IMG/VR virus record: IMGVR_UViG_2799113015_000003
Location: 1 to 64,000 of that record
From: a virus
Lineage: Duplodnaviria > Heunggongvirae > Uroviricota > Caudoviricetes
DNA: 64,000 nucleotides
Strand: one strand, 5' to 3'
Part shown: positions 1-64,000 of the stretch, in pieces
Numbering within the stretch: the stretch's first letter is position 1
How the letters are laid out: each line of letters begins with the position of its first letter
Program-made: the position numbers and the translations under genes
The notes under the pieces: generated by a model
Told to the model about the DNA's origin: nothing
What the model saw: the letters and a program-made list of their open reading frames with translations, nothing else
The model's database searches: none

Positions 1-250
1 ATGAGTGAGCCTGAAGTGGTTGCTTACGAAATGCGTCCGTACGACAGATACTATGCGGGATGGATTCTGGCTATGTCGCGGTCACCACGGGTCACTGCCG
101 AGCGGATGCGGGAAGTGATCGCAGACGCGAAGGTAAGAATTGCCCGGTATCAACTAACCCATACCAACTAATAGAGAGGCACGTGAACCCATTGCGTGAC
201 TCACAGGAGCAATTCTGTGGGTTGCGTTGTGTGCTCACGACACACAATCC

Positions 251-267
251 ACACACGGAAGGGATTA
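251..267 (+). promoter_or_regulatory. start-associated conserved motif (ACACACGGAAGGGATTA) 3 nt upstream of ATG 271
   Basis: One of nine copies of the motif consensus CACACGGAAGGGATAC seen directly upstream of start codons; contains a purine-rich SD-like core GGAAGGGA. Confidence 0.6.
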
Positions 268-270
268 GAA

Positions 271-804
271 ATGGAATTCACAGAAGTTTACAACGAAAAC
301 GGTGTGGCCATTATCGCTGTAAATGATCGCGGCGTCAGTGGTAAAGCCACAGTATCGCTCTATGTTCATGTGCCTAGGCATGACAACGACAATGAGTTTG
401 TGACCCCTGCTGTCCATATTCGATTCAATGGACGCGTGACAATTAACAATAAGGACTACGACGCATGGCGGTGCAGCGCAGATTACGCGCCTGGCCGCTG
501 GGGCGGAACTGAACGCAAGGTGTTGACCGACAAGGGATTTAAGAAAGTCCACTACTCGCCCAGTGCGGGTGGGTCATTTCGCGAACTCACAGATAGCGCG
601 CGAAAGAAACTTGAACAGCTCGCAACCGTTGTAGCCGATCGATACCTAACGACCGAAGCGTCTAAGGCGGTGATCGTTGACGCGGCCAAGTACAAGGTAG
701 CGACCGCCATCAGCGAGAAAGAAAAGGCTGAGGTTGAAGTTCAAGAACGCGTTGCCGATTTGGACAGCGCGCGTGCCTATCTCGCACAAATGGAACAACT
801 CTAA
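271..804 (+). CDS. hypothetical protein (start set at the motif-associated ATG inside ORF 196..804)
   Basis: In-frame ATG at 271 (MEFTEVYNENG...) lies 3 nt after the conserved motif; the 178-aa ORF ends at 804. Confidence 0.5.
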   Translation: MEFTEVYNENGVAIIAVNDRGVSGKATVSLYVHVPRHDNDNEFVTPAVHIRFNGRVTINNKDYDAWRCSADYAPGRWGGTERKVLTDKGFKKVHYSPSAGGSFRELTDSARKKLEQLATVVADRYLTTEASKAVIVDAAKYKVATAISEKEKAEVEVQERVADLDSARAYLAQMEQL

Positions 805-877
805 GCGTATTGCTCGCTTCAGTCGGGCGCGGATTCTATCCGTGTCCGGTTGTGGCAATCAATCACGGGATTGCCTA

Positions 878-893
878 CACACGGAAGGGATAC
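878..893 (+). promoter_or_regulatory. start-associated conserved motif (CACACGGAAGGGATAC)
   Basis: Exact consensus copy; ATG at 896. Confidence 0.6.
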
Positions 894-895
894 GC

Positions 896-1480
896 ATGTC
901 AAAGAATCGGAAGTCTGACAGCCTCTCAGTTGACGAGATGGCCGATCGCCTCTATTCGATCTGGCAGAGCGCAGAACCGTGGCAGCACGATTCAGGTACT
1001 AAGTGGTATGACGCCGCCCGGCAGTGGGTTATTGAGGCTGCGGAACGTCACAACGTCAGTAATGAGGTGGTGGCCGGTGTTATCGCGGCCTACTCACCAC
1101 AGACCCGATGGGTAGACAACCTGCGGGATGCTGAGTATCACTTAGCGGGTTCTCCCCTGCGCTCTGGAGTGATGGGGGCGAACGTTCGTCGTGCCGCTGC
1201 TGTCATTGAGCAGGGACTAGATGGGCTAGGTAACGGACCCAAGGTTAAAGCGTTCGCGCGCAACATCCTTGGAGATACTGACGCTGTCACTGTAGATGTA
1301 TGGGCAGCACGGGCTGCATTCGGCACAATGGACAAAGCCGTTGCTGCACGAACGATTGCGTGGGTTGGTGCCTATGACAAGGTGGCCGACGCATACCGCA
1401 AGGCCGCTGCCAATGCTGGTGTTCCTGCCTCTGTTATGCAGGCAACCGTTTGGGTAGCCATTAGAGGCAAAGCCGAATAG
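896..1480 (+). CDS. hypothetical protein, 194 aa
   Basis: ATG at 896 (MSKNRKSDSLSV...) 2 nt after the motif, in frame with ORF 734..1480. Confidence 0.5.
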   Translation: MSKNRKSDSLSVDEMADRLYSIWQSAEPWQHDSGTKWYDAARQWVIEAAERHNVSNEVVAGVIAAYSPQTRWVDNLRDAEYHLAGSPLRSGVMGANVRRAAAVIEQGLDGLGNGPKVKAFARNILGDTDAVTVDVWAARAAFGTMDKAVAARTIAWVGAYDKVADAYRKAAANAGVPASVMQATVWVAIRGKAE

Positions 1481-1495
1481 TTCTAGATAGGCAGA

Positions 1496-1547
1496 GTGGG
1501 TCGCGAGTCTTTCTCGCGGCCCGCTTGGTGTATCTAGCACCAAAACA
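1496..1547 (+). repeat. conserved ~50-nt intergenic element (copy A) containing the imperfect hairpin GCGAGTCTTTCTCGC and the shared segment CGCGGCCCGC...TGTATCTAGC
   Basis: Aligns with copy B at 2744-2798 (GTCTTT(T)C(T)CGCGGCCCGC ... TGTAT(C/T)TAGC); both sit about 50 nt upstream of a start-associated motif. Confidence 0.45.
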
Positions 1548-1591
1548 TCCTATGACCTGCATCGATTGGGTGCGTGGTCGGATGGTTTCAC

Positions 1592-1607
1592 CACACGGAA
1601 GGGATAC
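1592..1607 (+). promoter_or_regulatory. start-associated conserved motif (CACACGGAAGGGATAC)
   Basis: Exact consensus; ATG at 1613. Confidence 0.6.
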
Positions 1608-1612
1608 AAACT

Positions 1613-2653
1613 ATGTCTGCTGAAATCGACAACGCAAACGGTGTCTACATGTACACCGACTCCCGTAATGATGCCTGGCATCAGCTGGGGCAGCGGGTCG
1701 GGCGCACTATGACAGCTGAGGAGGTTCTCAGCGCGTCGCACCTAGCTGGTTGGGACGTACGGAAGATGCCTATCAACATCCCGCAAGACCCAATCATCAA
1801 TATGGATGGGGTTACTACTCCACCTGCGATCGTCGTGCCCGACAGGTATGCAACAGTACGAACCAACCCGATTACCAAGGAGATTGACTACCTCGGGATT
1901 GTTGGCGATCGGTATGAGCCGGTGCAGAACGAGGCATCATGCGATCTGTTGAACGCCATTGTGGACGAGTCGGGTGCTCACTTCGAGACAGCCGGTGCGC
2001 TCTACAACGGTCGCCAAACGTTCGTAACCATGAAGCTACCCAAGGTGATGGATATCGCTGGTGCGAACGGTGTTACCGACCGTACCGAGTGGTATCTAGC
2101 ATCGCTCAACAGTCACGACGGCTCAAGTTCGGTGCGGGTGATCTTGACGGGTGTACGCATCGTGTGCGCCAATACTCAGCAGTGGGCGTTGAAGAGTGCA
2201 CGATCATCATTCTCTGTGCGCCACACCAAGAATGCTAAGGCGAACATTGCCGAAGCGCGGCGGCTGTTAGGTATCACCTGGCAGTCCATCGACAGTGTGG
2301 ACGCCGAGTTCCGGCGCATGGCTGAAGCTGAGATGTCCTTCATCGAAGCTGAGGAGTTTGTTCGTAAGCTGCTCAAGGCTGACGATGTTGAGCCAGGTAC
2401 GGCTGCGGCCACTCGTCGTGACAATGTCGCCAACAGCGTTCTCGATCTGTTCACCTCGTCGGAAACCATTGCGCCGGTGCGCGGTACACGTTATGCGTTG
2501 TACAACGCATTCACTGAGTATCAGGACCACTACGCAGCTGTTCGTGGAGCTGGTGGCCGGGATGCGGATGCGCGCGCACTGCGCACCATTCGCGACGCCG
2601 AGAGTGAGACCTCACTCAAGGCGCGTGCGTTCCGTGGCCTACAGCTGGTCTAA
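1613..2653 (+). CDS. hypothetical protein, 346 aa
   Basis: Long ORF; ATG 1613 (MSAEIDNANGVYMY...) 5 nt after the motif; no motif recognised with confidence. Confidence 0.55.
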   Translation: MSAEIDNANGVYMYTDSRNDAWHQLGQRVGRTMTAEEVLSASHLAGWDVRKMPINIPQDPIINMDGVTTPPAIVVPDRYATVRTNPITKEIDYLGIVGDRYEPVQNEASCDLLNAIVDESGAHFETAGALYNGRQTFVTMKLPKVMDIAGANGVTDRTEWYLASLNSHDGSSSVRVILTGVRIVCANTQQWALKSARSSFSVRHTKNAKANIAEARRLLGITWQSIDSVDAEFRRMAEAEMSFIEAEEFVRKLLKADDVEPGTAAATRRDNVANSVLDLFTSSETIAPVRGTRYALYNAFTEYQDHYAAVRGAGGRDADARALRTIRDAESETSLKARAFRGLQLV

Positions 2654-2743
2654 CGGAAATGCATATTGATGCGGGATGGGTGGTCGCGTGGCTTATCTGC
2701 GCGGCCATCTACCTAGTCCAGTACCGGAGAGCTAAATAGGGAG

Positions 2744-2798
2744 GGTGGGACGCGAAGGGGTGCAAGTCTTTTCGCGGCCCGCCCGCTGTATTTAGCAG
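2744..2798 (+). repeat. conserved ~50-nt intergenic element (copy B)
   Basis: GGGACGCGAAGGGGTGCAAGTCTTTTCGCGGCCCGCCCGCTGTATTTAGC aligns with copy A at 1496-1547. Confidence 0.45.
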
Positions 2799-2800
2799 CA

Positions 2801-2816
2801 CACACGGAAGGGATAC
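2801..2816 (+). promoter_or_regulatory. start-associated conserved motif (CACACGGAAGGGATAC)
   Basis: Exact consensus; ATG at 2819. Confidence 0.6.
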
Positions 2817-2818
2817 CA

Positions 2819-3061
2819 ATGACAACTATCGCGGCACGCCCGTTAAATGTGATCGCGGACGAGATTAAAAGGGATTGGATTAAACCGTTTTACGGCGCTG
2901 TCCCCTACTTGGATGCCATGGCTGCGCTCGGTGATATCGATGAGCGTTACGGGTGTGACTCTGCCGAGTCCATCGTTCTAGGCTTCCTGGCCAACTCTGG
3001 CAGCTGGCGCGGCAAGGTGGCGTGTCGGATCAAGAAGGAACTGACAGACATCCTGGGCTGA
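2819..3061 (+). CDS. hypothetical protein, 80 aa
   Basis: ORF begins 2 nt after the motif. Confidence 0.5.
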   Translation: MTTIAARPLNVIADEIKRDWIKPFYGAVPYLDAMAALGDIDERYGCDSAESIVLGFLANSGSWRGKVACRIKKELTDILG

Positions 3062-3100
3062 ACAGGGAGCTGTCGTACGTCTGCTGTATTCAGGCAGCAA

Positions 3101-3116
3101 TACACGGAAGGGGTAC
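3101..3116 (+). promoter_or_regulatory. start-associated conserved motif (TACACGGAAGGGGTAC variant)
   Basis: 14 of 16 nt match the consensus; ATG at 3119. Confidence 0.55.
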
Positions 3117-3118
3117 GA

Positions 3119-3325
3119 ATGCATACATCCAGCATTCTGGGGACCAAGGGTGAGGGCGTCATGTGGCAGGGCCCTGGCCGACTGAAGTATGACGAGGCCT
3201 ATAAGGAAGCCTCTGACCACGCTCTTTACTGGTTTGGCCGGAAGAGCGGTGAGGTGTCTGTGGACGAAACTAAGATCATCCACAACGGGGTTCACATTGC
3301 AAACATCCTGGTAGAGAGGATCTAG
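3119..3325 (+). CDS. hypothetical protein, 68 aa
   Basis: ORF begins 2 nt after the motif. Confidence 0.5.
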   Translation: MHTSSILGTKGEGVMWQGPGRLKYDEAYKEASDHALYWFGRKSGEVSVDETKIIHNGVHIANILVERI

Positions 3326-3362
3326 ACCATGGTAAATCGCACTGAAGAGCGGGTGACATTCC

Positions 3363-3686
3363 TTGGGGACATCTTGGACGAGGGCATGGCAGCGGCTCGG
3401 GGCACACGAGCAGTCGTGGCACGTGCGAGATGACGGTACTAATGTCGTTGAATTCCTACCCGAGGGTGAGTCACCCGCAGCCACTGTTGACATTGACGTG
3501 GTTGCGCGAGGGCTGCGCCTTATCTGCGACGGCAAGGTTGAGCACTTCAACGCCGGATATGACGGTGCCACTCGCAGTCGCATCGCGGCGTACAACCGAA
3601 CTAACGGGGATGAGGCTGACGCGGACGCAATCGACTACGACTGCATCATTCAAGCAGGTTTGTTCGGTGAGATTGTCTATAGCTAA
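3363..3686 (+). CDS. hypothetical protein, 107 aa
   Basis: ORF in the same orientation as the surrounding array of small genes; ATGA overlap with the next ORF. Confidence 0.4.
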   Translation: MGTSWTRAWQRLGAHEQSWHVRDDGTNVVEFLPEGESPAATVDIDVVARGLRLICDGKVEHFNAGYDGATRSRIAAYNRTNGDEADADAIDYDCIIQAGLFGEIVYS

Positions 3687-3943
3687 TGAGCCTGAGTAGG
3701 CAGTTTAATACGGTTGGGGAGTCAATGATCATCCCCGCTATCCTCATCGCAGGTAGCGTAATACTCACTCCCCCAACAGCTCCCGACTGTGCACGATACG
3801 ATGTGTGCAAGTATCAGCCGGGATATAACGGGCCCCTCATGCCCACCTGGAACACTCCAGGTACGTATGGGGGCTGGACAACCAACCCGGTCTTGTGTGA
3901 CCCGGTCGAGTATCAGTGTCAGCAAGTAGTACCAGGAAACTAG
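3686..3943 (+). CDS. small Cys-rich secreted or membrane protein (possible start at ATG 3725)
   Basis: Hydrophobic N-terminus IIPAILIAGSVILTPP followed by cysteines; GGGGAGTCAATG RBS-like context at 3725. Confidence 0.35.
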   Translation: MSLSRQFNTVGESMIIPAILIAGSVILTPPTAPDCARYDVCKYQPGYNGPLMPTWNTPGTYGGWTTNPVLCDPVEYQCQQVVPGN

Positions 3944-3955
3944 AAAGGGGATTCA

Positions 3956-4153
3956 ATGGTTGAGGTGTTGGCAGAAGATCAGCGCAAAGGCAAGGGGTGG
4001 CGGCTCAAACTTGCCGCAGTCCCTCGGGTTGCCGATAGTGTTCAGATTGAGGGTAAAGACGCGGAGGTGAAGAGCGTCGTTTGGATACCTCAGCCAGACG
4101 AGTTCGCTGCAGTAGTTCAGGTCAGTCTGCCAGTAAAGGGCAGGATGCTGTGA
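3956..4153 (+). CDS. hypothetical protein, 65 aa
   Basis: ORF with GAAAGGGGATTCA upstream RBS-like sequence. Confidence 0.4.
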   Translation: MVEVLAEDQRKGKGWRLKLAAVPRVADSVQIEGKDAEVKSVVWIPQPDEFAAVVQVSLPVKGRML

Positions 4154-4368
4154 GAACTAAGCAATACCGCATCACGCTGAAGATGGATGACGGATTCACG
4201 AATGAAGCTGAGGGGGAAGACCTTCCGCAGCTCGTCACCACCACCAACGCACTCGCGGCGAGACATGGCGGCGAAGACGTTCACGACTACTTAGACGAGA
4301 ACGGATCAATCATCTATACACGCAAGGGTAAGACAATCGGACGGGCTGACGTAACGCCAGTCATCTAA
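4150..4368 (+). CDS. hypothetical protein, ~72 aa (GTG start overlapping the preceding stop)
   Basis: In-frame GTG at 4150 in GTGA overlap with the stop of 3956..4153, preceded by AAGGGCAGGA. Confidence 0.35.
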   Translation: MRTKQYRITLKMDDGFTNEAEGEDLPQLVTTTNALAARHGGEDVHDYLDENGSIIYTRKGKTIGRADVTPVI

Positions 4369-4385
4369 CACATCTGAATACGGAG

Positions 4386-4432
4386 GAGCCGCAGCGGGAG
4401 TCATTCTCGTTGCGGCTCTGCTGTTTTCAGCA
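4386..4432 (+). terminator. putative intrinsic terminator
   Basis: Inverted repeat GAGCCGCAGCG...CGTTGCGGCTC followed by TGCTGTTTTCAG. Confidence 0.4.
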
Positions 4433-4475
4433 CACAGGGCATGGGACTCACGAACCCATGCCCTTTTTCTATGCC

Positions 4476-4490
4476 CAGAGGAAGGGAACG
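4476..4490 (+). promoter_or_regulatory. start-associated motif variant (CAGAGGAAGGGAACG)
   Basis: GGAAGGGA core retained; ATG at 4492. Confidence 0.45.
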
Positions 4491-4491
4491 C

Positions 4492-4959
4492 ATGTTATTG
4501 GAAGGTTGGACATCAACGCCGGTTGAATACGAACGCCTCACTCGCGCTGAGGTAGTCGAGCACGAGCGCTACTGGGCCGAGATGGTTCTCAAGGCGCGAA
4601 GCCTACGGCGCAAGTATGACCGCGCGGTATGGCTGAAGGACACAAAACGGGCTGAGAGCCTCGCAGAGGCCCTGAGATCCCTTGGCCCATCCATGTTGTA
4701 CGCCCACGGACGTTGGGAGCGTCACGGGCGCTGGAACCGGTACTACCAAGTACGTGGTGGCGCTGTACACACCACGCTGACATGCCGGTGCATCAACGGG
4801 GAGACGGTACTAAACCCGCTACCCCAATTCGCCGGTAGGTCAAGGAAGTTCATCGCAGATCGGTACAAGCTGTGCCGACACTGCGGGGACACCCACACGG
4901 GCGACATTCCTGCTGATCGAGCCTATCGGTCGTTCAAAGCCTACCTGCTCATTACCTAA
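4492..4959 (+). CDS. hypothetical protein with C-terminal Cys-rich (zinc-ribbon-like) region, 155 aa
   Basis: Start placed at the motif-associated ATG 4492 inside ORF 4441..4959; C-terminus carries CRCING...CRHCGDTH. Confidence 0.45.
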   Translation: MLLEGWTSTPVEYERLTRAEVVEHERYWAEMVLKARSLRRKYDRAVWLKDTKRAESLAEALRSLGPSMLYAHGRWERHGRWNRYYQVRGGAVHTTLTCRCINGETVLNPLPQFAGRSRKFIADRYKLCRHCGDTHTGDIPADRAYRSFKAYLLIT

Positions 4960-5004
4960 AGCGCGGTCTGACCTGCATTAAGTGGGTCGGGTTTACGTTC
5001 TGAA

Positions 5005-5023
5005 TACACGAAGGAAGGGATAC
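5005..5023 (+). promoter_or_regulatory. start-associated conserved motif (ACACGAAGGAAGGGATAC)
   Basis: Consensus with a 3-nt insertion; followed by ATG 5029 of a 26-codon mini-ORF. Confidence 0.5.
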
Positions 5024-5105
5024 CCAAAATGTTCGAAGAGGAAGAGATCGATTACGGCCCCGAGTGGTGGGGTGACTACCTCCAGGAGTCAGGGAGGTTG
5101 GCCCA

Positions 5106-5300
5106 GTGAAGTGCTCAATCAGCTACTGCTGGGAGGACTCCGTGTCCAAAGAGATGTGCGCACATCACTACCAGCAGAACTACAAGCGGGACACGCGAGG
5201 CGATCGACGCAACCGGTCACGGCTCGCTAAGCGTCTGGAGGCTAAGGGTTTCAAGGTCTCTCAGGAGTACTTAGAGCAGCGATTGGCTGGCCTACGGTGA
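5106..5300 (+). CDS. hypothetical protein, 64 aa (GTG start)
   Basis: ORF begins at a GTG overlapping the stop of the 26-codon mini-ORF 5029..5109. Confidence 0.35.
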   Translation: MKCSISYCWEDSVSKEMCAHHYQQNYKRDTRGDRRNRSRLAKRLEAKGFKVSQEYLEQRLAGLR

Positions 5301-5572
5301 GCGCGCCAGCCACTCGGGATGTGCGCTACTGGTACGAGCTTGGTAGACGCACCCTGAGTCCCGGGACAGAGGTGTCCATTAAGGGCAAGACTGGCCGGTT
5401 CCGGTTCCAGTACTGGCGGCACACCAGCTCTGGCATGGATGAACTCACGTTCGTCGGTGGGCCGCTACATGGACAGGGAGAGCGTTACGTCTCGGTCTAC
5501 CCCGAGCGTGTTACCCGGGTGCATCGAATCAACAAGACACTGACCAACATTCAGAAGGAGAAGCGCAAGTGA
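5297..5572 (+). CDS. hypothetical protein, 91 aa
   Basis: ORF with 4-nt overlap to the upstream gene. Confidence 0.4.
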   Translation: MSAPATRDVRYWYELGRRTLSPGTEVSIKGKTGRFRFQYWRHTSSGMDELTFVGGPLHGQGERYVSVYPERVTRVHRINKTLTNIQKEKRK

Positions 5573-5742
5573 GCGCCACGGTACTGGAGGCGCGGTGGCT
5601 CACGAAAGGCCACTACCTACCCGTGTATGCGGAATCGGTGGCTGAGGTGGTTCAGCTGGAGGACTTTGTCGTCGTGACGTTCGCCAGCGACCTGCCAGTG
5701 AAGGTCTTCCACGAAACCGACAAGGTCGAGGTGTGGGAATGA
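5569..5742 (+). CDS. hypothetical protein, 57 aa (GTG start)
   Basis: GTGA overlap with the upstream stop and ATGA overlap with the downstream start; not in the ORF track because it is shorter than 60 aa. Confidence 0.3.
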   Translation: MSATVLEARWLTKGHYLPVYAESVAEVVQLEDFVVVTFASDLPVKVFHETDKVEVWE

Positions 5743-5933
5743 GGTACTGCCCCACTCCCGACAAGAAGTCATATGTCAACAAAGGTGTAGCACTTCGAGC
5801 GGTTACCAGGATCCGCAAGAACAGTAGGACAAGGCACAACAAGAAGCGCTACATACCGGTGGAGCCGTACGTCTGCACATGCGGCGAATACCACCTCTGC
5901 ACTGCCGACAAAGCGAAGTTCAAACGCAAGTAG
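5739..5933 (+). CDS. small basic Cys-containing protein, 64 aa
   Basis: ATG 5739 preceded by GAGGTGTGGG; sequence MRYCPTPDKK...CTCGEYHLC; last gene before the integrase. Confidence 0.4.
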   Translation: MRYCPTPDKKSYVNKGVALRAVTRIRKNSRTRHNKKRYIPVEPYVCTCGEYHLCTADKAKFKRK

Positions 5934-5939
5934 AGAAGA

Positions 5940-5975
5940 GGGTCAGCCCACATGGGTTGGCCCTTTTCTTTTACC
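5940..5975 (+). terminator. putative intrinsic terminator
   Basis: GGGTCAGCCCACATGGGTTGGCCC stem-loop followed by TTTTCTTTT. Confidence 0.4.
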
Positions 5976-6037
5976 CAGATCGTTAGCAGACCTAACCAAA
6001 TACCCACCCAATCATTCAGTCTCCTGCGGTATCATCT

Positions 6038-7438
6038 ATGACTATGCGAGCTGCCGTCTACCTGCGCCAATCAATGGATAGAGAAGGTGACGGACTAGCC
6101 GTCGAACGTCAGCGCGAAGACTGCCTGAGGATCTGCCGTGAGCGCGGCTGGGAACCCACTCAGTACGTCGACAACGACACTAGCGCCAGCAAGGGCCGTC
6201 GACCGTCGTATGAGCGCATGCTCGCTGATATACGCAGTGGTCGCATTGATGCCGTAGTGGTGTGGGATCTTGACCGCCTACATCGTCAGCCCAAGGAGCT
6301 CGAGCAGTTCATTGAGTTGGCCGACGAGAAGCGGCTAGCGCTGGCCACTGTAGGCGGGGACGCTGATCTCTCCACCGATAACGGTCGGCTGTTCGCGCGC
6401 ATCAAAGGCGCGGTGGCCAGGGCTGAGGTGGAGCGGAAGTCAGCAAGGCAGAAGCGCGCATTTCTCCAGATGGCCCAATCTGGTAAAGGCTGGGGCCCGC
6501 GCGCATTCGGATACAACGGTGACCATGACAAGCCGAAGATCATCCTCAAGGAGGCTGAGGCCCTGAGGCGTGGCTACAAGATGCTCCTGTCGGGCGAAAC
6601 CCTCTATTCAGTTGCAAAACACTGGAATGACGCTGGCCTGAAGACCCCCCGGGGGAACCTGTTCAACGGAACCACGGTGCGCCGGATTCTTCAGAACCCG
6701 CGCTACGCAGCTGTGCGCACCTACCACGATGAAGTCGTGGGCGAGGGTAAGTGGCCTGCGATCATTGACGAGACCACCTGGCAGGCTGTGAATGCCCTCC
6801 TTAGCGACCCATCACGCCATCAGCCGCGCCAGGTTCGTAAGTACGTCCTCGGCGGCCTACTCACCTGCAGCGAGTGTGGCCACAAGATGTCTGTGGGCGT
6901 ACAGCACCGGAAAGAGGGGAATGTCCCCATCTACCGGTGCAAGCACGTCAGCTGCGGCAAGGTCACCCGACGTGTTGAGCGTATGGATGAATGGGTGAGG
7001 GAGATTGTCCTGCGCAGAATGTCGAGTCGGCATTGGGTTCCCGGCAATCAGGACAACCGGGAAAGGGCCCTCCAGCTACGGGAAGAGTTGGACACAATCA
7101 AGCAGCGAATGGACTCCCTCGCAATCGATTTCGCTGACGGAGAACTCACCGCAAGCCAGATGCGTATCGCTAATGAGCGCATGCAGGCGAAGCTGGATGA
7201 CGTTGAGGACAAGCTGCGTCGAACCAATGTGCGGCCAATCCCCGATGGGATTCTCACCGCGAAGGACCGTGGCAAGTTTTACGACGACCAGATGTCTCTG
7301 GATGCGAAACGAGCCCTCATTGAGGCCTTATGCAACTCGATTGTCGTGCATCCCCTTAACCTCAAGGGCCGCAGTGCTTCCCAGGCTCCGCTCGGGCATA
7401 ACATCGATGTCCACTGGCACAAGCCCAGTAATGGCTGA
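6038..7438 (+). CDS. int: large serine recombinase (serine integrase)
   Basis: N-terminal resolvase-type catalytic domain (AAVYLRQSMDREGDGLAVERQRE...); 466 aa with a Cys-rich zinc-ribbon and coiled-coil C-terminal region typical of phage serine integrases. Confidence 0.9.
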   Translation: MTMRAAVYLRQSMDREGDGLAVERQREDCLRICRERGWEPTQYVDNDTSASKGRRPSYERMLADIRSGRIDAVVVWDLDRLHRQPKELEQFIELADEKRLALATVGGDADLSTDNGRLFARIKGAVARAEVERKSARQKRAFLQMAQSGKGWGPRAFGYNGDHDKPKIILKEAEALRRGYKMLLSGETLYSVAKHWNDAGLKTPRGNLFNGTTVRRILQNPRYAAVRTYHDEVVGEGKWPAIIDETTWQAVNALLSDPSRHQPRQVRKYVLGGLLTCSECGHKMSVGVQHRKEGNVPIYRCKHVSCGKVTRRVERMDEWVREIVLRRMSSRHWVPGNQDNRERALQLREELDTIKQRMDSLAIDFADGELTASQMRIANERMQAKLDDVEDKLRRTNVRPIPDGILTAKDRGKFYDDQMSLDAKRALIEALCNSIVVHPLNLKGRSASQAPLGHNIDVHWHKPSNG

Positions 7439-7521
7439 GATCCGCGACAACTGCGACTGAGTGAGTGGCGGCGCATCGCCCAGGATCCTGGCGAAGATCG
7501 CCTCGTCTTCGTCTGACCATT

Positions 7522-7762
7522 TCATCGAGGTAGTGCCCCATCCACTCGCTTCATGACTTCAGCGACGAGCGCCCATGACCCATCCGAATATCGGTGGTGC
7601 AGCGTGCCTGACGCGCTGGCCTTCGGGATCTTCGTACCGTCAAGTAGTGTTGCCTCGCGCTGCTCCGCTTCCCATCGGTAGACGTATGCACTACCACGGT
7701 CTGGGTTGAACATCTCCTGGCGGGTGATGAAAACCTCCCCAATAACCCTGCTATTAAGCATT
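7522..7762 (-). CDS. hypothetical protein, ~80 aa
   Basis: ORF downstream of the phosphoesterase gene, start trimmed to an internal ATG to avoid overlap; weak RBS. Confidence 0.3.
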
Positions 7763-7772
7763 ATTGGAATGA

Positions 7773-8474
7773 CTAGCACTTTTGATCCTCCAGCTCCTGA
7801 ACGATCGCCACAATCTGATCGAGCGCCACGGGCCTGTAGTCCCACGCGTCGAGGCCGACGTGAATCTGATTGATACGTGCTGGTTTGTTGCGCAGCGCAG
7901 CGCCACGCCGCTTAGCCTCCCGGCCACCGATACTCAGCTTCTCCGGGCTATGCGTGTGGCCATGCAGGATGTAGTGCCCATAGTCCGGCAAACGCCACTC
8001 GGGATAGCGGTCCTCATCCGTGTGGTCGCCCGTGTACGGGAAGTGAGACAGCATCGCGGTTGTATGGCCATCTCTCAAGGGAATTCGAACTTTCGCGGCC
8101 AACTGCACACACTCGAATGGTGCAGGCCGGTCAGGTTGATCCTGGCCAAGATAGATGGGCAACCACTTATGCGAGTCGCGGTGCAAAGGATGTGTGCCAC
8201 AATGATTCCCTGGAATACCGCGCTTGCGGCCAGGGCGAGCACGTAGCCAATCTAGGGCCCTCAATTGCGCTGTCTTGGTACCGGACGAAATGTCACCCAA
8301 CACCCACACGACATCGTCAGGCGCAACCATACTGTCCCAGTTACGGGCCAGCTGCGAGTCATGAGAGTCGATCTCCGCGCCTACGTATCGTGGTAGCACC
8401 CATCCGCGAGTGCGTTCCCTGGCCACCTTCTCGTGGCCGATATGTAGGTCAGATGTGAACCACACCTTGCTCAT
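7773..8474 (-). CDS. calcineurin-like metallophosphoesterase
   Basis: Motifs DLHIGH, GDISSG, GNHC and GHTH, in the order characteristic of the metallophosphoesterase superfamily. Confidence 0.75.
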   Translation of the reverse strand: MSKVWFTSDLHIGHEKVARERTRGWVLPRYVGAEIDSHDSQLARNWDSMVAPDDVVWVLGDISSGTKTAQLRALDWLRARPGRKRGIPGNHCGTHPLHRDSHKWLPIYLGQDQPDRPAPFECVQLAAKVRIPLRDGHTTAMLSHFPYTGDHTDEDRYPEWRLPDYGHYILHGHTHSPEKLSIGGREAKRRGAALRNKPARINQIHVGLDAWDYRPVALDQIVAIVQELEDQKC

Positions 8475-9157
8475 TCGATCACCTCAGTGAATGGCCCGTC
8501 TACCCCTAGGCGGTCAACGACACGGGGTGTACGAGGCTTGGGTACGCAATTCGTACTCTCAGGAGATACGGAATGCGTAGTCGCCGGTTCCTGTTGTGGC
8601 TCCAGGTAGTCGTCCCTACGGGATACCCGCCCAGCGGCAAGGTCGTCCAGTCCACGCGCCAGAGACTTGCCCGGTTCCTGTTGCGCTTCCCCGGTCGCAT
8701 CACATGCGGCGCAATCCGTTTCCAGCCAGCCGCCTGGTACCTTCCCGTAGCCAACACCAGATCCGTTGCAGATCCGGCACGTCTCCGGTACCTGTTGTGC
8801 TGTTGGGTCAGGGTCGGGTCGTGTCACAAGCGGCTCTTCGCCAGGCGGAAACCAGTCCAACCCTGATTTGCCGGGCCACTGATCGGGGCGGATCTGCGGC
8901 CAAGAGTCGGCGTGGTCGCCGTCAGTATCGAGTCGAGGCTTTCGAACATCGAGGTAGAAGTACTCCCACCCCAGTTCATTCATGATGGCGATGTATCCAC
9001 CGTCTGGTCGTCGTGCGATGGTGCCAACAGGTGCACCCTCGGGGATGCTGTTAGCGATATCAAAGGCAATCTGCATTTCCCAGACCGCCATCCCGGCAGC
9101 TTTAGCGATTAATTCCAACTGTTCGGCAGTCGGTTCCAGCTTGCCCATCGGTTTCAC
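8471..9157 (-). CDS. hypothetical protein, 228 aa
   Basis: Long ORF with 4-nt overlaps on both sides; internal CxxC...CxxC segment. Confidence 0.5.
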   Translation of the reverse strand: MKPMGKLEPTAEQLELIAKAAGMAVWEMQIAFDIANSIPEGAPVGTIARRPDGGYIAIMNELGWEYFYLDVRKPRLDTDGDHADSWPQIRPDQWPGKSGLDWFPPGEEPLVTRPDPDPTAQQVPETCRICNGSGVGYGKVPGGWLETDCAACDATGEAQQEPGKSLARGLDDLAAGRVSRRDDYLEPQQEPATTHSVSPESTNCVPKPRTPRVVDRLGVDGPFTEVIE

Positions 9158-9339
9158 CAGCCTGCCGCCATTCCTCGTGTCATGTGTTTGTAGCCTTCGC
9201 CGTTTGGTATTCCTGACCCAGGCCGGAAGTAGCAGACCTCATTTGGCTCAGATCGACAGGTCGGGCATGCCACGTTCAAATCCGGGTCGCCCTCTGCAAT
9301 CGCTTTCCGCTGCGCTTTAGACGGATTCAACACGTTCAC
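9154..9339 (-). CDS. small zinc-finger-like protein, 61 aa
   Basis: CPTCRSEPNEVCYF motif; overlapping-stop arrangement. Confidence 0.35.
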   Translation of the reverse strand: MNVLNPSKAQRKAIAEGDPDLNVACPTCRSEPNEVCYFRPGSGIPNGEGYKHMTRGMAAGW

Positions 9340-10022
9340 CAGCCAAACTCCCTTGGTACATAGACTTGGTTCTGCGGTCGGATGAAGTCCGAATCCGCTG
9401 GCGGTTGGTCAGATTCAGTGATGCGGATTAGCAGACGCCATCCACGTTCAGTAGCCTGCGACGCCTGGTGGATATTCCACCAATCCCATGAGTGCCAAAC
9501 ATCCTCTTGCGCAGTCAGTTTCCGCAGAGTTGTGCATCCATCAATCCGGCGAGTTAATTCTGAGTAGAGCTGTTCGTCTTCGTCGTGCTCAATCGGCAGG
9601 TACAGTAATCCATCAATGAACACAGTTGGGCAGTCGTTTCCAACGTGCAGCGTGTGGTAGCGCGGGTAATAGCCCTCAAGGGAACGGTAATTCTGCAGCG
9701 GAAGGGACGGCGTGCCCCAATTCGCTGGGGTCACGGTCTCGTCTGCAGCGCTGTAGCGCGGAACCCCATCGGTATGCCACCCGGGAATCGCAGGCCACCA
9801 GCCAGGCATCAGCATAGAGACCTTAGTGTCCACGAAGATGTGCTTGTGGTCCCCAACAATTGGGGCTGACTGCAGGAGTCCGCGCAAGAGTGGACCTCCA
9901 TAGAGCACAGCATTCGACAGGCTCGCGCGGCGCAGGTTCGGTGTCCCCTCGATTAGCGCGTGGTCGGATTCCGCTCTGGGCCCGATCACCACAGGGTTGC
10001 GGTTAAACCAGTAGGCGGTCAC
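9336..10022 (-). CDS. hypothetical protein, 228 aa (possible 2OG-Fe(II) oxygenase-like HxD...H)
   Basis: WHTDG followed ~45 aa later by HTLHVG resembles the HxD...H iron-binding facial triad; assignment tentative. Confidence 0.45.
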   Translation of the reverse strand: MTAYWFNRNPVVIGPRAESDHALIEGTPNLRRASLSNAVLYGGPLLRGLLQSAPIVGDHKHIFVDTKVSMLMPGWWPAIPGWHTDGVPRYSAADETVTPANWGTPSLPLQNYRSLEGYYPRYHTLHVGNDCPTVFIDGLLYLPIEHDEDEQLYSELTRRIDGCTTLRKLTAQEDVWHSWDWWNIHQASQATERGWRLLIRITESDQPPADSDFIRPQNQVYVPREFGW

Positions 10023-10333
10023 ACCAACCCCAATGCCTTCATCTCGGCGTGCGCCTCTACCACCTCACGGTCGAACCGGTCGCGGGTGTACTCGCCGCCA
10101 AGGTGGGCGATGGTGTCCTCGACCATCCGAATCCACCATTCGGCCACGCCATCAAGGCCACCCATCGTGGCGGTTTCGCCCACAAGGATGAACCACGGGT
10201 GCGCGTTGGCTTCCAGGCACTCATCGCCATACGCCATAGAGATAGGTACACCAGGCACCGAACACACTCCGAGTGCGGGCTCCTTCCCGCAGACATCACA
10301 AATCAGTTCTGGCAGTGCAGGCTTCTCACTCAT
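10019..10333 (-). CDS. hypothetical Cys-containing protein, ~104 aa
   Basis: Start set at an internal ATG giving an ATGA overlap with the stop of the Pth2 gene. Confidence 0.4.
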   Translation of the reverse strand: MSEKPALPELICDVCGKEPALGVCSVPGVPISMAYGDECLEANAHPWFILVGETATMGGLDGVAEWWIRMVEDTIAHLGGEYTRDRFDREVVEAHAEMKALGLV

Positions 10334-10683
10334 AGCAGTTTCAGCTCCCCTGTAATCGGCGCGAGTTCGTCGGCGGTCGCTGGACCAATGGCACAACAGG
10401 TAGTTGTGAGCACGCCGTGGAACTCAGTCAATCCGTTGTCAGTAATCAATGAATTCGGGATTCCGGCCTTAATTGCCTTATCCCACAGCTCAATCAGCGC
10501 ATCCTCACTCTCGACACGCACACATACCTTGGTGAAACTCCCCTGCAGCCACTCTTCAACGCGCGGATCCGAGAGGTATTCGAGCGTCGCAGCCAGCGAT
10601 GCATGCGCGCCCTGTGCGACCATCTTGCCTGCACGCATACCAAGGTCTTTACGCATGACGATCATTTGCTTCAGCTCACTCAT
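10330..10683 (-). CDS. pth2: peptidyl-tRNA hydrolase, PTH2 family
   Basis: IVMRKDLGMRAGKMVAQGAHASLAA matches the conserved PTH2 core (e.g. human PTRH2 [21 protein letters not shown]). Confidence 0.7.
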   Translation of the reverse strand: MSELKQMIVMRKDLGMRAGKMVAQGAHASLAATLEYLSDPRVEEWLQGSFTKVCVRVESEDALIELWDKAIKAGIPNSLITDNGLTEFHGVLTTTCCAIGPATADELAPITGELKLL

Positions 10684-10756
10684 CGCCGTTCACCTCCCCC
10701 ATGATCTGAGCGCCGTCGTACACGGTCACCGGGTCGTAGTCGCATGCCGAATCGCG

Positions 10757-10767
10757 GTATCCCTTCC
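10757..10767 (-). promoter_or_regulatory. start-associated motif core on the minus strand (GGAAGGGATAC) upstream of the Pth2 gene
   Basis: Reverse complement GTATCCCTTCC on the top strand; followed on the minus strand by a 21-codon mini-ORF that ends at the Pth2 ATG. Confidence 0.35.
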
Positions 10768-10812
10768 CTGGGATTACCGGGTACTTCTCGAACCAGAACC
10801 CCTCACCGGGCA

Positions 10813-12051
10813 CTAGGTTCCCTTCACATTCAGCACCTGGCGAAGCTCCGTGACAACCTCAACCAGAGGGGCGGCGTCACTCATCACGACGTCGATTGGC
10901 TTGTAGCAGGAAGGGATCTCGTCAATCCATTCCTCGCCGTGGCGGTACTCGATGCCTTGCATCTGGTCGGCCAGGTCTTCAAGGGTGAAGAGTTCCTTCG
11001 CCTTGGTGCGAGAGAATCGCCTCCCGGCACCGTGCGGTGCAGAGAACAGGCCATCCTTGTTGCCCCGACCCCGGACCACATAGGAGCGTGTCCCCATCGA
11101 GCCGGGGATAAGTCCCAGCTTCCCCTCTGACGCATCGATAGCGCCCTTCCGGGTCAGCCATACCTTCCGCCCATCGATCTCAGTCTCAACCGTGTAGTTG
11201 TGGTGACAGTTCACGCGGTCGATCTCGACGCGCTGCGCCTGCACTCCAAGCCAATTCGCGAACACCTGGACGTAGCGGTCCATCATCTCGGCACGGTTCT
11301 CGTAGGCGAACTTTTGTGCCCACTGCAGATCCTTGATGTAGCGATCGAACTCAGCGGTCCCCTCAGTGAGGTAAGCAAGATCCCGATTCGGCAAACGAAA
11401 TTGAGGAGCGGCCTCGCCTGAGCACTTCTGTAGGTACTCATAGCGCGCAACGGCTACCTTAATGTGGCGCTGAGCGATCTTGTTGCCCACGCCCCTACTT
11501 CCCGAGTGCAGGAACAGCCACACAGTGTCTTCCAGGTCGACACACAGCTCGATGAAATGGTTACCGCCACCAAGTGAGCCCAACTGCTCCATCCACTTCG
11601 GGGAGTGAGACAGGTCTACATCCAGCTCGTTCTGAAGCCGGATCAGGCCCTCAATCCGATTACGTGTGAACGGGAACCGCTTAATGTCCGAGTTATAGTT
11701 GCCTGGCGACAACGGGATTGCACCCTCGATGGCCACGCGCAAATCGGGCAGGCGGGGCATATCAGCCAACAGGGCGTCATCCATGATGTTGGCCCACTCG
11801 TAGCGGGTCTTCACCGCGATCATGCCGCAGCCGATGTCCACGCCAACAGCCGCAGGAATCACAGCCCCCACGGTGGGGATGACCGTTCCAACAGCTGAAC
11901 CCTTGCCACTGTGCGCATCAGGCATCAGCGCCATGTGCGGGTAGATGAACGGCAGCGAGGCCGTCTCCTTAGCCTGATCGATCGTCGTGTAGTCGATCTC
12001 TGAGGCGAACGAGATGATGTTGTCACCAATGCGCTGGCTCAATTCCTTCAT
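10813..12051 (-). CDS. rtcB: RtcB-family RNA ligase (3'-phosphate/5'-hydroxyl RNA ligase)
   Basis: MPDAHSGKGSAVGTV, GVDIGCGM, GGGNHFIEL and SAPHGAGR are hallmark RtcB active-site motifs. Confidence 0.9.
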   Translation of the reverse strand: MKELSQRIGDNIISFASEIDYTTIDQAKETASLPFIYPHMALMPDAHSGKGSAVGTVIPTVGAVIPAAVGVDIGCGMIAVKTRYEWANIMDDALLADMPRLPDLRVAIEGAIPLSPGNYNSDIKRFPFTRNRIEGLIRLQNELDVDLSHSPKWMEQLGSLGGGNHFIELCVDLEDTVWLFLHSGSRGVGNKIAQRHIKVAVARYEYLQKCSGEAAPQFRLPNRDLAYLTEGTAEFDRYIKDLQWAQKFAYENRAEMMDRYVQVFANWLGVQAQRVEIDRVNCHHNYTVETEIDGRKVWLTRKGAIDASEGKLGLIPGSMGTRSYVVRGRGNKDGLFSAPHGAGRRFSRTKAKELFTLEDLADQMQGIEYRHGEEWIDEIPSCYKPIDVVMSDAAPLVEVVTELRQVLNVKGT

Positions 12052-12127
12052 ATACCAATGCTATTGAGCGATTACGGGTTCATGTGGGTACGAAAAAGCC
12101 CCCAGCTTTCGCTGAGGGCTCTTCGAG

Positions 12128-12198
12128 TAGTCCATGCGGGAATCAAACCCGCACCAACACCTTGAGAGGGTGGTGTGCTCTCACTACACCAATGGACC
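12128..12198 (-). tRNA. tRNA-Glu (anticodon CTC)
   Basis: T-arm GCGGG/AATCAAA/CCCGC (reverse complement); 7-bp acceptor with G1-U72; anticodon loop CTCTCAA. Confidence 0.7.
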
Positions 12199-12204
12199 TT
12201 AGGG

Positions 12205-12543
12205 CTATTGCTCAACCCACTTGCCGGATTCACGAACCTCTGTCTTGAGGTTAACCGGCCACATATCACGCTCCACTTGGGCACGTTGTAGGTCTTCGCG
12301 GCCCACCTGACGTTTCACCCATAGCTGGAACTTTGGTGAGCTCGCCATGCGCCTGAACGCGGCCTGCTTGTTCTGCAGCTGGCTACGCTCCTCGCGCGAC
12401 TCACCCACCGCGCCAGAAGGCTCATGCGTAATCCGCACGCCCGTCTCGCGCTTGTTCTGGTTTTGACCGCCTTTGCCCCCAGATCGGAATGTGTCCACAC
12501 GACAATCCGAGAGGGTGACAGACAGTACCCGTTCTCTACTCAC
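12205..12543 (-). CDS. ArfB-like peptidyl-tRNA hydrolase (class I release-factor GGQ domain protein)
   Basis: FRSGGKGGQNQNKRETGVRITHEPSG matches the RF-1/ArfB GGQ catalytic loop (E. coli ArfB [22 protein letters not shown]); ~110 aa with a basic C-terminal tail, as in ArfB. Confidence 0.65.
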   Translation of the reverse strand: MSRERVLSVTLSDCRVDTFRSGGKGGQNQNKRETGVRITHEPSGAVGESREERSQLQNKQAAFRRMASSPKFQLWVKRQVGREDLQRAQVERDMWPVNLKTEVRESGKWVEQ

Positions 12544-12544
12544 G

Positions 12545-12618
12545 TCAAGTCGACCGGATTTGAACCGGCGTCCCCCGCCGTGACAGGGCGGTGCTTTAGA
12601 CCTCTAAGCTACGACTCG
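12545..12618 (-). tRNA. tRNA-Asp (anticodon GTC)
   Basis: Acceptor pairs 12546-52 with 12612-18; anticodon arm CCGCC/GTGACAG/GGCGG. Confidence 0.7.
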
Positions 12619-12675
12619 AAAGAACGTTTGCCCCCAGTGGTTTTCGAGGCCACCGGGGCAGGTACGAACAACCTG

Positions 12676-12750
12676 AGCCAACTTTCTGGGAATCAAACCC
12701 TGGAGCTGCTTGGCCAAAACTCCCGTGGAGACGGTGCGAATTGAACGCGA
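12676..12750 (-). tRNA. tRNA-like sequence, isotype undetermined
   Basis: T-arm-like CTGGG/AATCAAA/CCCTG at 12686-12702, but acceptor and anticodon stems could not be paired by hand. Confidence 0.3.
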
Positions 12751-12800
12751 CCACACCAATCTTGCAAGGATCGGTCGCCACCTTGGAACATGCGCCCCCA
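12726..12800 (-). tRNA. possible tRNA-Ala (anticodon TGC), poorly folding
   Basis: Anticodon arm CAATC/TTGCAAG/GATCG gives loop CTTGCAA; T-arm GTGCG/AATTGAA/CGCGA is imperfect and the acceptor was not resolved. Confidence 0.3.
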
Positions 12801-12869
12801 AGGCCCCCGTTTTGACAAGACTGGGTCTGAACTTGGACGGTTACCTCAACGGAGCCGACAACCCTGTAG

Positions 12870-12943
12870 GGCCTCATCGAGGTCTCGAACCCCGCGCCTC
12901 TTCGTTACTAAGGAAGTGCTCTAGCCGGATGAGCTAATGAGGC
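12870..12943 (-). tRNA. tRNA with anticodon AGT (Thr?)
   Basis: Perfect 7-bp acceptor 12871-77/12937-43, D-stem GCTC/GAGC and a good T-arm; anticodon loop TTAGTAA gives the unusual A34 anticodon AGU. Confidence 0.55.
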
Positions 12944-12992
12944 CTGTTGCATAGGCGTTTTGAACAGGTGCCCTTGCAAGTGGCCTGTGGCG

Positions 12993-13065
12993 TACCCAGT
13001 CGAGGAATCGAACCCCGCTTGGCTGGATGTAAGCCAGCTTTCGTCCCAGACTAACCAGGCATGAG
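12993..13065 (-). tRNA. possible tRNA-Val (anticodon TAC)
   Basis: T-arm CGAGG/AATCGAA/CCCCG and a perfect anticodon arm GCTGG/ATGTAAG/CCAGC; acceptor pairing not confirmed. Confidence 0.45.
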
Positions 13066-13140
13066 AACGAGTGACCAGATTCGAACTGGCACGACCTGTT
13101 TGGAAGACAGGGATGCTAAACCGTTAAACATCACACTCGC
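13066..13140 (-). tRNA. tRNA-Gly (anticodon TCC)
   Basis: Acceptor 13067-73/13134-40; anticodon arm CCTGT/TTGGAAG/ACAGG. Confidence 0.7.
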
Positions 13141-13144
13141 ATGG

Positions 13145-13212
13145 AGCGGCAGAGGTGACTCGAACACCCTTGCAGCGGCTTAGGAGGCCACGCACTTTCC
13201 GGAACTACCGCT
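13145..13212 (-). tRNA. possible tRNA-Arg (anticodon CCT), short or atypical D region
   Basis: T-arm AGGTG/ACTCGAA/CACCC; anticodon arm GCGGC/TTAGGAG/GCCAC; only ~68 nt between the acceptor halves. Confidence 0.4.
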
Positions 13213-13215
13213 TGG

Positions 13216-13287
13216 TAGGTTCGCACAGAATTGAACTGCGATTGCCGACGTATCAGGTCGGTGTCCTTACCATTGGACGACGAACCA
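13216..13287 (-). tRNA. tRNA-Ile (anticodon GAT)
   Basis: Acceptor 13217-23/13281-87 (6 of 7 pairs); anticodon arm CCGAC/GTATCAG/GTCGG. Confidence 0.65.
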
Positions 13288-13288
13288 G

Positions 13289-13360
13289 TGGGAGCACCAG
13301 GGGTCGAACCTGGGATTCATGGGTAAGAGCCAAGAGTTATAACCGCTTAACTATACTCCC
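13289..13360 (-). tRNA. tRNA-Lys (anticodon CTT)
   Basis: Perfect T-stem CCAGG/CCTGG; acceptor 13290-96/13354-60; anticodon loop CTCTTAC. Confidence 0.6.
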
Positions 13361-13361
13361 C

Positions 13362-13433
13362 TAGGGCGCAAGGGATTTGAACCCTCAACTCGTAGATTAA
13401 AAGTCTAGGGTGATGCCGTTTCACCAACGCCCA
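13362..13433 (-). tRNA. tRNA-Lys (anticodon TTT)
   Basis: T-arm AAGGG/ATTTGAA/CCCTC; anticodon loop CTTTTAA. Confidence 0.6.
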
Positions 13434-13434
13434 G

Positions 13435-13509
13435 TAGTCGGCGCGAGGATCGAACTCGCACACACCGAGGTTTGAGCTCGGCGGCTTTGCCAGGTTTGCC
13501 TAGCCGACC
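13435..13509 (-). tRNA. tRNA with anticodon CAA (Leu codon UUG) but class-I length
   Basis: Perfect T-stem GCGAG/CTCGC, acceptor 13436-42/13503-09, perfect anticodon stem CCGAG/CTCGG with loop CTCAAAC; only a 5-nt variable region (75 nt total). Confidence 0.55.
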
Positions 13510-13567
13510 ATGCTCAGCATTTAACCGACCCAAGGCGGTTGGCACCCGTGAGGGCTGTTTGAACCGG

Positions 13568-13641
13568 TACTCCAAGAGGGATTCGAACCCACAACCTCCA
13601 GGGTCTAAGCCTGTCGCCTCTGCCAGTTGGGCTATTGGAGC
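13568..13641 (-). tRNA. tRNA with anticodon TAG (Leu codon CUA) but class-I length
   Basis: Acceptor 13569-75/13635-41; anticodon loop CTTAGAC; 74 nt with a short variable region. Confidence 0.5.
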
Positions 13642-13698
13642 TTGGTGCCGATATTGCCGCGTCGGCTTTACGGTGACTCCTACTCACCGCGCGCGTCG

Positions 13699-13770
13699 AG
13701 ACGAAGGCCGGGATCGAACCGGCGTGGGTCAGGGTTGCAGCCTGCCAGCTAGCCACTCACTCACTTCGCC
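13699..13770 (-). tRNA. tRNA-Cys (anticodon GCA)
   Basis: Perfect T-stem GCCGG/CCGGC; acceptor 13700-06/13764-70; anticodon loop CTGCAAC. Confidence 0.65.
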
Positions 13771-13778
13771 TTAAGCCG

Positions 13779-13943
13779 CTATTCTGCGGCGGGTGCTGCC
13801 TTCTTCGCGGGTGCCTTCTTGGCTACCGGCTTCTCTTCCACTGCGTAGTGGAAGTCCTCAAGGGCATCCATACGATCAATCAGGTCGTTTACCGCCTTGA
13901 CGATGTCGATATGGGCGATGCCCGTGCGCAGCTTGTCAGTCAT
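13779..13943 (-). CDS. small lysine/alanine-rich protein, 54 aa
   Basis: ORF MTDKLRTGIAHIDIVKAVNDL...KKAPAKKAAPAAE directly downstream of the HNH gene (ATGACTGA junction); below the ORF-track size cutoff. Confidence 0.25.
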   Translation of the reverse strand: MTDKLRTGIAHIDIVKAVNDLIDRMDALEDFHYAVEEKPVAKKAPAKKAAPAAE

Positions 13944-14337
13944 TGGTCGCCTCTGCTAGTCGTTTTCTGTAGTCGCGCTTACGATTTCTTGCTGCTAACC
14001 GACAGAGGCCGCAGCGGCACCCCCATCGGTCATACATTGTGCTTGTCCCATGGCGGGTTGGCCGCGTGCCATGCGTGAGCGGCATTTGGGCTGTGGTCTT
14101 GTCGCGATGACACCTCTTACAGAGGGGTTGACACTTCCTCAGCTCTGCCTGGAGTCGCGGCTCGGCCCAACTCCATATTCGGTGAGATGATTTCTCCATC
14201 GGATCGATGTGGTCGATCTCGAGTTGCTCAGTCGCACCGCAACTCACACACTTTCTGCCCTCAAAGTACCTAGCACGCCTTGCGGCCTGCCGTAGTCGTT
14301 CGTATTCTCGTCGGCGGACAGGATCTTTGATTGGCAT
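13936..14337 (-). CDS. HNH endonuclease (paralog 1) embedded in the tRNA array
   Basis: CVSCGATEQLEIDHIDP...CKRCH...GCRCGLCR HNH/zinc-finger motifs; start set at internal ATG 14337 (AGGGG RBS) because the longer ORF would overlap tRNA-Arg. Confidence 0.7.
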   Translation of the reverse strand: MPIKDPVRRREYERLRQAARRARYFEGRKCVSCGATEQLEIDHIDPMEKSSHRIWSWAEPRLQAELRKCQPLCKRCHRDKTTAQMPLTHGTRPTRHGTSTMYDRWGCRCGLCRLAARNRKRDYRKRLAEATND

Positions 14338-14432
14338 GTAACCCCTGTTTATATTGGGGTGACCGGACGGTACTGACCCGTCATCCTCGCGGTCACATCG
14401 CGAGATTCTCAACCTTTGAACTACGGTCACAG

Positions 14433-14507
14433 ACCCGTTGGCAGGATTCGAACCTGCATGCGTTGCGCCTTCGTAGGGCGGTGGGCGCTCCATTGCCCAA
14501 CAACGAG
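14433..14507 (-). tRNA. tRNA-Arg (anticodon ACG)
   Basis: Perfect T-stem GCAGG/CCTGC; acceptor 14434-40/14501-07; anticodon loop CTACGAA with A34, as expected for bacterial Arg-ACG. Confidence 0.7.
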
Positions 14508-14517
14508 AGCAGGCGGT

Positions 14518-14536
14518 TTAACGTGGAGTGCCCAGC
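14518..14536. repeat. 19-nt repeat TTAACGTGGAGTGCCCAGC (copy 1)
   Basis: Identical apart from one base to 14788-14806; lies 11 nt beyond the 5' end of tRNA-Arg on the tRNA strand. Confidence 0.5.
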
Positions 14537-14645
14537 ACGGAGCAGTTTTTCGTGATGTCTCAACACGGATGGTTCTTCCAGTTGTGAACCAACAACATTC
14601 ATGAGCCAGTTTCTACCCCAGCCGTGTACTGGCAACCCTCGTCCG

Positions 14646-14720
14646 TGGCGGGTACCGGATTTGAACCGGTGGTCTCAAGGTTATGAGCCTTGCGAGATGG
14701 CCGAGCTTCTCTAACCCGCT
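14646..14720 (-). tRNA. tRNA-Met (anticodon CAT)
   Basis: Perfect T-stem ACCGG/CCGGT and anticodon stem CAAGG/CCTTG with loop CTCATAA; 1-72 position is an A-C mismatch. Confidence 0.65.
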
Positions 14721-14787
14721 AAGTATGAGTGACTCATTCCGGCAGGACAGTTCGTCGCCTGCCGTATCCGCGCGAGTCAACGCGGCC

Positions 14788-14806
14788 TTTTACGTGGAGT
14801 GCCCAG
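14788..14806. repeat. 19-nt repeat TTTACGTGGAGTGCCCAGC (copy 2)
   Basis: Second copy, 68 nt beyond the 5' end of tRNA-Met. Confidence 0.5.
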
Positions 14807-14846
14807 CTTTTCACCAGTAGCTGTGGAACCTGGTTTCCCTTACACG

Positions 14847-14920
14847 CCGACTCTCCCCGAATCGAACGGGGGCGCACCGGGCTTCAACCGGTCGCTCTTA
14901 CCTAACTGAGCTAAGAGTCG
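14847..14920 (-). tRNA. tRNA-Phe (anticodon GAA)
   Basis: Perfect T-stem CCCCG/CGGGG, perfect acceptor 14848-54/14914-20 and anticodon stem ACCGG/CCGGT with loop TTGAAGC. Confidence 0.7.
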
Positions 14921-15214
14921 ATTGTTAGAGGCTGAGAGTACACCCGCTATCGAGAACCTTTCGCAGCATTATGGATTCGCTGCTTCTCCAGGCCATCCCT
15001 GACCTAGTTCTCACGCCTGGTCCGTTACCGTGAACCACTCGTTATGCCGAAAGCTACTCTGCGGCTTTCCCTTCGCGATGAGATGGCCGTCTCACTGCTG
15101 CAGTACTTGCCTACAAACCGCACTCACCTTGCGGGACTATTGTGCGGCCCAGATTCCCGAGGGTCTGGGATTAAGGCGCTTTTGCTCCTCGGCAGGGGAA
15201 GGACTTTTGCTTTT

Positions 15215-15290
15215 TATTGACGACGGGACTTGAACCCGCACATCCAGTTTCCAATAACTGGTGACCTACCGTTGGTCTACGCCATTCTCG
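15215..15290 (-). other. degenerate tRNA-like element
   Basis: Good T-arm ACGGG/ACTTGAA/CCCGC and an anticodon-like hairpin CCAGT/TTCCAATA/ACTGG with an 8-nt loop; no matching acceptor stem found. Confidence 0.25.
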
Positions 15291-15740
15291 CAGCGGAGAA
15301 TGATTTGACTAGAGACGTGCTTCCCCATGAAGTTCCGCACCCTTTTGGGGCACAGAATGCTTCACGCCTCTCGTGCTTTCGCCTGGCGGGGCTAATTACA
15401 CTCTCTCTCAACCGCATTGCGAGCCGTCGCCCGACGCGAGATCGATCATGGAACACGCCCTTGCTTGCGAGGCTCGGACTCAGTTCCTTCCGTTCCACAG
15501 GGCGCTTGTTCGATAGCCTTTTCACACGCACGTACGTGATGGTGTCCTCAGCACTTTGCCGTTGGACGGGGCGTAACTCGCAACCTGGCAGCCATCACTG
15601 ACTGCTCAAGGATTGGATTGCATGGATTGCCCTTGCGGGTGGTGGGTTGTCACCCCACCTTTCACCACCTTGCGGTGGCTTATGGGCCATGCCCCGAATG
15701 TCTTAACTATATCTCCCACAACAGAGTTCGTGTGGGTGAG

Positions 15741-15822
15741 CGGAGAGGCAGGTATTCGAAACCTACTGCGAACAGCGCTCCGGTTAGCAACCGGGCCTAG
15801 TCACCTAACTAGTTGCGCTCTC
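15741..15822 (-). tRNA. tRNA-Ser (anticodon GCT), class II
   Basis: T-arm CAGGT/ATTCGAA/ACCTA; anticodon loop TTGCTAA; ~13-nt variable arm; 82 nt. Confidence 0.55.
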
Positions 15823-15903
15823 CAAAATCCACCCCTTCGGCGTCGACACTGGACTCGACGCACCTGTATTCACTCTTAGCCATGGCCAGGCGGGTGGAGA
15901 ACG

Positions 15904-15988
15904 AGGAAGGTAGAGGAATCGAACCCCCGAGTTTTCAGGCTCGCCCCGGTATTCGACGCCGGTTGCCGACCATTCAGCGGTGCCTTCC
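15904..15988 (-). tRNA. tRNA-Ser (anticodon CGA), class II
   Basis: T-arm AGAGG/AATCGAA/CCCCC with G-U pairs; long variable arm; anticodon loop GTCGAAT; 85 nt. Confidence 0.5.
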
Positions 15989-16068
15989 ATATGCCCCATT
16001 TTGATAACGCAACTGGAGCGGCTGCGGGCAGTCAACTCATGGCAGGTACCTACCGGTTGACTCAAAAG

Positions 16069-16140
16069 CTGAAGACCCTGGATTCGAACCAAGAACTGCG
16101 ACGTTCAGAGCGTCGTGTGTTGCCGTTACACCAATCTTCA
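16069..16140 (-). tRNA. tRNA-Gln (anticodon CTG)
   Basis: Acceptor 16070-76/16134-40; anticodon arm CGACG/TTCAGAG/CGTCG. Confidence 0.7.
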
Positions 16141-16217
16141 AGGGCGATTTGACCGTATGCATCCGATCGGGAGCCGCAACCCAGCAGATCATTTGCCCCG
16201 GCCTGCCAGCGGAGTCG

Positions 16218-16299
16218 TACGGACTGATGGATTCGAACCACCACACTCGAAAGCTCTGATTTACAGTCAGAGATCCCTCGCCAATAGGAGAGAGTCCGC
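16218..16299 (-). tRNA. tRNA-Tyr (anticodon GTA), class II
   Basis: Acceptor 16219-25/16293-99; anticodon arm TCTGA/TTTACAG/TCAGA; 11-nt variable arm; 82 nt. Confidence 0.7.
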
Positions 16300-16302
16300 A
16301 TT

Positions 16303-16680
16303 TCACGATGCACGTTGTCGGCGCTTCGCGTTTCGGGCCCACAGGCGACACAGCCCGCATCGGCAGCCGTGTCGTTGGTACATTCTGCACGTGCCATGTC
16401 GGTAGGACTTGAAACCGATGGTGATCTCGGTTTGCGCGATAGTCTTCGCCTTGTGGCAGGCACGACACAGGGCTTGACACTTATCCAATTCTGCAATGCG
16501 TCTGCCTGCCGACCAGGACCAAATCGCGTTCGTAACCTTCACTGTTGGATCAATGTGATCCAGTTCAAGGTCACCCCCTGAACCGCAAGAGGCACATACC
16601 CTTCCGGCGAACCACTCGTCACGTCGACCTGCTCGCCACTCTCGTTGGTACCGGCGCTTCACTTCACCTGTAAGTGTCAT
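16303..16680 (-). CDS. HNH endonuclease (paralog 2) embedded in the tRNA array
   Basis: CASCGSGGDLELDHIDP...CRACH...YRHGTCRMYQRHGCRCGLCR aligns with the 13936..14337 product; the ORF is flanked tightly by tRNA-Tyr and tRNA-Asn. Confidence 0.75.
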   Translation of the reverse strand: MTLTGEVKRRYQREWRAGRRDEWFAGRVCASCGSGGDLELDHIDPTVKVTNAIWSWSAGRRIAELDKCQALCRACHKAKTIAQTEITIGFKSYRHGTCRMYQRHGCRCGLCRLWARNAKRRQRAS

Positions 16681-16684
16681 AACG

Positions 16685-16758
16685 CTGGCTTGGCAGGATT
16701 CGAACCTACACCTCGCGAGTTAACAGCTCGCTGCTCTACCAATTGAGCTACAGGCCAA
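16685..16758 (-). tRNA. tRNA-Asn (anticodon GTT)
   Basis: T-arm GCAGG/ATTCGAA/CCTAC; anticodon arm GCGAG/TTAACAG/CTCGC. Confidence 0.65.
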
Positions 16759-16876
16759 GAGCGAGGGTGGCCAGTGTCAGCGCGCTTTCTGACCTGTGCG
16801 ACCCTCTTGCCCGTCCTGCTTAGAGATGAGACGGAGCCGAAAACACCCGTACGGTCATCATACGTGATGACCAACG

Positions 16877-16951
16877 TCTGCCAGGCGCGATTTGAACACG
16901 CGATCTCCTGGACCCAAACCAGGCGGGATGGCCAAACTTCCCTACAAGCAG
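16877..16951 (-). tRNA. tRNA-Pro (anticodon TGG)
   Basis: T-arm GCGCG/ATTTGAA/CACGC; perfect anticodon stem CCTGG/CCAGG with loop TTTGGGT (G37); perfect D-stem GGGA/TCCC. Confidence 0.6.
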
Positions 16952-17194
16952 ATGATGGACGACACGGCCCAGGTACGGCACCTCAGGTCAGATCCTTTTT
17001 ATCGGAACCTACTGCGGGATTACCCTGCCATCCATATGGCCACCGGCATCCCGATGGCCGCGCGGAGATGTCTCTCCACATTCCCCGTACGACCGACGCT
17101 TTCCTGGAGCTACCTGTACTTGCGCATGTGGTCTGACAGCCGGGGCCACACTGACTAACGAGGATGTTCTCCCTTTGCACTACCGGCAGCCTAC

Positions 17195-17260
17195 GCCGCC
17201 AGTCGGGGCTCGAACCCGAATCTTCCTCTCGTGGAGCTGCCCGGAATTGAACCGGGATGT
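17195..17260 (-). other. two adjacent perfect T-arm-like hairpins (tRNA-like fragment or structured ncRNA)
   Basis: TCGGG/GCTCGAA/CCCGA at 17203-19 and CCCGG/AATTGAA/CCGGG at 17240-56, with no resolvable acceptor or anticodon arms. Confidence 0.2.
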
Positions 17261-17642
17261 TACGTGACTTGTCACAGTCTTCTACGTGCGTAGTCCACCG
17301 ATTGGGTCGGTTGGGGTGGACGCCTGTCCGAATCGAGACCTCAGACTCTCGACCGATCTTCCAGCACAGTTTGTCGCCTGAGAGCTGGTCATTGCGAGTT
17401 CCCCGTATTCGCGACGGTGAATTGGTACACGGAACGGGTAAACCGTTGTACCCCACCGGACTACGCAGCTAGGGCGTAGTCGGACTGAGCAGAAGCTGCA
17501 GTTATTGTGGTTGCACTGTTACGGGCGTTGCGGACCCGGCACGCTTCTCAGTAAGTTGACACGCAATCGAATACCTGTCAGCCCCATTGAAGTATCTATA
17601 TCTCTATGGAGTTTTCAAATGTCATGCCACACAGAGGCATTG

Positions 17643-17713
17643 CACGGGCGGAGAGAATCGAACTCCCACTAACGGGTTTGGAATCCGTTGTCCTGCCTTT
17701 GGACCACGCCCAT
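17643..17713 (-). tRNA. tRNA-Trp (anticodon CCA)
   Basis: T-arm GAGAG/AATCGAA/CTCCC; acceptor 17644-50/17707-13; anticodon loop TTCCAAA. Confidence 0.65.
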
Positions 17714-17843
17714 ATCACCGGAATTTCCGGCTCCGGTAACCGGTGTGAACTAAGTCTACGACCCACCCACATGAACCTCTAGCGAATAAAAACGGGCCCC
17801 GATCCACTGAGGAACCGGGGCCCAACGCCGAGAAAGCCTGCGC

Positions 17844-18023
17844 TTACTGCTTGGTTGGGAAGGCTCCGTCATCAGCCGGAATGGTGCCGTTCCACCATCC
17901 ATGGGCCTTCGCCTGGGACCACTTGTCGCGGTCAGCCGACCCATAAATGGCCTCGACTACCTGCGAGCGGAACAGGTCAGCCTGTGGGGTTCCCGCTACG
18001 GGCTTGTTGTTCTGATTCGCCAT
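17844..18023 (-). CDS. small hypothetical protein, 59 aa
   Basis: ORF MANQNNKPVAGTPQADLFRSQVVEAIYGSADRDKW... between the last tRNA and the HNH gene; below the ORF-track size cutoff. Confidence 0.25.
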   Translation of the reverse strand: MANQNNKPVAGTPQADLFRSQVVEAIYGSADRDKWSQAKAHGWWNGTIPADDGAFPTKQ

Positions 18024-18101
18024 GTGGTGAGTCCTTGCTTGAAAGTCTTTGATGCACAGACACTGTGCTTACATCTATATTCTAGCACGCGTTTGCTGTG
18101 A

Positions 18102-18419
18102 CTATTCCCGCCAGTTCCTTGACGTGGGATGTTTGACCTTCTTCTTCGCCTTCCCGCCTCGACGCTGATTGCAAACCAGGTGGCAGGGAACGAGATTCGA
18201 AACGTCGTAGCAGAGTGGGTCATCCCAGGCGAGATCTTTCACGGGGATGATGTGGTCTACGGTCGCGCTCATCGGGTCAGGCCATTTGAGGCTCAGGTCA
18301 ATGAACTCGTGGCATTCGTCGCAGATCTGGTTTGCACGCAGTACGCGGGCTTTCGCCTTATCGAACTTGACGCCAGTACGACCGAGAGAGCGCGGGCCGT
18401 TTTTCGATGAAGTCGGCAA
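18102..18419 (-). CDS. HNH endonuclease, 105 aa
   Basis: CDECHEFIDLSLKW...VDHIIPVKD...CHLVCNQRRG carries the H-N-H core and a zinc-binding Cys pair. Confidence 0.6.
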   Translation of the reverse strand: MPTSSKNGPRSLGRTGVKFDKAKARVLRANQICDECHEFIDLSLKWPDPMSATVDHIIPVKDLAWDDPLCYDVSNLVPCHLVCNQRRGGKAKKKVKHPTSRNWRE

Positions 18420-18440
18420 TGGGTTCCTCTACCCATTATC

Positions 18441-18656
18441 TCACGAGCTCTTGGCTTCGCTCTCTGCATCGCTGTAGCCCATGTCGTATCCCTCGTCATA
18501 ACCGGCGTCATAGCCTCGGCGGTAGTCTGCATTGCTTCTTGAGTCGCCCAGTCTGTGTGCCAAATCTTCCCAGCGAAGCTGCTCTTCGTGCTCCAGTTCG
18601 TACCAGTACTTCGAGCCGCATGGACGCCAGAGGTCGTATATCTCAGCGCCAGTCAT
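18441..18656 (-). CDS. hypothetical acidic protein with GYD repeats, 71 aa
   Basis: ORF; RGYDAGYDEGYDMGY repeats. Confidence 0.4.
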   Translation of the reverse strand: MTGAEIYDLWRPCGSKYWYELEHEEQLRWEDLAHRLGDSRSNADYRRGYDAGYDEGYDMGYSDAESEAKSS

Positions 18657-19059
18657 AGGTTAACTCCTTGTAGTCGTCCGGGTGATGAGTTCCGTTATTG
18701 CTCAAACGAATCCACCCGCGCCCCGGCCAAGTCACATCGAGGATGTCTAGGAAGTAGCGCTCTTTTACGATTTCGACAACGTCGAGCTTGATGGGATACC
18801 TATCTATTACAGACTTCATGGGTGTGACCCGATGGGCGTAGGGGAAGATCCAGTCATTGCGGCCATCGAAATATTCGATGCTCCCTGCCCACGGGTCCTT
18901 CAAGCCCGTTCCACCATCAACCGCTAGCCGAGTGATGCTGATGTAGTTAGTGCCCGCCTGCTCCTGCAGCTCATGACGCCACCAGCAGATGACGGTTGGC
19001 TTCTTTCGGGTGTCATCTGCCACCACTAGCAACCTGCTCACTGCGGCAACCCTGCCCAT
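18643..19059 (-). CDS. hypothetical protein, 138 aa
   Basis: ORF in an overlapping-stop arrangement. Confidence 0.45.
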   Translation of the reverse strand: MGRVAAVSRLLVVADDTRKKPTVICWWRHELQEQAGTNYISITRLAVDGGTGLKDPWAGSIEYFDGRNDWIFPYAHRVTPMKSVIDRYPIKLDVVEIVKERYFLDILDVTWPGRGWIRLSNNGTHHPDDYKELTYDWR

Positions 19060-19373
19060 CCTTCAAGGCGTGCCAGTCGGCGCTCAAGCTCATCCAGGCT
19101 TGCGTTCTGGGCCTTGTTAGCACTCTTGGTGGTTGCCCCAAATCCGGCCTTCACGAGAGCCTCTGCGGCTTCCTTTGCGGACAATGGGCTAATTCGATAC
19201 AACCCACTTACGACCTGCGCGTTCTTGAAGTTAGTGCGCCCATGCTTCTCGATGATCGCAGCCATCACATCAACGTCGGACACGTCCCCACCTACTTGGT
19301 GGGGACTGTCGGCATGACCGGCGTCGGCCAGCAGAGGAGCGCAATGCCCTTGTCCTTGGCGATGTCCAGACAC
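19038..19373 (-). CDS. hypothetical protein, 111 aa
   Basis: ORF; start position uncertain because it overlaps the SPFH gene end. Confidence 0.35.
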   Translation of the reverse strand: MSGHRQGQGHCAPLLADAGHADSPHQVGGDVSDVDVMAAIIEKHGRTNFKNAQVVSGLYRISPLSAKEAAEALVKAGFGATTKSANKAQNASLDELERRLARLEGWAGLPQ

Positions 19374-20152
19374 TTGGAGACCAGCACGTTGGGGTCGCGT
19401 GATACGGAGCTCGACAGAATCTCATTTGCGCGGGCCTGGGCCTCGGCAGTCTTCTGGTCCTGCAGGGCCACCGAGGTGGCAGCGCGGGACTGGTTGATTT
19501 GATTGATCTTCTGTTCGGTGCCCTCGTCGTAGTCGATCGTCGGGACAGCTACGTCCAAGATTTCGACTTGGGTGCCCACCTTGCTTGCAAGGATTTTGCG
19601 GGCCTGCTCCGACAGCTCTGGCAGTGGAGACTGGTCGAGATTCTTCGGGGCCAAAGGGTCGAACGTTGCGAACACCTCGTTCAATGCAACCTGCAGGTTT
19701 CGGGTGACCAGATTGGTTCGAACGTTGTCGAATGTCTTGTACTGGACGAATAGCTCTGGCGTGGCTTCCTGCTTAATCTGCCAACGAACTGACACATCCG
19801 CGTCTGCAGTGGAAGAGTTACCTAGACGAACCTTGATGCGGTTATCACCCTTGTGCTGGTCGATCTGGATCGCCCCGTCCATCTCAGTGACGTTCGCCCA
19901 CGGGGCCTTGAAGTGTAGGCCGTTGGACAGCGTTGAGCCATTCGGTCGCCCGAACGTGGTCTCGATACCAATCTGTCGAGTACCAACGGTGGTAATCGAA
20001 GCGAAGATACCGAAGATCAGCGCGAATACACCGGCACCGGCAGCGGTGAGGAGTGGGATGTATCGATCTTTGTGGGGCGCGATCGGAGTTGCAATAACGG
20101 CAATTCCGGCAACGATGAGCAGGATCAGGGTGATCCACATTGTGGGCGGCAT
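19292..20152 (-). CDS. SPFH/band-7 (stomatin-prohibitin-HflC/K) domain membrane protein
   Basis: N-terminal transmembrane helix ITLILLIVAGIAVIA followed by GIETTFGRPNGSTLSNGLHFKAPW, typical of SPFH domains. Confidence 0.55.
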   Translation of the reverse strand: MPPTMWITLILLIVAGIAVIATPIAPHKDRYIPLLTAAGAGVFALIFGIFASITTVGTRQIGIETTFGRPNGSTLSNGLHFKAPWANVTEMDGAIQIDQHKGDNRIKVRLGNSSTADADVSVRWQIKQEATPELFVQYKTFDNVRTNLVTRNLQVALNEVFATFDPLAPKNLDQSPLPELSEQARKILASKVGTQVEILDVAVPTIDYDEGTEQKINQINQSRAATSVALQDQKTAEAQARANEILSSSVSRDPNVLVSKCLDIAKDKGIALLCWPTPVMPTVPTK

Positions 20153-20256
20153 AGACGGCTCCTAGATTTCGGTGGTGAGTAATTCGGCTACGGTCACGGG
20201 GCGCTGAGACCCACGTCTGAAGTGAAATAGCCTGTGGTAGAGGTAGATGAGCTGCT

Positions 20257-20769
20257 TCACGCAACGTTTCCGAACAGGCGCTCCATCACGTTGTCGGTAG
20301 AGGCCCGGAACTCGGCAAGGTTCTTCGAGTGGTTGTCCACATCGCCTGGCTGAGTGCTGAGACGTGAACGCCACTCGAGGTTGTCGGCGTCGCAGTTTTG
20401 TGGATCACCGTCAATGTGGTGCACGCGCCACTTCTGCACTTCACGTTGATCAGCTCGGTTGTACGGCACGCCATGGAATGCAGAAGCGACTAGGGTGTCT
20501 ACCCGTAAGAGCAGACTCCAACTCGCAGTACGCCCGGATCCACGATGAATCGACACGTATAGATGGTCATCAGCTGGTCGGTTCTTACTGGCGTTCCGGC
20601 CAATTCGCCGCGACAGGTAGTAGCCGTTGTAGTTGCGTTTCCATGTCGTGCCGTCCTTGCGGGTGAATTCCCGGGTGAACGGCAACGATCGAACGATACC
20701 TGTGTTGGACACTTCATACCGCTGGTCCAGGAAAGGGATTGGCTTCCAGATCAGCTCAGGTGTCTCCAT
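20257..20769 (-). CDS. HNH homing endonuclease (NUMOD4 plus HNH_3-like)
   Basis: N-terminal IWKPIPFLDQRYEVSNTGIVRS (NUMOD4-like) and HHIDGDPQNCDADNLEW (HNH_3-like). Confidence 0.7.
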   Translation of the reverse strand: METPELIWKPIPFLDQRYEVSNTGIVRSLPFTREFTRKDGTTWKRNYNGYYLSRRIGRNASKNRPADDHLYVSIHRGSGRTASWSLLLRVDTLVASAFHGVPYNRADQREVQKWRVHHIDGDPQNCDADNLEWRSRLSTQPGDVDNHSKNLAEFRASTDNVMERLFGNVA

Positions 20770-20984
20770 CAGCGTCCCTCCTCGGCCCAGTAAGCCTCCA
20801 TCACTTTCGTGACGGCCTTGTACCAGTCAGGGCGTCCGCTCAGTTCGCCGTCAATGGCATCGAAATAGACCTCACCCGTTGCGGTTTCTTCGATCTCGCC
20901 GTCCAGATGCTGGCGGTCAAGCTCGCTGATGAGAACCTCTTCGAGCTGGCGGATAAGCACTGTGTCATCGGGGCGCAGGCTCAC
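20769..20984 (-). CDS. hypothetical acidic protein, 71 aa
   Basis: ORF with ATGA overlap to the HNH gene. Confidence 0.4.
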   Translation of the reverse strand: MSLRPDDTVLIRQLEEVLISELDRQHLDGEIEETATGEVYFDAIDGELSGRPDWYKAVTKVMEAYWAEEGR

Positions 20985-21197
20985 CTAGATCTGCTCCAGG
21001 GCTTGGATTACCTCATCTGGAAATACGCCAGATTCCTTGACCGCCGCGATAAAAGAGTTGGTGAGGGCTATGAGCCCCGCAGCGGTGCCCAGCCATGCGA
21101 AGAACTCGCCTACCTGATCGATGGGAATGCCGTTGAAACCAATGTCAACGGTGTCGTTGCTGTTGATCTTGAAAGTGTTTTCGATTTGGTTCTTCAT
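20985..21197 (-). CDS. hypothetical small protein, ~70 aa
   Basis: Start set at an internal ATG with an AGGAA RBS, 3 nt downstream of the 21200..22006 stop; the longer track ORF would overlap that gene. Confidence 0.35.
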   Translation of the reverse strand: MKNQIENTFKINSNDTVDIGFNGIPIDQVGEFFAWLGTAAGLIALTNSFIAAVKESGVFPDEVIQALEQI

Positions 21198-21199
21198 AG

Positions 21200-22006
21200 T
21201 CAGATTCCTGTCACGTTGGTGGATGCAATGCAATGGGTGTCTTTCAGCCACTTGCCGCAGTCCTGGCACTGGAAGCGCGTGTAAACACGAGTGGCGTTCT
21301 TGCGAGTGCCCTGCTTGGTGATGTGCGTGGAATTGCAGTTTGGACAATGCATCTCGCCGTCCTCGGTCCACAACCCGAGGTTCATGCCACGCAGCCACGG
21401 ACGGGTGTCGTAGTAGAGCTCCACCGTCTGATCGACGTCGCGCATGTTGTAGCTCTTCATTGACCGACGAGCACGGCGTAGCACATCGCCCTGGCCGAAG
21501 CGCAGTGTGCGCCAAAGGCCATTCTCAGTGTTCTCCTTGCCCTCCATCGCCTTTGCCTTTGCGACGTAGCGCATTGACTTGGCGTATGGGTTGAAGTTTC
21601 GCGAGATTTCCTTCATGAGGTCAATGTCCACATGAGGAGCTGGCGGCGTTAGGTCGTAATACCAGAACGCAGTATTGAGGTGCTTGACGTCGAAGTTCTT
21701 GCTGTTGTACCCAACGACGTAGTCCGCTGCCGACAGGAGGTCCCAAGCCTGCTCCACCATGTTCTGATGTCCACCACCCGGGGTGTGAGACTGGTTGTCC
21801 TGCGGGAGGTTCCCATCCCATTCGGCAACGAACTTGGTCTTGTGGTTGGGGTCGTCAATCCACCGGTAGGCGAAGCAGATGGTGCGAGGAGGCTCGATAA
21901 CGCGTTCGGGGGCAATCCAACTGCCGTACTGCTTGCCTTCCCACACCCCGTCAACCAGAGCCGACTGGCGCTCGATATCGATTGCCAGGATCTTCGCATC
22001 CGTCAT
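21200..22006 (-). CDS. putative DnaQ-like 3'-5' exonuclease with C-terminal zinc ribbon
   Basis: N-terminal ILAIDIE (Exo I D-x-E-like) and C-terminal CPNCNST...CQDCGKW; assignment tentative. Confidence 0.45.
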   Translation of the reverse strand: MTDAKILAIDIERQSALVDGVWEGKQYGSWIAPERVIEPPRTICFAYRWIDDPNHKTKFVAEWDGNLPQDNQSHTPGGGHQNMVEQAWDLLSAADYVVGYNSKNFDVKHLNTAFWYYDLTPPAPHVDIDLMKEISRNFNPYAKSMRYVAKAKAMEGKENTENGLWRTLRFGQGDVLRRARRSMKSYNMRDVDQTVELYYDTRPWLRGMNLGLWTEDGEMHCPNCNSTHITKQGTRKNATRVYTRFQCQDCGKWLKDTHCIASTNVTGI

Positions 22007-22019
22007 ATGTCTGCCTATC

Positions 22020-22253
22020 TCAGTTCTGGAACTGTTCTTCGAGCTTCGCGGTGGTGAGCTTGTCCCAATGGGCGATGAATTCTTCTGTCATGACATGCAA
22101 TTGCTCACCGGACACGAGAAAGGCATGTGGCTCACCGCTCTTATGGGTGAGCACCTGAATGAAGATGTTCTCAGTGACCCGGACGGTCACGCCCATGTCT
22201 GTCTCAATGGCTTCGAGCTGACCGAGATGCTCGAACTCGCCCGTAGCGCTCAC
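22020..22253 (-). CDS. hypothetical protein, 77 aa
   Basis: ORF. Confidence 0.4.
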   Translation of the reverse strand: MSATGEFEHLGQLEAIETDMGVTVRVTENIFIQVLTHKSGEPHAFLVSGEQLHVMTEEFIAHWDKLTTAKLEEQFQN

Positions 22254-22519
22254 TCGGGGGCCGCGAAGCAGTCGAGGGTCGTACCAGCGAGAAAGGCCGC
22301 GAACAGCCTGTCAGCCATCTCGCCCCGCTCTTCAACGGTCTGCACCCAGACGCTCTTTGGAGACGCTACGAGCGTGTCGGGGCCTGCGACGATTAGGAGG
22401 TAGCGCCCATCCTCCAGTGCAACAGTGAGGTGTCCGTTGGAGTAGTGGAATGGGAGCCGCGTCCCAGGTGTTTTCAAAGTTTCCATGTGTCCCAGTCTAT
22501 TTCGGTAAAATGGGATCAT
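22250..22519 (-). CDS. hypothetical protein, 89 aa
   Basis: ORF with a 4-nt overlap. Confidence 0.4.
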   Translation of the reverse strand: MIPFYRNRLGHMETLKTPGTRLPFHYSNGHLTVALEDGRYLLIVAGPDTLVASPKSVWVQTVEERGEMADRLFAAFLAGTTLDCFAAPE

Positions 22520-22527
22520 GTGGGTAG

Positions 22528-22749
22528 CTATTTTCGGCCGAAACCCGTGTACGGATCGACCTTCTCACTCAGGTAGTTCAGGAGATGGAGACCCGTAATA
22601 GCCACTGCGGCATGACAAATAGCCCAACCAAGACGAGAGCTCAGCCACCTATCAAACTGGTGACTGAGCTTCTCATCTTCGGGCGCAAAGTATTCAACGG
22701 CGGCGATGTACACCACCAGGCCGATCCAGCCCTTTTCTGAATAGCGCAT
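22528..22749 (-). CDS. small membrane protein, 73 aa
   Basis: Two hydrophobic helices (GLVVYIAAVEYF; WAICHAAVAITGLHLL). Confidence 0.4.
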   Translation of the reverse strand: MRYSEKGWIGLVVYIAAVEYFAPEDEKLSHQFDRWLSSRLGWAICHAAVAITGLHLLNYLSEKVDPYTGFGRK

Positions 22750-23120
22750 TAGTCGCGGAACTTCTCCAACCCCTTCGGGCCCTTGAAACGATCATCGAAC
22801 TCGGGGAAGTTCTTGCGGAAGTACATCAATGCCAGGGCATGGAAGATCACGGCGGTGAGGTGCTCCAAGCCGGTTCCGCCCTCGCCGTTGTCAAACTCTT
22901 CGCCATTCCACCACGCCATAGCGTGACGCATCATGGCGTCGTACGACTTAGACCACTCATAGCCCTTGGCCCAGTTATGGTCTGAGTACTTCTTCGCGCC
23001 CTTGCCGTACAGCTCCGCAACCTCTAGGAGCTCACGCACCGGGAGCAGGGACATGCGGACGTCGTTGCCCGCCTTCTGCCCTCCCGTGGAGGAGGTGGTC
23101 ATCACTTCCCCGACACTCAC
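22749..23120 (-). CDS. dATP/dGTP diphosphohydrolase-like (MazG-like) protein
   Basis: LYGKGAKKYSDHNWAKGYEWSKSYDAMMRHAMAW resembles the small nucleotide pyrophosphohydrolase domain common in actinophages; tentative. Confidence 0.4.
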   Translation of the reverse strand: MSVGEVMTTSSTGGQKAGNDVRMSLLPVRELLEVAELYGKGAKKYSDHNWAKGYEWSKSYDAMMRHAMAWWNGEEFDNGEGGTGLEHLTAVIFHALALMYFRKNFPEFDDRFKGPKGLEKFRD

Positions 23121-23314
23121 GCGCCAAGCTCCCTTGCTGCTTCGTTCAGAAAATCGTTGGCCCGGTCGTGGATCCCACGCAGGACGTCCTTGTCAACCTC
23201 GATAAGTTCATCGCGCTCATACACAGAGCTGAACTCGATTCCGTCTTCGAGGTGTTCGATTGCGATCCGGCGCGCGACCTCAGTGATCGCTTCTGGGGTC
23301 ACTTCTTCACCCAC
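23117..23314 (-). CDS. hypothetical acidic protein, 65 aa
   Basis: ORF. Confidence 0.4.
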   Translation of the reverse strand: MGEEVTPEAITEVARRIAIEHLEDGIEFSSVYERDELIEVDKDVLRGIHDRANDFLNEAARELGA

Positions 23315-23727
23315 ACTGTGATGGTCTTCTCCTGTGAGACAACCTCTTCAGTGGGTCCGTCGTAGTAGCCACCATTGAAGGAGGCATACCACCCATCACG
23401 ACGGAAGTAGCGAACCTCGCCATTATCGTCGGTAATCTTGAAGACAAACCAGTACTGGTCGCCTTGCCCTTCGCCTCCGAAGGTATCCTCAAGCTCGATA
23501 CGCCCGAAGCCTTCGAAGTACTTGTAATCAATCTCCGACTCGGGGATCGGAGCGAATTTGCGGGTGTCCGGGTTCCACCGCTCCTTGCTCACCCCGATGT
23601 ATTCCTCGAACTCGTGCCAGCCGGTGATGTGCTCAGTCTTCGGCTCGGTCTCTTTGTACGGAATGTAGGTCACATCCCAGCCGGTATCCTGTACCAGCTC
23701 TTCGATGTCCTCGACGGTGTAGCTCAC
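23299..23727 (-). CDS. MSYT-family paralog 1 (unknown function)
   Basis: Shares GGEGxGDxxWxxFKxTxxxGxxRxFRRxGxYASFxGGxYDGPTxEV with the next two genes. Confidence 0.5.
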   Translation of the reverse strand: MSYTVEDIEELVQDTGWDVTYIPYKETEPKTEHITGWHEFEEYIGVSKERWNPDTRKFAPIPESEIDYKYFEGFGRIELEDTFGGEGQGDQYWFVFKITDDNGEVRYFRRDGWYASFNGGYYDGPTEEVVSQEKTITVWVKK

Positions 23728-24059
23728 TTGATCTCCTCATATACGTTCATAAGCTTCTGCGTGACCCTTACTTCCCTTGTAGGGCCGTCATAGTCGCCGC
23801 CCACGAAGGATGCGTAGTAGCCACTGCGTCGGAAGTGGCGCTCAGTGCCATCAAGGCTGGTGACCTTGAAGATCATCCAAAGGTCTTCACCCTTTCCTTC
23901 GCCGCCGTACTGATCGATAAAGGTCGCTCGCCCAATGCCAGGGATGACTACCTCTTCATCCCCGTACTCGAGCAGATCTTCGAACTCGAACCAGTTACCG
24001 GACCACTCGTTTTCTTCGTCTTCGATCGCCTTGTTGAGTTCCTTGATTGTGTAGCTCAT
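23724..24059 (-). CDS. MSYT-family paralog 2 (unknown function)
   Basis: N-terminal MSYTIKEL and the same C-terminal motif block; ATGA overlaps with its neighbours. Confidence 0.5.
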   Translation of the reverse strand: MSYTIKELNKAIEDEENEWSGNWFEFEDLLEYGDEEVVIPGIGRATFIDQYGGEGKGEDLWMIFKVTSLDGTERHFRRSGYYASFVGGDYDGPTREVRVTQKLMNVYEEIK

Positions 24060-24391
24060 CAGATAGACCTCCAGTCAGCCTTCTTTACGTGCGCGGCCTC
24101 TACCTCGAATGTGTCTCCACCCCAGTGGATTCCGTCATAGGAAGTGGCATAACCACTGTGCTTGAAATGGCGAATGCCCGAGAAACTCCTCACCTCGAAA
24201 ACGAAGTACACCTGTGTACTCACGCCCTGTTCCTTCTCTGGGGTGTGGGCCTCAACAAGGGTGGCTATGCCGATGCCCGGAAGACCTACAGAGGCACCCA
24301 TCTGCAGAAGGTTGTAGAGCCCTTCCCAGGCGATCCCGGGTGCTACGAAGGTCGTAGCGAGATCGGTGATGTCGTCAACGGTGTAACTCAT
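24059..24391 (-). CDS. MSYT-family paralog 3 (divergent)
   Basis: N-terminal MSYTVDDI and conserved HFKHSGYATSYDGIHWGGDTFEV. Confidence 0.45.
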   Translation of the reverse strand: MSYTVDDITDLATTFVAPGIAWEGLYNLLQMGASVGLPGIGIATLVEAHTPEKEQGVSTQVYFVFEVRSFSGIRHFKHSGYATSYDGIHWGGDTFEVEAAHVKKADWRSI

Positions 24392-25194
24392 ACGGTTTCC
24401 AATCGCTTCAGAAAGTGGCTGTTGTCTTTGTGCCGCTGCACGTAATCGAGATCCGGTTTACGGAACTCGTCAAAGTGGCTGACGATGAACTGAGCGCTCC
24501 TCCCCTTCGTCAGGGAGGTGATCGTGCGGCGCAGGGCCCACTGGTATGCCGCACCCGGTGAGTACTTGTAGTCGTTGGGGATCACCAACCGCTCCAGTGC
24601 GGTCACGTAGATCTCCTCGCGGAACATCTGCACAATGCGCTCGTGAGGCATCGCCCAGACCTTCGCCATGTCCATCTGGACCGTCTTGCCGTCCTTCAGG
24701 CACTCGTCATAGATGGGCTTCCCGGGCGTGTAGGCCACGGAGTGGTGGATGGAGTCATGGTCGTAGCTGCGCTTCACCGCGTCGGTGAAGAACGCATCGG
24801 ACTCCTGGGTGAGATCCACCTGCTTCTTGCCATGGTGGTCTTCCCACACCCTGTAGAGCACGTCATGCCATTCGGGGATGAGCTTGGCTCCCCTGCGCTC
24901 GAGGTCCAGCAGGTCGGCCATGTGCTTACCCCAGGAGTTGTTCTTCAGCTCCCAGTAGGCGTGCGAGTGCTTGATTGTGTACAGCTGATCTGGGCTTGCG
25001 AATACGGACGTCTTGTCCGTCAACTCCAGAATCTCGTACAACCGGGGATCCCAGAATGCGTCGCCTCGGATAGATGGGTCCGCGAGCGAGGTGTTTGGCT
25101 CGTTCGTGAAGAGGTCGACATCCTTCGGTTCCCGCCAGTCGGGAAACCAGTGCTTCGCGGCTACCGAGCCGACGATGAGCGTGGTCAAATCCAT
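24388..25194 (-). CDS. nucleotidyltransferase-fold protein (Pol-beta superfamily-like)
   Basis: N-terminal LIVGSVAAKHWFPDWREPKDVDLFT fits the hG[GS]x9-13Dh[DE]h minimal NTase motif. Confidence 0.4.
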   Translation of the reverse strand: MDLTTLIVGSVAAKHWFPDWREPKDVDLFTNEPNTSLADPSIRGDAFWDPRLYEILELTDKTSVFASPDQLYTIKHSHAYWELKNNSWGKHMADLLDLERRGAKLIPEWHDVLYRVWEDHHGKKQVDLTQESDAFFTDAVKRSYDHDSIHHSVAYTPGKPIYDECLKDGKTVQMDMAKVWAMPHERIVQMFREEIYVTALERLVIPNDYKYSPGAAYQWALRRTITSLTKGRSAQFIVSHFDEFRKPDLDYVQRHKDNSHFLKRLETV

Positions 25195-25382
25195 GCCTTC
25201 TGTCGTCGGATGCGATGGATGCGACGGCGCACGCGGGACCGCCTCGGGTTGTAGTCGCCGCGACCCATAGCGAGGCTGCGCTTCAGCGCGCGGCCCGGGA
25301 TGCGAGACCAGCGTTCTGGCGCATCCTCTGAGTCGGCTGGAACCATCGGATTCTCTGGCGTTTCCACAGTCTCGTCACTCAC
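25185..25382 (-). CDS. hypothetical basic protein, 65 aa
   Basis: ORF. Confidence 0.3.
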   Translation of the reverse strand: MSDETVETPENPMVPADSEDAPERWSRIPGRALKRSLAMGRGDYNPRRSRVRRRIHRIRRQKAWI

Positions 25383-25858
25383 TTTGCCTTCATCCCCGCA
25401 TTCAAATAACCCTGGACCTCGCCGGGGTGAACGACCTTCATTCCCAGCGCTGTTGCGACATGGTGCTCAAGCTGAGCACCCCGTGACTTGTTCCAACCTG
25501 GCAGCAGGACAATGTGCGTGCACTCAACCAACTCGCGCAGATCGCGGCGTAGATACCAGTCCCAAGAGACACTGGGATCTGCCGGGTGAAGCTCGTGCGG
25601 GGAAACAACATTGAGGCCCGCATCACGGAACCGTTTGGCAATCTCAGCGAAGGCTGGGTAGTTGTACTCGGGGTAACCGGTCATCGGTCCCGCGATATAG
25701 AACCGCTTATGCTCGGGCTTCTCCGATAGCGCCCGAATCGTATCCCGCTGTGTCGCAATGATTTCCGCCATCGTCTGAATGCTGCCATTCAGCGATGCCG
25801 TTGCGCCCCAGTCGTTTCCATCCATGAAAATAATCGTATCGACGGGATTCGGGTTCAT
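25379..25858 (-). CDS. nucleoside 2-deoxyribosyltransferase-like protein
   Basis: FYIAGPMTGYPEYNYPAFAEIAKRF matches the NDT/DNPH1 nucleoside-binding signature. Confidence 0.5.
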   Translation of the reverse strand: MNPNPVDTIIFMDGNDWGATASLNGSIQTMAEIIATQRDTIRALSEKPEHKRFYIAGPMTGYPEYNYPAFAEIAKRFRDAGLNVVSPHELHPADPSVSWDWYLRRDLRELVECTHIVLLPGWNKSRGAQLEHHVATALGMKVVHPGEVQGYLNAGMKAK

Positions 25859-25994
25859 GTGGGTGAGAAAAAGTAGAGCCCCGGTCGGCGGCGCGTGAGA
25901 GGGCGTCTAGATACATCGACCGGGGCGACTACTGGAGCGTAGCTCTACAGCAGCTACTTACATTATATAGCTATGGCGTGCACGTCTTGGTTTG

Positions 25995-26636
25995 CTACAG
26001 GCCCAGTTCGCGACATACCAAGCTAAAGAGCTGGCTGAAGAAGTTCGATGACTTCCCAATGCGTGCAGCCAGATCCGTGGTTGGAACGGAAGGGTTGGCA
26101 ATGATCGCGTTCAACACGTCCAAGCATGCTGTGCGATTCTGGTGCCCGACACGGCGATGGAACACAGCGAAGTCGGGACGAGCTGTCACCAGCTCATGAG
26201 CCGCACGCGCCTTTTCCAGGCGGTTGCGGTAGCGAGTATCCACACCGTTGTGAGCGTGGAGAGCTTCGCCAGTCAGGGCCTCTACCGGCATGGTGATCTG
26301 CTTGATGTCAGGCCACTCGGGGCGCATCGCTGCGCGTTCAGCTGGAGTGGTCCCACCCCAGATACCGAATTCCTCGCCATTATCCAGGGCCCAAGTACGG
26401 CATTTGTCCAAAACGGGGCAGCGTGAGCACGTGGCCTTTGCGCGCTGCTCGGCGTAGGCCACCATTTCGGTAGCCAACTCCTGAGTGACTCCATCCTCGA
26501 CCAGCTCTTCCACGGTGAGAAAGTGCGACTCCTGGTCGTCAGGATCGCATACAGCTTTGCTGCGCCAATCAAGATCCAGGTCGCTGGCCGTAGGTGGGCG
26601 CTCAATCATAGCGGTCATTTGGTTGTATCCCTTCAA
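25995..26636 (-). CDS. WhiB-like transcription factor with ~100-aa C-terminal extension
   Basis: Four Cys (AVCDPDD...ATCSRCPVLDKC) and G[IV]WGG (FGIWGG), diagnostic of WhiB Fe-S regulators. Confidence 0.7.
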   Translation of the reverse strand: MKGYNQMTAMIERPPTASDLDLDWRSKAVCDPDDQESHFLTVEELVEDGVTQELATEMVAYAEQRAKATCSRCPVLDKCRTWALDNGEEFGIWGGTTPAERAAMRPEWPDIKQITMPVEALTGEALHAHNGVDTRYRNRLEKARAAHELVTARPDFAVFHRRVGHQNRTACLDVLNAIIANPSVPTTDLAARIGKSSNFFSQLFSLVCRELGL

Positions 26637-27011
26637 TCAATCCCGGTCGTGTACCGGAATCTTTGTTGCAAGTGCGACAAGCTCGGCCAGGGTGCAGCTA
26701 ACCCACTGTTTCATGGGATCAGTTGTGCCCTTGCGCTTGTGAACGAAGAACCCGGCAAGAGCTCCCGCGTTCTTGGCCTCTACTTTAGCCTCCCCAACCC
26801 CTTCGGGAAGGCTTAATGCAGCTACGTCCTTAGTTTCGATAACGATGTCGTGCCCGTCAATACGGAAGTTGACAACATCGCCCTTGTCAACACTCCCCCA
26901 GCTCGGTGCAACCTGAATGTTGGGGTCCTGCAATGCTTCTCGCAGCCCATCAACAATGAGGCGATTGAACGTCGCCCCTGCGGCTTTCGCCGACTTCCGG
27001 TTCCTACTCAA
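26637..27011 (-). CDS. putative PD-(D/E)xK-type nuclease or Holliday-junction-resolvase-like protein
   Basis: Start set at a TTG with AAAGGTAGCGGG RBS; GDVVNFRIDGHDIVIETKD resembles a D...E-x-K nuclease core; tentative. Confidence 0.3.
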   Translation of the reverse strand: MSRNRKSAKAAGATFNRLIVDGLREALQDPNIQVAPSWGSVDKGDVVNFRIDGHDIVIETKDVAALSLPEGVGEAKVEAKNAGALAGFFVHKRKGTTDPMKQWVSCTLAELVALATKIPVHDRD

Positions 27012-27259
27012 CGACCCGCTACCTTTACGTCCGAACCTGTTTACGCGACAGACCCTCAACCTCCCCGGCTGACTGTCCGTCAGTGGAATGACCATACAGA
27101 GAGGGTATGACAACCGGCACCCACATGAACTGCAAACGCCTCCCCGCCGATGCACAGATACCCTCCCAAGTCTCGTTTGGCAGACTGTAACCCTGGTCAC
27201 ACGGGGTCTGCATCTGGGGACTCAGCTTTACCAGACAACTGACTGGTTGGGTTTGCCGC

Positions 27260-27583
27260 CTAGCGGATGAAGTCAGGCCGGTCATCCTCTTCCTCAGGGA
27301 TTCTGCGGGCCATGGCCGCATAGAACTCCGCACGCCGCGCCTTCGCTTTGGGGGTCTTCCCGAACATCTCGGGAATCCATTCACCAGCCACCCAAACCGT
27401 ACTCTCCTGGCGGTCAACGCAATTCGCCTTCAAGCACTCGGGACGTACCGGGCATTCGCCACAGATGCTCTGGACCTCGGCAGTATCCTTCTCGCCAAGT
27501 TCGTTGGGGTCCTTGATGAAACGAATATCTCCACCGCACTGGATGTACTGATACCACTCCTGGTTTGAATTCCAGAGCTTCAT
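27260..27583 (-). CDS. second WhiB-like protein
   Basis: C-x24-C-x2-C-x5-C (QCGG...ICGECPVRPEC) and VWVAGEW. Confidence 0.45.
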   Translation of the reverse strand: MKLWNSNQEWYQYIQCGGDIRFIKDPNELGEKDTAEVQSICGECPVRPECLKANCVDRQESTVWVAGEWIPEMFGKTPKAKARRAEFYAAMARRIPEEEDDRPDFIR

Positions 27584-28875
27584 GCTGCGAACCGCATCTG
27601 GTCGAAACGTTCAGCAAGGATCACGACATCCTCAGGACCCTGTCGGTTCTTCACGAAGCACGCGTTCATCAGTGGCATGCCCTGGTCTTCGTCATCTCCA
27701 TGGGACGTAGGTGGACGGGACAGGATGACAGCGACGTCAGCCGTCTGCTCAATGCCGCCTGATTCGCGAAAGTCCGACTTGTTCGGAAGGCGAGGCTTGC
27801 CATTGTGCTGCTCGAGGCTGCGATTCAACTGTGCTGCAACGAGAACCGCGCAGTCCAGTCGGCGCGCAATGCTGCGAGCCATGGTCGCGATGTAGTCAAC
27901 CTCAAGTACACGTGAGTCAAATCGCTTGGCAGACTTGACCAGCTGCAGGTAGTCAATGAATACGAAGTCCAGACCGAACCGCTGCTTGTGCACCCGGCAC
28001 CTCTGCGCGATTTCCTCAATGGTGAGGTCTGGCTCATCATCGATCGTGAAACGGATCTCCGCATTTTCAGCGGCCCATCGGCTGATCTTCTCCTGCTGAG
28101 ATGGATCCATCTTGCGCCGGAAGATCGGCTTGTAAGGGGTCTCGGTGCCACATGCAGCAAGACGGCCCATTAGGTCGTCCTTGGAGAGCTCCAGCGAGAA
28201 CACCAGCGTCTCGTACCCCTGCTTGGCGATATGCCACGACACCTGCGTGCCGAAGATCGTCTTGCCGCAACCGGGGCGTGCGCCCGTCACGTACAGGCGC
28301 TGACTCTGATATCCCCCGCCGAGCTGGTCATTGACGTTCATCCAGGGTGTAGGCAAGAAGGGACGATCATCCTCCTGCGCCGTAGACCACTGGTCATACA
28401 GGTCGCGGAACCCTAGGGAGTAGATCTCCTGCATGTCATCCAGCTGGTCAAGGAAGGATCGCGCGGCCTCCAATGCCTCGGGAATCTCGCCCGGATCGTC
28501 ATGCAGCGCCTGGAACCTCTGCCCCAGGCTGTTGACGGTGCGGATCTTCCACTGCTCTGTGACGATCTGTGCGTAGTAACCAACGTTCCCCGGCACATTG
28601 CAGTGCTCCATGCAGGTCTGCAGGTACGGGGCTCCACCAGACTTGCGCAGATCCTTACTTCGGCGCAAGCGGTCGAACACCGTCATGGCGTCAATAGGCA
28701 CAGCCTCCGCATACATGCCCTGAATGCACGTGAAGAGGAGCTCGTTGGTTGGGTGGTAGAAGTGATCAGCCCTCAGGCCCTCCAGCTTGGAGAACACGTC
28801 AGGGTTCAGGAGGAGCGCTCCGATTACACCTTGCTCGGCTCGGAGGTCGTGGGCTGGCTCTCGGTCTCCTGACAC
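27580..28875 (-). CDS. dnaB: DnaB-like replicative DNA helicase
   Basis: DnaB N-terminal region EQGVIGALLLNPDVF and Walker A GARPGCGKT; 431 aa. Confidence 0.85.
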   Translation of the reverse strand: MSGDREPAHDLRAEQGVIGALLLNPDVFSKLEGLRADHFYHPTNELLFTCIQGMYAEAVPIDAMTVFDRLRRSKDLRKSGGAPYLQTCMEHCNVPGNVGYYAQIVTEQWKIRTVNSLGQRFQALHDDPGEIPEALEAARSFLDQLDDMQEIYSLGFRDLYDQWSTAQEDDRPFLPTPWMNVNDQLGGGYQSQRLYVTGARPGCGKTIFGTQVSWHIAKQGYETLVFSLELSKDDLMGRLAACGTETPYKPIFRRKMDPSQQEKISRWAAENAEIRFTIDDEPDLTIEEIAQRCRVHKQRFGLDFVFIDYLQLVKSAKRFDSRVLEVDYIATMARSIARRLDCAVLVAAQLNRSLEQHNGKPRLPNKSDFRESGGIEQTADVAVILSRPPTSHGDDEDQGMPLMNACFVKNRQGPEDVVILAERFDQMRFAA

Positions 28876-29345
28876 TCGACCCTCTCTCTATAAATCTGGG
28901 TGATCCATGCCCGCGAAATCTCCCTGTGCCAGAAGCGGATAGCTTCTGGGTCAGTCATATCGTCGGGTGGATACTGCTTGGGCATCTTGATGCCGAATCG
29001 GTTCTCCACAGCTTTTACGTTCGTGGTCTTCCACTGCTGCTTCATCCAATTCCGTTGGGCTGCACGCTCGTCTGCGAAAAGATCGACGTCGTCGTACCGG
29101 CCCTGCTTTAGCCAGGAATGCGCTGCTGGAACGTAGGTCAAGTCGTCCGGGTCACATGACATCGCAAAGTTACGCGCGGACTCAATGAGCTTGGCCGGAT
29201 CTTGCCCCTTGTTTTCGACCAGGTCAGCGAAAACACGCTCGGCCTCACTGATGGCAGTGTGTTTGGGATAGGCATCCCAAAACTGCCTGAAAGACCGAGC
29301 GTGTTTCTTACGCGCCTCGCCGGGGGTTAGCTTTTCGCTCACCAA
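28824..29345 (-). CDS. hypothetical protein, 173 aa
   Basis: ORF lying between the SSB and DnaB genes. Confidence 0.45.
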   Translation of the reverse strand: MVSEKLTPGEARKKHARSFRQFWDAYPKHTAISEAERVFADLVENKGQDPAKLIESARNFAMSCDPDDLTYVPAAHSWLKQGRYDDVDLFADERAAQRNWMKQQWKTTNVKAVENRFGIKMPKQYPPDDMTDPEAIRFWHREISRAWITQIYRERVECQETESQPTTSEPSKV

Positions 29346-29773
29346 TCCGGTTCATCGTTGTTGGCGTCGCCGCCCCATGCATCATCAGCGGGCTTCTGAC
29401 GTGCACCTCCACCGCCCTTCTGCGGAGCTGCAGTGGCAAAGCGAAGGTCGGGGCCGAAGGAATCGAACTCAACTTCCAGCACAGAGCGCTTCTCTCCTTC
29501 GCGGGTCTCGAAGGAGCGCTGCTTGATCTGGCCGTGGCCGATAACGCGGTCTCCGCGCGATAGGCTCTCGGCTACGTTCTCCGCGAACACATCCCAGATG
29601 GTTCCGTTCAGGAACGTGGTGTCACCGTCGACCCAGTTGCCACCCGGGTCCTTCTTCCGGGTGTTCGTCGCCACCGACACATTGACCACGGCCTTACCGC
29701 CGCCAGTAAAACGGACCTCGGGATCACGAGTCAGTGTGCCAACAACAGTGACTTCAGGAAGGGTGATGCTCAT
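29339..29773 (-). CDS. ssb: single-stranded DNA-binding protein
   Basis: OB-fold signature VTVVGTLTRDPEVRFTGGGKAVVNVSVATN, Gly-rich linker and acidic C-terminal tail DDAWGGDANNDEPDW. Confidence 0.85.
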   Translation of the reverse strand: MSITLPEVTVVGTLTRDPEVRFTGGGKAVVNVSVATNTRKKDPGGNWVDGDTTFLNGTIWDVFAENVAESLSRGDRVIGHGQIKQRSFETREGEKRSVLEVEFDSFGPDLRFATAAPQKGGGGARQKPADDAWGGDANNDEPDW

Positions 29774-29794
29774 ATGCTCTCAATTCGTTCGGGA

Positions 29795-30148
29795 TCAGTT
29801 GCTGGACCATGGGTCTCGTAGATCGATGTCTCTATGATATTCGGCCCCCAGTAGGTTCATGTGGGTGAACTTTCCCAGGTGGTGCTGGTATATAGGGATG
29901 GAAGCTGGCTCTTCCCAAGGCCTTACGTGATAGCCCTCAGAGTGTGCTGCGTTGGGGTTGTGTTCAATCCACCCATGGCAACCGACCGTTCCGTGTCCGC
30001 ACACGTGGACGATGTTGTCAAGGCTCCACACGCCTCCCTGAGACCTCTTCTTGCGGTGGTGCATAGACAGTCCACCACCGATGCCGCAACGCTCGCATAG
30101 GCCACCTGAGCGGCGTGGGACCTCTACGCGGCACTGCTTCTCGGTCAT
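29795..30148 (-). CDS. HNH endonuclease, ~117 aa
   Basis: CERCG...HHRKKRSQGG...CGHGTVGCH; start set at an internal ATG that overlaps the stop of the upstream small ORF. Confidence 0.6.
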   Translation of the reverse strand: MTEKQCRVEVPRRSGGLCERCGIGGGLSMHHRKKRSQGGVWSLDNIVHVCGHGTVGCHGWIEHNPNAAHSEGYHVRPWEEPASIPIYQHHLGKFTHMNLLGAEYHRDIDLRDPWSSN

Positions 30149-30303
30149 CAAATGGGGAGGAGGATCCGCGCAAGCTGACGAAGCAACTCCCGCTGCCACG
30201 GAATGACGATCTCACCGAGCATCGCCTCAAGCTGCTGAATGAAGTTGGGTGCAGGCCTTACAAACTCGCGCAGCTCAGCGTCCAATGCGTCGAAGTCAGC
30301 CAT
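30148..30303 (-). CDS. hypothetical small protein, 51 aa
   Basis: ORF coupled to its neighbours by overlapping start and stop codons; below the ORF-track size cutoff. Confidence 0.3.
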   Translation of the reverse strand: MADFDALDAELREFVRPAPNFIQQLEAMLGEIVIPWQRELLRQLARILLPI

Positions 30304-30474
30304 TGCGTGTCCTTCTCTTCAGTTCCTCGCGCTGGTGGGTCTGCAAGCTCTTCAAAACCTTCGTGAACGGCCACGTCTTGCCATCGTGAATCAGCTTGCC
30401 GTCGCGGTCATACGCGGGCCGCTGGTCAGGGAGCTTGTTCGGCAACGCGGGGGCGTGAAAATGCGATGGGCGCA

Positions 30475-30780
30475 TCAGGATCCGAGTCCTCTCATCTGTA
30501 CGTCAGTCCCAGCTAGCTGGCTGTACAGCGTCCAGCGGGATGGGAAGTTGAAACCGAGATCCTCGAACCAGTCTCGATCCCATTCGGGAGTCTCTGTAGC
30601 CCAGATGAATTCATCATTGGACAGCTCAATGACTGCTGATCTCACCGTCTTCTCTTCGGGGTGTGCGAAGAGGTAGTCGCCCATGTAGTAGCACAGCCAA
30701 GCGCCCGGGGTAAGGTCTGGCTCCTTCAGTTCGCCGGAGAAATTCTGGAAAAGCCGACGCAACGAGCTGAGCAGCTTCAC
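30475..30780 (-). CDS. hypothetical protein, 101 aa
   Basis: ORF. Confidence 0.4.
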   Translation of the reverse strand: MKLLSSLRRLFQNFSGELKEPDLTPGAWLCYYMGDYLFAHPEEKTVRSAVIELSNDEFIWATETPEWDRDWFEDLGFNFPSRWTLYSQLAGTDVQMRGLGS

Positions 30781-30980
30781 AGCACGTTCTCCTTGAATTC
30801 CAAAGTGAGCCAGAGGCCATCATGTTCTTTTGTGATTCGCACCGTTTGTGCGTCCCCGCCAGGGATTGTCAGTAACGCAGCGCCGTGAGTGAGGGTGAGG
30901 GCGACCTGATAATCCGTACGAGGGTGGTTGCGGATGGCCTGCGCGATGCGGCTCTCTAGTCGAACGCGGACGGAGTTCAC
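30777..30980 (-). CDS. hypothetical protein, ~67 aa (GTG start)
   Basis: GTG with GGGGAGAT RBS in a GTGA overlap with the stop of 30977..31480. Confidence 0.35.
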   Translation of the reverse strand: MNSVRVRLESRIAQAIRNHPRTDYQVALTLTHGAALLTIPGGDAQTVRITKEHDGLWLTLEFKENVL

Positions 30981-31480
30981 ATCTCCCCCAGGTACTTTGT
31001 TTCGGTGTAGCTTTGGGACTGACTGGGCGGATCCATGACGGCCTCCCAGTCGTGGAAGTTCCTCACGCAGAAGCGGAGGTTGGTTTCCTCGTTCGGCTTG
31101 TCCCACCAGACAACGTCGTCATCGAGAACTCGATACTCGACATAGCCGTTGGTGGCATCACAACGCAGGATGGTGAATCCGAAGGGCGACTGAAGTTCGG
31201 TAAGCCGATCCTTTTGGCAGCGAGTGGGATCCAGATCTTTGGCGATCAACGCAAACTCATCAGCCGCAGTAATCACTGGGCGGTCAGTAGCGTCGCGATC
31301 GATGCGGAATCGTCCAACCTCGCCGTGACCTTCAGCGATTAGCGTGGAGTTGAAGAACTCCTCTCCGGTCTCCGGGTCCTGCCATCCCTCATCGGGATAC
31401 TTTCCGACAAGCCGAAGTACGATCTCACTCAAGGCCCAACTCCCTCGCCCACTCCTGGAAGTGCTCTGTCGAGTTCTCAT
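30977..31480 (-). CDS. hypothetical protein, 167 aa
   Basis: ORF. Confidence 0.4.
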   Translation of the reverse strand: MRTRQSTSRSGRGSWALSEIVLRLVGKYPDEGWQDPETGEEFFNSTLIAEGHGEVGRFRIDRDATDRPVITAADEFALIAKDLDPTRCQKDRLTELQSPFGFTILRCDATNGYVEYRVLDDDVVWWDKPNEETNLRFCVRNFHDWEAVMDPPSQSQSYTETKYLGEM

Positions 31481-31772
31481 CCCGCAACGCCTTGCTGTCG
31501 AGCCACTTTGCGAGGCCTTCCGCTGACTGCGCTGTGTAGCGCTTCACTGCAACCTCCGAGATGCCGCGCGACTGAAGAAGCTTCGTGCGGTCATGGTCAT
31601 AGGAGGCGAGCACTACACGGATGTTCGCGGCCATACCATGCGGGTATTCACCGCGCTCCTCGAGATAGTCGAGGACGTGCGAAAGTGCTACGTACAGAAC
31701 CTCTCCGTAGGAGATGGGGATCTGGGCGCTACTCATCGCGCATCTCGTCTTCAAGCCGGTTGAAGAACTCAC
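31425..31772 (-). CDS. hypothetical protein, 115 aa
   Basis: ORF. Confidence 0.4.
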   Translation of the reverse strand: MSSSTGLKTRCAMSSAQIPISYGEVLYVALSHVLDYLEERGEYPHGMAANIRVVLASYDHDRTKLLQSRGISEVAVKRYTAQSAEGLAKWLDSKALRDENSTEHFQEWARELGLE

Positions 31773-32088
31773 CTTCAGCCTCTTTGTACTGCTCGGTGAT
31801 TGCCGCCAGGAAGTGTTCGCCTACCTCACGAGCGATAGCGTCTCCAGCCACCAAACCAGCAGGACCGTAGTTGGCGTGAAGATACTCTGCGACTAGCTCG
31901 TTGTATCCGAGCAGCCAGTCCGCGATCTTGTCGCGGTACGCCTTTGGGATATTCGTATGCAAGGCTAGGAAGTTGATAAACGTACGCGGTGCCTCCGCGA
32001 TGGTGAACGGCAGCGAGAGGTTCATTGAATCGACCCGCTTGGGCTGGGCAGGAAGCTTGATGGGGTCAGGGATTGGCTTACGGGCCAT
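31729..32088 (-). CDS. hypothetical protein, 119 aa
   Basis: ORF. Confidence 0.4.
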   Translation of the reverse strand: MARKPIPDPIKLPAQPKRVDSMNLSLPFTIAEAPRTFINFLALHTNIPKAYRDKIADWLLGYNELVAEYLHANYGPAGLVAGDAIAREVGEHFLAAITEQYKEAEGEFFNRLEDEMRDE

Positions 32089-32480
32089 CAGAAGTTTCCT
32101 CCACCAGTTCCGAATACTTGTGCCAGCAGTTTGGAGCGCATACCGATCGCAATCAGCTCTTTCTCAAGCGCTGACAACCGGCGTTCGCAGAGACCAAGCT
32201 GGGCATTGGCGATATCGAGGTCAATGCGCTCCTGCTCAGTCTCCTTGGCCGCGTGAGCCTTTGCCTTGCCAACAGCGCCAGTGAACGCCATCATCTGACG
32301 GGCCTCGGCTACGGCGAATCGAGTTGCGCGCCAATCCTTCTGTGCCCTATGCCAGGCAAGAATCTTGTTCCACTTCGTGATAAGGAAGTTGACCTTATCT
32401 AGCTCGCGGTCGATATGGTCGGGCGTGAGATCCGTGTATGTGTAGTCAACCAGCTCGTCACTCATTCGACCTCGTACCAC
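32088..32480 (-). CDS. hypothetical coiled-coil protein, 130 aa
   Basis: ORF. Confidence 0.45.
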   Translation of the reverse strand: MVRGRMSDELVDYTYTDLTPDHIDRELDKVNFLITKWNKILAWHRAQKDWRATRFAVAEARQMMAFTGAVGKAKAHAAKETEQERIDLDIANAQLGLCERRLSALEKELIAIGMRSKLLAQVFGTGGGNF

Positions 32481-32671
32481 TCAGTGACGGTGCGCTGCAG
32501 CAATTTCAGCTCGGGATCCTTACCTACATAAGCACGCGCCTGGGCCTCAGTGAGCTCGCCAACCTCGTCGCGGCAGGCAACCTCTCCGCATGGGTACGAA
32601 AAGCTCCACTCTACGTAGCACCTCGGCAGCGGCTTGTTCTGCGCTTCGAGCTGCTCCTGCACGCTACTCAT
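32462..32671 (-). CDS. hypothetical protein, 69 aa
   Basis: ORF with Cys pairs. Confidence 0.35.
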   Translation of the reverse strand: MSSVQEQLEAQNKPLPRCYVEWSFSYPCGEVACRDEVGELTEAQARAYVGKDPELKLLQRTVTEWYEVE

Positions 32672-41598: not shown

Positions 41599-41850
41599 CT
41601 ACACCACCAATGCGTGGTAGTCCGCAATCAGCTCCTTCAGCTCCTCGGAAGCGAAGCCCTCCCAGACATTGTCGTCATCGATCAGCACAACAGGTGCGTT
41701 CATGAACCCGTGAGACGTCACGCGCTCATGCCATGTCGCGTCCTCGTCCAGACGGATCTCCTTGAAAGGGATCTCGTTCTTCTTCAGCTGGTTCTTCACC
41801 AACGTGCAGCGGTGGCAGGACGGTCCGGTTGAAAAGACAGTGATGGTCAA
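41599..41850 (-). CDS. nrdH: NrdH-like glutaredoxin (thioredoxin fold, CxxC)
   Basis: TVFSTGPSCHRCTLVK CxxC redox motif in an 83-aa protein. Confidence 0.65.
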   Translation of the reverse strand: MTITVFSTGPSCHRCTLVKNQLKKNEIPFKEIRLDEDATWHERVTSHGFMNAPVVLIDDDNVWEGFASEELKELIADYHALVV

Positions 41851-41858
41851 GAGATTCC

Positions 41859-42824
41859 TTAAAGAGAACGCAGGTATGCCACTGCGGGTTCGATGTCGTA
41901 ATTGATATGAGGAAGGGTTGGTGGCGACTGCGCGATGAACTGCCCACCGTAGATGATTGCCCGGAACACTGCGAAGATCTCCACAGGTGGATTGCGGATG
42001 ATCTGCCCTACCTGCTCTAGTAGAGAGTCAGCCCCGATGAAGGCGTTCTTCAACTCCTGAACCACACGGTAGACGGCGGTCATCATCTCGCCGGTCTTGT
42101 CGTCCGGGGTGTCGGTGTAGATATCGCGGCCCCACACGCTGTTGGCCCCGTGGGCGTAGTCGTACCACCATGCCGGGGTGTTGGCCAGGCGATCGTCGCC
42201 AATTCCGCGACCTGCCGGAATTGGCCAACCTGCGGCGCGGTTTCCGTTCGCCACGCCGACCTCACGACATGGGTTGCCATAAGTGACTGCACCGATAATG
42301 CGATCCTCAAGGTCAGTGCCCACGATGTAGCGCTTCCACACCATCGAGGTGACAATGGCTCCCTGCGAGTAGCCGACCAGGACGAACTTCGCGGCCGGGA
42401 ATCGGTCCAACCGCAGCTTCATCTGCCTCAGCAGTTCCGCGATACCAGCGTCCACCGAAGACCCCATCGGGAATGCGGCAGCGGGATAGCCAATCCCCTG
42501 CCAGCGGAACAAGTCGAGAACTTCACGTGCCAGGTCAGCCGGATAGCCAGCGTCCCAGCCCGCTCCCGTGCCAGCGACAGTGAACAACCACGGCTTCAAC
42601 GCCTCAGGAACACCCAAGGCCTTCTGAGTGGCGAAGTCTAGAACGCCATCAGTACGCAAACCACCCTTGTTGCGCTGGAACGTTTTCACGGCAGCTGTGA
42701 GCTCAGGAGTGAACTTTTCAGTCAGCGCGAGCGACTTACCGTATGAGAACTTCGCACGCAGCTCACCAACAGCCGCGAGAACAGGCAGGCCTTCCATGCC
42801 TTCCTGCCAGCCAATCCATGCCAT
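41859..42824 (-). CDS. lysB: lysin B (mycolyl-arabinogalactan esterase, cutinase-like)
   Basis: N-terminal peptidoglycan-binding repeat (AVKTFQRNKGGLRTDGVLDFATQKAL) and the G-x-S-x-G lipase motif GYSQG. Confidence 0.8.
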   Translation of the reverse strand: MAWIGWQEGMEGLPVLAAVGELRAKFSYGKSLALTEKFTPELTAAVKTFQRNKGGLRTDGVLDFATQKALGVPEALKPWLFTVAGTGAGWDAGYPADLAREVLDLFRWQGIGYPAAAFPMGSSVDAGIAELLRQMKLRLDRFPAAKFVLVGYSQGAIVTSMVWKRYIVGTDLEDRIIGAVTYGNPCREVGVANGNRAAGWPIPAGRGIGDDRLANTPAWWYDYAHGANSVWGRDIYTDTPDDKTGEMMTAVYRVVQELKNAFIGADSLLEQVGQIIRNPPVEIFAVFRAIIYGGQFIAQSPPTLPHINYDIEPAVAYLRSL

Positions 42825-42887
42825 GAGTACTTCTTTCGGAGATGACGAACGGACCCACCAATAGCGGTGAGCCCGTCGCGTTTTGGG

Positions 42888-43202
42888 TTAGTGAGAGGTG
42901 CGGTACTGGTCGATCAATTCCTGAACCAACTCTGGGTTGGCCTTCACCACAGCCTCGACGTGAACGGGGTCAGTCGAGCCCTCATGGAGGATCTTCTCCA
43001 CCAAGTCCACGGCGGTCTTGTTCTTCTTCAGGAACGTCAAAACCGCAGTAACGCCTGCAAATCCGACCATGAGTCCATGAACCCAGTTGGGCGGCAGACC
43101 ATCAGCGATGGCAAGAACAGTTCCTTCCTGAGCGGCGAGCGCGCCGAGGAAGGCTACAAGGGCCTTGTAGATCTCAGGTAGGCGACGTAGGAGATCCATC
43201 AC
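42888..43202 (-). CDS. putative holin (two transmembrane segments)
   Basis: 104 aa between lysA and lysB; YKALVAFLGALAAQEGTVLAIA and VHGLMVGFAGVTAVLTFL. Confidence 0.55.
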   Translation of the reverse strand: MMDLLRRLPEIYKALVAFLGALAAQEGTVLAIADGLPPNWVHGLMVGFAGVTAVLTFLKKNKTAVDLVEKILHEGSTDPVHVEAVVKANPELVQELIDQYRTSH

Positions 43203-43408
43203 TTACCTCCGAACAACTTTCCGATTGGTCCGAGAAACTGCTCTACAGCGTTCCCAACCGTCTTCTCGATGCAGTCGGGAAGCATCTCCCAGGCTTCGTT
43301 CTTGGCCTGCTGGATCTCCTCGCGGATGATCTTCTCGATCACCGGCTTGAGCTCGCGAACAATCGGCGAAACAAACGCCTCCCCAACAAACTTCGCTACA
43401 GCACTCAC
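43199..43408 (-). CDS. small lysis-cassette protein, 69 aa
   Basis: ORF overlapping lysA and the holin; amphipathic, no clear transmembrane segment. Confidence 0.35.
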   Translation of the reverse strand: MSAVAKFVGEAFVSPIVRELKPVIEKIIREEIQQAKNEAWEMLPDCIEKTVGNAVEQFLGPIGKLFGGK

Positions 43409-44799
43409 TTCGCGGCCTCCTTGTAGGCCTCGAGAATCTCCTTCGGCACACTGGCGAGAATCTTCTTGGCACGTGCGATATTGCCCTTGTCGGTAACAGC
43501 GCCTTCACCTGCAGCAGTGCGGATTACGCGCTGTAGTGCATCCTCATCCCCCAGAACCGCAAGTCGCTCGATGAGCTCGGCGTGCTCCATGCCATCGTCG
43601 TTCAACAGCATTCCGGCCAACGTATCCACGGGGCCCTCACCCGGGGCGCGGTAAATCGAACGAGACTCCCAGCGATTGGTCAGCTCGAAGTAGATGCGGT
43701 TCAGCTTCAGCCGATCGTCATCAGTGAACATGTCATCCTCTCCAGCCTGAGCTGAGAATTCGAGTAGGTAGTTGTTGAAGACGTCCCACGGAAAGTTCGG
43801 CCCCACGTCGGTGTGGTTGCCGATACCAAGGCCGACAGTGATTCCGTTGTGGTCGGTAATTCCGTCAGTGGTAGGAAGCTGCGAATACTTGTTACCCACA
43901 AGGATCTGGACCGGAATCCCGTACTTCACACAGTCCTGCACAGCCAAGTAAGCAGAGACTCGAATTGCTTTGTCGTACTTCTGAAGCCATTCGATGCGGC
44001 TCATTGAGGCGTAAGATCCTGCGAACACCTGATTGATCGTGTATCCATTGGCATCCAACACAGACCATGAAGCGTCGTCGGTGTCAACGAGATCCAACGT
44101 CTTCCCGTCTGGATCAATCACGTAGTGGTAAGAGACACCCGCACCGGCCATATAGTTGACCAGGTCCATACCGAGTGCGTTGCCCTCTTCGGTGTGGAGA
44201 ACGATCAGGCGCGGCTTTCGACCATTGCGCGACTGCCAATTTGGAGCCCACTGCCCGATAATGTTCCCTTCTTCAAAGAACCTCGGCGGCAGAACAATCC
44301 CAGTGGTCAGTCGGTTGAAGTACTCAACAGCCACTCCCATTGCCTGGTCGTAACGATCGGGGAACGCGGAGCGCTGTACTTTCTGGGCACACTGGCCCGG
44401 GGTAAGCCCAGGATCGTTGTAATCGAACGCTTTAAGCCCAAACTTGCGAGGGTTCGCCAGATGGTCATAAAACATGGCAGCAGCCTTGTAAGGGTCCATG
44501 CGATCATCGAGCGAACCCCACTCAGGAAAGTTCTGCTGCTGAAACTCATTAACGGACGTACCGTCCGATCCCACCGCGTCATACTTGAACCTCTTGTCAA
44601 GGGACTCTGGGTAATTCGAGTTTGCGTACATCACGAACTTCGACTCCACCCACGCGGTGGCCAGCGCAATGTGGATGCCGCGTGAAGTGATGCCGAGATC
44701 CTGCCCGCAACGAATGACGATCCGTGCGATGTCGTCCTTGGTGTAGAACATGAAGCCCTTAAGGGGTGTCAGCGATGATGATGTCGGAGATCTCCACAC
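43405..44799 (-). CDS. lysA: lysin A (endolysin with amidase-2/PGRP-type domain)
   Basis: Multi-domain 464-aa protein; central segment (GNHTDVGPNFPWDVF, HYVIDPDGKT, DDASWS) resembles the N-acetylmuramoyl-L-alanine amidase family; sits upstream of the holin and lysB. Confidence 0.75.
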   Translation of the reverse strand: MWRSPTSSSLTPLKGFMFYTKDDIARIVIRCGQDLGITSRGIHIALATAWVESKFVMYANSNYPESLDKRFKYDAVGSDGTSVNEFQQQNFPEWGSLDDRMDPYKAAAMFYDHLANPRKFGLKAFDYNDPGLTPGQCAQKVQRSAFPDRYDQAMGVAVEYFNRLTTGIVLPPRFFEEGNIIGQWAPNWQSRNGRKPRLIVLHTEEGNALGMDLVNYMAGAGVSYHYVIDPDGKTLDLVDTDDASWSVLDANGYTINQVFAGSYASMSRIEWLQKYDKAIRVSAYLAVQDCVKYGIPVQILVGNKYSQLPTTDGITDHNGITVGLGIGNHTDVGPNFPWDVFNNYLLEFSAQAGEDDMFTDDDRLKLNRIYFELTNRWESRSIYRAPGEGPVDTLAGMLLNDDGMEHAELIERLAVLGDEDALQRVIRTAAGEGAVTDKGNIARAKKILASVPKEILEAYKEAAK

Positions 44800-45763
44800 C
44801 TGGTGTCAGGAGATCCGACTTAAATCCGAGGCCGAAATAGCGCTCGCCCTCACCGTGGTTCACGATCTGCGTTGTGTCTGTCCAGCTGACAATCGGCGTC
44901 AACGAGGTACCGACGTACAGTGAGTACGCATTGGTGAGTGGGTTGTATTCGGCGGTGTAGTTCTGGTTAGTGGCAGTGGTGTACTGCACCGGAGTGACGC
45001 GACTCTGCGTGGTAACTGGGCCCGTCCCGGTAACAACCTCGACAGTGTCGTGCTGCCACAGGCCATTCAGAAAGACGCCGTTGTGCTTCAGTGCCGCGTA
45101 GTTGGTCATGTCGTAGTTCGAACAGATCGCAATCCACGCGGTGCCGGAACCAAATCGAATCGTGTTGTAGGTCAGGCGAATCGCATCGGTTTTCAAGGGC
45201 GCGTAGTACAGCATGGCGACGTCGTCAAACAACGTAGGTCCACCACCAGCGCCATCGGTAATCGATGCTGCTGCGACCGCATTTGGAAGGCTGCGGTACG
45301 CGTTGTCGTAGACGCGCGGCTTGCCATTCATAATGCGCCACGCAGGATCCACCACGAAGCCGGGAGTGCCGAAGCTGTAGCGGTACTGCACACCATCGAA
45401 CTCGCCAGACTGAGGCGGTGCATCCGGGAATGGAGCTTCGCTTCGAATCACAGTTCCCTGTAGCTCGAGCCGGGGCTCATCCAACTCCGGGGTCTGAATA
45501 TGCAGAGTCCACGAAGCGCCGCGCGGCAAGGCATTCGAAATAGCCTTGGCCTCAAGGAAGGTCACTGTAGAACCAGCGACAATGCCTTCAAATGTGGCGA
45601 GCGTCTGGCTATAAGTGTTTTTGATCGTCAGGAATGCTGTAGTTCCAGATGGGAACTTCTTACCACCACTGAGCGTGTACTTATAGTGAAGCGGATTGTC
45701 GCGATTCAGCTCAAGAGGCTGGTTGCTGAGAACCCGAGTCGAAGGCGTCCAAATCGCCATCAA
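44759..45763 (-). CDS. minor tail protein
   Basis: Position at the distal end of the tail gene block. Confidence 0.5.
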   Translation of the reverse strand: MMAIWTPSTRVLSNQPLELNRDNPLHYKYTLSGGKKFPSGTTAFLTIKNTYSQTLATFEGIVAGSTVTFLEAKAISNALPRGASWTLHIQTPELDEPRLELQGTVIRSEAPFPDAPPQSGEFDGVQYRYSFGTPGFVVDPAWRIMNGKPRVYDNAYRSLPNAVAAASITDGAGGGPTLFDDVAMLYYAPLKTDAIRLTYNTIRFGSGTAWIAICSNYDMTNYAALKHNGVFLNGLWQHDTVEVVTGTGPVTTQSRVTPVQYTTATNQNYTAEYNPLTNAYSLYVGTSLTPIVSWTDTTQIVNHGEGERYFGLGFKSDLLTPGVEISDIIIADTP

Positions 45764-45782
45764 AACTCTCTCTTTCAGTGTA

Positions 45783-46139
45783 TCAGGAGACGCGCTTCGC
45801 GAGATTGATCTTGCGGCGCAATGCGATACGCTCTTCTTCGTTCAGTCCGGTAATCTTCGGGAACAGGTCATCCAGGATGTCCGTAAGCCCGGTGACCGCG
45901 CCCACCAGCTGATCCAACCGGTCGCGAAGTTCCGCATTCTCCTTGCGCACTTCCTCGCGGATTGCGGTGGAGATAGCCGAAAGTACTTGCGCTTCATCGA
46001 CCTTGCGCTTACGTCGACCTGTTGCGAGCTCAATAATCTTGCTCAGCACACCACCAGCGGCCAGGGCCCCAAACAGGGAGACCACTGTCTCGGCGTCAAG
46101 ATCAATGAGCTCGTCCACCAGGCTCACAACTCGGCCCAA
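45783..46139 (-). CDS. hypothetical coiled-coil protein in the tail block
   Basis: ORF. Confidence 0.4.
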   Translation of the reverse strand: MGRVVSLVDELIDLDAETVVSLFGALAAGGVLSKIIELATGRRKRKVDEAQVLSAISTAIREEVRKENAELRDRLDQLVGAVTGLTDILDDLFPKITGLNEEERIALRRKINLAKRVS

Positions 46140-46284
46140 TCTGCTACCTCAGCTTCGGGGGCGTAGTGCCCACCAACTTCTGAGTGCATCACCGCCCACT
46201 TGCCATCGGTGCGCTGAATGGCTACGGCCAGTCGGTCCGGGGACACGCGAATCACTGGATTCGTGTTGTCAGTCAATGTGTTTC

Positions 46285-47871
46285 CTATACAGATGCGGTG
46301 TTGTCGTGTCCTGGGACATCGACGTCACGTGCCGCCTCAACAACGGAGAGCCCTCTGTCCTCCGGGGAAACGACACCAAGACGATCAACCGCCGCGATAC
46401 TCATAGCCCGCTCGGTCTCACCCACAGTTGCGCTGCGTTCGCTTTCATTTACCGCGATATCGCGTTCAGTTTGAGGAACATTGACGGATCGATCGACTGG
46501 ATCGATATATACGATCTCGCGGATGGATCCGAACCATGCCCACATCGATGCGTTTACCGACAAGTCGGCATCGGCAGTGAACTTCGCCCCGACCGTTCCG
46601 GTTCCAAGAACCTCTACCGCCAAGCTGGCAGCTGCCGCGTAGTTCACCTGCGCTGCTGCGGTCATAGCCGCGATCAGATCTAGGTTGGTATCTGCGACAT
46701 TTCCACCAGTCGAATCTGGAGTACTGTCGAACTCTATTCCCAGCGCTGCTTCTGCGCTGACGGTCTTGTATGCCTCTGCGGTGATAAAGGCCATCGCCAC
46801 TAGGTTCGCGGCCAGGCTTCCCTGATACTTCAGTCCAGCTTCAAGGCCAGCACCAACGCCGAGTGCGCCCCCAATGGCTTGCCCGCGTGCTGCCACTGCA
46901 GTCACAGCGGTAACCAGATTCAGGGCGCTCGCGACACCGAGGTCTACATTCGCACCTGCCAGCAACGCAGCTGTCAGGGCGAGATTTACGTCCCCTACCC
47001 CGTACTCGGTGGCTGCAGCTGAGGTGGACGTGTTTACCGCCAGCGAGGCTGCCCCGTTCAATACCTTGACGATCGCACCGACTGGCGTAGACGAGAGAAA
47101 CAGGCTCGACTGAACCTTGGCGTCATACCGATTGATACCAACAGGTGTGGCCGCAGCGGAAAGATTCGCACCCATGGACTGGCCCCGAGAGCCGGTCACG
47201 GATGACGTGGCGGTTACTGCTAAGGCTGCACCCACGACAGCGCTGTTAGTCAGTCGTGCGGTGGGCGATGCGATAGCCGAAAGATTGGCGTCAGCTGTCC
47301 AAGCGACTGGCTCGTACCAGGCGAAGAACCAGATCTGACCAGCACCACCAGGCCGTCCTGGTTTCACGCCGATCGTGAAGAATCCGCCCGTGCCTGGACC
47401 ACCACCGCCGCCCGGGGCTACTCCATCATTGTTGGCAGCGGCTGTACCGCCACCTGCGTACGCATTGCCGTTATAGGTGATACTTCCGGGCGACTCTCCA
47501 GGAGTGTTCTTGCCGTTTCCCGCATAGGCACCAGCACCGCCAGCGCCACCGGCAGCAGTCGTGGTTGAGCCATTGAATGTCGCGGATGATCCGCCCCCAG
47601 CTCCACCGGCCTTCTCAATCGGGCCTGCAGAACCGCTGGCTCCAACCGACCAATCAACGTAGGGCGCGGCCCAAGAAGCCCCGGGCGAACGAGTAAGCGT
47701 GAAGGTCTGCCATGACCCCTTCTTGCCACCCTCGCCTGTGGTGTTCTGGCCACCGTCACCGCCACCGCCACCACCGCCAGCTCCAAGGAGGATTACATCT
47801 ACACGATTCGCTTCGGGTGGTAGCGCGTAAGAACCGGAGCCTGACGTATACGTAGTCGACCCCAGCGCCAT
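46285..47871 (-). CDS. glycine-rich minor tail protein (fiber-like)
   Basis: 528 aa with long GGxGG/GAGG tracts in the N-terminal third. Confidence 0.55.
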   Translation of the reverse strand: MALGSTTYTSGSGSYALPPEANRVDVILLGAGGGGGGGDGGQNTTGEGGKKGSWQTFTLTRSPGASWAAPYVDWSVGASGSAGPIEKAGGAGGGSSATFNGSTTTAAGGAGGAGAYAGNGKNTPGESPGSITYNGNAYAGGGTAAANNDGVAPGGGGGPGTGGFFTIGVKPGRPGGAGQIWFFAWYEPVAWTADANLSAIASPTARLTNSAVVGAALAVTATSSVTGSRGQSMGANLSAAATPVGINRYDAKVQSSLFLSSTPVGAIVKVLNGAASLAVNTSTSAAATEYGVGDVNLALTAALLAGANVDLGVASALNLVTAVTAVAARGQAIGGALGVGAGLEAGLKYQGSLAANLVAMAFITAEAYKTVSAEAALGIEFDSTPDSTGGNVADTNLDLIAAMTAAAQVNYAAAASLAVEVLGTGTVGAKFTADADLSVNASMWAWFGSIREIVYIDPVDRSVNVPQTERDIAVNESERSATVGETERAMSIAAVDRLGVVSPEDRGLSVVEAARDVDVPGHDNTASV

Positions 47872-48261
47872 TTACGCCGCCAGAGGGCCCAGGGACAAGC
47901 CGCAGTTAGTCAGGGTCAAGGTGTCACCCGACTGAACACTCTTCGGGACAGACAGAACAGCCGACCACTGAAAGTTGCCTCCGGTAGAAGCGTCCCAGAT
48001 CGAAATATGGGTGATGGTTTCAGTGGCGGTCATTGACCAGGACGGGTTCGTTCCGGTCAGTGCGATTGCACCAGATGCAGCCGCAGCGAATGCTGCCTGA
48101 CTCCTCGCGGATACAGCCGATCCTGCAGCGGTGCCAGCCGCGCCCGGGTCTGCGGTGTGAAGCCGTACCCATAGGCCACCAGGCTGAGCCCAGGCGGTTC
48201 CACCACGTAGGTGGTCAAGAATCTTATTGGCAAGATTGGCAGTGTGAAGACCAACGGTCAT
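47872..48261 (-). CDS. minor tail protein
   Basis: ORF abutting the glycine-rich gene. Confidence 0.45.
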   Translation of the reverse strand: MTVGLHTANLANKILDHLRGGTAWAQPGGLWVRLHTADPGAAGTAAGSAVSARSQAAFAAAASGAIALTGTNPSWSMTATETITHISIWDASTGGNFQWSAVLSVPKSVQSGDTLTLTNCGLSLGPLAA

Positions 48262-48347
48262 TCCGAATCCTTTGAATCACTTGGTCGCTCAACCTCGGCG
48301 TCTGCCCACGCCGTTAGAGCGAAAACGATCTCAGTAGGTTCGTTCAC

Positions 48348-48629
48348 CTACATCTCCTTGATTTCGACCGTGAAAGTTCGGTCATCCTCACGACCACCGT
48401 TGGTAATCACGTGAACGGTGACGTCGTACTTACTTCCGGCTGCACCGGCAGAGACCCAAACAGTCACTGCGTCAACCGTGTTTGAAACAGTTCCGACAGT
48501 CAGGCCACCAGTTGGGGACACCGTCGCCGTTGCCGACGTGATCGTGTCGCCAGGGGCAAGCCAGTCAGCCCAATTAAGGGTGTAGTCGAGAACCGCATCA
48601 GGATCCTGCTTAAATGTCCTGAGCGACAA
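48348..48629 (-). CDS. hypothetical tail-region protein, 93 aa
   Basis: ORF. Confidence 0.4.
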   Translation of the reverse strand: MSLRTFKQDPDAVLDYTLNWADWLAPGDTITSATATVSPTGGLTVGTVSNTVDAVTVWVSAGAAGSKYDVTVHVITNGGREDDRTFTVEIKEM

Positions 48630-48638
48630 AGTAACTCC

Positions 48639-48989
48639 CTAAGACTTAGGAATGGGTTCGTAACCCATAGCCGAAAGCGCAGCATCATGTGACGAGCACT
48701 CCTCAATCCGGCACAGCGGAGTCAGCCCATTGGCTGGGTTGAAGTCCGCGTCAAGAACCACCGCGTTCTCGTCTGACAGGAAGACGTCAACTGTCTTCGG
48801 CAGGTGGAGCATGTTCACCGGAATGCCAAGCAGATTGCCCAGGGATTCAGCGGACGCAACAGTGATCAGTAGGTACCACGTTGTGTCACCATCCGAGCAG
48901 CGATAGTGATTAGTTTTCGGGCAGAACTGCGGTAGAAATTCCGAAATCAGTTCGGCTGTATGCATTAACCCTCTTTCCAGAACACCCAC
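48639..48989 (-). CDS. hypothetical tail-region protein, 116 aa
   Basis: ORF. Confidence 0.4.
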   Translation of the reverse strand: MGVLERGLMHTAELISEFLPQFCPKTNHYRCSDGDTTWYLLITVASAESLGNLLGIPVNMLHLPKTVDVFLSDENAVVLDADFNPANGLTPLCRIEECSSHDAALSAMGYEPIPKS

Positions 48990-50635
48990 AGCACACCACT
49001 GGCCCCGGGGCCTCCTGTACCGCCCGATCCTTTACTTCCGGTGTCGTAGCCAGCGCCACCACCACCGCCGCCCCCGCCACCACCGGGGTATCCGCCAGCG
49101 CCACCATTCCCGCCCTTGGCCTGAGCCAAAGTGCCGGTTGGGTTTCCACCGCCACCGCCACCGCCACCGCCACCACCGCATTTGGTGTCGACCCCAGCGG
49201 ATACTGACTCTCCAGCCGTCCCATTTGTTGCCGGTAGTGCGCTAGGCGATCCACCAGTTCCGCCTCCCGCAGATGCGGACGCGACTCCGGTTCGACCTGT
49301 GGTTCCATAGTTGGCCGATGTTCCGGCTTTATAACCACCGGTGCCACCTGCCCCGCCACTGCCAGGTGTGGACGACGTTGCCAGGAAGGCGAATTCGCTC
49401 TTGCTTTGGATACCGCCAGCACCAGCGACAGTCGTCAAATAGGACCCAAACGATGTCTCGTTGCCATTCGTTCCGATTGTTACGTCGACCGGCCAAGTAA
49501 TGGCAGACGGGTCGAGCCCTAGCTTCAGGAACCCGCCGTTCAGACCACCAGAACCGGCAGCCCCACCAGCTGACGTGGTTCCGCTAGATCCACCAAACCC
49601 GTTACTACCAGCGCCAATTCCGATAACGAAAACTTCGCTAAGATTTGCAGCCGGTTTCTCGTAGGACTGCGATGAAACGATTGTGTCCACGGTGTAGCCA
49701 TTGATTACGGCTTGCTTGATCGCCTCGATAGTCGTCCTGACTTCAGCTGGCGAGCCTGTCGCGGACGATCCACCGAACCAGCCATTGGTGATCGCCTGAA
49801 AGCCCCCGACAACGACGTTTCCGAGATCTACCAGGCCCTCAACAGCACTCTTCGCCACCTCACCAACCAGCTTGGAGGCGTCATAGCCACCTTCGCCATT
49901 TAGGTGAGACGTCTTGCCAGTGATCGCATTCCACCAGTCCTTGACATCCTGGAGAGCCTGGTTGATTGGCGTGACCAATACACCACGGAAGATGTCAATG
50001 ACCTGGTTGATCATGGAGTTGATGCCGTTAAGCACTCCCCCGAGGCCCGCGATCATATCCTGCGCAAACTGGCCGGAAACGATCTTCGAAGCGTCGAGGC
50101 CGGGAATCACACTGCCCGACAGCAGGCCACCGATCAGTGTGGCGAGCTTTCCCACCGGGGCGAGGATCATGTCAATGAAGTCAGCCGCAGCCGCAAGCGG
50201 ATTGAACGACGGCGAGTTGAAGTCGATGTGCGCGAGGAACTTCTTCAGATTGTCGAACCAGAGCTTCAGCTCAGCGATTCCGCCATCCGCGATACCGGTG
50301 ATCCACTTGACGATGTCACCGAGAAGCGGAACTTCCTTGAGACTGTTGAGGAATGCCTCCATTCCCTCGTCAAGATTGATATTCAACCCGGGGAACAGAC
50401 GATTTACCAACGCCTCGAGGATCGCAAGAGGCAGTCCCAGCGCCGCATTCAATCCATGGAAGATCGCATCAGACGCGTTATTCAGTGAACTGGTGTTCTG
50501 AACGCGCTGCTTGAGCATCTCCTCAATGGGCCCACGCGTTCGACCAGCTAGATTGCCAAGCCCCGCACCAACAACGCCACCGTCATGTCCAGATAGGTCA
50601 TACCCACTCGGATCGCTGCCAGTCGGCATCGTCAT
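48965..50635 (-). CDS. minor tail protein with collagen-like glycine-rich C-terminus
   Basis: 556 aa; C-terminal GGGGGGGGGNPTG...GGNGGAGGYPGGGGGGGGGGAGYDTGSKGSGGTGGPG. Confidence 0.55.
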   Translation of the reverse strand: MTMPTGSDPSGYDLSGHDGGVVGAGLGNLAGRTRGPIEEMLKQRVQNTSSLNNASDAIFHGLNAALGLPLAILEALVNRLFPGLNINLDEGMEAFLNSLKEVPLLGDIVKWITGIADGGIAELKLWFDNLKKFLAHIDFNSPSFNPLAAAADFIDMILAPVGKLATLIGGLLSGSVIPGLDASKIVSGQFAQDMIAGLGGVLNGINSMINQVIDIFRGVLVTPINQALQDVKDWWNAITGKTSHLNGEGGYDASKLVGEVAKSAVEGLVDLGNVVVGGFQAITNGWFGGSSATGSPAEVRTTIEAIKQAVINGYTVDTIVSSQSYEKPAANLSEVFVIGIGAGSNGFGGSSGTTSAGGAAGSGGLNGGFLKLGLDPSAITWPVDVTIGTNGNETSFGSYLTTVAGAGGIQSKSEFAFLATSSTPGSGGAGGTGGYKAGTSANYGTTGRTGVASASAGGGTGGSPSALPATNGTAGESVSAGVDTKCGGGGGGGGGGGNPTGTLAQAKGGNGGAGGYPGGGGGGGGGGAGYDTGSKGSGGTGGPGASGVLWVFWKEG

Positions 50636-50638
50636 GGG

Positions 50639-51094
50639 TTACTCCTTGGATTTGATGTACTCAGTGAGCAGGATCAATTTCTTGATCTCGGACTCGAACT
50701 GTTTGGAGATCTTGGCACGCTCCTCATCGGAACCAGCCGCCTTGATCTTCTTGAGAAGTTCCGCATACTCGGGATGTTCTTCAGCGATATACCCAAGAAC
50801 CTCTTCGGCTTTAGCCTTCAGGTCGTTGGACTTACCGAAGTCTTCTGGCTTCTCATCCACAATGTCCGCGACGGCGAACTGGCCCCCACCTACAGCCCAC
50901 TTCGTGGCAAGCTCTGGGTGCCAACGCAATCCGAGTTTCCACCACAGTTCAGATGTGGGTTCCCAGGACTGAACGATCGCCATAACCTGGTTCGGATTCG
51001 CACCTGGTCGCGGATCAACCATGCCTACGCCAAGGACCCAGGCCATTCCTTTAGGGTGCTCTGGATCGGGCGGATGAACATTAACCGGAGGCAT
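50639..51094 (-). CDS. hypothetical tail-region protein, 151 aa
   Basis: ORF. Confidence 0.45.
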   Translation of the reverse strand: MPPVNVHPPDPEHPKGMAWVLGVGMVDPRPGANPNQVMAIVQSWEPTSELWWKLGLRWHPELATKWAVGGGQFAVADIVDEKPEDFGKSNDLKAKAEEVLGYIAEEHPEYAELLKKIKAAGSDEERAKISKQFESEIKKLILLTEYIKSKE

Positions 51095-51139
51095 CTGCTC
51101 CTACCTCTATTGTCTCACGAATTAGCCTGCAGGCCAGCA

Positions 51140-52909
51140 CTAACTAATGAGGTGGACACCGATGTTCTGGAGGATGTCCTTGATCTTCTTAGTTAGCCGA
51201 GCGAGACGTTCACCGACCGACATTGCGGCCTTGTTCTGCCCGATCTTCACCTGGACGCTGAGTGGCGTATTGGACGCGTTATCCCATGAAGGAATGATCT
51301 CCTCGACCTGGGAAACGAAAATTCGGTCACCGTATCCACGGCTAGTGGAACCGACACGGGAACCAATTGCGAAGTGTGCACCCGGAATAATCCACGAGTT
51401 ACCCCTCAATGACAGTGTATGCGAGGTCTCAGACTTCGACGCCAGGAAACCACCACGTAGAGCAGCCAGCGCAGACAGCGACCACGAGTTGTTCTCCGCA
51501 CCCTGCTGGTACAGCTCCCAAAGGTGCACCCACCCAAGGTTCTTCGCCCGGCCAGTGTTCTTCCACTCCAACCACGCGGCGATCGTGCCAACCAGGAATG
51601 GCATGATCACGTCAGCTGCGATGGTTCCCGCCGACGAGAATCCGCCAAGTAGGAAGTATCCCAGGATATTTCCGGTGGTTTCGATGATCAAACGTGCGAT
51701 GGCATCTGCTGCCGGGTTGTCACCACCAACCACCACAGACACTGCAGTGGCGGGGCTCCACGTGAGCTCGCTGGTCTCGACTGGAGACCAGCTCGAATCT
51801 CTGATGACCAACCACGGCATTTGCGCCAAGGTGGCAAGCCACCCACTCCCGTAGTACTCGTCAGGGTGGTAAGTCTCATCATCTGCGATGACTGACGCGG
51901 TGTCCTCAATGAAGCCACCGACATACTGCACCACCGAACGGACCATGCCATCTGCGATCGTTCCGCCGAGGAAGGTTCCGCCCAGGATTGGGTTGTAATA
52001 ACCGCTGTCGTCAACGATCTCGAAGATCAAAGCGCCATTCGCTGGTGTTTCAACGAACAGAATGCCGTTCTCAGTCTCGCCCTCATCGGAGAAGCAGCGC
52101 CTCCACCTGATGGTCAGCTGCGCATCCTCCAAGGCGTCCGCGATTACCGAATCGATCGGGTTCATGCGGGTACCGAGGACGGTCCACAGGGACGAATCAT
52201 CAAGCGGGAGTGGATTGGCCTTGATGTGACACTGCCAGTTTTCCCACTCGGTAGGCAATAGCCCTAGCCACTGACTCAAATCGAATGGATCATCTGGCAG
52301 GTGATAAATCGGTGCCTGTACTCGAATCAGGTTGATCAGGATCATGATCGAGCAGGCCCATTTCGCAGGGCCCAGGATGGGCAGCACCCTTGGCCACTGG
52401 AATACTGGGATGGGCAGGGCCGGATTCGGTGGGCCCAAAAGGAACTGGAGGAACTGCAGGTCGTCGTTAAACGTTAGTTCCATGTACGCCATGCCATCTC
52501 GCATCTTCTTGGCATGGTGATGGAGCAATCCCGTCCAACGGAGCTTGCCACCGAAGAAGTCGATACGGATGACAACGTTCTTGCGCGCGTGAGGATCATC
52601 AGGAATGGAGCGCATCCACTCCGAGATGTAGTGATCGAAACGCAGCTCAAGCACACCCTGAGTGGAGGTGTTCTTCTTGAACGGGAACGAGGCCTTGATA
52701 GTGTCGCGGTAATCGACACGTCCGTAGTACTCCAGGCCTGGCGATCCGTCTTCCTTGTTGCGCCAGAAGGAGATCACCGGCTTTGCCATGCGAAGCCACA
52801 TCAGCTCCTGGCGATATGCCTCGACAGACTCATTGATGCCCGAGATCTCCTCGAGCGTCCTTAGACTCATACAGCCCCCACCGGACGGCTCCAGGGGCGC
52901 GAGTACCAC
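51140..52909 (-). CDS. minor tail protein, 589 aa
   Basis: Second gene after the tape measure, the usual position of a tail-tip component. Confidence 0.55.
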   Translation of the reverse strand: MVLAPLEPSGGGCMSLRTLEEISGINESVEAYRQELMWLRMAKPVISFWRNKEDGSPGLEYYGRVDYRDTIKASFPFKKNTSTQGVLELRFDHYISEWMRSIPDDPHARKNVVIRIDFFGGKLRWTGLLHHHAKKMRDGMAYMELTFNDDLQFLQFLLGPPNPALPIPVFQWPRVLPILGPAKWACSIMILINLIRVQAPIYHLPDDPFDLSQWLGLLPTEWENWQCHIKANPLPLDDSSLWTVLGTRMNPIDSVIADALEDAQLTIRWRRCFSDEGETENGILFVETPANGALIFEIVDDSGYYNPILGGTFLGGTIADGMVRSVVQYVGGFIEDTASVIADDETYHPDEYYGSGWLATLAQMPWLVIRDSSWSPVETSELTWSPATAVSVVVGGDNPAADAIARLIIETTGNILGYFLLGGFSSAGTIAADVIMPFLVGTIAAWLEWKNTGRAKNLGWVHLWELYQQGAENNSWSLSALAALRGGFLASKSETSHTLSLRGNSWIIPGAHFAIGSRVGSTSRGYGDRIFVSQVEEIIPSWDNASNTPLSVQVKIGQNKAAMSVGERLARLTKKIKDILQNIGVHLIS

Positions 52910-53781
52910 TTGGGCACCTCAAGCTGGAGGCGATAGCCACCAACAGCGTCCTTTACCTGAACCGGGAGGCGGCTATAAGTCCCGCCAGCAATCGGGTACA
53001 GAAGATCCTTACCCTTCCAGAGTCCCTGAAGATGAATACGGTTGGCTGCCATTAGGGTTTGCACTCGCGGGTCTGAGTTCGCAACACAGCCAGCGCCCTT
53101 GGGCAGGTACGGGAGTTCGACGGTTCTACCCGAGTCCTGGATGCCTCGCCCATACTCTTCGTTGCCAAAGGAGAAGTCGGGCAGACGCCAGCGCGCCTGG
53201 TCGGTGAGAGTCCACTTTGGCCAGACGGGAACGTCACAGTCCACTTCAAGCTTGAAAGTGGTCCGGCCACTGGAAGTGTCGCCGTCCCACTCGTAGAAGT
53301 CCGAGGGTCCAACAAAGAACGGCAGCTCAGCAGCAACTGTCATCACGACAGTGCTGCAGGCATACAGCGCGGGGTCCTTGCCCTCCCAGGGACCGTCCTC
53401 GTATGCCCGAGGCTCTTCGAGAAGACGAACCCTCAAATCGCGATAACCGTCCGAGGTGGTGAAGCGAATGGTCGCTTCCTTCACGTAGTCAAACGCGAAG
53501 CGCCACTTGGAGTCGACCGTGCGCCAAACCTCAGGGTCTCCTCCGTCATCAAAGATGTTGACGGTGAATACGACGTCCCTTCGCTCCCATCGGAAGTCAA
53601 CAAACGTCTGTCCGTACGCTCCCGGAAGCCACATCGACTTGACCGGCGCATCGATCATCCCCTTGAGCTTGGGCATGAGCTCCACGCCCTGCTCACCCTT
53701 ACCGGGCCCGGAGATGCAGAAGTACTCTCCGTGCACGCCGAAGATCTCAATCTTCGCGGTGTAATCGATTGTGTCCATCAC
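52867..53781 (-). CDS. minor tail protein (distal-tail-protein position)
   Basis: First gene downstream of the tape measure. Confidence 0.5.
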   Translation of the reverse strand: MMDTIDYTAKIEIFGVHGEYFCISGPGKGEQGVELMPKLKGMIDAPVKSMWLPGAYGQTFVDFRWERRDVVFTVNIFDDGGDPEVWRTVDSKWRFAFDYVKEATIRFTTSDGYRDLRVRLLEEPRAYEDGPWEGKDPALYACSTVVMTVAAELPFFVGPSDFYEWDGDTSSGRTTFKLEVDCDVPVWPKWTLTDQARWRLPDFSFGNEEYGRGIQDSGRTVELPYLPKGAGCVANSDPRVQTLMAANRIHLQGLWKGKDLLYPIAGGTYSRLPVQVKDAVGGYRLQLEVPKWYSRPWSRPVGAV

Positions 53782-53826
53782 AAGTTTCCGTAGAATGGAA
53801 ATGAAATACGCAGCCGCCGTGCGTGT

Positions 53827-56800
53827 TTAGCCGTACTTGGAGATGTAAGGCATTGCCGCCTGTGCGTCCGAGGTCGCCTGAACCCTCTTGAATTCATCAA
53901 GGTTCGTGACGTGGTACTGACGGTTGTCGTTCACCAACTTCGGAACGCCGGTCTGCTGCGGCTGACGAGAAGGCAGCATTGGGATACCCGAGGCAGACTG
54001 AGTGGATCCACCAGTGGCGGTACCAACCAATAGCGACGACAGGATGTTCACGGCACCAGAGATGGCCTGGCCACCCATCTGGAAACCGGCCTGAATCCCC
54101 TGCCCTGCGGCACCACCAGCGCCAGGCGCGGCGGTGTTGATGCCCATGGAGGCAGCCATCGCTGCTAGGCCACCAATAGCCCCTGCAGCACCCTTAATCG
54201 CACCGGAGACACTGGGGTTGTTGTGCTCCTGGGAGGTAGGTGCAGCACCCAGGGTCGCGCGCATGTCTGGCTGATCGGTAGGAGATGCGCCAGGCTGTGC
54301 ACCTGGATCACCCGCCTGTGGACCGGCACCCATAGCGGCACCAGCTCCACCAACCTCAGTCAAAGCGTCATTGACCTGGGGAAGAGCGCCAGGGTCAGGA
54401 GCGGGAGCAGTCGCCCCGGGCCCCGGCGCACCTCCGGTCGAAGGGACCGCACCAGCTGCGCCAATAGATGGCACCTGAACAGTGGGAGCAGGCTGCTGCT
54501 CGGGCTGATCTAGGTCTAGCGGTCCAGGGGTCTGGCCACCAGCTCCAGGAGCAGGAGGAGGCGGAATGAAGAGCGGGAATCCACCGTCAGCGAATCCCTT
54601 GGCGACGTTGCGTGGAACCTTCTTGCTATTGAGCGCATCGAACAGCGCGGGCCCATAGAACTTGGTCGCGTCTCCGCTGGTGCGATACTCACCGGTCGAC
54701 AGCCATGCCAAGTCGTTGGCCCAGCCACCATCGGCAAAACCGACACCGCGCCCGATCTGGTTTGGCGATCCGTCCTTGTTAACGCCCCATCGCTTGATGG
54801 TGTAGTTGATGGCAGCGGCGATCTGGGATACCGGGTCGTTGATACTTCCCGACCCAATGTTTTCGACCTTGTAGGAGTCGAAAGTGGTTGGCAGGAAGTT
54901 AAATAGACCCTGGACGGTTTGCCTTCCGCCCTTGCCATCCGTGTCATTAGGATTGATCGAGAACGGATCACCCTTCGACTCAGTCCAGATCTGCTCCTCA
55001 AGGGGCTTCTGCCACAAGGAGGGATCCACGCCCATTGCCGCACAGATCTGTGCGATGAGCGCTCCATAGCGCGCGTGGATCTGCTCCTTCGTGGTCGACT
55101 GTCCGAGACCACTCGTAGGAGCCCCACCCTTGCCCGAGCTGTATGCACTCGGATCGAACGACATCCCATTGGCCGCTAGCTTCTGCTGCAACTGAGGGCT
55201 CAAGCCCGCGACACCGCTTGAGTAGTCGGACATAGCCTGGTCGGCCACATCAGCGCCAGAGTTGGATCCGTTGGATCCGTTGAGTGCGCCCATGAACTTG
55301 TCGAGCGGGTTGGAATTCTTCTTAGGCTCGTCGCTCAGGTAGTAGTTGCCGATCTGCTGGGCTGCCTGGACATATGACAAGTCAAGGCCGAAGATTCCGG
55401 CCAACGCCTGCAGACCGACCTGGCCGACCTGCTTTGCGATCGACACTGGCTGAATGTTGTCAGGCAGAGTCTTCAAGGCTGCCAAAAGGTTTGGCGTACC
55501 CGATCCACCGCCCTGCTGGTAGATATTCGGCAGCATCGATCGCCCACCAGGCAATGGAATAGACCAGCTCTGACGGGTGTGAACGTGGTCGGTATGTCCA
55601 CCCCAGTCGTCGCGGTAGTAGTCCTCAATCGACTGGTTAGCGCCACGATCACCTGGATCAACGCCGATCTTGGTTCCGTCACGCGGATCCATGAAGATGA
55701 CCTGCTCCATGCCGGGAACAGACTTCACGTACTCCGCGAAAGCACGAAGGTTCTCGGGAGGACCAGTCCAGTCGATGCCCTTGTTCAGGCCACTCTTTTC
55801 CTGGTGTCCCGGATAAGTGGATGCCTTCAGCCCGAAGGCTGAGCCGAGCTGGTTGACCCAGTCGGGGAACTTGACTCCCTGGCCGCCGAATCCTTCACTA
55901 TTGGATCCGACCGCAATGCCGTATGGCTCGCGGATATCAGGCACCCCGCCACCCAGTGCAATGTCCGCACCCGGGATGCTGAAATCAGCTCCAGGGCCTG
56001 GTGTTACAGGCGTATCGCCAAGATGAGGGGCTGGCTTACCGATCGAAGGTGCTGCACCACCAGGGTTTAGCGTCTGCTTCGGGCCAATCGGAGGAAGATC
56101 GGGCGCAGGAGCAGGACGTGGTGGAGGTGCAGGAAGCGGCGCAGGGACAGGCGCAGGCGCTGGAGCGGGTGCTGCTGGCTCGGGCATGAATCCAGGCGCG
56201 ACAGCGGGCATTGGCGCGATACCCCCACCACCGCCAATGGGGCCGATAGGGCTCGGCACCGGCATAGGAGGCTGCTGTGGGATATCGAACGGGAATCCGC
56301 CGCCGAAGTGGCGAGGAATCCTCTTGTTGTTCAGGTCGTCAAATAGCTTGACGCCGTAGTAACTAACGGCATCCGCATTGGTGATGTGCTCGTATGGCGA
56401 GACGCGAACCAGGTTCATGTCATCGCGCGGGCCACCGATTCCCCGAACGAGACCGCCGTCCTTGAACTTCTGGACATCTAGAAGCTGAGCAGTGGCATCA
56501 GCAGTCAGGTGAGTCTCGTACTGGCCGTCGCGAACCTTTGTGGTCGAACCGATCGTCTCATCAACGTTCGGATCACGGTCGGTAGTGATTACACCGTTAC
56601 CGTCCTGACCGATCGCAATGTGCGAGGAGTCATTCAGGCCACCGAAGGGCCCGAAGATCGCAGCACCACGGCCACCAGGCTTGAAGCGCCCCTGTCCGTT
56701 AGATGCCTCGTTGACCTGTCGCTTGTCCGCACCATGCTGGCCCAGCGAGCTCGGGATGTCGCTAAGACCGATCAGCGGGGCCGCGAGATCGATGGTCCCA

Positions 56801-59577
56801 GTGGACTTCAGTACCGAGGTGAAATCGTGCGGGATAGCTCCAGTGGCCTGTCCAGCAGAAATGCGAGGCGTGTTAACAGCGGCAGGCATCCATGGAAAGA
56901 TGTTGTGGCTCTGGAGAATATCGTTATATGCCTTGTCAACCTTCTCCTTGGCCTTCTGGTCACCACGCAGACCGGCCACGAAAGTGTCAAGGTCAATGCC
57001 GCGCTCGTTCCACAGGTCAGCGTCACCACGCCAGACCGCGCTCGAACCGATAATCGACTTCAGCTGCTCCTGGCCAGCGCCAAGGAGCTGACTGCGCTGT
57101 GCGTCGTTACCAGGGAGCATCGCCGCAAGAAGCTGTGCATCGCTCTGAACCAAGTTGGAGCGACGAGCATCCTCAAAGAGGTTCCTATCCCCCAGGCCGG
57201 GGATGGCGTACTTCTGGGCGCTCTTGGCGGTCTCGGTTACACCCTGCGCGTTGAGGTTGCCAGTGACGTCGTCAATAGCACCCTTCAGGCCATCGAGGGC
57301 AACCCTCTGCCTATCAGCGTCTTCGGCAGCCTTGCGGTGAGACTCTCCGAGCTTATCGATGGCAATGATCGCGCCGCCTACGGCAGCGGTGAGTGCCAGC
57401 GGTCCGAATAGGGCCCCGGCGAGCGCACCAACACGGGTGAGCATCGAAGCCCTACCGGCCCCACCGATCTTCTCCCCCGCACGCGTGGCAGCATCACCAA
57501 CATCGTTGATGCCCTTGCGGGCGTTGCCTGCCGCAGTAGTAGTCGCCGTGAGCTTGGGCTCAACCTCTTTAACCTTGCGACCGAAAGCGTCGTACCGGTT
57601 ACCTGCGCGGTCTACAGCTTCACCGAAGCGCAGGGCCTCCTCACGCGCCTGACGGCTCGAGAGACCAGGAAGCTCCTCGCCCTTGGCAACACGAAGGTTG
57701 CGCGCCGTAGCCTGAACGCCAGGGATGTTGCGAGTCCCCTCGAAACGTGCAGCGGCCTCAACAACCTTGTTGTAGTTCTTCCACGCCCCAGTGAGCCCCT
57801 CAAGAATGGGCTTGACCGTGCGGTACGTCAGATAGACCTTCAGCAGGGTGGAGAGCGCATGCGTGTGCTGCTCGATCCACCTCGCGGAGCTGATGAATAC
57901 GCCGAGGGCTCCAAGCATCGCTGCCGACCACTCGCGCGCAGCCTCTACCGCATCTCCGATTCCCCCCTTGACACGCTTCAACGCATCCCAGAGGCGATCA
58001 ATGAAGTCGCGAGCCTCACCGAAGTACTTCGCCAACATGTTCTGGCCGCGTGTGGACTTCAGGAAGTCGTCAAGCTTCTTCGTTCCATCGGCCAACGAGG
58101 AGATGAATCCGCCCTTATGACCGGAAGCCTTATCGAAGGCAGCGGCCACCGACGAGACGATCCCGCCGATGTTCAACAGCGAGTTGCCAAGATCACCGAT
58201 GGCCTTCAGGCCTGAGTCAATCCAGCGGTCGAGCGAACCGTCAGTGGAAACTCGCTTGGTGAACCGATCGAAGCGGTCGAAGACCGAAGAGAACGCATTA
58301 CCAATGCGTGGCAGGAAGTCTGAGGACTCCTTGGTCAACCGGGTGAAGCCACTGATCAGTGGGTCCATTCCCCGGGCCATGTTGCGCCAGAAGATGTCAG
58401 TGTTACCGAAGATCGCGGACATTAATCCCTGGTTGGCGTTGCCTCCAACGGAGGACAGCGCGCTCCTTAGGGCAGCGTTAATTCCGCTTGCGGTGCGGCG
58501 GATTCCGATGGACAGTCCTGGCAGGGCCTTCTGGCCTAGCTCCGTAATCGCTACATCGAGGCCCTCGCTAAGAGCGTCCTGAGAGCTCTGCTGAAGTTCA
58601 TGCCATGCACCCGATAGCCCATGGACCGCCTCGACGGTCTTGCGCATATTCGGCGACAGCTGGCCGAGCGCCTTGTCTACCTCTGAGATCTTCGAGGCGC
58701 TGAGAGCCTCTGTGTTCTTCGCAATCTGGTCGAGGGCATCAAGTACCCGATCCGCGCCTTCTACGCCCTGAGCGTTCGCGTCAGCGGCATCCTGCGCAGT
58801 CCTTTGCGCCTTGGTCTGAACCTCCTGCAGGTGATCCAGCGCCTGCAGGTACGAAAGCTGGTCACGCTTCAACTCAGTAAGCGAACGCTGACCACCCTCA
58901 CGGATACGGTCAGCAGCCTCCTGCACCGACAGAACGGCATCCGCCACATTTAGAGACGAACGACGATTCTCCGCGTTCAGGTCCTGAATCTCGCGGATAG
59001 TGTCGCGAACAGCCATGCGATACGAGCGATACGAGCTCTCCACATTGCGGTTCGCAGTGGCGATCTCACGCGCACGAGTCGTTGCGTCCTTGGAGTCTGC
59101 CGAGTAGGCCTTGAAAGCAGCTCCAACACCATTGAGTCCAACAGCAAGCGCGCCAACCGATGCCAGTGCACCGCCAAGTAGGCCAGGAAGAGCAAAGGCG
59201 CTCTTAGCCAACGCGTCTAGGCCCGACGTGGCGCTACCAGCCGCATACGCAAGAGCCGGTAGGGCGTCGAGCCCAATTACCTTGATATTTAGGCGAAGTG
59301 CCTTAGAAAGAGAGTTCCGCTTGAAGATGTGCTCAACCTGCGAAAGGTCGCGACGGAACGTCTGAAGATCTGCCCGGACGGGGATCGAAACCGCATTCAG
59401 TTCCTGGCGCTGACGCCAAGCCTGCACTTCTGCCTCGGCCTTGCCGAGCTGCGGGTCAAATTCGATCTTGATGTGATCGAACTTCATTGCGTTAAGGCGG
59501 CGATCCGCCTCAGTCTTGAACCCACGCAGAGTAGGGACAATGCGGATTGCGGCCTCACCCACTAGGGTGGCAGCCAT
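53827..59577 (-). CDS. tmp: tape measure protein, 1916 aa
   Basis: Longest ORF; lies between the chaperone pair and the minor tail genes; N-terminal coiled-coil, Pro-rich spacers and an internal lytic-transglycosylase-like segment (EQIWTESKGDPFSINPNDTDGKGGRQTVQGLFNFLPTTFDSY). Confidence 0.9.
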   Translation of the reverse strand: MAATLVGEAAIRIVPTLRGFKTEADRRLNAMKFDHIKIEFDPQLGKAEAEVQAWRQRQELNAVSIPVRADLQTFRRDLSQVEHIFKRNSLSKALRLNIKVIGLDALPALAYAAGSATSGLDALAKSAFALPGLLGGALASVGALAVGLNGVGAAFKAYSADSKDATTRAREIATANRNVESSYRSYRMAVRDTIREIQDLNAENRRSSLNVADAVLSVQEAADRIREGGQRSLTELKRDQLSYLQALDHLQEVQTKAQRTAQDAADANAQGVEGADRVLDALDQIAKNTEALSASKISEVDKALGQLSPNMRKTVEAVHGLSGAWHELQQSSQDALSEGLDVAITELGQKALPGLSIGIRRTASGINAALRSALSSVGGNANQGLMSAIFGNTDIFWRNMARGMDPLISGFTRLTKESSDFLPRIGNAFSSVFDRFDRFTKRVSTDGSLDRWIDSGLKAIGDLGNSLLNIGGIVSSVAAAFDKASGHKGGFISSLADGTKKLDDFLKSTRGQNMLAKYFGEARDFIDRLWDALKRVKGGIGDAVEAAREWSAAMLGALGVFISSARWIEQHTHALSTLLKVYLTYRTVKPILEGLTGAWKNYNKVVEAAARFEGTRNIPGVQATARNLRVAKGEELPGLSSRQAREEALRFGEAVDRAGNRYDAFGRKVKEVEPKLTATTTAAGNARKGINDVGDAATRAGEKIGGAGRASMLTRVGALAGALFGPLALTAAVGGAIIAIDKLGESHRKAAEDADRQRVALDGLKGAIDDVTGNLNAQGVTETAKSAQKYAIPGLGDRNLFEDARRSNLVQSDAQLLAAMLPGNDAQRSQLLGAGQEQLKSIIGSSAVWRGDADLWNERGIDLDTFVAGLRGDQKAKEKVDKAYNDILQSHNIFPWMPAAVNTPRISAGQATGAIPHDFTSVLKSTGTIDLAAPLIGLSDIPSSLGQHGADKRQVNEASNGQGRFKPGGRGAAIFGPFGGLNDSSHIAIGQDGNGVITTDRDPNVDETIGSTTKVRDGQYETHLTADATAQLLDVQKFKDGGLVRGIGGPRDDMNLVRVSPYEHITNADAVSYYGVKLFDDLNNKRIPRHFGGGFPFDIPQQPPMPVPSPIGPIGGGGGIAPMPAVAPGFMPEPAAPAPAPAPVPAPLPAPPPRPAPAPDLPPIGPKQTLNPGGAAPSIGKPAPHLGDTPVTPGPGADFSIPGADIALGGGVPDIREPYGIAVGSNSEGFGGQGVKFPDWVNQLGSAFGLKASTYPGHQEKSGLNKGIDWTGPPENLRAFAEYVKSVPGMEQVIFMDPRDGTKIGVDPGDRGANQSIEDYYRDDWGGHTDHVHTRQSWSIPLPGGRSMLPNIYQQGGGSGTPNLLAALKTLPDNIQPVSIAKQVGQVGLQALAGIFGLDLSYVQAAQQIGNYYLSDEPKKNSNPLDKFMGALNGSNGSNSGADVADQAMSDYSSGVAGLSPQLQQKLAANGMSFDPSAYSSGKGGAPTSGLGQSTTKEQIHARYGALIAQICAAMGVDPSLWQKPLEEQIWTESKGDPFSINPNDTDGKGGRQTVQGLFNFLPTTFDSYKVENIGSGSINDPVSQIAAAINYTIKRWGVNKDGSPNQIGRGVGFADGGWANDLAWLSTGEYRTSGDATKFYGPALFDALNSKKVPRNVAKGFADGGFPLFIPPPPAPGAGGQTPGPLDLDQPEQQPAPTVQVPSIGAAGAVPSTGGAPGPGATAPAPDPGALPQVNDALTEVGGAGAAMGAGPQAGDPGAQPGASPTDQPDMRATLGAAPTSQEHNNPSVSGAIKGAAGAIGGLAAMAASMGINTAAPGAGGAAGQGIQAGFQMGGQAISGAVNILSSLLVGTATGGSTQSASGIPMLPSRQPQQTGVPKLVNDNRQYHVTNLDEFKRVQATSDAQAAMPYISKYG

Positions 59578-59590
59578 TTAGTCTCCTGGA

Positions 59591-60055
59591 CTATTGACGC
59601 TGTGTCCGTTCGCGATTGCGCTGCTGCGCGCGCTCGACAGCGTTCTTGGTTTTGATCAACTTCCGCTGGAGACGCAATTCGAGGCCCGGAATGACAGGAC
59701 CCGGCAAGGACTTGCCGATCTGCACCTCAACGAGGCGCTTCAACCACGCGATATCTTCGGTGTGCCCGAAGATGCGTACCTTGTTGGGACCGTCATCGCT
59801 GTCCATACGAGACCCCATCCATTCGATAGTTTCCGGGTCGTTGAGAACAGCCTCATTGGTCAGAGTGCCCTGGATATTCATCAGGGTGTCAAAGAATCCG
59901 AGTAGCTCATCAATGGGCCGCTTGCGTCGCCATCGGCCATCGCCAACCGGCTCCCACTGGAAGTACTCGTATGCAGAGAAATGAAGAAGGTGCTGGCAAT
60001 CCCAGCAGATCGCTGACCAGTAGCGGTCAACGATCGTGATTAGTCTTTTAGGCCC
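59591..60055 (-). CDS. tail assembly chaperone, -1 frame extension (T part of a G-T fusion; made by frameshifting)
   Basis: The -1 frame relative to the upstream chaperone gene stays open from 60055 to 59591. Confidence 0.4.
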   Translation of the reverse strand, partial: GPKRLITIVDRYWSAICWDCQHLLHFSAYEYFQWEPVGDGRWRRKRPIDELLGFFDTLMNIQGTLTNEAVLNDPETIEWMGSRMDSDDGPNKVRIFGHTEDIAWLKRLVEVQIGKSLPGPVIPGLELRLQRKLIKTKNAVERAQQRNRERTQRQ

Positions 60056-60330
60056 TCATCACCCGGCGCTCCGAAGAAGTGGCGCAGGTAGAGGGTGTTG
60101 AAGTTCTCCCACACGTGCTTTGGCAGCGGGTCGAACAGCTCATGGACGGCGTCGTACAGATCACCAAACAAGGCGCGCTCACCGGCCTCAATCGTTGGGG
60201 CGGAACGCCACGCGTTCACCTGCGCCTGAGTTGGCTCAAGGAACTTTAGTCCCTGGAACTCCAGCGGAGGGATAGCATTTTCAGTCTGAAGCTTCTCCCA
60301 GACTGAATCGGTGTTCTTTGCAGTAGCCAC
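60040..60330 (-). CDS. tail assembly chaperone (G-like)
   Basis: 96-aa ORF between the major tail and tape measure genes. Confidence 0.5.
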   Translation of the reverse strand: MATAKNTDSVWEKLQTENAIPPLEFQGLKFLEPTQAQVNAWRSAPTIEAGERALFGDLYDAVHELFDPLPKHVWENFNTLYLRHFFGAPGDEGLKD

Positions 60331-60424
60331 TTGATCTGCTCCTATCGAAAGTGGTTGTTACAGAGGTAATCCCCAGCCCCGCAGCGCTGCCGCAGGGCCG
60401 GGGAAAGTCATTGAATTGCCAGGA

Positions 60425-61318
60425 TTAGCTGACGGTGATACTCACCGTCGAGGTCTTGCCCTGGTAGGTCGCGGTAATAGTTGCACTACCGGTTGCGACA
60501 CCAGTGACCTTGCCGTGCTTATCAACCGACGCCTTGGTAGGTGCCGAGCTGGTGTACTTGGCGATCGGGGTGTAGTTGATCCCGTTATCACCGGTCACGG
60601 TGATCTGCGAGTTGGCAGCCACGGCCACAGTCGCAGTCGAAGGAGTCGCAGTGATCGAAGCGATCGGAGCCACGAAGCCGGTCTTATCAACCAGGCGTAG
60701 CCAGCCAGGTCCGCACCAACCCTGAAGGACCGAGAAGCCCATTTCCTTGTCGCGGAAGGCCTGGAACGTCATCTTGTAGGTGACTGCTCCATCGTCCTTG
60801 CTGTCCTGGTTGTCGACCTTCACCAGCTTGGTACGCGGCATGATGTAGTAGGCGAAGAGGTCCTCACCGTTCACATCATCGCTGGCAACCAGGTAGGCGC
60901 GGTAGAAGATGTTGCGCGGCAGAGTGGGAGCCTTCAGGGTCACACCACCACCGGGCGAAACCTCGAGGTTGGTGCTATCGAAGACAGTTCCCCAGAACTT
61001 CTCCAGCACAACCTTCTTGGTCTCAAGGAACTCAGCCTCGAACTGAACGGTGCGCTTGGAGATGATGGTGCGCGCAGGCTCCGCGTCACCGTAGGACTCG
61101 ATGTCAGTCGAATCGATGTTGTGGGTGATCGAGACACCGGCCTTCTTCTCGATCATGCCTGCAGACTCGGCGGTCGCGGGCACGTCAAGGTCGCCGGTAA
61201 CTAGATCCTCGAGAGTCGCGACGGCGGGGTTATCCATGTCATCGAACAGGATCGCGAAGTGCATGTTCGCACGGATGAGATCGTTGTTCGCGTCGCGAAT
61301 GGTCTCAAAATCAGCCAT
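60425..61318 (-). CDS. major tail subunit with C-terminal Ig-like (Big_2) domain
   Basis: Position just upstream of the chaperones; C-terminus SVDKHGKVTGVATGSATITATYQGKTSTVSITVS is a Big_2-type Ig fold. Confidence 0.7.
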   Translation of the reverse strand: MADFETIRDANNDLIRANMHFAILFDDMDNPAVATLEDLVTGDLDVPATAESAGMIEKKAGVSITHNIDSTDIESYGDAEPARTIISKRTVQFEAEFLETKKVVLEKFWGTVFDSTNLEVSPGGGVTLKAPTLPRNIFYRAYLVASDDVNGEDLFAYYIMPRTKLVKVDNQDSKDDGAVTYKMTFQAFRDKEMGFSVLQGWCGPGWLRLVDKTGFVAPIASITATPSTATVAVAANSQITVTGDNGINYTPIAKYTSSAPTKASVDKHGKVTGVATGSATITATYQGKTSTVSITVS

Positions 61319-61336
61319 GAGCTAGAGATGTCCTTG

Positions 61337-61846
61337 TTAGGGAAGCGATTTGATGATCTGCCGGTACTTCGGCAGCCCTTCGGGCTCGCGGAGCGAGATC
61401 TTGAAGGAGATGGGGATGAACTTCTCGTCCACGTACTCCTCAGGTACGAGCTGTGGACCGAGCCACTCCTCCGACTTGCGGATCGTGGTTGTATCGCCAT
61501 CTGGCAGGGTGATCGGAAGTCCCGTCACCACTTCGTCATCCATCATTCGACGGACGAAACGGATTAGTTTCCAAGACTCTTTGCGAGTCGGCGTAATAGC
61601 GGCGATCTGGATCACTGCCTGATCCATGCGAAGTGAGGGATCAAACCGTCCAGGCTGTCGCCATACCCGCAGAGTGGGCTGCGTACCACCAACTTCCTCA
61701 CCTGGAGAAAGGCTGTACCAACCTGGCGGAAGCCAAGTACACACTTTGACCTTGTCTCCAAGGAGCCGCGAAAGATAGCTCATAACAAGCACTTCCGCGT
61801 CGGTATCATCGTCCTCGTACCAGTCGGGAAGTTCCAACATGGTCAT
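61337..61846 (-). CDS. head-tail connector or tail terminator protein
   Basis: One of four small genes between the capsid and major tail genes. Confidence 0.45.
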   Translation of the reverse strand: MTMLELPDWYEDDDTDAEVLVMSYLSRLLGDKVKVCTWLPPGWYSLSPGEEVGGTQPTLRVWRQPGRFDPSLRMDQAVIQIAAITPTRKESWKLIRFVRRMMDDEVVTGLPITLPDGDTTTIRKSEEWLGPQLVPEEYVDEKFIPISFKISLREPEGLPKYRQIIKSLP

Positions 61847-62265
61847 AGAGGCGGCAATTCTGCGTAGAGGGCTGAGCGAAGCGCTCCCGAACCCTGATAA
61901 ATGGATCCGTGCTGGCCCTCAGATGGGTTCTTACGACCCATCTCATCTGCGAGCGCGTAACGCACTCCAACAGTGATTTGGCCAATCCAGCGGTCAGTCT
62001 TGTATCCACCAATGAACACTTCGGCAGAAACAGCACCAGCCATCGCGCCCGGGTGACGGTCGCTCTGCTGCTTGGGTCGGGCCTCGAGACTGGTCACGTA
62101 GTTGACGGCGACCTTGGCGGTGTACTCGCCGGTTAGCGCGTGAAGTCGCGTCCCTACAAGGATTTGCGCGAGAGCCGGGTTCGGATCCTTGTAAAAGTAG
62201 GCAAGCCCACCCTCTGCGTGACGTTCGAGCGGGTAGCCCTTGTCAGCGTCAGTTGATGGTGGCAT
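61843..62265 (-). CDS. head-tail connector protein
   Basis: Position; overlapping-stop arrangement. Confidence 0.45.
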   Translation of the reverse strand: MPPSTDADKGYPLERHAEGGLAYFYKDPNPALAQILVGTRLHALTGEYTAKVAVNYVTSLEARPKQQSDRHPGAMAGAVSAEVFIGGYKTDRWIGQITVGVRYALADEMGRKNPSEGQHGSIYQGSGALRSALYAELPPL

Positions 62266-62656
62266 CTACAGTTACCCAGTGGTATTCAGGTGGGGTACTG
62301 GTCATCAGCTGGGGGTAGTCCCACATGCCAGTCGAAGTGACCTTGTACTTCACTTCATTGATCACTAGACGGTCACCGAACTTGACCTTGATGGCGTTTT
62401 TGTTCGGGATCCCAATCTGGCCAGTGGTATTCGAAGACTCTTGGCGATCCAGGGAGGAGAATGGAGCCTGTCCACCCATGATCAATCCGTAGACGGTTCC
62501 GATACACCCAACGCCGCCTTCAAGGCGAATAACATTGCCGTGCTCGTCAATCGGATCTCCGTGCTCATCACGGCTATGTACTGCCCGGTAGACCTTCGCT
62601 GACAGCGAGCCGCGCCGAATCACAGATGCTCGCTCTCCATCCACCCCGGATCCCAA
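62249..62656 (-). CDS. head-tail connector protein
   Basis: Position. Confidence 0.45.
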   Translation of the reverse strand: MGSGVDGERASVIRRGSLSAKVYRAVHSRDEHGDPIDEHGNVIRLEGGVGCIGTVYGLIMGGQAPFSSLDRQESSNTTGQIGIPNKNAIKVKFGDRLVINEVKYKVTSTGMWDYPQLMTSTPPEYHWVTVDATIN

Positions 62657-63099
62657 GGGTTGAAATAAGGAAGTGGCTTGTCGAAACCGAGGATTCGCAC
62701 GTAACCGAGAACCATGTCCATGTCATCTCGACAAGTCCCCTGTACCCAGAGCTGTCCGCTAGGGCGGTACTTCTGGAGAAAGGCCCTCTCAGCGTCTGTA
62801 AAGAACCCGTTCGGGTATGCGAGACGGTCGTACGAGGCAGACTCGGGGCCCTTGACCTCGTAGGTGACGTGGCGGGGGTTTTCGAACTCCCTGCGCGCAG
62901 CTGCGGCGACAATGCCGCGAACTGTCACAGAAACCGTGTCACGATCCGGCCAGAGCTTGCCCGAGATCATTCGAGCCCACCCGGAGGCCACGCGGAGGAT
63001 GAACCTCGCGCGGGCCTTGTCGTCGTCATCGAAGACGACGCCCATCCAGGTGGCTAGCTCATCTGCGGTGGCAAGCTGGTCGGGAAAATCGTCGGCCAT
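62620..63099 (-). CDS. head-tail adaptor protein
   Basis: Position immediately downstream of the putative capsid gene. Confidence 0.45.
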   Translation of the reverse strand: MADDFPDQLATADELATWMGVVFDDDDKARARFILRVASGWARMISGKLWPDRDTVSVTVRGIVAAAARREFENPRHVTYEVKGPESASYDRLAYPNGFFTDAERAFLQKYRPSGQLWVQGTCRDDMDMVLGYVRILGFDKPLPYFNPWDPGWMESEHL

Positions 63100-63111
63100 C
63101 TTGCCTCCCGA

Positions 63112-64000
63112 TCAGGCGACAGTGATGGTGTAGTTGTCCGTAACCGAACCGATAGTCGCGGTGATCTTGGCGGTACCTGCTGCCACACCAGTCACGACGC
63201 CGTTCGCGTCAACGGTCGCCTTGGCAGGGGTGTCCGAGACCCAAGTGACCATCGAGTCACCGGCACGGTTGTCCAGGTTGGAATCAACCAACGACAGCGC
63301 GCGAGTCGCACCTACAGCCACATCGCCCTTGTTGCCGATGGCAACCGACGTTGCGGCGAGCTGGATACGAGCTGCGCGGACAAACCCAGGATCGGGATCA
63401 ACCACGGCCTTGTATCCGGCCCAGGTGTCGACCAACGAACGGTCAGTAGTGATCTGCGAGTCGTAGTCGCCCAGCCAACGCAGGCCAATTCCATTCTCGG
63501 AACCAACAGTCGATACAGCGACGTTGTTGGAGAACGGCTTACCAGGTGCGCGGGTAACCAGCACGAAGGCAGTTGGGTGGAACAGGAACGCCGCACCATG
63601 AGGGATGGTGTCCACCACAACCACGTCATATCCGGCCAGACGACCGATACGGGCGTTGGTCAGGCGGTCAGCGCCAGCCTGTCCTGCCGAGTCGTAGCGC
63701 ACGAAACGGTCATCAAGAAGCAGGGCCTCTTCGACAGCCGATCCGACAAGAAGGACGCGTCCCTCACGGGGAACGAAAGCGTCATTAAGCTGACGACGGG
63801 CATGGATCACCGCGTTGTAGATCGCATCCACAGCAGCGGTGTGCACCTGCTGATACGGGGCGTCGACAATGGTGGTCGCGACACCGGCCTCGAGCTTCTC
63901 GCTAACAGAGCGAACCTGACGCGGCAGAACGTCCACAGCGAAGCTGCGAACGTCAAGCTCGCGCTCCTCATCGGTCAGAGCGATCAGGTTGTACACCACG
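63112..64000 (-). CDS. putative major capsid protein, 3' portion (gene continues beyond the window) with C-terminal Ig-like domain
   Basis: The ORF runs off the window end; C-terminus VTWVSDTPAKATVDANGVVTGVAAGTAKITATIGSVTDNYTITVA is a Big_2-type Ig fold; precedes the connector genes. Confidence 0.45.
   Translation of the reverse strand, partial: VVYNLIALTDEERELDVRSFAVDVLPRQVRSVSEKLEAGVATTIVDAPYQQVHTAAVDAIYNAVIHARRQLNDAFVPREGRVLLVGSAVEEALLLDDRFVRYDSAGQAGADRLTNARIGRLAGYDVVVVDTIPHGAAFLFHPTAFVLVTRAPGKPFSNNVAVSTVGSENGIGLRWLGDYDSQITTDRSLVDTWAGYKAVVDPDPGFVRAARIQLAATSVAIGNKGDVAVGATRALSLVDSNLDNRAGDSMVTWVSDTPAKATVDANGVVTGVAAGTAKITATIGSVTDNYTITVA

Follow-up and report, generated by a model that had tools for sequence, protein, structure and literature searches.

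The short sequence repeated ahead of a set of genes near one end of the DNA analysed here is best read, with a probability that we put at roughly 55%, as a standardised translation-initiation module in the mRNA, serving genes with a structured spacer ahead of them, and as the Cluster MabI version of a repeat of Cluster M phages. Its role in initiation, taken from its position, and the reason for its conservation outside the Shine-Dalgarno (SD) core are matters that we infer. The window (the whole stretch of DNA analysed, 64,000 nt) shows the reverse complement of a Cluster MabI Mycobacterium abscessus prophage, with the motif region as the right-end operon, and shares 95.8% identity with the right end of prophiT49-2, also of Cluster MabI.

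We propose that each cassette would start with a stable RNA hairpin, terminator-like in some cases, followed within 0-11 nt by a single-stranded C/A linker (ACAC), then by the SD core GGAAGGGA, which would pair with the 3'-terminal 8 nt of 16S rRNA, and then by (A)TAC, 2-5 more nt and the ATG. The exposed site would be a de novo loading point for the 30S subunit. Uniformity of the copies would be maintained by purifying selection, aided by recombination between copies, through which the motif would also become a joint for gene-cassette swaps.

A start-associated repeat related to that of Cluster M

The motif is real and non-random. Allowing up to three mismatches, the 16-mer has 6 matches in the window against 0.51 expected from shuffles, none of 100 shuffles reaching 6, and exact GAAGGGATAC is present in 8 copies where 0.11 would be expected. 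For the 15-mer (up to two mismatches), an ATG opening 68-346 codons lies 2-5 nt downstream in five of six matches (background chance 0.068, binomial p = 8e-6), while exact GAAGGGATAC is start-adjacent in 6 of 8 (p = 2.5e-6). The initial annotation had named similar frequency at random positions as the finding that would speak against the motif; start adjacency is instead far above background. It had also counted nine or more genes, of which eight have clear copies, 0-5 nt from their ATGs, and one a partial copy, so that nine is not clearly reached. Its orphan copy was recovered, but the copy that it assigned to the start of pth lies elsewhere (Table 1).

Table 1. Motif copies (start-associated sequence, SAS) and leader structures in the window
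Feature	Position	Strand	Context
Two leader hairpins	200-221, 228-246	+	Ahead of SAS 252; compensatory changes in relatives (A:T to G:C, G:U to A:U)
SAS CACACGGAAGGGATTA (..ATTA; two mismatches)	252-267	+	3 nt ahead of ATG 271, 177-codon ORF
Leader hairpins	824-848, 854-875	+	Second ends 2 nt before SAS 878
SAS, exact CACACGGAAGGGATAC	878-893	+	2 nt ahead of ATG 896 (194 aa, DUF7178)
Long hairpin, -39.8 kcal/mol	1480-1540	+	Ahead of SAS 1592, in leader 1480-1584
Hairpin, loop TCGATTGGG	1546-1584	+	Ends 7 nt before SAS 1592
SAS, exact CACACGGAAGGGATAC	1592-1607	+	5 nt ahead of ATG 1613 (346 aa, DUF932)
Long imperfect inverted repeat / RNA hairpin, 26-nt arms	2731-2796	+	Ends 4 nt before SAS 2801; 106-nt fold -44.6 kcal/mol, z = -5.6; stop codon of small upstream ORF within 5' arm
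SAS, exact CACACGGAAGGGATAC	2801-2816	+	2 nt ahead of ATG 2819 (80 aa)
Hairpins	3042-3075, 3082-3099	+	Last (CTGCTG-TATTCA-GGCAG) ends 1 nt before SAS 3101
SAS TACACGGAAGGGGTAC (two mismatches)	3101-3116	+	2 nt ahead of ATG 3119 (68 aa)
Long hairpin, -38.2 kcal/mol	4374-4430	+	First in leader of SAS 4476 (4374-4470)
Decayed SAS-like CAGCACACAGGGCATGG	4428-4444	+	Between long and terminator-like hairpins
Canonical terminator-like hairpin and T-run	4436-4464	+	Ends 11 nt before SAS 4476
Degenerate SAS CAGAGGAAGGGAACGC	4476-4491	+	Adjoins ATG 4492 (155 aa); degeneracy in 5' half
Weaker structured leader	4932-5005	+	Ahead of SAS 5008; includes repeated segment 4969-4987 (family D3)
Degenerate SAS ACGAAGGAAGGGATAC	5008-5023	+	5 nt ahead of ATG 5029, 26-codon ORF (annotated gene 151 in prophiT49-2); degeneracy in 5' half
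Non-start copy CCCAGGGAAGGGATAC (two mismatches)	10757-10772	-	Inside 45-codon ORF 10676-10813; pth ATG (10683) 74 nt further on; no start within 9 nt
Partial copy ATTGAAGGGATAC (TGAAGGGATAC at 26625-26635), without ACACGG	26625-26637	-	6 nt ahead of ATG 26618, 207 codons
Orphan copy GACAGGAAGGGATAC (CAGGAAGGGATAC at 35758-35770)	35756-35770	+	Lies in a divergent non-coding region (690 nt), without a start codon in the next 9 nt
SAS variant AACACGAAGGGATAC	37436-37450	+	4 nt ahead of ATG 37455 (119 aa); intergenic gap 18 nt, no hairpin upstream

The eight copies next to starts all lie on the plus strand ahead of an ATG, an intergenic gap of 57-165 nt comes before seven of them, and tightly packed neighbour genes are without the motif, which is limited to small non-structural genes. 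ATG follows 70 of 71 MabI copies and 25 of 26 M2 copies, at a GGG-to-ATG spacing of 5-9 nt; among the other genes of the same operon in prophiT49-2, only about half start with ATG, as read from annotated starts.

These features bear out the proposed resemblance to the start-associated sequences of Cluster K (GGGATAGGAGCCC; PMC3203893): asymmetric short repeats, about a dozen per genome and in one orientation, which lie 3-7 nt ahead of mostly ATG starts, after intergenic gaps of more than 50 bp and at non-structural genes only, and which combine an SD core with conserved bases unable to pair with 16S rRNA. The Cluster K consensus occurs in the window at chance level only and is unrelated in sequence, and to that extent the motif is distinct, as had been claimed. 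This does not hold against Cluster M, whose start-associated repeats CR3 and CR4 reportedly go back to Pope et al. 2014 (J Virol 88:2461). The genomes of Aziz, Rey and Bongo each have about 13 ATG-started genes preceded by ACACGG(AG)AAGGGA, with optional flanking (C)/(A); these genes lie between right end and serine integrase, and stem-loops are found upstream there too. The window motif is the local MabI version of this repeat and no new motif class, since the family is already in the literature as CR3/CR4; the equation rests both on our own analysis of these three genomes and on the published description as far as the accessible parts of it go, in which CR3/CR4 lie between the rightmost genes with upstream stem-loops, and insertions in Aziz and Estes are accompanied by CR3 copies (PMC7953290).

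The two repeats belong to one lineage (family Vilmaviridae, subfamily Mclasvirinae) and share the position among leftward genes between right end and serine integrase, the core ACACGG..AAGGGA 5-11 nt ahead of ATG, the upstream stem-loops and, on the accessible account of Cluster M, the habit of inserted genes to bring copies along. They differ in length, MabI having ACACGG-AAGGGA where Cluster M has ACACGGAGAAGGGA, 2 nt longer, and in the tail, which is a conserved TAC in MabI and A-rich in Cluster M; the form common to all copies within a lineage is ..GGAGAAGGGAA in M and ..GGAAGGGATAC in MabI. Two length variants are seen at orthologous sites (L004:129 and L085:10012), and Bongo, Rey and one MabI genome each contain both.

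Pairing with 16S rRNA and the bases outside it

The core GGAAGGGA forms 8 bp with UCCUUUCU-3', the last 8 nt of 16S rRNA, at a predicted -9.8 kcal/mol. This is moderate, only a little stronger than the median for the best SDs of the other window genes (-8.5) and weaker than GGAGG (-11.6), and it counts against our preferred reading, as does the small margin in predicted SD accessibility (0.49 against 0.43 for other genes, p = 0.02). Such average pairing speaks against the motif as a simple 'super-SD' enhancer. Of the other conserved bases, CACAC lies 5' of what the 16S 3' end can reach and TAC mismatches it, so that neither pairs with 16S rRNA; there is, as the initial annotation stated, conservation beyond the SD core, and modest pairing and modest accessibility do not account for the more than 1 bit of conservation of ACAC and (A)TAC. 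The lineage-specific form suggests, beyond rRNA pairing alone, either co-evolution with a trans-acting factor or concerted evolution.

A trans-acting factor, processing by RNase E and homogenisation by recombination are possible further readings. In the first, which we hold to be unlikely although it fares best of the alternatives, the motif would be an mRNA site bound by a factor, either encoded by the phage or a host factor modified by it, that switches translation of the gene set as a regulon. Such an option has been put forward for Cluster K (PMC3203893), and CACAC and TAC outside the 16S pairing, the motif form common to all copies in a genome, the near-exclusive use of ATG and the phages' translation toolkit (20 tRNAs, tmRNA, an RF-1-like gene, Pth and RtcB) would agree with it. 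However, no candidate protein was found, the operon proteins being without RNA-binding Pfam domains; the copies are directly seen to undergo gene conversion, which can also yield a lineage-specific form; and a strict specificity switch predicts otherwise than the coexistence of length variants in Bongo, Rey and one MabI genome.

Structured leaders upstream of the motif

The 100 nt upstream of the motif are strongly structured (mean z = -4.2; z below -2 in 42 of 47 non-redundant leaders), and the structure favours the sense strand, which folds more stably than the antisense by 10 kcal/mol (Wilcoxon 8e-9), with z of -4.4 against -2.1 and 248 G:U pairs against 110. Except at the copy at 37436, 0-11 nt separate the end of the last hairpin from the motif, and the ACAC segment that follows is predicted to be largely unpaired (0.67). 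Terminator-like hairpins directly upstream (4436-4464 with its T-run) are awkward for transcription reaching these genes, and this counts against the initiation module.

In phage T7 early mRNA, RNase III processes long imperfect intercistronic hairpins, with the next ribosome-binding site just downstream. The leaders here are alike in placing long imperfect hairpins upstream of the next gene's ribosome-binding site; they differ in that stems of at least 25 bp occur only in some (1480-1540, 2731-2796 and 4374-4430) and in that conservation lies in the single-stranded segment downstream of the hairpin and not in the hairpin itself. The ESAS of Cluster K differs too: it is an inverted repeat whose sequence gives no support for RNA pairing, and it holds a SigA-like promoter (Pope et al. 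2011, PMC3203893), whereas the leaders here form RNA hairpins on the sense strand, show compensatory changes and have no sigma-70-like promoter.

Mycobacterial RNase E cuts directly 5' of cytidines in single-stranded regions, with a weak preference for sites 3' of purines, and its cleavage is most strongly enriched between genes of polycistrons (PMC10641625). It is conceivable, if distinctly doubtful, that this enzyme cuts the ACACAC linker between hairpin and SD, splitting the polycistron into units with hairpin-protected 3' ends and with 5' ends at the ribosome-binding site. The cytidine preference and intergenic enrichment fit the linker, which offers three sites between A and C, unpaired by prediction, 0-11 nt after a stable sense-strand hairpin. 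Against this, the CA stretch is degenerate in the copies at 4476, 5008 and 37436, the last of which has no hairpin, and the RNase E preference is too weak in information to account for the conserved G's of ACACGG or for ATAC. Processing would be compatible with an initiation module and does not exclude it.

Constraint, cassette recombination and DNA-level roles

The motif copies are under purifying constraint: diversity among orthologous copies is 0.027, against 0.125 for the 49 nt just upstream and 0.27 for third codon positions. Gene cassettes are also swapped among MabI genomes with the motif as crossover point; in two alignments (A1 and A2) crossovers fall inside the motif, 7 of 17 leader types are found ahead of more than one unrelated gene, and the DUF932 gene occurs behind three leader types. 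This crossover role, the moderate 16S pairing and the preceding sense-strand hairpin are what is new here beyond the Cluster M repeat.

The T4-type PeSL (promoter-early stem-loop) is a precedent, its short stem-loop cassettes being repeated between small non-essential genes whose function, as here, is unassigned, and copy-copy recombination inserting, deleting and replacing genes (Arbiol et al. 2010, PMC2839356). The PeSL differs in having a strong sigma-70 promoter and a transcriptional role (PMC2839356), whereas what is conserved in the window is a ribosome-binding region, where no promoter was detected, and the phages and hosts are unrelated. The initial annotation had overlooked both the upstream RNA hairpins and the motif's role as a recombination joint.

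It is improbable, we consider, that the motif is an ordinary ribosome-binding site and nothing more, a leader fragment copied along with cassettes and homogenised by recombination or gene conversion. The crossovers inside the motif, the exchange of leaders between genes, the CR3 copies at the Aziz and Estes insertions in the accessible account (PMC7953290) and the established shuffling by PeSL (PMC2839356) all speak for it, but the motif is kept across M1, M2 and MabI despite unrelated leaders and genes, its orthologue diversity is 10-fold below that of third codon positions and about 5-fold below that of the adjacent leader, and 16-bp homology alone would not maintain its fixed distance to the ATG.

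Least credible of all is a DNA-level role, as a stoperator-like operator of a MabI/Cluster M repressor or as part of a promoter or transcription start: the MabI repressor is so far without assignment, and these 15-16 bp sites are, like the 13-14 bp stoperators of Cluster A and MabJ, asymmetric, intergenic, oriented with transcription and clustered towards the right end, but stoperators are repressor-binding DNA sites with no SD and no fixed relation to start codons, whereas an SD inside the motif, a tight spacing of 5-9 nt to ATG and hairpins that favour the sense strand all indicate the RNA level. Upstream of the motif there is no conservation at fixed distance (information content below 0.3 bit beyond -10), sigma-70-type promoters have 3 matches in 7.6 kb against 4.1 expected, none of them in leaders, and it is another repeat, ACCCACATGAACCC followed 12-13 nt on by TAnnnT, that resembles this phage's promoter/operator family.

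Occurrence of the motif at gene starts

The start-associated motif is a real feature of the window. Its 16-mer is matched six times at up to three mismatches, with 0.51 matches expected and none of 100 shuffles reaching six, and the exact GAAGGGATAC occurs eight times against an expectation of 0.11. Seven copies fall within 252-5023, and eight copies have an ATG within the next 2-5 nt, which in each case opens an ORF of 26-346 codons (genes outside 1-12 kb being called by a simple ORF scorer); the chance of such an ATG neighbour at a random position is 0.068. Five of the six matches of the 15-mer are start-adjacent (p = 8e-6), so copies are not scattered irrespective of start codons, and the start association proposed in the initial annotation holds.

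The same annotation likened the motif to the SAS (start-associated sequences) of other mycobacteriophages and found it concentrated on small non-structural genes, and both descriptions are borne out. The copies lie a few nucleotides from the start codon, favour ATG, share one orientation and are found only among non-structural genes; intergenic gaps of 57-165 nt precede seven of the eight motif genes, the SAS class being marked by gaps of more than 50 bp, and neighbouring genes whose stop and start codons overlap lack the motif. An orphan copy noted near 35755 is likewise present, without a start, but the minus-strand copy that had been placed upstream of the pth start proved to lie inside another ORF (see table).

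Positions of motif copies, starts, predicted hairpins and a second repeat family in the window (copies are named by first coordinate)
Feature	Position	Strand	Remarks
Exact 16-mer CACACGGAAGGGATAC	878, 1592, 2801		
Two-mismatch copies of CACACGGAAGGGATAC	252, 3101, 10757	- (10757)	
Looser variants with core GAAGGGA(TAC)	4476, 5008, 35756, 37436	+	
Looser variant with core GAAGGGA(TAC)	26625	-	
ATG starts 3' of the motif	271, 896, 1613, 2819, 3119, 4492, 5029, 37455		
Copy without start association	10757	-	Inside 45-codon ORF, 74 nt 5' of pth ATG
Copy without start association	35756		Within 690-nt non-coding divergent region
Hairpin	2731-2796		26-nt arms; 106-nt fold -44.6 kcal/mol, z = -5.6
Hairpins	1480-1540, 4374-4430		
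Terminator-like canonical hairpin with T-run	4436-4464		
ACCCACATGAACCC copies	12089, 15737, 22525, 25864, 29866, 52171	-	
ACCCACATGAACCC copies	17765, 27119, 35877, 36139	+	

In reverse orientation, the first 12 kb of the window match the right end of prophiT49-2 at 95.8% identity; identity is 94% with prophi86-1 and 85.6% with prophiGD54-2, all three being Cluster MabI prophages of M. abscessus. Prophages of this cluster are described as having a Cluster M-like organisation and sharing enough genes for inclusion in Cluster M. Positions 1-7438, which match that stretch of prophiT49-2, form a leftward-transcribed operon between the right end of the phage and the serine integrase, and a tRNA/tmRNA array follows at 12127-17713. 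Inside this array of 20 tRNAs and a tmRNA, ARAGORN also called a tRNA-like gene ('tRNA-???') at 15215-15286 on the minus strand, whose anticodon, tg, is 2 nt long. The window adds a clinically relevant host, M. abscessus, whose prophages are under study with regard to phage therapy and strain diversity.

With the motif, true start codons can be pinpointed, those of small unannotated ORFs included. At positions 12325 and 10202 of the Cluster M phage Rey it indicates ATG starts unlike the annotated TTG/GTG starts of genes 172 and 168, which are probably mis-set, and at 141 and 405 of prophiT49-2 it indicates small ORFs (60 and 38 codons) missing from the annotated feature table.

Relationship to the repeats of Clusters M and K

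In the M2 subcluster phages Aziz and Rey and in Bongo (M1), upstream sequences were extracted for all leftward genes annotated in the stretch bounded by the right end and the integrase. In each genome about 13 genes carry (C)ACACGG(AG)AAGGGA(A) 5-11 nt before the ATG, usually with a stem-loop just 5' of it. The MabI form differs in having a centre 2 nt shorter and a TAC tail; the two forms meet at one orthologous site, with ACACGGAAGGGATAC in prophi86-1 (L004:129) and ACACGGAGAAGGGATAC in another MabI genome (L085:10012). In addition, Rey and Bongo contain the MabI-type ACACGGAAGGGA, and one MabI genome contains the M-type. On sequence comparison, the motif belongs, as the MabI variant, to a repeat family previously reported in Cluster M phages.

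Cluster M phages have the conserved repeats CR1-CR4, and copies of CR3 accompany inserted genes in Aziz and Estes (PMC7953290). The motif agrees with CR3/CR4 in its position between right end and integrase, in its upstream stem-loops and in its match to the repeats of Cluster M genomes; we use the CR3/CR4 name by description, because it was that of PMC7953290 which was compared, the homology itself being seen on the sequences. The literature searched on MabI prophages makes no mention of these repeats. The original paper on CR3/CR4 is reportedly that of Pope et al. 2014.

In public viral contigs, multiple copies of the exact 16-mer are confined to those of ~28-80 kb (mostly ~78-80 kb), which are taken to be MabI-like from their shared motif sites and downstream genes. 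A search of one genome per species (596 Gb) gave 77 single matches in unrelated taxa; these are uninformative, because by our own arithmetic chance alone would give a few hundred.

The Cluster K SAS, GGGATAGGAGCCC, gave two matches in the window at up to two mismatches, with 1.6 expected and neither at a start. The suggestion that the sequence is distinct therefore stands with respect to Cluster K but not Cluster M, to whose repeat family it belongs. What the motif has in common with the SAS is an SD (Shine-Dalgarno) core together with conserved positions lacking a 16S pairing partner, the same argument having been made for Cluster K, and by this analogy it is best regarded as a functional analogue of the SAS and not as a sequence relative. 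Cluster M start-associated repeats have been known since 2014 and those of Cluster K since 2011, and the motif reveals no new kind of system; we consider that three useful additions are made here, concerning rRNA pairing, the upstream hairpin and gene exchange.

Ribosome pairing and RNA structure

Alignment of 46 distinct MabI copies on AAGGG gave the consensus acACACGGAAGGGATac, in which GAAGGG carries 2 bits of information per position, ACACG 1.1-1.5 and TAC 0.5-1.3, with less than 0.3 bit further upstream. The start is ATG in 70 of 71 MabI copies and 25 of 26 M2 copies, whereas, by our own reading of annotated starts, the motif-less members of this operon in prophiT49-2 begin with ATG in only about half the cases.

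With a 16S rRNA 3' end which we take to be GAUCACCUCCUUUCU-3', consistent with the pairing described for the Cluster K SAS, the predicted duplex is limited to GGAAGGGA: 8 bp with terminal UCCUUUCU, two G:U pairs and -9.8 kcal/mol. Because this is near the median best SD of the window's other genes (-8.5) and weaker than GGAGG (-11.6), the motif is not a stronger-than-usual SD, and such average predicted pairing argues against a 'super-SD' enhancer, a reading that was rejected. In the predicted duplex CACAC sits beyond the rRNA 3' end and TAC lies opposite mismatches, so pairing with rRNA cannot explain the extra conserved bases (ACAC and TAC, at 0.7-1.5 bits); this is the first of the additions. 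The ACAC part is predicted to be unpaired at 0.67 and the SD at 0.49, against 0.43 for the SDs of other genes (p = 0.02), a difference too marginal for strong selective exposure of the SD.

All RNA structures described here are predictions. When the 100 nt 5' of 47 non-redundant motif copies, drawn from both MabI and M2 genomes, were folded and compared with shuffles, the mean z was -4.2, with z < -2 in 42 of the 47 leaders (the structured intergenic stretches 5' of the motif). The sense RNA is 10 kcal/mol more stable than the antisense (Wilcoxon 8e-9), with z of -4.4 and -2.1, respectively, each against its own shuffles, and 248 versus 110 G:U pairs. Within the window, the last predicted hairpin ends 0-11 nt 5' of the motif at all eight copies, and the 100-nt fold is strong (z < -2) at five of them and weak at 3101, 5008 and 37436. 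The stem at 200-221 shows compensatory changes (A:T to G:C in prophi86-1, G:U to A:U in prophiT49-2) and is swapped for an unrelated stem in prophiGD54-2. Per-leader z-scores and the sense/antisense comparison replaced a covariance model of hairpin plus motif, since different leaders do not have homologous inner stems and an alignment-based covariation test would not be meaningful. Rfam covariance models gave no matches at E<=1 in 1-7600. This hairpin just upstream in the sense strand, the second addition, points to a role at the RNA level, and to processing or re-initiation.

Two RNA-based schemes were rejected. Sequestration of the SD by pairing of the hairpin 3' arm with the motif is weak, only ~1 kcal/mol better than with shuffled motifs (mean z = -0.46), and so is not the main mechanism; and for an antisense or trans RNA partner the sole reverse-orientation similarity is an 8-nt match in the tmRNA gene (17427-17441), which is at chance level (14 reverse-orientation 13-mer matches at <=3 mismatches, 13.9 expected).

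Several smaller features accompany the leaders. A small hairpin with a conserved loop, TCGATTGGG/TTAAGTGGG, recurs in several of them (window 1553-1578 and 4969-4990; positions 140-170 of sequence L005), its stems co-varying as GACCTGCA..TGCGTGGTC versus GACCAGCA..TTGCTGGTC. Directly after the long 4374-4430 hairpin, CAGCACACAGGGCATGG at 4428-4444 (+) resembles a motif copy that has decayed and may be what remains of a lost cassette; its 3' part is now in the 4436-4464 stem. A 26-codon hydrophobic ORF, MHIDAGWVVAWLICAAIYLVQYRRAK, at 2659-2739 (+) and at 3654-3734 of L005, is unannotated in three annotated relatives and conserved in prophiGD54-2 as MHVDTSWMVAWFICAAIYLIQYRRSK; in the window its TAG stop falls in the 5' arm of the 2731-2796 hairpin. 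In prophiT49-2 a short leader repeat, TAATCCCCTACTACA..AAGGA..ATG, stands before genes 169-167 (at 760, 944 and 1140), upstream of the window's start, and replaces the ACACGG motif at these three outermost right-end genes.

Function of the motif and exchange of cassettes

We propose, at a probability of roughly 55%, that the motif serves as a standard module for translation initiation at genes without translational coupling. The structured spacer would part each motif gene from the gene upstream and so preclude coupling, and the order of hairpin, single-stranded C/A linker, SD, short spacer and ATG could present an exposed site on which 30S subunits load de novo. Such a module would be a natural portable expression cassette for testing in mycobacteria.

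The extra conserved bases could instead be read by a phage-encoded factor that recognises the non-SD positions. Lineage-specific forms of the motif favour this, as does the phages' own translation toolkit (Cluster M/MabI phages carry ~20 tRNAs, a tmRNA, a release-factor-like gene, Pth and RtcB), but Pfam searches on ten operon proteins gave only DUF7178 and DUF932 and no RNA-binding candidate, and we think such a factor unlikely. A more elaborate version, which we hold to be distinctly doubtful, is that the factor recognises ACACGG..GGGA(TAC) on the mRNA as an address label, directing or withholding ribosomes, while the repeat doubles as a recombination joint; the lineage-specific forms might then reflect co-evolution with this putative factor, and newly acquired genes would plug straight into the translation programme via the repeat. 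Equally doubtful is a candidate RNase E processing site in the ACACAC linker, although mycobacterial RNase E does cut 5' of C and 3' of purines where the intergenic RNA of polycistrons is single-stranded (PMC10641625).

The motif is also a mosaic joint, with crossovers inside it, and its role in accessory gene exchange is the third addition. An identical 85-nt leader, up to GGAAGGGAT, heads three different genes: in the window and prophiGD54-2 it is the MEFTE.. gene, in prophi86-1 one that is ArdA-like, and in prophiT49-2 the window's second gene. Up to the motif, the window leader at 1592 equals that of prophiT49-2 gene 165; beyond the motif, the sequence is that of prophiT49-2 gene 163. Across eight MabI genomes there are 17 leader types, seven of which stand before two or more unrelated genes, and the DUF932 gene lies behind three leader types. 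This fits the CR3-associated insertions reported in Aziz and Estes (PMC7953290), and resembles the PeSL cassettes of T4-type phages, in which recombination between copies leads to gene insertion, deletion or replacement (PMC2839356).

A linker for recombination with no regulatory role would nevertheless be a very improbable account of the motif, given its low diversity and its retention across M1, M2 and MabI. Compared pairwise, orthologous copies show a diversity of 0.027 over the 11-nt core, as against 0.125 across the 49 nt before it and 0.27 at third codon positions in the downstream gene.

PeSLs carry a strong sigma-70-like early promoter, whereas no sigma-70-type promoter was found in the leaders here, and no positions are conserved at a constant spacing 5' of the motif. 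The leaders differ in the same respect from the Cluster K ESAS, a 17-bp imperfect inverted repeat with SigA-like -35/-10 elements and no RNA pairing support, whereas MabI leaders have stems with compensatory and G:U changes and a sense-strand bias. That the motif is a DNA operator or promoter is scarcely credible: it keeps a fixed spacing to the ATG, the RNA structure is biased towards the sense strand, and promoter signals are lacking. For comparison with stoperator-type sites, which the immunity repressor binds and of which one copy overlaps an early promoter, no motif copy overlaps a predicted promoter.

The window holds a second repeat family, ACCCACATGAACCC, with about ten copies at up to two mismatches, six or seven of which have a TAnnnT hexamer 12-13 nt later. 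Several, most clearly those at 12089 and 25864, come immediately after a terminator-like hairpin that has a T-run, and stand tens of nucleotides before a gene start, such as that of RtcB at 12051. The family looks like a phage promoter/operator family and is possibly the equivalent of Cluster M CR1/CR2. Two of its copies, with the orphan motif copy, lie in the 690-nt stretch between divergent genes at 35486-36177, where the ORF scorer called no gene and which a possible 109-codon minus-strand ORF (35419-35748) overlaps; this stretch is a candidate regulatory or immunity region.

Follow-up and report, generated by a model that had tools for sequence, protein, structure and literature searches.

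Recurrent intergenic RNA hairpins and start-proximal motifs in a MabI-like prophage sequence of M. abscessus

What function does an imperfect inverted repeat have when it recurs between phage genes, usually ahead of a conserved sequence that itself precedes a start codon? The question arises from two elements near 1.5 and 2.8 kb of a phage sequence of 64,000 nt (the window, i.e. the whole stretch of DNA that was analysed), which the original prediction described as a composite module in which a start motif comes after an imperfect inverted repeat. That description is right, and the module recurs in MabI prophages and in phages Bongo and MrMagoo; the roles suggested for it, terminator/antiterminator or operator, do not agree with the properties of the elements described below.

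The hairpin family and its genomic setting

The window is 96% identical to the M. abscessus prophages prophiT49-2 and prophi86-1 and 84.5% identical to prophiGD54-2, and the taxonomy of these relatives is Vilmaviridae, Mclasvirinae. It also agrees with a cluster M-type genome, which has about 80 kb, a large tRNA array with tmRNA, and a serine integrase. MabI prophages have been grouped with cluster M (PMC8092301), and, judged by its sequence, the window is a cluster M/MabI prophage of M. abscessus. According to megablast and blastn, the region of interest is shared at the DNA level by three MabI prophages only, and the remoter matches comprise the DUF932 gene and the 80-aa gene alone. The same arrangement of the block is found in T49-2, GD54-2, MrMagoo, Estes and Bongo. 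Some relatives carry an ArdA-like anti-restriction gene in the block. In T49-2, two extra genes and a further hairpin are located between copy B (see below) and the DUF932 gene, and the junction of these extra genes lies within the repeated start motif.

The short sequences that had been noticed as common to both elements are in place: GGGTCGCGA (1498-1506) and GGGACGCGA (2747-2755), GTCTTTCTCGCGGCCCGC (1507-1524) and GTCTTTTCGCGGCCCGC (2766-2782), and TGTATCTAGC (1529-1538) and TGTATTTAGC (2787-2796). The predicted hairpins of about 50 nt are also real, but their extent was drawn too small, as the 5' side runs about 13 nt further; in the extended stems CTAGATAGGCAGAG pairs with CTTGGTGTATCTAG and GCTAAATAGGGAGGG with CCCGCTGTATTTAGC, so that the imperfect hairpins occupy 1483-1537 (55 nt) and 2731-2796 (66 nt). 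TGTATYTAGC, previously taken for a separate box, is instead the 3' foot of the stem. Lone boxes (TCGCGGCCCGC, TGTATYTAGCA) are not enriched in the window; the signal sits in the combined architecture. Further copies, the absence of which had been named as counting against the prediction, do exist, so that the two elements are not the only ones. The first 4.5 kb of the window contain three intact copies, one deletion remnant and one weak divergent match, given here together with the integrase gene further on:

1483-1537, + strand: family hairpin, copy B; foot CTAGATA/TATCTAG; RNA fold -40.8 kcal/mol, z -7.8 against shuffles
2731-2796, + strand: family hairpin, copy D; foot GCTAAATA/TATTTAGC; fold -42.9 kcal/mol, z -6.0 against shuffles
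4374-4430, + strand: family hairpin, copy G; foot CTGAATACGGAGG/TCTGCTGTTTTCAG; inverted repeat I8; fold -38.7 kcal/mol
3055-3104, + strand: hairpin remnant; feet CTGAACAGGGAG and TGCTGTATTCAG kept, inner stem mostly deleted
180-246, + strand: long, divergent hairpin ahead of the first start motif; R1 20.8 bits, E 0.004
6038-7438: serine integrase gene

All the hairpins have the + strand orientation and lie between 180 and 4430, before the integrase gene is reached, and the genes next to the hairpins encode DUF7178, DUF932 or products without a Pfam domain. The repeat search had detected copy D as the 26-nt inverted repeat I5 (2731-2756/2771-2796) and a 32-nt direct repeat, 81% identical, between copies B and D (1511-1542/2769-2800). 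In copy G the foot is as in the other copies and the inner stem is unrelated. The orthologue of copy D in prophiGD54-2 shows compensatory changes, and the orthologue of the remnant is intact in the same prophage (L002 4050-4111).

Family membership was assessed with two covariance models, of which R2 had as its only input the stem-loops of Bongo and MrMagoo, two phages of M. smegmatis. The top R2 match in the window is copy G (4371-4440, E 3.4e-12); copy D (2729-2805, E 4.6e-11) and copy B (1480-1547, E 1.8e-10; 70.9 bits with R1) are recovered as well. The remnant, a site absent from both seed alignments, is matched by R1 (E 1.4e-5) and by R2 (3055-3103, E 5.9e-5). Since a model trained on other phages recovers the window copies, chance is excluded. 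In the R2 scan of both strands of the 64-kb window nothing was found beyond the three intact copies and the remnant; the hairpin at 180-246, a weak family match by R1, has no match with R2. Rfam covariance models gave no match up to E 1 in window positions 1-8000. Two scans of species-representative genomes for the hairpin-foot and motif patterns returned zero hits apart from one chance match in an archaeal MAG, and thus the MabI form is absent there.

The elements are structured as RNA

The family stems consist of 22-31 pairs with 2-4 single mismatches and are closed by loops of 3-13 nt. Among the 35 aligned members, 93.9% of the cells are paired (70.0% in shuffles) and in 20 of the 23 pairs both partners have changed; covariation scores 0.722, compared with 0.250 in shuffles (0 of 500 attain the observed value), and slid partners give 0.216 at most. 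The sense strand is the stabler one in all 45 hairpins (45/45), with a mean of -37.8 kcal/mol versus -24.3 kcal/mol for the antisense strand, a difference that depends on G:U pairs. Long hairpins are distributed unevenly between the strands, 16 versus 1 in MrMagoo and 7 versus 0 in T49-2. This sense-strand-specific stability suggests that the element acts as RNA.

Two aspects of the stem are of particular relevance. First, the arms are conserved asymmetrically, the 5' arm being purine-rich and the 3' arm carrying UGSUG; the foot sequence is maintained across paralogues with unrelated inner stems and across the M1, M2 and MabI lineages, the conserved feet stand at varying distances from each other, and covariation is present in the variable inner stem. 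Second, a conserved weak zone (G.U, A x G, G x G) occupies the middle of the stem at positions 8-12 from the foot, the invariance of the A x G and G:U positions being partly imposed by the rule by which family members were selected.

These properties bear on the possibility that the element works at the DNA level, either as an operator, as originally proposed, which would serve a dimeric repressor, or as a recombination joint for the exchange of cassettes. An inverted repeat with conserved ends would be compatible with it, as would the gene content between modules, which differs among relatives (the extra genes of T49-2). However, an operator is expected to have two equivalent half-sites, fixed spacing and no dependence on strand, and none of this was found: asymmetric arms, pairing by G:U on the sense strand only, varying distance between the feet and covariation of the inner stem make a site for a dimeric DNA-binding protein unexpected. 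In addition, every copy has the same orientation, that of transcription, and the indel in T49-2 is simply explained by homologous recombination between repeats of 16-20 nt. A role in DNA is therefore extremely improbable.

The other proposed role, that of a terminator, can be evaluated from the sequence following the stems. Copy G is followed by a typical terminator, which was read from the sequence and folded; it was missed by the terminator scanner, which has a loop limit of 8 nt:

4438-4471, + strand: canonical intrinsic terminator; GGGCATGGG, 9-nt loop, CCCATGCCC, then TTTTTCT

The family hairpins could still be factor-independent terminators or attenuators of the 'I-shaped' type lacking a U-tract, dividing the block into separate transcripts. 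Their stems are strong, G+C-rich and sited at gene ends, and the inner stem of copy G together with GCTGTTTTCA was scored as terminator-like by the scanner. Nevertheless, the sequences after the stems of copy B (CACCAAAAC) and copy D (AGCACACAC) have no U-tract, and the scanner reports neither of them; the other operon ends in the window consist of a stem with a U-tract, and a canonical terminator stands directly 3' of copy G. Intrinsic termination by mycobacterial RNA polymerase reportedly depends on a U-tract. The stretch from hairpin to motif is also too short for a promoter before the next gene, and a promoter scan within and after the hairpins found no promoter-like site, overall counts being below the shuffle expectation. 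Taken together, termination or antitermination by these hairpins is very unlikely.

Position between stop and start, and a competing small helix

The start-proximal motif CACACGGAAGGGATAC resembles an extended Shine-Dalgarno sequence, and 3-6 nt separate it from the next start codon. The motifs of the window and the stop codons at the two original hairpins are as follows:

252-273, + strand: start motif CACACGGAAGGGATTA and ATG 271
878-898, + strand: start motif and ATG 896 of the DUF7178 gene, preceded by two hairpins outside the family
1478-1480, + strand: TAG upstream of copy B, end of the DUF7178 gene
1592-1615, + strand: start motif CACACGGAAGGGATAC (1592-1607, repeat family D1) and ATG 1613 of the DUF932 gene
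2737-2739, + strand: TAG inside the 5' foot of copy D, end of a small ORF of 26 codons
2801-2821, + strand: start motif CACACGGAAGGGATAC (2801-2816) and ATG 2819 of the 80-aa gene, 5 nt past hairpin D
3101-3121, + strand: start motif TACACGGAAGGGGTAC and ATG 3119

Both original elements were predicted to lie immediately 5' of a start motif. This applies to the second element, copy D, with its 5-nt gap, but not to copy B, which is separated from its motif by 54 nt that hold a second, unrelated hairpin (1546-1584). In most copies the gap between hairpin and motif is 5-16 nt, and a stem-loop directly before the start-side repeat is found in the window at copy D and at the remnant 3055-3104; copy G has the terminator in place of a downstream gene. 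As the motifs at 252 and 878 are preceded by other hairpins, the family hairpin is not obligatory. A MabI prophage contains about 5-7 instances of the layout of hairpin followed by motif, and in Bongo and MrMagoo there are about 10-13. On the upstream side, 40 of 42 contexts have the stop codon of the preceding ORF beginning between -9 and +6, counted from the first base of the hairpin; in 25 of these it lies inside the hairpin foot.

The conserved UGSUG of the 3' arm has a second potential partner just beyond the hairpin, with which it can form a small alternative helix, P3, in each intact copy of the window:

1526-1542, + strand: P3 of copy B; TGGTG (3'-arm positions 12-8) pairs with CACCA just beyond the hairpin; -7.3 kcal/mol
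2785-2799, + strand: P3 of copy D; GCTG pairs with CAGC; -6.4 kcal/mol
4419-4432, + strand: P3 of copy G; TGCTG pairs with CAGCA; -5.7 kcal/mol

In a test free of register, P3 with UGSUG could be folded in all distinct 3' feet (36/36), with a mean of -6.7 kcal/mol against -2.8 kcal/mol in shuffles; with a shuffled flank, or with that of a member whose tetramer differs, the mean was -3.7 kcal/mol. The pair types vary among members (GCUG/CAGC, GGUG/CACC, GGUC/GACC and GCUC/GAGC). P3 stems measure only 4-6 bp, and in the fixed-column alignment, where 79.4% versus 74.1% are paired and a single pair covaries, the support is modest. Coexistence of P3 and the 7-bp foot helix in a pseudoknot was rejected by reasoning on geometry, as 0-3 nt cannot bridge that helix. 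The 3' arm was also considered as a general anti-motif that sequesters the downstream ribosome-binding motif; this idea is weak (mean z -0.95 against shuffled arms), and the pairing is convincing for some paralogue types only (null fraction 0.003-0.04).

How could these characteristics be combined into a function? We propose as the best reading, with about even confidence for and against, that the hairpins are post-transcriptional punctuation marks of a polycistronic mRNA, placed between cistrons and concerned with processing or stability and with translation start. The module would act in cis, as RNA, on the polycistronic transcript of the block heading to the serine integrase, where each gene ends in or just before a hairpin foot, followed by the motif and the next start codon. 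The hairpin would provide the upstream cistron with a protected 3' end. A double-strand-specific nuclease of the RNase III type would probably cut in the weak zone at positions 8-12, after which the freed 3' foot could fold into P3; the new 5' end would then carry this small hairpin immediately before a ribosome-binding site that is strong and unstructured. The shape expected of an RNase III-type substrate, i.e. an imperfect intercistronic duplex that measures at least about 20 bp and is weak, or opened by an internal loop, in mid-stem, is what the family displays. No report of transcript ends or cleavage for cluster M or MabI phages was found in the literature searched, and processing is therefore something that we infer. 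The purine-rich, motif-like 5' arm and the stop codons in the foot are left unexplained by the processing model.

On the other hand, the hairpin could be a switch driven by the ribosome for translational coupling. The ribosome terminating at the stop codon would unwind positions 1 to about 12, the 3' foot would snap to P3, and the upper stem would stay folded, bringing the stop codon near the next ribosome-binding motif, where the same ribosome, or its 30S subunit, could re-initiate across the hairpin. This would account for a stop codon inside the foot or at most 9 nt away in 40/42 contexts, and P3 uses precisely the strand that would be released. The edge of the weak zone (A x G 11, G.U 12) fits the usual reach of a ribosome from a stop at 2-8. 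The 5' arm is moreover Shine-Dalgarno-like as well as purine-rich, and its sequence matches the start motif ACACGGAGAAGGG exactly in two MrMagoo copies. However, compact phage genomes put hairpins straight after stop codons anyway, stops at -7 to -17 would open little of the foot, and a hairpin of 60 nt is superfluous for ordinary coupling. Furthermore, copy G has both hairpin and P3 yet no gene before the terminator, and bacterial re-initiation across a stem is not known to have been shown by experiment. Coupling is thus a possible but rather doubtful explanation. Its full form, in which the module is a bistable RNA device worked by the terminating ribosome, foot unwinding leading to P3 and to re-initiation across a structured spacer of ~60 nt, we consider unlikely. 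If true, every gene junction of the operon would carry a bacterial analogue of ribosome shunting or termination-reinitiation, and the device could also explain the SAS/ESAS-type repeats of actinobacteriophages.

Conservation of the foot suggests one more candidate function, a binding site for a phage or host RNA-binding regulator or a small RNA that would switch the whole block together. The part recognised would be the foot CUGAAUAGGSAGG/CUGSUGUAUUCAG with its fixed mismatches. It is indeed the sequence of the foot, and not structure alone, that is kept across paralogues and across M1, M2 and MabI, and the purine x purine mismatches stand at a fixed distance from the foot. Against this, P3 also accounts for the conserved 3' letters, and the neighbouring genes, with DUF7178, DUF932 or no Pfam domain, offer no candidate protein. 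Such a regulator is distinctly improbable.

Comparison with known systems

Repeats associated with start sites and accompanied by upstream inverted repeats have been catalogued since 2011 in clusters K, M and EF without a demonstrated function, and the cluster M version is now seen in prophages of the pathogen M. abscessus. Comparison of three lineages turns it into a set of testable features, namely a covarying RNA hairpin, a weak zone in mid-stem, a stop codon in the foot and a competing P3. If the modules set mRNA processing, stability or coupling, the expression of the block would be explained, and they could serve as portable punctuation parts for mycobacterial gene expression; if they are merely stabilising hairpins, the finding is ordinary.

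For the proposed punctuation a model is offered by T7, whose early region contains repeated intercistronic RNase III hairpins (R0.3-R1.3) with an internal loop. In both systems paralogous intercistronic hairpins are repeated in one operon, they are about two helical turns long and are weak, or interrupted by an internal loop, in mid-stem, and they are placed just behind a stop codon and just ahead of the ribosome-binding site that follows; a separate true terminator closes the operon. On the other hand, the sequences are unrelated and cleavage is here a proposal only; the mycobacterial host is an actinobacterium, in which, to our knowledge, little is known of RNase III specificity.

In cluster K phages the SAS is a highly conserved motif that covers the ribosome-binding site in some genes, those with an exceptionally long gap upstream (Pope et al. 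2011, PMC3203893), and about half of the SAS sites are preceded by an imperfect inverted repeat whose spacer is variable, the ESAS (PMC3203893). The ESAS has arms of 17 bp and a spacer of 4-13 bp, and its authors saw little support for an mRNA hairpin (PMC3203893). Similar SAS/ESAS elements are present in Microbacterium cluster EF phages (PMC7302621), and their function was still stated as unknown in 2025 (PMC12699233). The window modules resemble this system in having a motif at the ribosome-binding site and an imperfect inverted repeat upstream of it. The sequences, however, are unrelated, and the stems here have 22-30 bp with strong covariation. The cluster K consensus GGGATAGGAGCCC (13 nt, at most 2 mismatches) has two matches in the window, each with 2 mismatches and neither in the block, where 1.6 are expected for the window by chance. 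Identity with the ESAS was likewise rejected: the arms of the window elements have 22-30 nt and the loops 3-13 nt, and it is the foot that is conserved, not a 17-mer.

The relationship to cluster M is of a different kind. Cluster M mycobacteriophages have CR3/CR4 repeats with upstream stem-loops (Pope et al. 2014, J Virol 88:2461, as summarised in PMC7953290), and, as far as that summary describes it, the window elements belong to this already reported module of an intergenic stem-loop and a conserved start-proximal repeat. The differences are that the host here is M. abscessus and the phage an integrated MabI prophage, that the start motif is CACACGGAAGGGATAC here and CACACGGAGAAGGGAA there, and that the window holds 3 intact copies compared with about 10-13. 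On the other hand, the Mclasvirinae lineage, the location of the block beside a serine integrase gene and the order of stem-loop, conserved repeat and start codon agree with the summarised description, and the model trained on Bongo and MrMagoo recovers the window copies. Beyond the summary in PMC7953290, our comparison adds the covariation, the stability of the sense strand, the stop codon in the foot and P3 in 36 copies to what characterises the cluster M module.

The small-gene block and the paired hairpins

Only three records matched the first 8 kb of the window (megablast), all of them M. abscessus prophages (Vilmaviridae/Mclasvirinae): prophiT49-2 and prophi86-1 at 96% identity and prophiGD54-2 at 84.5%. 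MabI prophages have been grouped with the cluster M mycobacteriophages (Dedrick et al. 2021, PMC8092301). The window's + strand corresponds to the reverse strand in the three records, and therefore the hairpins lie in a small-gene block leading from the end of the prophage towards the integrase.

Genes and hairpins at the start of the block (window positions)
271-804, +, gene, no Pfam domain
896-1480, +, gene, DUF7178
1483-1537, +, family hairpin B, imperfect; RNA fold -40.8 kcal/mol, z -7.8 versus dinucleotide shuffles
1546-1584, +, unrelated hairpin separating hairpin B from its start motif
1613-2653, +, gene, DUF932
2731-2796, +, family hairpin D, imperfect; RNA fold -42.9 kcal/mol, z -6.0 versus dinucleotide shuffles
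2819-3061, +, gene
3119-3325, +, gene

The original prediction described a paired element of about 50 nt; its sequence strings are all present where it placed them and the core was correctly spotted, but the full extent, two imperfect hairpins of 55-66 nt, was missed. The 3' halves of B and D form a 32-nt direct repeat (81% identity) and D is a 26-nt inverted repeat (repeat search). The TGTATYTAGC box forms the 3' foot, which pairs with CTAGATA or GCTAAATA on the 5' side. Both hairpins rank among the most stable 70-nt windows of the entire 64 kb. The start motif CACACGGAAGGGATAC, a ribosome-binding-site motif, occurs five times in the window (at 252, 878, 1592, 2801 and 3101), in every case with an ATG 3-6 nt past its end. 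The predicted position directly 5' of this motif holds for D (5-nt gap) but not for B, where the gap is 54 nt and contains the unrelated hairpin.

This second conserved hairpin, (C)TGACCTGCAT-CGAT/TAAG-TGGGTG..GGTC, is present in the window at 1546-1584 and 4965-4992 (+), the latter before the gene at ~5029, and also right where the block begins in prophiGD54-2 (~140-170) and prophi86-1 (~90-120); related TGACCTG hairpins occur in the phages MrMagoo and Bongo, and it may be another cluster M 'CR' repeat. Two shorter non-family hairpins (824-848 and 851-877; region 809-877, +), conserved in prophiGD54-2 and IMG/VR prophages, precede the start motif at 878. An unannotated 26-codon ORF (2659-2739, +; MHIDAGWVVAWLICAAIYLVQYRRAK) with a hydrophobic core begins 5 nt past the DUF932 stop and ends at a TAG within the 5' foot of hairpin D. 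It is without annotation in all three prophage records, and its differences in prophiT49-2 and prophiGD54-2 are synonymous or conservative (V/I, A/V, A/S); it probably encodes a genuine small membrane peptide. In prophiT49-2 (2031-2760, versus window 1542-1612), two additional genes (165 and 164) and a further family hairpin separate hairpin B from the DUF932 gene; both junctions fall within the repeated start motif, which suggests gain or loss of gene cassettes via recombination between repeats. The slot upstream of hairpin B holds an ArdA-like anti-restriction gene in prophi86-1 (2074-2412), a hint of early anti-defence functions in the block. Elsewhere, a tRNA-like gene within the tRNA array (15215-15286, -) has an irregular anticodon loop and is reported by ARAGORN as 'tRNA-???' with anticodon 'tg'.

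A hairpin family of cluster M and its RNA signature

The family was searched for by folding the 110 nt 5' of each motif copy, both in the window and in its relatives, by pattern search and with a symmetric stem finder. It combines a conserved foot (5' side CUGAAUAGGSAGGR, 3' side YCUGSUGUAUUCAG) with a free inner stem, and each MabI prophage has 5-7 copies. A 39-nt query (foot plus motif) matched the M. smegmatis cluster M phages MrMagoo, Estes and GardenSalsa, and intergenic folds of these three and of Bongo revealed the module at almost every junction of the equivalent block (~10-13 per genome); the start motif in these genomes is CACACGGAGAAGGGAA. Rfam gave no match for the hairpins.

The register rule used in aligning members demanded A x G at position 11 and U at 3' position 9, so that the invariance of these letters among the chosen members is partly circular. 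An independent check that avoids this circularity is the covariance model built on 16 members from Bongo and MrMagoo only, which matched exactly four sites in the whole window on both strands and none beyond them.

Matches of the Bongo and MrMagoo model
4371-4440, +, E 3.4e-12; hairpin G (4374-4430, +), third intact copy, inner stem unrelated
2729-2805, +, E 4.6e-11; hairpin D
1480-1547, +, E 1.8e-10; hairpin B
3055-3103, +, E 5.9e-5; family remnant (3055-3104, +), inner stem lost by internal deletion, with both feet, the small 3'-foot hairpin P3 and the start motif retained

The all-member model adds only one weak match (180-246). The orthologue of the remnant in prophiGD54-2 (4050-4111) is intact; the remnant is a natural 'hairpin-less' allele that could be compared with it.

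In 35 distinct members (window, prophiT49-2, prophiGD54-2, two IMG/VR prophages, MrMagoo and Bongo; both arms ungapped), the 23-pair stem has standard pairs in 93.9% of cells versus 70.0% when shuffled, and 20 of the 23 pairs changed on both sides. The covariation score of 0.722 (0.250 shuffled) was reached in 0/500 shuffles, and sliding the partners by 1-3 columns lowered it to at most 0.216. The sense strand is the more stable in 45/45 hairpins (mean -37.8 versus -24.3 kcal/mol), and long hairpins occur almost exclusively on the coding strand of the block (16 versus 1 on the other strand in MrMagoo, 7 versus 0 in prophiT49-2). Pairing, covariation and strand bias are the signature of mRNA structure and not of a palindromic DNA site, which argues against the operator that had been suggested; DNA-level roles in general are ranked last among the mechanisms considered.

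The other suggestion, a terminator or antiterminator, is contradicted by the family stems, none of which is followed by a U-tract, and by a textbook terminator directly 3' of hairpin G.

4438-4471, +, canonical intrinsic terminator: GGGCATGGG, 9-nt loop, CCCATGCCC, TTTTTCT; 9-bp G+C stem, T5

This terminator divides the block in two, and a stem with U-tract is also present at other operon ends in the window. Promoter and terminator scans returned nothing relevant; the scanner missed the site at 4438-4471 because of its 8-nt loop limit. That the family hairpins are weak, U-less terminators is ranked fourth.

Foot anatomy and possible mechanism

Counted from the first base of the hairpin, the stop codon of the upstream ORF starts at -9 to +6 in 40/42 distinct contexts; in 25 of these it falls within the foot, at position 2 or 6. 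The foot consensus CUGAAUAGG contains stops in two frames. A conserved weak zone spans positions 8-12 (G x G or C:G, then G.U, S:S, A x G, G.U); its 3' strand, UGSUG, is perfectly complementary to CASCA just beyond the hairpin. The resulting P3 and the foot helix are mutually exclusive. P3 forms in all 36 distinct 3' feet folded alone (mean -6.7 kcal/mol; shuffles -2.8, shuffled or mismatched flank -3.7, same-tetramer flank of another member -6.0 kcal/mol), and its tetramers fit their partners (GCUG/CAGC, GGUG/CACC, GGUC/GACC, GCUC/GAGC). The signal is weaker in fixed alignment columns (79.4% versus 74.1%, one covarying pair), since the position of the partner varies by a few bases.

The evidence supports an RNA element acting in cis between cistrons of one long transcript. 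Processing and stability punctuation, for which the RNase III sites of the T7 early region are the comparison, is ranked first: the hairpin would shield the 3' end of the upstream cistron, and after cleavage within the weak zone P3 would remain as the 5'-terminal hairpin ahead of a free, strong ribosome-binding site, the motif GGAAGGGA, which can pair with the mycobacterial 16S rRNA 3' end, ...CCUCCUUUCU.

Ranked second is a ribosome-driven switch for termination-reinitiation coupling, which best accounts for the embedded stop codons and for the 5' arm, which is purine-rich, resembles the start motif and in two MrMagoo copies is exactly that motif (ACACGGAGAAGGG). Pairing between the 3' arm and the downstream motif as a general feature did not reach significance overall (mean z -0.95). 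Third in rank is a site for a trans-acting RNA-binding factor. At 5001-5031 (+; CTGAATACACGAAGGAAGGGATACCCAAAATG) the family 5'-foot sequence (CTGAATAC) is directly joined to a start motif without a hairpin, which supports a common origin of 5' arm and start motif.

Comparison with known systems

The noted feature is real and of a known kind, and it is neither terminator/antiterminator nor operator. The module is already catalogued for cluster M (Pope et al. 2014, as cited in PMC7953290); the two M. abscessus prophage papers (PMC8092301 among them) are silent on such repeats in MabI. Outside cluster M, the closest analogue described is SAS/ESAS of cluster K (PMC3203893) and Microbacterium cluster EF (PMC7302621), which has no sequence relation to the window module and shorter arms; those who described the cluster K ESAS saw little evidence that it forms an RNA hairpin (PMC3203893), and SAS/ESAS function was still termed unverified in 2025 (PMC12699233). 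Covariation across lineages, a stop codon within the foot and a small hairpin that competes with it are specific, testable features that the cluster M module brings to the SAS/ESAS-type question.

Follow-up and report, generated by a model that had tools for sequence, protein, structure and literature searches.

Does the interval from position 7773 to position 17713 of the window, the whole 64,000-nucleotide stretch of viral DNA analysed here, form a dedicated module for the maintenance of translation? The initial annotation had proposed a tight linkage of a metallophosphoesterase, a PTH2-type peptidyl-tRNA hydrolase, an RtcB RNA ligase and a release-factor-domain protein with about 25 tRNA genes, and had regarded this as not a described module. 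A Pfam search confirmed the four protein domains at their proposed positions, all on the minus strand. The genes are real; the arrangement is already known and not new.

The window comes from a Mycobacterium abscessus prophage that belongs to cluster MabI, which is related to cluster M of the mycobacteriophages. It shares 95.6% DNA identity with Mycobacterium phage prophiT49-2, also of cluster MabI, and an identical Pth2 protein with matching gene order occurs in NCBI assembly GCA_900141225.1, on a contig of 410 kb. Comparison with known phages had been set beforehand as the check on novelty, and as the gene order of the island is already annotated in prophiT49-2 and prophi86-1, the claim of an undescribed module is refuted. 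All eight cluster M/MabI genomes compared share the backbone of integrase, phosphoesterase, RtcB and tRNA-Glu, followed further along by the GOLLD RNA and then by tmRNA and tRNA-Trp. The conserved core of these eight genomes consists of the phosphoesterase, a protein with a 2OG-oxygenase fold, RtcB, the tRNA array with GOLLD, and the tmRNA, and the Pth2 and GGQ genes are variable accessories.

Across the complete 64 kb, ARAGORN called tRNA and tmRNA genes in a single stretch, from 12127 to 17713, and there only on the minus strand: 20 of the tRNAs are canonical, one is odd, and a tmRNA accompanies them. Rfam is in agreement with these RNA-gene calls. From the first gene of the array to the last, the canonical tRNAs are Trp(cca) (17642-17713; Rfam 54.6 bits), Pro(tgg) (16876-16951), Asn(gtt) (16684-16757), Tyr(gta) (16217-16299), Gln(ctg) (16068-16140), Phe(gaa) (14846-14920), Met(cat) (14645-14720), Arg(acg) (14432-14507), His(gtg) (14355-14430), Cys(gca) (13698-13770), Leu(tag) (13566-13641), Leu(caa) (13434-13509), Lys(ttt) (13362-13433), Lys(ctt) (13288-13360), Ile(gat) (13213-13287), Gly(tcc) (13065-13140), Val(tac) (12992-13060), Thr(agt) (12869-12943), Asp(gtc) (12544-12618) and Glu(ctc) (12127-12198); Tyr and Val are ARAGORN calls, the others are listed with both programs. 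Relaxed ARAGORN settings added five weak candidates on the minus strand within gaps of the array, including a long-arm tRNA-Ser(cga) at 15903-15988 with a sub-threshold Rfam tRNA-Sec match of 25.3 bits. Three of the five coincide with annotated tRNAs of relatives: Ser(gct) at 15740-15823, also annotated in the array of PegLeg; Arg(cct) at 13143-13213, annotated in the same Gly-Ile slot of Nanosmite; and Ala(tgc) at 12725-12799, for which the homologous sequences of prophiT49-2 and prophiGD54-2 carry the same label. With 20 confident tRNAs, the earlier count of about 25 is therefore fair as an upper estimate.

The array is about 5.7 kb long and holds approximately one tRNA per codon box, a near-complete set in which several four-codon boxes are served by U34 or A34 anticodons. 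According to crude ORF calls for the window, the confident tRNAs decode about 62-78% of the codons, and 72-95% are decoded when the five weak candidates are added. The confident tRNAs cover 18 amino acids; Ala and Ser are represented by weak candidates only, and the phage may therefore still need host tRNAs.

The phage tmRNA (17231-17585, minus strand), with the tag peptide AASAQSDYALAA, was recognized by ARAGORN and by Rfam model RF00023 with 80.5 bits (gathering score 47). The array also contains a GOLLD RNA (14929-15700, minus strand; RF02032, 198.7 bits, gathering score 150, model positions 1-416), a type of RNA that has been described before (PMC6582537, PMC12286853). Each of the eight cluster M/MabI genomes has a GOLLD RNA. 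Here its total length is about 790 nt: Rfam matches the conserved 3' part, at 14929-15372, and the 5' domain, which is variable, extends to about 15700. Within this 5' extension, compensatory changes were seen at 27 of 87 predicted pairs in a comparison of five phages. A tRNA-like element is embedded in the GOLLD linker (15215-15286, minus strand; ARAGORN 'tRNA-??? (tg)', Rfam tRNA 49.5 bits). Its anticodon loop is abnormal, and it is near-identical among MabI prophages (one substitution), where it is labelled tRNA-OTHER or Gln(ttg). Two minus-strand ORFs inserted in the array encode mobile HNH endonucleases: a homing-type enzyme at 16303-16680 (Pfam HNH, E 6.2e-5) and a second one, taken from the ORF list, at 13936-14337 (E 1.7e-5). 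The start of the latter is likely the internal ATG at 14337, because a longer ORF would overrun tRNA-His and tRNA-Arg. The tmRNA, the GOLLD RNA, both HNH ORFs and the conserved 2OG-oxygenase-fold gene at 9336-10022 had been overlooked in the earlier reading.

RtcB (10813-12051, minus strand) matches the Pfam RtcB profile over its full length (359 bits, E 5e-107, profile positions 1-426 of 426). Enzymes of this type join a 3'-phosphate or 2',3'-cyclic phosphate to a 5'-OH. In an alignment to the Pyrococcus horikoshii enzyme the motifs MPDAH, DIGCG, GNHF, HSGSRG, HHN and HGAGR are kept, which presumably hold the metal-binding and guanylylated residues. Pth2 (10330-10683, minus strand) likewise matches Pfam PTH2 over its full length (110 bits, E 8e-32), scores 97.4 bits with TIGR00283 (cut-off 82) and aligns from end to end with the archaeal Pth2 structures 2zv3 and 1wn2.

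The release-factor-domain protein (12205-12543, minus strand; 112 aa) is encoded between tRNA-Asp and tRNA-Glu, with a GTG start 1 nt past the tRNA-Asp gene. Its RF-1 domain (Pfam, 68.2 bits, E 7.8e-19) carries the motif GGKGGQNQNK, as had been claimed; the label ArfB-like is rejected, since the basic tail is absent and the best fold matches of the AlphaFold2 model (pLDDT 86) are to domain 3 of RF2 and RF1. The protein is a stand-alone RF1/RF2 domain 3, and it may act as a stand-alone peptidyl-tRNA hydrolase domain. It matches PHROG 3122 (E 1.7e-60). Its family numbers over 1600 proteins, with conservation along the entire length, and most members belong to cluster C1 phages, whose genomes contain many tRNAs (PMC5966550).

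The calcineurin-type metallophosphoesterase (7773-8474, minus strand; Pfam Metallophos E 1.5e-9, PHROG 547) has only one related solved structure, Aquifex aq_1665 (1xm7). Its family also occurs in L5/SWU1 (gp66), VC3, Kumao and Hilltopfarm, phages not among the carriers of arrays or RtcB that were found, so that nothing links it to translation and its inclusion in the island is unsupported. The 228-aa protein with a 2OG/Fe(II)-oxygenase fold (9336-10022, minus strand) has a counterpart in the cluster M/MabI genomes checked, either a full-length homologue or a size-matched gene, which lies between RtcB and the phosphoesterase. Nothing places either protein in the module.

Two terminator-like hairpins on the minus strand enclose the RNA array. 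One, a 13-bp stem followed by a U-run at 17793-17824 (dG -25 kcal/mol, z -3.2), directly precedes the array's first RNA gene; PegLeg has a hairpin in the matching relative position (L008, 11878-11923). The other, also with a U-run, lies between tRNA-Glu and RtcB at 12091-12125 (dG -24.5 kcal/mol, z -5.3), and none of the shuffles was equally stable; at the matching site GD54-2, Rey and PegLeg have hairpins of differing sequence. The flanking hairpins are thus conserved by position. RtcB and Pth2 therefore fall outside the array, and the second hairpin argues against one co-transcribed unit.

With slightly more confidence than doubt, we interpret the region as that end of the prophage's leftward lytic operon which supports translation, in two parts: a hairpin-bracketed array of RNA genes that would give the phage its own tRNA supply, and a downstream protein operon headed by RtcB and Pth2. 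The hairpin between tRNA-Glu and RtcB weighs against this interpretation, as do the weak Ala and Ser candidates, the GGQ protein's want of a known ribosome-targeting element and the carriage of RtcB by hundreds of phages, most of the sampled mycobacteriophage rows being genomes of 50-62 kb that do not belong to cluster M. So does the distribution of the accessories, which together with that hairpin also contradicts a tight linkage of the four enzymes: Pth2 occurs in only three of the eight genomes, and the GGQ gene is missing in Rey, MrMagoo and PegLeg, lies about 5 kb from RtcB in Nanosmite and adjoins the DNA polymerase gene, not tRNAs, in cluster C1 phages. Such variability would be expected if the end of the early operon and the array were insertion hot spots served by HNH homing endonucleases, where independent accessory genes accumulate, and the adjacency of Pth2, RtcB, GGQ gene and phosphoesterase were merely historical, without functional coordination. 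The array positions of the HNH genes do differ from genome to genome, the Glu-Asp slot holding an HNH gene in PegLeg and the GGQ gene in MabI prophages; Pth2, a DprA-like gene and a PTPc phosphatase alternate beside RtcB from relative to relative; and two further findings agree with this, the GGQ gene of cluster C1, which is not linked to tRNAs, and the frequency of the phosphoesterase family in phages other than the carriers of arrays or RtcB that were found. We nevertheless regard such accretion as unlikely, as RtcB is kept beside the array, with tmRNA and GOLLD, in eight of eight genomes at about 75% DNA identity, and the GGQ family and Pth2 occur in the phage collection mostly in large or tRNA-rich phages (those of cluster C1, the cluster C2-type phages Myrna and Phabba, and jumbo phages).

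Somewhat less doubtful, though still tentative, is a dedicated counter-defence module, the reading that the initial annotation preferred, with the parts jointly selected against anticodon nucleases and translation-disabling abortive-infection systems: replacement tRNAs would escape cleavage, RtcB would reseal cut tRNAs, and GGQ protein, tmRNA and Pth2 would clear the ribosomes jammed by them. Metal-independent RNases leave cyclic-phosphate and 5'-OH termini, which suit the chemistry of RtcB, as is established, and a counter-defence role of tRNAs, RtcB and PTH2 has been proposed with the same logic for jumbo phages (both PMC7824862); tRNAs of cluster C1 mycobacteriophages reportedly escape host tRNases (PMC10264068), and PrfH-RtcB is a precedent for a release factor coupled with RtcB repair (PMC6514570). 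However, nothing connects the phages considered here with a defence system or a cleavage event, the components vary independently among close relatives, and RtcB lies outside the apparent transcription unit of the array. The original cluster M paper reportedly favoured support of late-gene translation, which also counts against this view. It overlaps with translation support, and sequence alone cannot separate the two. The PrfH precedent also suggests a phage PrfH-RtcB2 pair, in which the GGQ protein releases the peptide on ribosomes with toxin-cut rRNA and RtcB religates the rRNA; the release-factor-domain gene lies 150 nt from the RtcB gene, and PrfH is among the sequence matches (36.6 bits) and fold matches (Foldseek rank 34) of the GGQ protein. 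This is very improbable: the 112-aa protein is without the PrfH recognition domains and scores 54.6 with TIGR03072 (cut-off 166.65), the phage RtcB scores 141.6 with TIGR03073, the model of PrfH-linked RtcB (cut-off 271.8), a tRNA gene and a terminator-like hairpin separate the two genes in the window, about 5 kb does so in Nanosmite, and the GGQ family is mostly of cluster C1, with no 150-kb mycobacteriophage among the evenly sampled RtcB matches.

The tRNA array, tmRNA, release factor, Pth and GOLLD have been published before and read as ribosome rescue or translational reprogramming (PMC8092301, PMC5966550, PMC7824862). What is observed here is which parts are present, in what order and on which strand they lie, and how far they are conserved; their expression timing, substrates and coordination we infer. 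From the domain identities it is reasonable to suppose, as others have proposed for these elements, that the region keeps translation running or counters a host attack on tRNAs and ribosomes. During lytic growth the phage would provide its own tRNA pool and so may become independent of a host pool that is possibly depleted, cleaved or ill matched. Cleaved RNAs bearing a 2',3'-cyclic phosphate and a 5'-OH would be resealed by RtcB, tmRNA together with the GGQ protein would release ribosomes stalled on broken or stop-less complexes, and Pth2 would recycle dropped-off peptidyl-tRNA.

The translation-related region at 7773-17713 is genuine, but it is already described and annotated and adds no new system. 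As the initial annotation had placed them, genes for a metallophosphoesterase (7773-8474; Pfam E-value 1.5e-9), a peptidyl-tRNA hydrolase of the PTH2 type (Pth2; 10330-10683; 8e-32, full length), an RtcB RNA ligase (10813-12051; 5e-107) and a stand-alone 112-aa RF-1-domain protein with the GGQ motif in its translation (12205-12543; 7.8e-19, 68.2 bits) are present on the minus strand together with a tRNA array. A Pfam search matched the Metallophos, PTH2, RtcB and RF-1 domains, and ARAGORN and Rfam agree on the array. That annotation overlooked a tmRNA gene (17231-17585), a full-length GOLLD RNA and two HNH endonuclease ORFs inserted in the array (13936-14337 and 16303-16680; Pfam), all on the minus strand.

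The window most likely derives from a MabI-cluster prophage of the Mycobacteroides abscessus complex; this placement follows from DNA identity, from one contig and from the names of the nearest proteins. The 10.5-kb region shares 95.6% DNA identity over 82% with the MabI prophage prophiT49-2 (OQ417962), 92.7% with prophi86-1 (MW584160) and 87.9% with prophiGD54-2 (MW584202), whereas the related cluster M mycobacteriophages share about 75-77%, and only over parts of the region. A 410-kb contig of GCA_900141225.1 codes for an identical Pth2 protein, flanked by the same genes in the same order, and near protein relatives carry the source name Mycobacteroides abscessus. To judge by how the 80-kb prophiT49-2 record is laid out, the window seems to be wholly inside the prophage. 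The serine integrase gene (6038-7438, plus strand) is divergent to the leftward operon and is found just past the end of that operon in all cluster M and MabI relatives.

The linkage of the four enzymes with the array had been taken for a module not described before. By the criterion that the initial annotation itself had set, this is refuted by the gene order of the window, which matches the GenBank annotation of prophiT49-2 and prophi86-1: serine integrase, phosphoesterase, a 228-aa protein, peptidyl-tRNA hydrolase, RtcB-like ligase, tRNA-Glu, RF-1 release factor, array, tmRNA and tRNA-Trp. The tmRNA tag is likewise identical, and differences were seen in the HNH positions, in an extra tRNA-Glu(ttc) in prophiT49-2 and in the absence of tRNA-Tyr from prophi86-1. 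The cluster M phages Bongo, PegLeg, Rey, MrMagoo and Nanosmite share with the window the backbone, the tRNA order from Glu to Trp, the position of RtcB by tRNA-Glu, the tmRNA, GOLLD and HNH genes, but none of them carries Pth2, and only Nanosmite has a GGQ gene, near the integrase.

Eight genomes were compared: the window, prophiT49-2, prophi86-1, prophiGD54-2, Rey, MrMagoo, Nanosmite and PegLeg. Common to all eight are the integrase, the phosphoesterase, a protein with a 2OG-oxygenase fold, RtcB, and the array from tRNA-Glu to tRNA-Trp with GOLLD and tmRNA; the identity, order and conservation of these parts were observed directly. Pth2 is present in the window, prophiT49-2 and prophi86-1 only, and Rey, MrMagoo and PegLeg lack the GGQ gene. 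An RtcB gene is found in 629 phage records, where the sampled mycobacteriophage entries are mostly genomes of 50-62 kb outside cluster M, and the phosphoesterase family is also widespread, with more than 1200 members. Because Pth2 and GGQ are patchy while RtcB and the phosphoesterase are spread widely, the four enzymes are not one conserved unit. The tight four-enzyme linkage that had been proposed does not hold.

Twenty canonical tRNAs, one abnormal tRNA and the tmRNA were found by ARAGORN, with Rfam in agreement, all on the minus strand at 12127-17713; outside this stretch ARAGORN detected no tRNA in the 64-kb window. At a relaxed ARAGORN threshold five further minus-strand candidates appear in gaps of the array. 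At the places of three of the five, relatives have annotated tRNAs: prophiT49-2, prophiGD54-2 and MrMagoo an Ala(tgc), Nanosmite an Arg(cct) and PegLeg a Ser(gct). The cloverleaf layouts of all five are ambiguous, and since the relaxed threshold also yields obvious false positives (antisense to real tRNAs and within the RF-1 ORF) they stay weak candidates. Of the approximately 25 tRNA genes counted initially, 20 are therefore solid, and the figure of 25 stands as an upper estimate.

The confident tRNAs cover 18 amino acids, with Ala and Ser served by weak candidates only, and in several four-codon boxes they use anticodons with U34 or A34. Calculated on crude ORF calls from the window, the confident set decodes approximately 62% of the codons under strict wobble and 78% if U34 reads four bases; together with the five candidates the values are 72% and 95%, respectively. 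The tmRNA scores 80.5 bits against 47 with the covariance model RF00023 and encodes the tag AASAQSDYALAA* (ARAGORN). Unannotated tmRNA genes were also seen in MrMagoo (13549-13892) and Nanosmite (12837-13189), with Rfam scores of 101.5 and 111.5 bits. The HNH genes of the window array occupy other positions than those of prophiT49-2, prophi86-1 and PegLeg, and in PegLeg an HNH gene sits in the Glu-Asp slot that holds the GGQ gene in MabI prophages; this placement fits endonuclease-driven shuffling of the array.

The GOLLD RNA matches RF02032 over the full model (1-416 of 416) with 198.7 bits, above the gathering score of 150, at 14929-15372 on the minus strand, and the abnormal tRNA (15215-15286, minus strand; ARAGORN, Rfam) lies in its linker. 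The approximately 330 nt that precede the Rfam match are conserved and structured as well; of the 87 pairs predicted in this 5' extension, 27 show changes on both sides that keep the pairing across five phages, so that the whole RNA spans about 14929-15700. The window RNA resembles RF02032 in its full-length match, its setting in a phage tRNA island and the tRNA in the linker. No notable difference was seen, the 5' domain being lineage-specific as expected for the GOLLD family. GOLLD was found in all eight cluster M and MabI genomes checked, and the fetched GenBank records of MabI and related phages carry no annotation for it. Mycobacterium tRNA arrays that contain GOLLD with a pseudo-tRNA inside it have already been reported, both in PMC6582537 and by Morgado et al. 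2020 (cited in PMC12286853).

A strong hairpin with a U-run (17793-17824, minus strand) lies just upstream of tRNA-Trp, and a second hairpin (12091-12125, minus strand) follows directly after tRNA-Glu, with a folding energy of -24.5 kcal/mol, a z-score of -5.3 and no shuffled sequence as stable. The second hairpin is bulged and lay outside the output of the terminator scan; it was spotted by reading and confirmed by folding. Hairpins of different sequence likewise follow tRNA-Glu in prophiGD54-2, Rey and PegLeg, and the upstream hairpin is also present in PegLeg. With these hairpins on both sides, the array including the GGQ ORF appears to form a separate, terminator-bracketed transcription unit, and RtcB and Pth2 would belong to the one that follows. 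As far as could be checked, this architecture is a minor novelty of the present analysis. In a sigma-70 promoter scan, sites were no more frequent than in shuffled sequence, and consequently no promoter is claimed from it. By eye, a TAGCAT hexamer fitting TANNNT was noticed in 12052-12075 (minus strand), its last base lying 6 nt ahead of the start codon of RtcB. This ATG has no visible Shine-Dalgarno sequence before it, and the hexamer may act as promoter of an RtcB transcript without a leader.

RtcB matches PF01139 over profile positions 1-426 of 426 with 359.2 bits against a cut-off of 27, and falls short of the NCBIfam equivalog models (166.9 against 407 and 141.6 against 271.8). The motifs MPDAH, DIGCG, GNHF, HSGSRG, HHN and HGAGR are kept in alignment with the Pyrococcus horikoshii enzyme (4dwr/1uc2), and we take them to hold the guanylylated His as well as the Cys, His and Asp residues that bind metal. 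The activity predicted here is the GTP- and Mn-dependent sealing of 3'-phosphate or 2',3'-cyclic phosphate ends to 5'-OH ends. Pth2 scores 110.3 bits with PF01981 (cut-off 23) and 97.4 with TIGR00283 (cut-off 82), but 109.5 with NF003314, where 126 is not reached. It aligns end to end with the archaeal structures 2zv3 and 1wn2, with the motifs GK..AQ..HA and D.G.T kept. Judged by their motifs and alignments, both enzymes look catalytically intact.

Further phage homologues of Pth2 occur in jumbo phages and in a group with mycobacteriophages of clusters C2 and J among its members (Myrna, Phabba, Baka, Pound, Sandalphon and WXIN); the homologues in Atu_ph07, phiM12, XacN1 and RsoM2USA share 40-55% identity. 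Next to RtcB the gene content differs between relatives. A PTPc-type cysteine phosphatase, not seen at this place in the window, lies directly beside RtcB in Rey (5487-5993) and one small ORF away from it in MrMagoo (6238-6744). The MabI prophages have Pth2 or a DprA-like gene near RtcB instead, the latter in prophiGD54-2, which differs from the window in lacking Pth2. This slot seems to swap accessory genes.

Nothing ties the phosphoesterase to translation. Its family includes gp66 of L5/SWU1 and proteins of VC3, Kumao and Hilltopfarm, phages outside the set in which arrays or RtcB were found here. In the GenBank records of the MabI prophages it is labelled MRE11-like (Mre11/SbcD nuclease); a profile of 25 members searched against the PDB (E-value up to 0.1) gave the uncharacterised Aquifex protein aq_1665 (1xm7) as its sole match and no Mre11, and a search with the single sequence gave a chance match only. 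A role as an RNA-end healer for ligation was considered and rejected, since RtcB requires no end healing and the family is common in phages outside that set.

The 228-aa protein (9336-10022, minus strand) is without a Pfam domain, but shows an invariant HxD...H...R pattern and a 2OG/Fe(II)-oxygenase fold. It sits between the phosphoesterase and RtcB in the cluster M and MabI genomes checked. Several translation factors are known substrates of 2OG-oxygenases. Upstream of the phosphoesterase, a protein of about 225 aa (8471-9157, minus strand) has CxxCxGxG and CxxC motifs resembling a DnaJ zinc finger (Pfam E-value 0.0097, below the cut-off), and a 59-aa ORF beside it (9154-9333, minus strand) matches a phage zinc-binding domain.

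The RF-1-domain protein belongs to a family of over 1600 proteins, each about 112 aa long, found mostly in actinophages and metagenomes and conserved end to end including the C-terminal part. Besides the GGQ beta-sheet, the structure model (pLDDT 86) has one long helix and, at the end of the chain, a beta-hairpin; helix and hairpin make up the C-terminal 55 residues, a segment conserved across the family. Domains 1, 2 and 4 of class I release factors are not present, and residues 8-70 alone match release factor positions of about 210-290. All curated-model cut-offs are missed by wide margins, the best partial matches being RF2 and RF1.

The label ArfB-like, which the initial annotation had given to this protein, has to be withdrawn. 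It shares the GGQ catalytic domain with ArfB/ICT1 and with PrfH, but reaches 25 bits with the ArfB model NF006718, whose cut-off is 100, and, in difference to ArfB, has no basic C-terminal tail, the last 41 residues containing 8 K/R and 7 D/E. Neither the 45 sequence matches in the PDB, led by domain 3 of RF1/RF2 (54 bits) and followed by PrfH (36.6) and C12orf65 (20), nor the top 50 Foldseek matches contain an ArfB or ICT1 chain. PrfH, which does appear among these matches, is ruled out as well: the Foldseek ranking is headed by RF2 and RF1, with PrfH in 34th and mtRF-R in 43rd place, the PrfH model TIGR03072 reaches 54.6 against 166.65 over the GGQ part only, and at 112 aa against about 200 aa the protein is without the recognition domains of PrfH. 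The operonic pairing typical of PrfH is not seen either, as the adjoining RtcB scores 141.6 against 271.8 with TIGR03073 and a tRNA gene and the hairpin intervene. In the sampled RtcB entries the GGQ family and RtcB seldom co-occur in phages.

The setting of the gene varies. It lies between tRNA-Glu and tRNA-Asp in MabI prophages, near the integrase and approximately 5 kb from RtcB in Nanosmite, and between DNA polymerase and UvsX, not by tRNAs, in cluster C1 (about 200 phages, 73% identity). In the window the ORF starts with GTG 1 nt after the tRNA-Asp gene (12541-12545) and stops 6 nt before tRNA-Glu (12198-12207). This leaves no room for a ribosome-binding site, so that tRNA processing would free a nearly leaderless mRNA, from which the protein may be expressed in MabI prophages. 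It is possible, if rather unlikely, that the family represents an uncharacterised class of ribosome-rescue or peptidyl-tRNA-release factor. Having neither codon-recognition domains nor an ArfB-type tail, the protein would need a new route to the ribosome, for which the conserved helix and beta-hairpin at the C-terminus or a partner such as the phage tmRNA are possibilities. By analogy with mtRF-R it might alternatively act on split 50S-peptidyl-tRNA complexes.

The gene order is already in GenBank, and the concept is already in the literature. Pope et al. are said to have described RtcB, tmRNA and 21-24 tRNAs of cluster M in 2014 and to have proposed their use in late lytic growth. With at least 20 tRNAs, a tmRNA, RtcB adjoining and a serine integrase nearby, the window array is of the G1 type, which Morgado and Vicente 2018 (PMC5966550) defined in the M. 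abscessus complex and cluster M phages. For mycobacterial genomes the same study names an RF-1-domain CDS as the core CDS of the G1 array type, and it regards array-associated RF-1, Pth and tmRNA as ribosome-rescue genes. The organisation of prophiGD54-2 was described by Dedrick et al. 2021 (PMC8092301) as like that of cluster M. For jumbo phages, Iyer et al. 2021 (PMC7824862) set out a counter-defence logic of phage tRNAs, RtcB/Rnl ligases and archaeal-type PTH2, and proposed that PTH2 recycles peptidyl-tRNA from jammed ribosomes. Components and proposed logic are as in the window, but the jumbo-phage genes are scattered over genomes of approximately 190-600 kb of unrelated virulent phages, whereas those of the window are packed close to one end of a temperate siphovirus of 80 kb and are accompanied by a stand-alone GGQ protein and a tmRNA.

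The most likely role of the genes would be to make phage translation robust in lytic growth. The phage would supply its own tRNA pool, RtcB would reseal RNA, tmRNA and the GGQ protein would release stalled complexes, and Pth2 would recycle peptidyl-tRNA; we infer this timing, these substrates and the coordination of the parts from the gene content. The selective pressure behind such a role may come from host defence nucleases, from phage-induced decay of host tRNA or from codon supply, three sources between which sequence alone is indecisive.

Prophages of the MabI type in M. abscessus are relevant to phage therapy, and the residual value of the region is practical. The corrections focus experiments on a GGQ protein that is not ArfB-like, a phosphoesterase unlinked to translation, an array that appears to be its own unit, and a core with GOLLD and tmRNA.

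Follow-up and report, generated by a model that had tools for sequence, protein, structure and literature searches.

Within a 64,000-nucleotide stretch of viral DNA (positions 1 to 64,000 of IMG/VR record IMGVR_UViG_2799113015_000003; hereafter, the window), a short open reading frame (ORF) encoding a GGQ peptide lies between two tRNA genes. From the sequence alone, an earlier note had read its product as an ArfB-like ribosome-rescue hydrolase with a basic C-terminal tail. The locus raises the question of whether this frame is a genuine gene, to which branch of the GGQ release-factor family its product belongs, and what a stand-alone protein of this kind might do in the midst of a phage tRNA array.

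A short GGQ protein encoded in a mycobacterial prophage tRNA array

The window comes from a prophage of Mycobacterium abscessus, in the MabI / cluster-M-like group; over positions 10800-13000 it shares 98% identity with prophiT49-2 and ~90% with prophi86-1 and prophiGD54-2. The expected ORF of about 110 codons was indeed present on the minus strand, where it encodes a product of 112 aa, here called the mini release factor (mini-RF), whose residues 19-44 read FRSGGKGGQNQNKRETGVRITHEPSG. Both flanking genes, for tRNA-Glu and tRNA-Asp, were found where they had been described and lie on the same strand as the ORF. The features of the locus are as follows.

12205..12543, minus strand: mini-RF coding sequence, 112 aa, GTG start at 12543 and TAG stop at 12205-12207 (ORF list, Pfam RF-1, PHROG 3122, dN/dS)
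12463..12471, minus strand: codons of the GGQ catalytic motif (G25, G26, Q27), read directly from the sequence
12265..12381, minus strand: predicted long helix, residues 55-93 (AlphaFold model; profile alignment to RF2 alpha7)
12208..12264, minus strand: C-terminal knob, residues 94-112, with an MWP motif and a predicted beta-hairpin; not basic
12544..12618, minus strand: tRNA-Asp(GTC) (ARAGORN; Rfam tRNA, 64.7 bits, ending at 12545)
12127..12198, minus strand: tRNA-Glu(CTC), beginning 6 nt past the mini-RF stop codon (ARAGORN, Rfam)
10813..12051, minus strand: RtcB RNA ligase gene, directly downstream of mini-RF (Pfam RtcB, E=5e-107)
10330..10683, minus strand: Pth2-type peptidyl-tRNA hydrolase gene (Pfam PTH2, PF01981, 110 bits)
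12127..17713, minus strand: tRNA array containing the mini-RF gene, with 21 ARAGORN calls, one of them with an unassigned anticodon, and a tmRNA at 17231-17585 (ARAGORN, Rfam)

The reading frame is a gene under purifying selection

A search with the Pfam RF-1 family (PF00472), which the earlier note had proposed as a check, gave a significant match to mini-RF (E=7.8e-19; 68.2 bits, cut-off 35), and PHROG 3122 (‘RF-1 domain peptide chain release factor’) matched the whole of residues 1-112 at E=1.7e-60. Between the window and prophi86-1 the gene carries 30 synonymous and 2 non-synonymous differences, and dN/dS was 0.015-0.057 across five related prophages. These data show that the mini-RF gene is real and under strong purifying selection. 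A chance GGQ match, or an internal non-coding RNA in place of a protein, had been raised as an alternative; this was rejected, the Pfam match being far past chance, the codons being under selection, and an Rfam scan finding no non-coding RNA family inside the ORF.

The start codon is annotated differently in related prophages. The counterpart gene in prophiT49-2, gp135, which is 98% identical and labelled ‘RF-1 peptide chain release factor’, is given a 97-aa product beginning at codon 16, and prophi86-1 carries the 112-aa form. We place the start at GTG 12543 because residues 4-15 are conserved family-wide (with V9, D13 and C14 invariant in 36 sequences), because change in codons 2-16 is mostly synonymous among related prophages, because homology to RF1 starts at residue 4 in a single-sequence search of the PDB, and because this GTG is the first possible start past the upstream in-frame stop. 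The conservation of residues 4-15 and the mostly synonymous change argue against the codon-16 start, which we rejected.

Mini-RF is closer to RF1, RF2 and PrfH than to ArfB

We compared mini-RF with the models of the known GGQ families. The NCBIfam scores were 69.6 bits for prfB, 62.6-64.7 for prfA, 54.6 for prfH and 25 for ArfB, all of them below the respective family cut-off and with the match limited to the domain-3 part of each model. The RF1 and RF2 models (TIGR00019 and TIGR00020) reached 62-70 bits against cut-offs of 370-423 and matched at model positions ~209-284 only, the PrfH model (TIGR03072) reached 54.6 bits against 166.65 and matched at positions 105-179 of 200 only, and the ArfB equivalog (NF006718) reached 25 bits against 100, with residues 6-40 alone matching. 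Mini-RF does not have the full four-domain RF1/RF2 architecture with its PxT or SPF codon-reading motif. The single-sequence search of the PDB returned domain 3 of RF1/RF2 at E ~1e-13 and PrfH at 5e-8, with no ArfB chain at E<=0.01, and a profile built from the mini-RF family found ArfB only at E ~5e-4, over residues 14-38. When sequence and fold were taken together, the ranking was domain 3 of RF1/RF2, then PrfH, then C12orf65, then ArfB. By these comparisons, mini-RF is shown to be closer to RF1/RF2/PrfH than to ArfB.

The family profile aligned residues 12-103 of mini-RF to residues 237-327 of E. coli RF2 with a single one-residue gap (the RF2 sequence used gave the coordinates and score of the PDB search for 1ml5_Z). 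Since the two segments align in this way, the predicted mini-RF helix has the same length as alpha7 of RF2. In addition, the pattern RxSGxGGQxxNxxxxxVRxxHxP(S/T)G is common to mini-RF and RF2/RF1, which provide both its best sequence matches and its best fold matches. Across 101 family representatives, drawn from 50%-identity clusters, GGQ is kept in 93-99%, and H40 and N58 in 100%. W75 and W109 are likewise conserved, and are paired in their conservation; position 95 varies across the family at large. Within an actinophage subgroup, W95 of mini-RF aligns with W319 of the RF2 switch loop, the loop that touches A1492 at the decoding centre, where W319 is the residue on which A1492 stacks (PMC5378476). 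We take this correspondence as a hint of ancestry, not of mechanism. A switch-loop tryptophan acting as a family-wide sensor was considered and rejected, W95 being variable outside the actinophage subgroup.

The predicted structure resembles a truncated class I release factor

In an AlphaFold model of mini-RF, generated with 36 homologues (mean pLDDT 86), three strands form a sheet with the GGQ loop, residues 55-93 form a helix that is kinked at 68-69, and residues 102-111 form a beta-hairpin. The top Foldseek matches for this model were ribosome-bound RF2 and RF1. The part of the protein that follows residue 70, where ArfB would have a flexible linker and a basic helix, is instead modelled as the remainder of the long helix (70-93) and the hairpin. 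Residues 71-112 include 9 basic and 7 acidic residues, as against 16 basic and 3 acidic residues in the E. coli ArfB tail, and the last 25 residues have a net charge of -1 and a pI of ~5. The basic, ArfB-like tail that had been described is therefore not borne out: its composition is nearly balanced, its end is acidic, and a helix and hairpin are predicted in its place. By profile alignment, the C-terminal knob is the counterpart of the RF2 switch loop together with the first strand of domain 4. Overall, mini-RF has the appearance of a shortened class I release factor, in which domain 3 and alpha7 are followed by a small C-terminal knob.

The earlier reading of the catalytic part holds, in that mini-RF has an RF-1 domain with an intact class I release factor GGQ loop in a stand-alone protein without codon-reading domains. 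Its assignment to ArfB does not: the model score of 25 bits against 100, the composition of the tail, the predicted structure and a fold ranking that places RF1/RF2 first together rule out ArfB identity. Membership of ArfB is unsupported, and the resemblance is a loose analogy only. Like ArfB (YaeJ) and ICT1, which have 110-140 residues, mini-RF is a stand-alone GGQ protein without a codon-reading domain, and for all three an action independent of stop codons is presumed. RF2 and RF1 are much larger, at ~360 residues compared with 112; mini-RF has no domain 1 or 2 and is without most of domain 4, and therefore can neither read stop codons nor bind RF3. PrfH (~200 aa) differs in possessing an N-terminal ribosome-recognition domain, which mini-RF does not have. 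The mitochondrial factor mtRF-R (C12orf65) combines a GGQ domain with a basic C-terminal extension and acts with its partner MTRES1 on split large subunits. The mycobacteriophage proteins of PHROG 3122, from cluster C1, some cluster M phages and MabI prophages, belong to the same family as mini-RF and show no structural difference from it.

The family is essentially viral

A word-indexed search recovered 1642 relatives of mini-RF, nearly all of 110-125 aa. An exhaustive HMMER search of 50%-identity representatives gave 7192 matches at E<=1e-3, of which 539 were at E<=1e-10; the best 150 matches were mostly full-length proteins of 105-160 aa, with a few longer ones. Among GenBank phages we found 285 matching records, 208 of them from Mycobacterium phages, mostly cluster C1 myoviruses whose copies of the gene carry the label ‘RF-1 peptide chain release factor’, and in IMG/VR there were 185 contigs with a relative. 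When one genome per species was searched (185,579 species), only ~10 loci had a full-length relative, among which tRNA-array elements account for at least two: a prophage-like locus (L085) and a 5-kb contig with 15 tRNAs (L093). The mini-RF family is essentially viral. Further short GGQ proteins were found through BFVD in unrelated phages (Acinetobacter phages Henu6 and 133, and Pseudomonas phage phiPsa347).

The gene had been thought unusual for a phage, a view that the annotation of prophiT49-2 and of ~200 mycobacteriophages contradicts. The literature also mentions such genes: ‘a release factor’ is noted for prophiGD54-2 (PMC8092301), and mycobacterial tRNA arrays are reported to contain RF-1, Pth and tmRNA (PMC5966550). 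The family had been catalogued before, under a release factor annotation, and is not a discovery. Our literature search found no functional study of a phage GGQ mini-protein, and no biochemical or genetic data on any member. Within the GGQ release factors, mini-RF is nevertheless a variant with a distinct architecture that has yet to be characterised.

During this analysis, we also noted a 29-residue match (83% identity) to mini-RF residues 82-110 in Mycobacterium phage Reindeer (MT658803.1, 69051-69134), a cluster M phage without the full gene. The segment lies inside a gene labelled ‘hypothetical protein’ and may be a remnant.

Mini-RF genes frequently lie near tRNA genes

Since the gene lies within a tRNA array in the window, we determined how often tRNA genes accompany its relatives. 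At least one tRNA was found within 10 kb of mini-RF at 49 of 80 viral loci, with at least 10 tRNAs at 22 of the 80 and at least 15 at 17, and a tRNA lay less than 100 nt from the gene at 15 of the 80. Once relatives at >=70% identity were removed, 15 of 69 loci had at least 10 tRNAs. Large tRNA clusters have been described in ~2% of virus genomes (PMC6409571), and the enrichment is set against this literature baseline, not against a matched control. The link to tRNAs is not universal, because in cluster C1 phages mini-RF sits between the genes for DNA polymerase III alpha and a RecA/UvsX-like protein, and not among tRNAs; ~20 other loci also have replication or recombination neighbours. An all-against-all clustering of the ORFs from 90 loci revealed no conserved protein partner, the only recurrent neighbours being shadow ORFs, a RecA/UvsX-like gene (10 loci) and replication genes (~12 loci).

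A gene for Pth2 was present in all 8 of the MabI relatives fetched, and Pth2 has been reported as part of the core of cluster C arrays (PMC5966550). Pth2 and tmRNA co-occur in both mycobacteriophage lineages that have mini-RF (in part from PMC5966550). The distribution of RtcB is different: within 10 kb of mini-RF it is missing in 4 of the 8 closest relatives, it is not adjacent in cluster C1, and it is absent at nearly all other viral loci. The RtcB of the window scored 141.6 against the PrfH-linked RtcB model TIGR03073 (cut-off 271.8).

One close relative, L006, whose mini-RF is 99% identical, has unrelated small genes at 10420-11790, the site that RtcB occupies in the window (10813-12051). 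These comprise a 99-aa ORF, a possible membrane protein and a 170-aa ORF, and both tRNA-Glu and Pth2 are retained. The exchange is a local mosaic swap.

Possible expression from the tRNA junction

The earlier note had raised the lack of a ribosome-binding site as a concern, which is correct as an observation. The tRNA-Asp discriminator (12545) is followed by a single C (12544) and then by the GTG at 12543 (junction ...CGACTTG-A-C), and because the GTG abuts the discriminator and this one C, no Shine-Dalgarno sequence can fit before it; the selection seen on codons 2-16 shows that this GTG is used all the same. The same junction, in which the discriminator is followed by C and then by ATG or GTG, was seen at other loci: after tRNA-Asp in L013 (10001), after tRNA-Leu in L037 (9998; protein 63% identical), after tRNA-Ser in L079 (6342) and L082 (9995; 53% identity), and after a tRNA-Lys-like sequence missed by ARAGORN in L019 (10001) and L020. 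Mini-RF starts that abut a tRNA thus occur in four independent lineages, with tRNAs for Asp, Leu, Ser and a Lys-like sequence. At the other end of the gene, the stop codon lies 6-7 nt ahead of the next tRNA in the window, L018 and L023.

Mycobacterial ribosomes are able to start directly on leaderless GUG mRNA. Within the window array, a C directly follows the discriminator in 16 of the 18 tRNAs checked, and a full CCA is encoded in 2; this C would fit either CCA ends that are encoded in part or an RNase E preference. Mycobacterial RNase E cuts immediately 5' of cytidines (PMC10641625). The abutting starts, the C after the discriminators and this cutting preference together suggest that processing of the tRNA 3' end may yield a leaderless or one-nucleotide-leader mini-RF mRNA. 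In such a form of tRNA punctuation, a cut at the 3' end of tRNA-Asp would release the GUG at or one nucleotide from the 5' end of the message, and a second cut, where tRNA-Glu begins, would leave only 6 nt past the stop codon. A tRNA-abutting start is not a universal rule: L093, L023 and the HNH gene of the window have spacers with Shine-Dalgarno-like sequences. We also noted, in L018 (9925-9994), another short ORF, in a different frame, whose ATG abuts the tRNA-Ser 3' end and lies ahead of the start of mini-RF.

Possible functions of a minimal release factor

To our knowledge, every characterised stop-codon-independent release factor has a recognisable sensor. In ArfB, ICT1 and PrfH-CT this is a basic tail, in PrfH it is a recognition domain, and ArfA and BrfA serve as adaptors. 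Mini-RF has none of the known sensing devices: no basic tail for the mRNA channel, no recognition domain as in PrfH and no codon-reading loops.

We think it reasonably probable that mini-RF derives from a class I release factor in a minimal form specific to phages, and that it acts as a codon-independent A-site peptidyl-tRNA hydrolase within a translation-maintenance kit. The protein would be expressed in the early lytic phase together with ~21 tRNAs, tmRNA, Pth2 and, in this genome, RtcB. It would enter a vacant ribosomal A site, with the helix possibly serving as a ruler that sets the knob near the decoding centre, and P-site peptidyl-tRNA would then be hydrolysed without the reading of a stop codon. 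Such a derivative retains the GGQ domain 3, alpha7 and a hairpin knob, and has neither the GTPase-interacting domain 1 nor the codon-reading domains 2 and 4; a recognition domain as in PrfH and a basic tail of the ArfB type are likewise missing. Both the catalysis on the ribosome and the choice of stalled complexes are here what we infer. For a prophage gene inside a tRNA array, a role as a ribosomal peptidyl-tRNA hydrolase, as suggested previously, would be the most reasonable function; the narrower proposal of rescue on non-stop complexes specifically is backed by no feature examined. An isolated GGQ domain normally requires a sensor domain or tail for productive binding. The knob of mini-RF is small and its sole RF2-like residue, W95, is not conserved family-wide, which weighs against the explanation that we favour.

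If mini-RF instead worked as ArfB does, its tail would probe the vacant mRNA entry channel of a ribosome stalled where a truncated mRNA ends, before the GGQ loop released the peptide. The comparable size of the two stand-alone GGQ proteins, the weak ArfB model match over residues 6-40 and 14-38, and the phage tmRNA, a sign that non-stop complexes matter to the phage, all fit such a scheme, which we nevertheless regard as improbable given the tail composition and scores described above. Another scheme is a PrfH-like partnership with the adjacent RtcB, in which peptide release would follow the cutting of the 16S decoding centre by a ribotoxin and RtcB would religate the rRNA. Mini-RF has no equivalent of the ~100-residue PrfH recognition domain, the PrfH and TIGR03073 scores are below their cut-offs, and RtcB is missing from half of the eight closest prophages, non-adjacent in cluster C1 and rare elsewhere, making this a very improbable explanation. 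A functional PrfH-RtcB pairing was rejected on the grounds that RtcB is exchanged in the near-identical prophage L006 and absent elsewhere.

Two further schemes would each be quite improbable. Mini-RF might act on the 50S subunit like mtRF-R, hydrolysing peptidyl-tRNA on split large subunits without contacting the decoding centre; no MTRES1-like partner is conserved beside the gene, and the alpha7 length shared with RF2 better fits the span from the peptidyl transferase centre to the decoding centre on the 70S ribosome. The other scheme is manipulation of the host, through premature release on host messages, competition with RF1/RF2 or titration of the GGQ methyltransferase PrmC. It gains from the position of the gene in the early lytic region of a phage said to reprogramme translation (PMC8092301) and from the absence of a recognisable selectivity element in mini-RF; the near-invariant GGQ and release factor motifs argue for catalysis over mere binding, however, and unselective release would harm phage protein synthesis too. 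Lastly, it is possible, if on balance doubtful, that mini-RF represents a new kind of factor by which phages counter host defences or rescue ribosomes, acting on empty-A-site ribosomes with intact mRNA and translated from a message made by tRNA punctuation. Here host anticodon nucleases or tRNA-targeting toxins would deplete a tRNA and cause ribosomes to stall, and mini-RF would complement the replacement tRNAs, RtcB and Pth2.

Mini-RF belongs to an essentially virus-restricted family of at least several hundred sequence clusters, in which only a catalytic domain, a spacer helix and a tiny knob are kept, under strong purifying selection. Knowledge of its recognition target would set out the least that release in the A site requires, and would also reveal the translational damage for which tRNA-rich phages are prepared when they infect. 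For practical purposes the family is of modest relevance: the collection of mycobacteriophages on which genetics and therapy draw includes these MabI prophages and the cluster C1 phages.

Other elements of the tRNA array

The array of the window also contains a full-length GOLLD RNA (14929-15372, minus strand), which lies between tRNA-Phe and tRNA-Gln and matches Rfam RF02032 with 198.7 bits (gathering score 150; E=2e-55). The ‘tRNA-???’ reported by ARAGORN at 15215-15286, a call with a two-base anticodon, is enclosed by this RNA. At 12725-12799 (minus strand), one aligned base differs from the tRNA-Ala(TGC) of prophiT49-2, and the G3:U70 pair is present; neither ARAGORN nor Rfam (E<=0.1) calls a tRNA there. 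The tRNA-Glu(TTC) that lies beside tRNA-Ala(TGC) in prophiT49-2 is missing from both the window and prophi86-1, leaving a gap of ~115 nt. Finally, an HNH endonuclease gene (PF01844; 13936-14337, minus strand) is located in the array just downstream of tRNA-His. Its longest ORF extends back across tRNA-His and tRNA-Arg, and translation probably begins at ATG 14337, with a GAGGG ahead of it.
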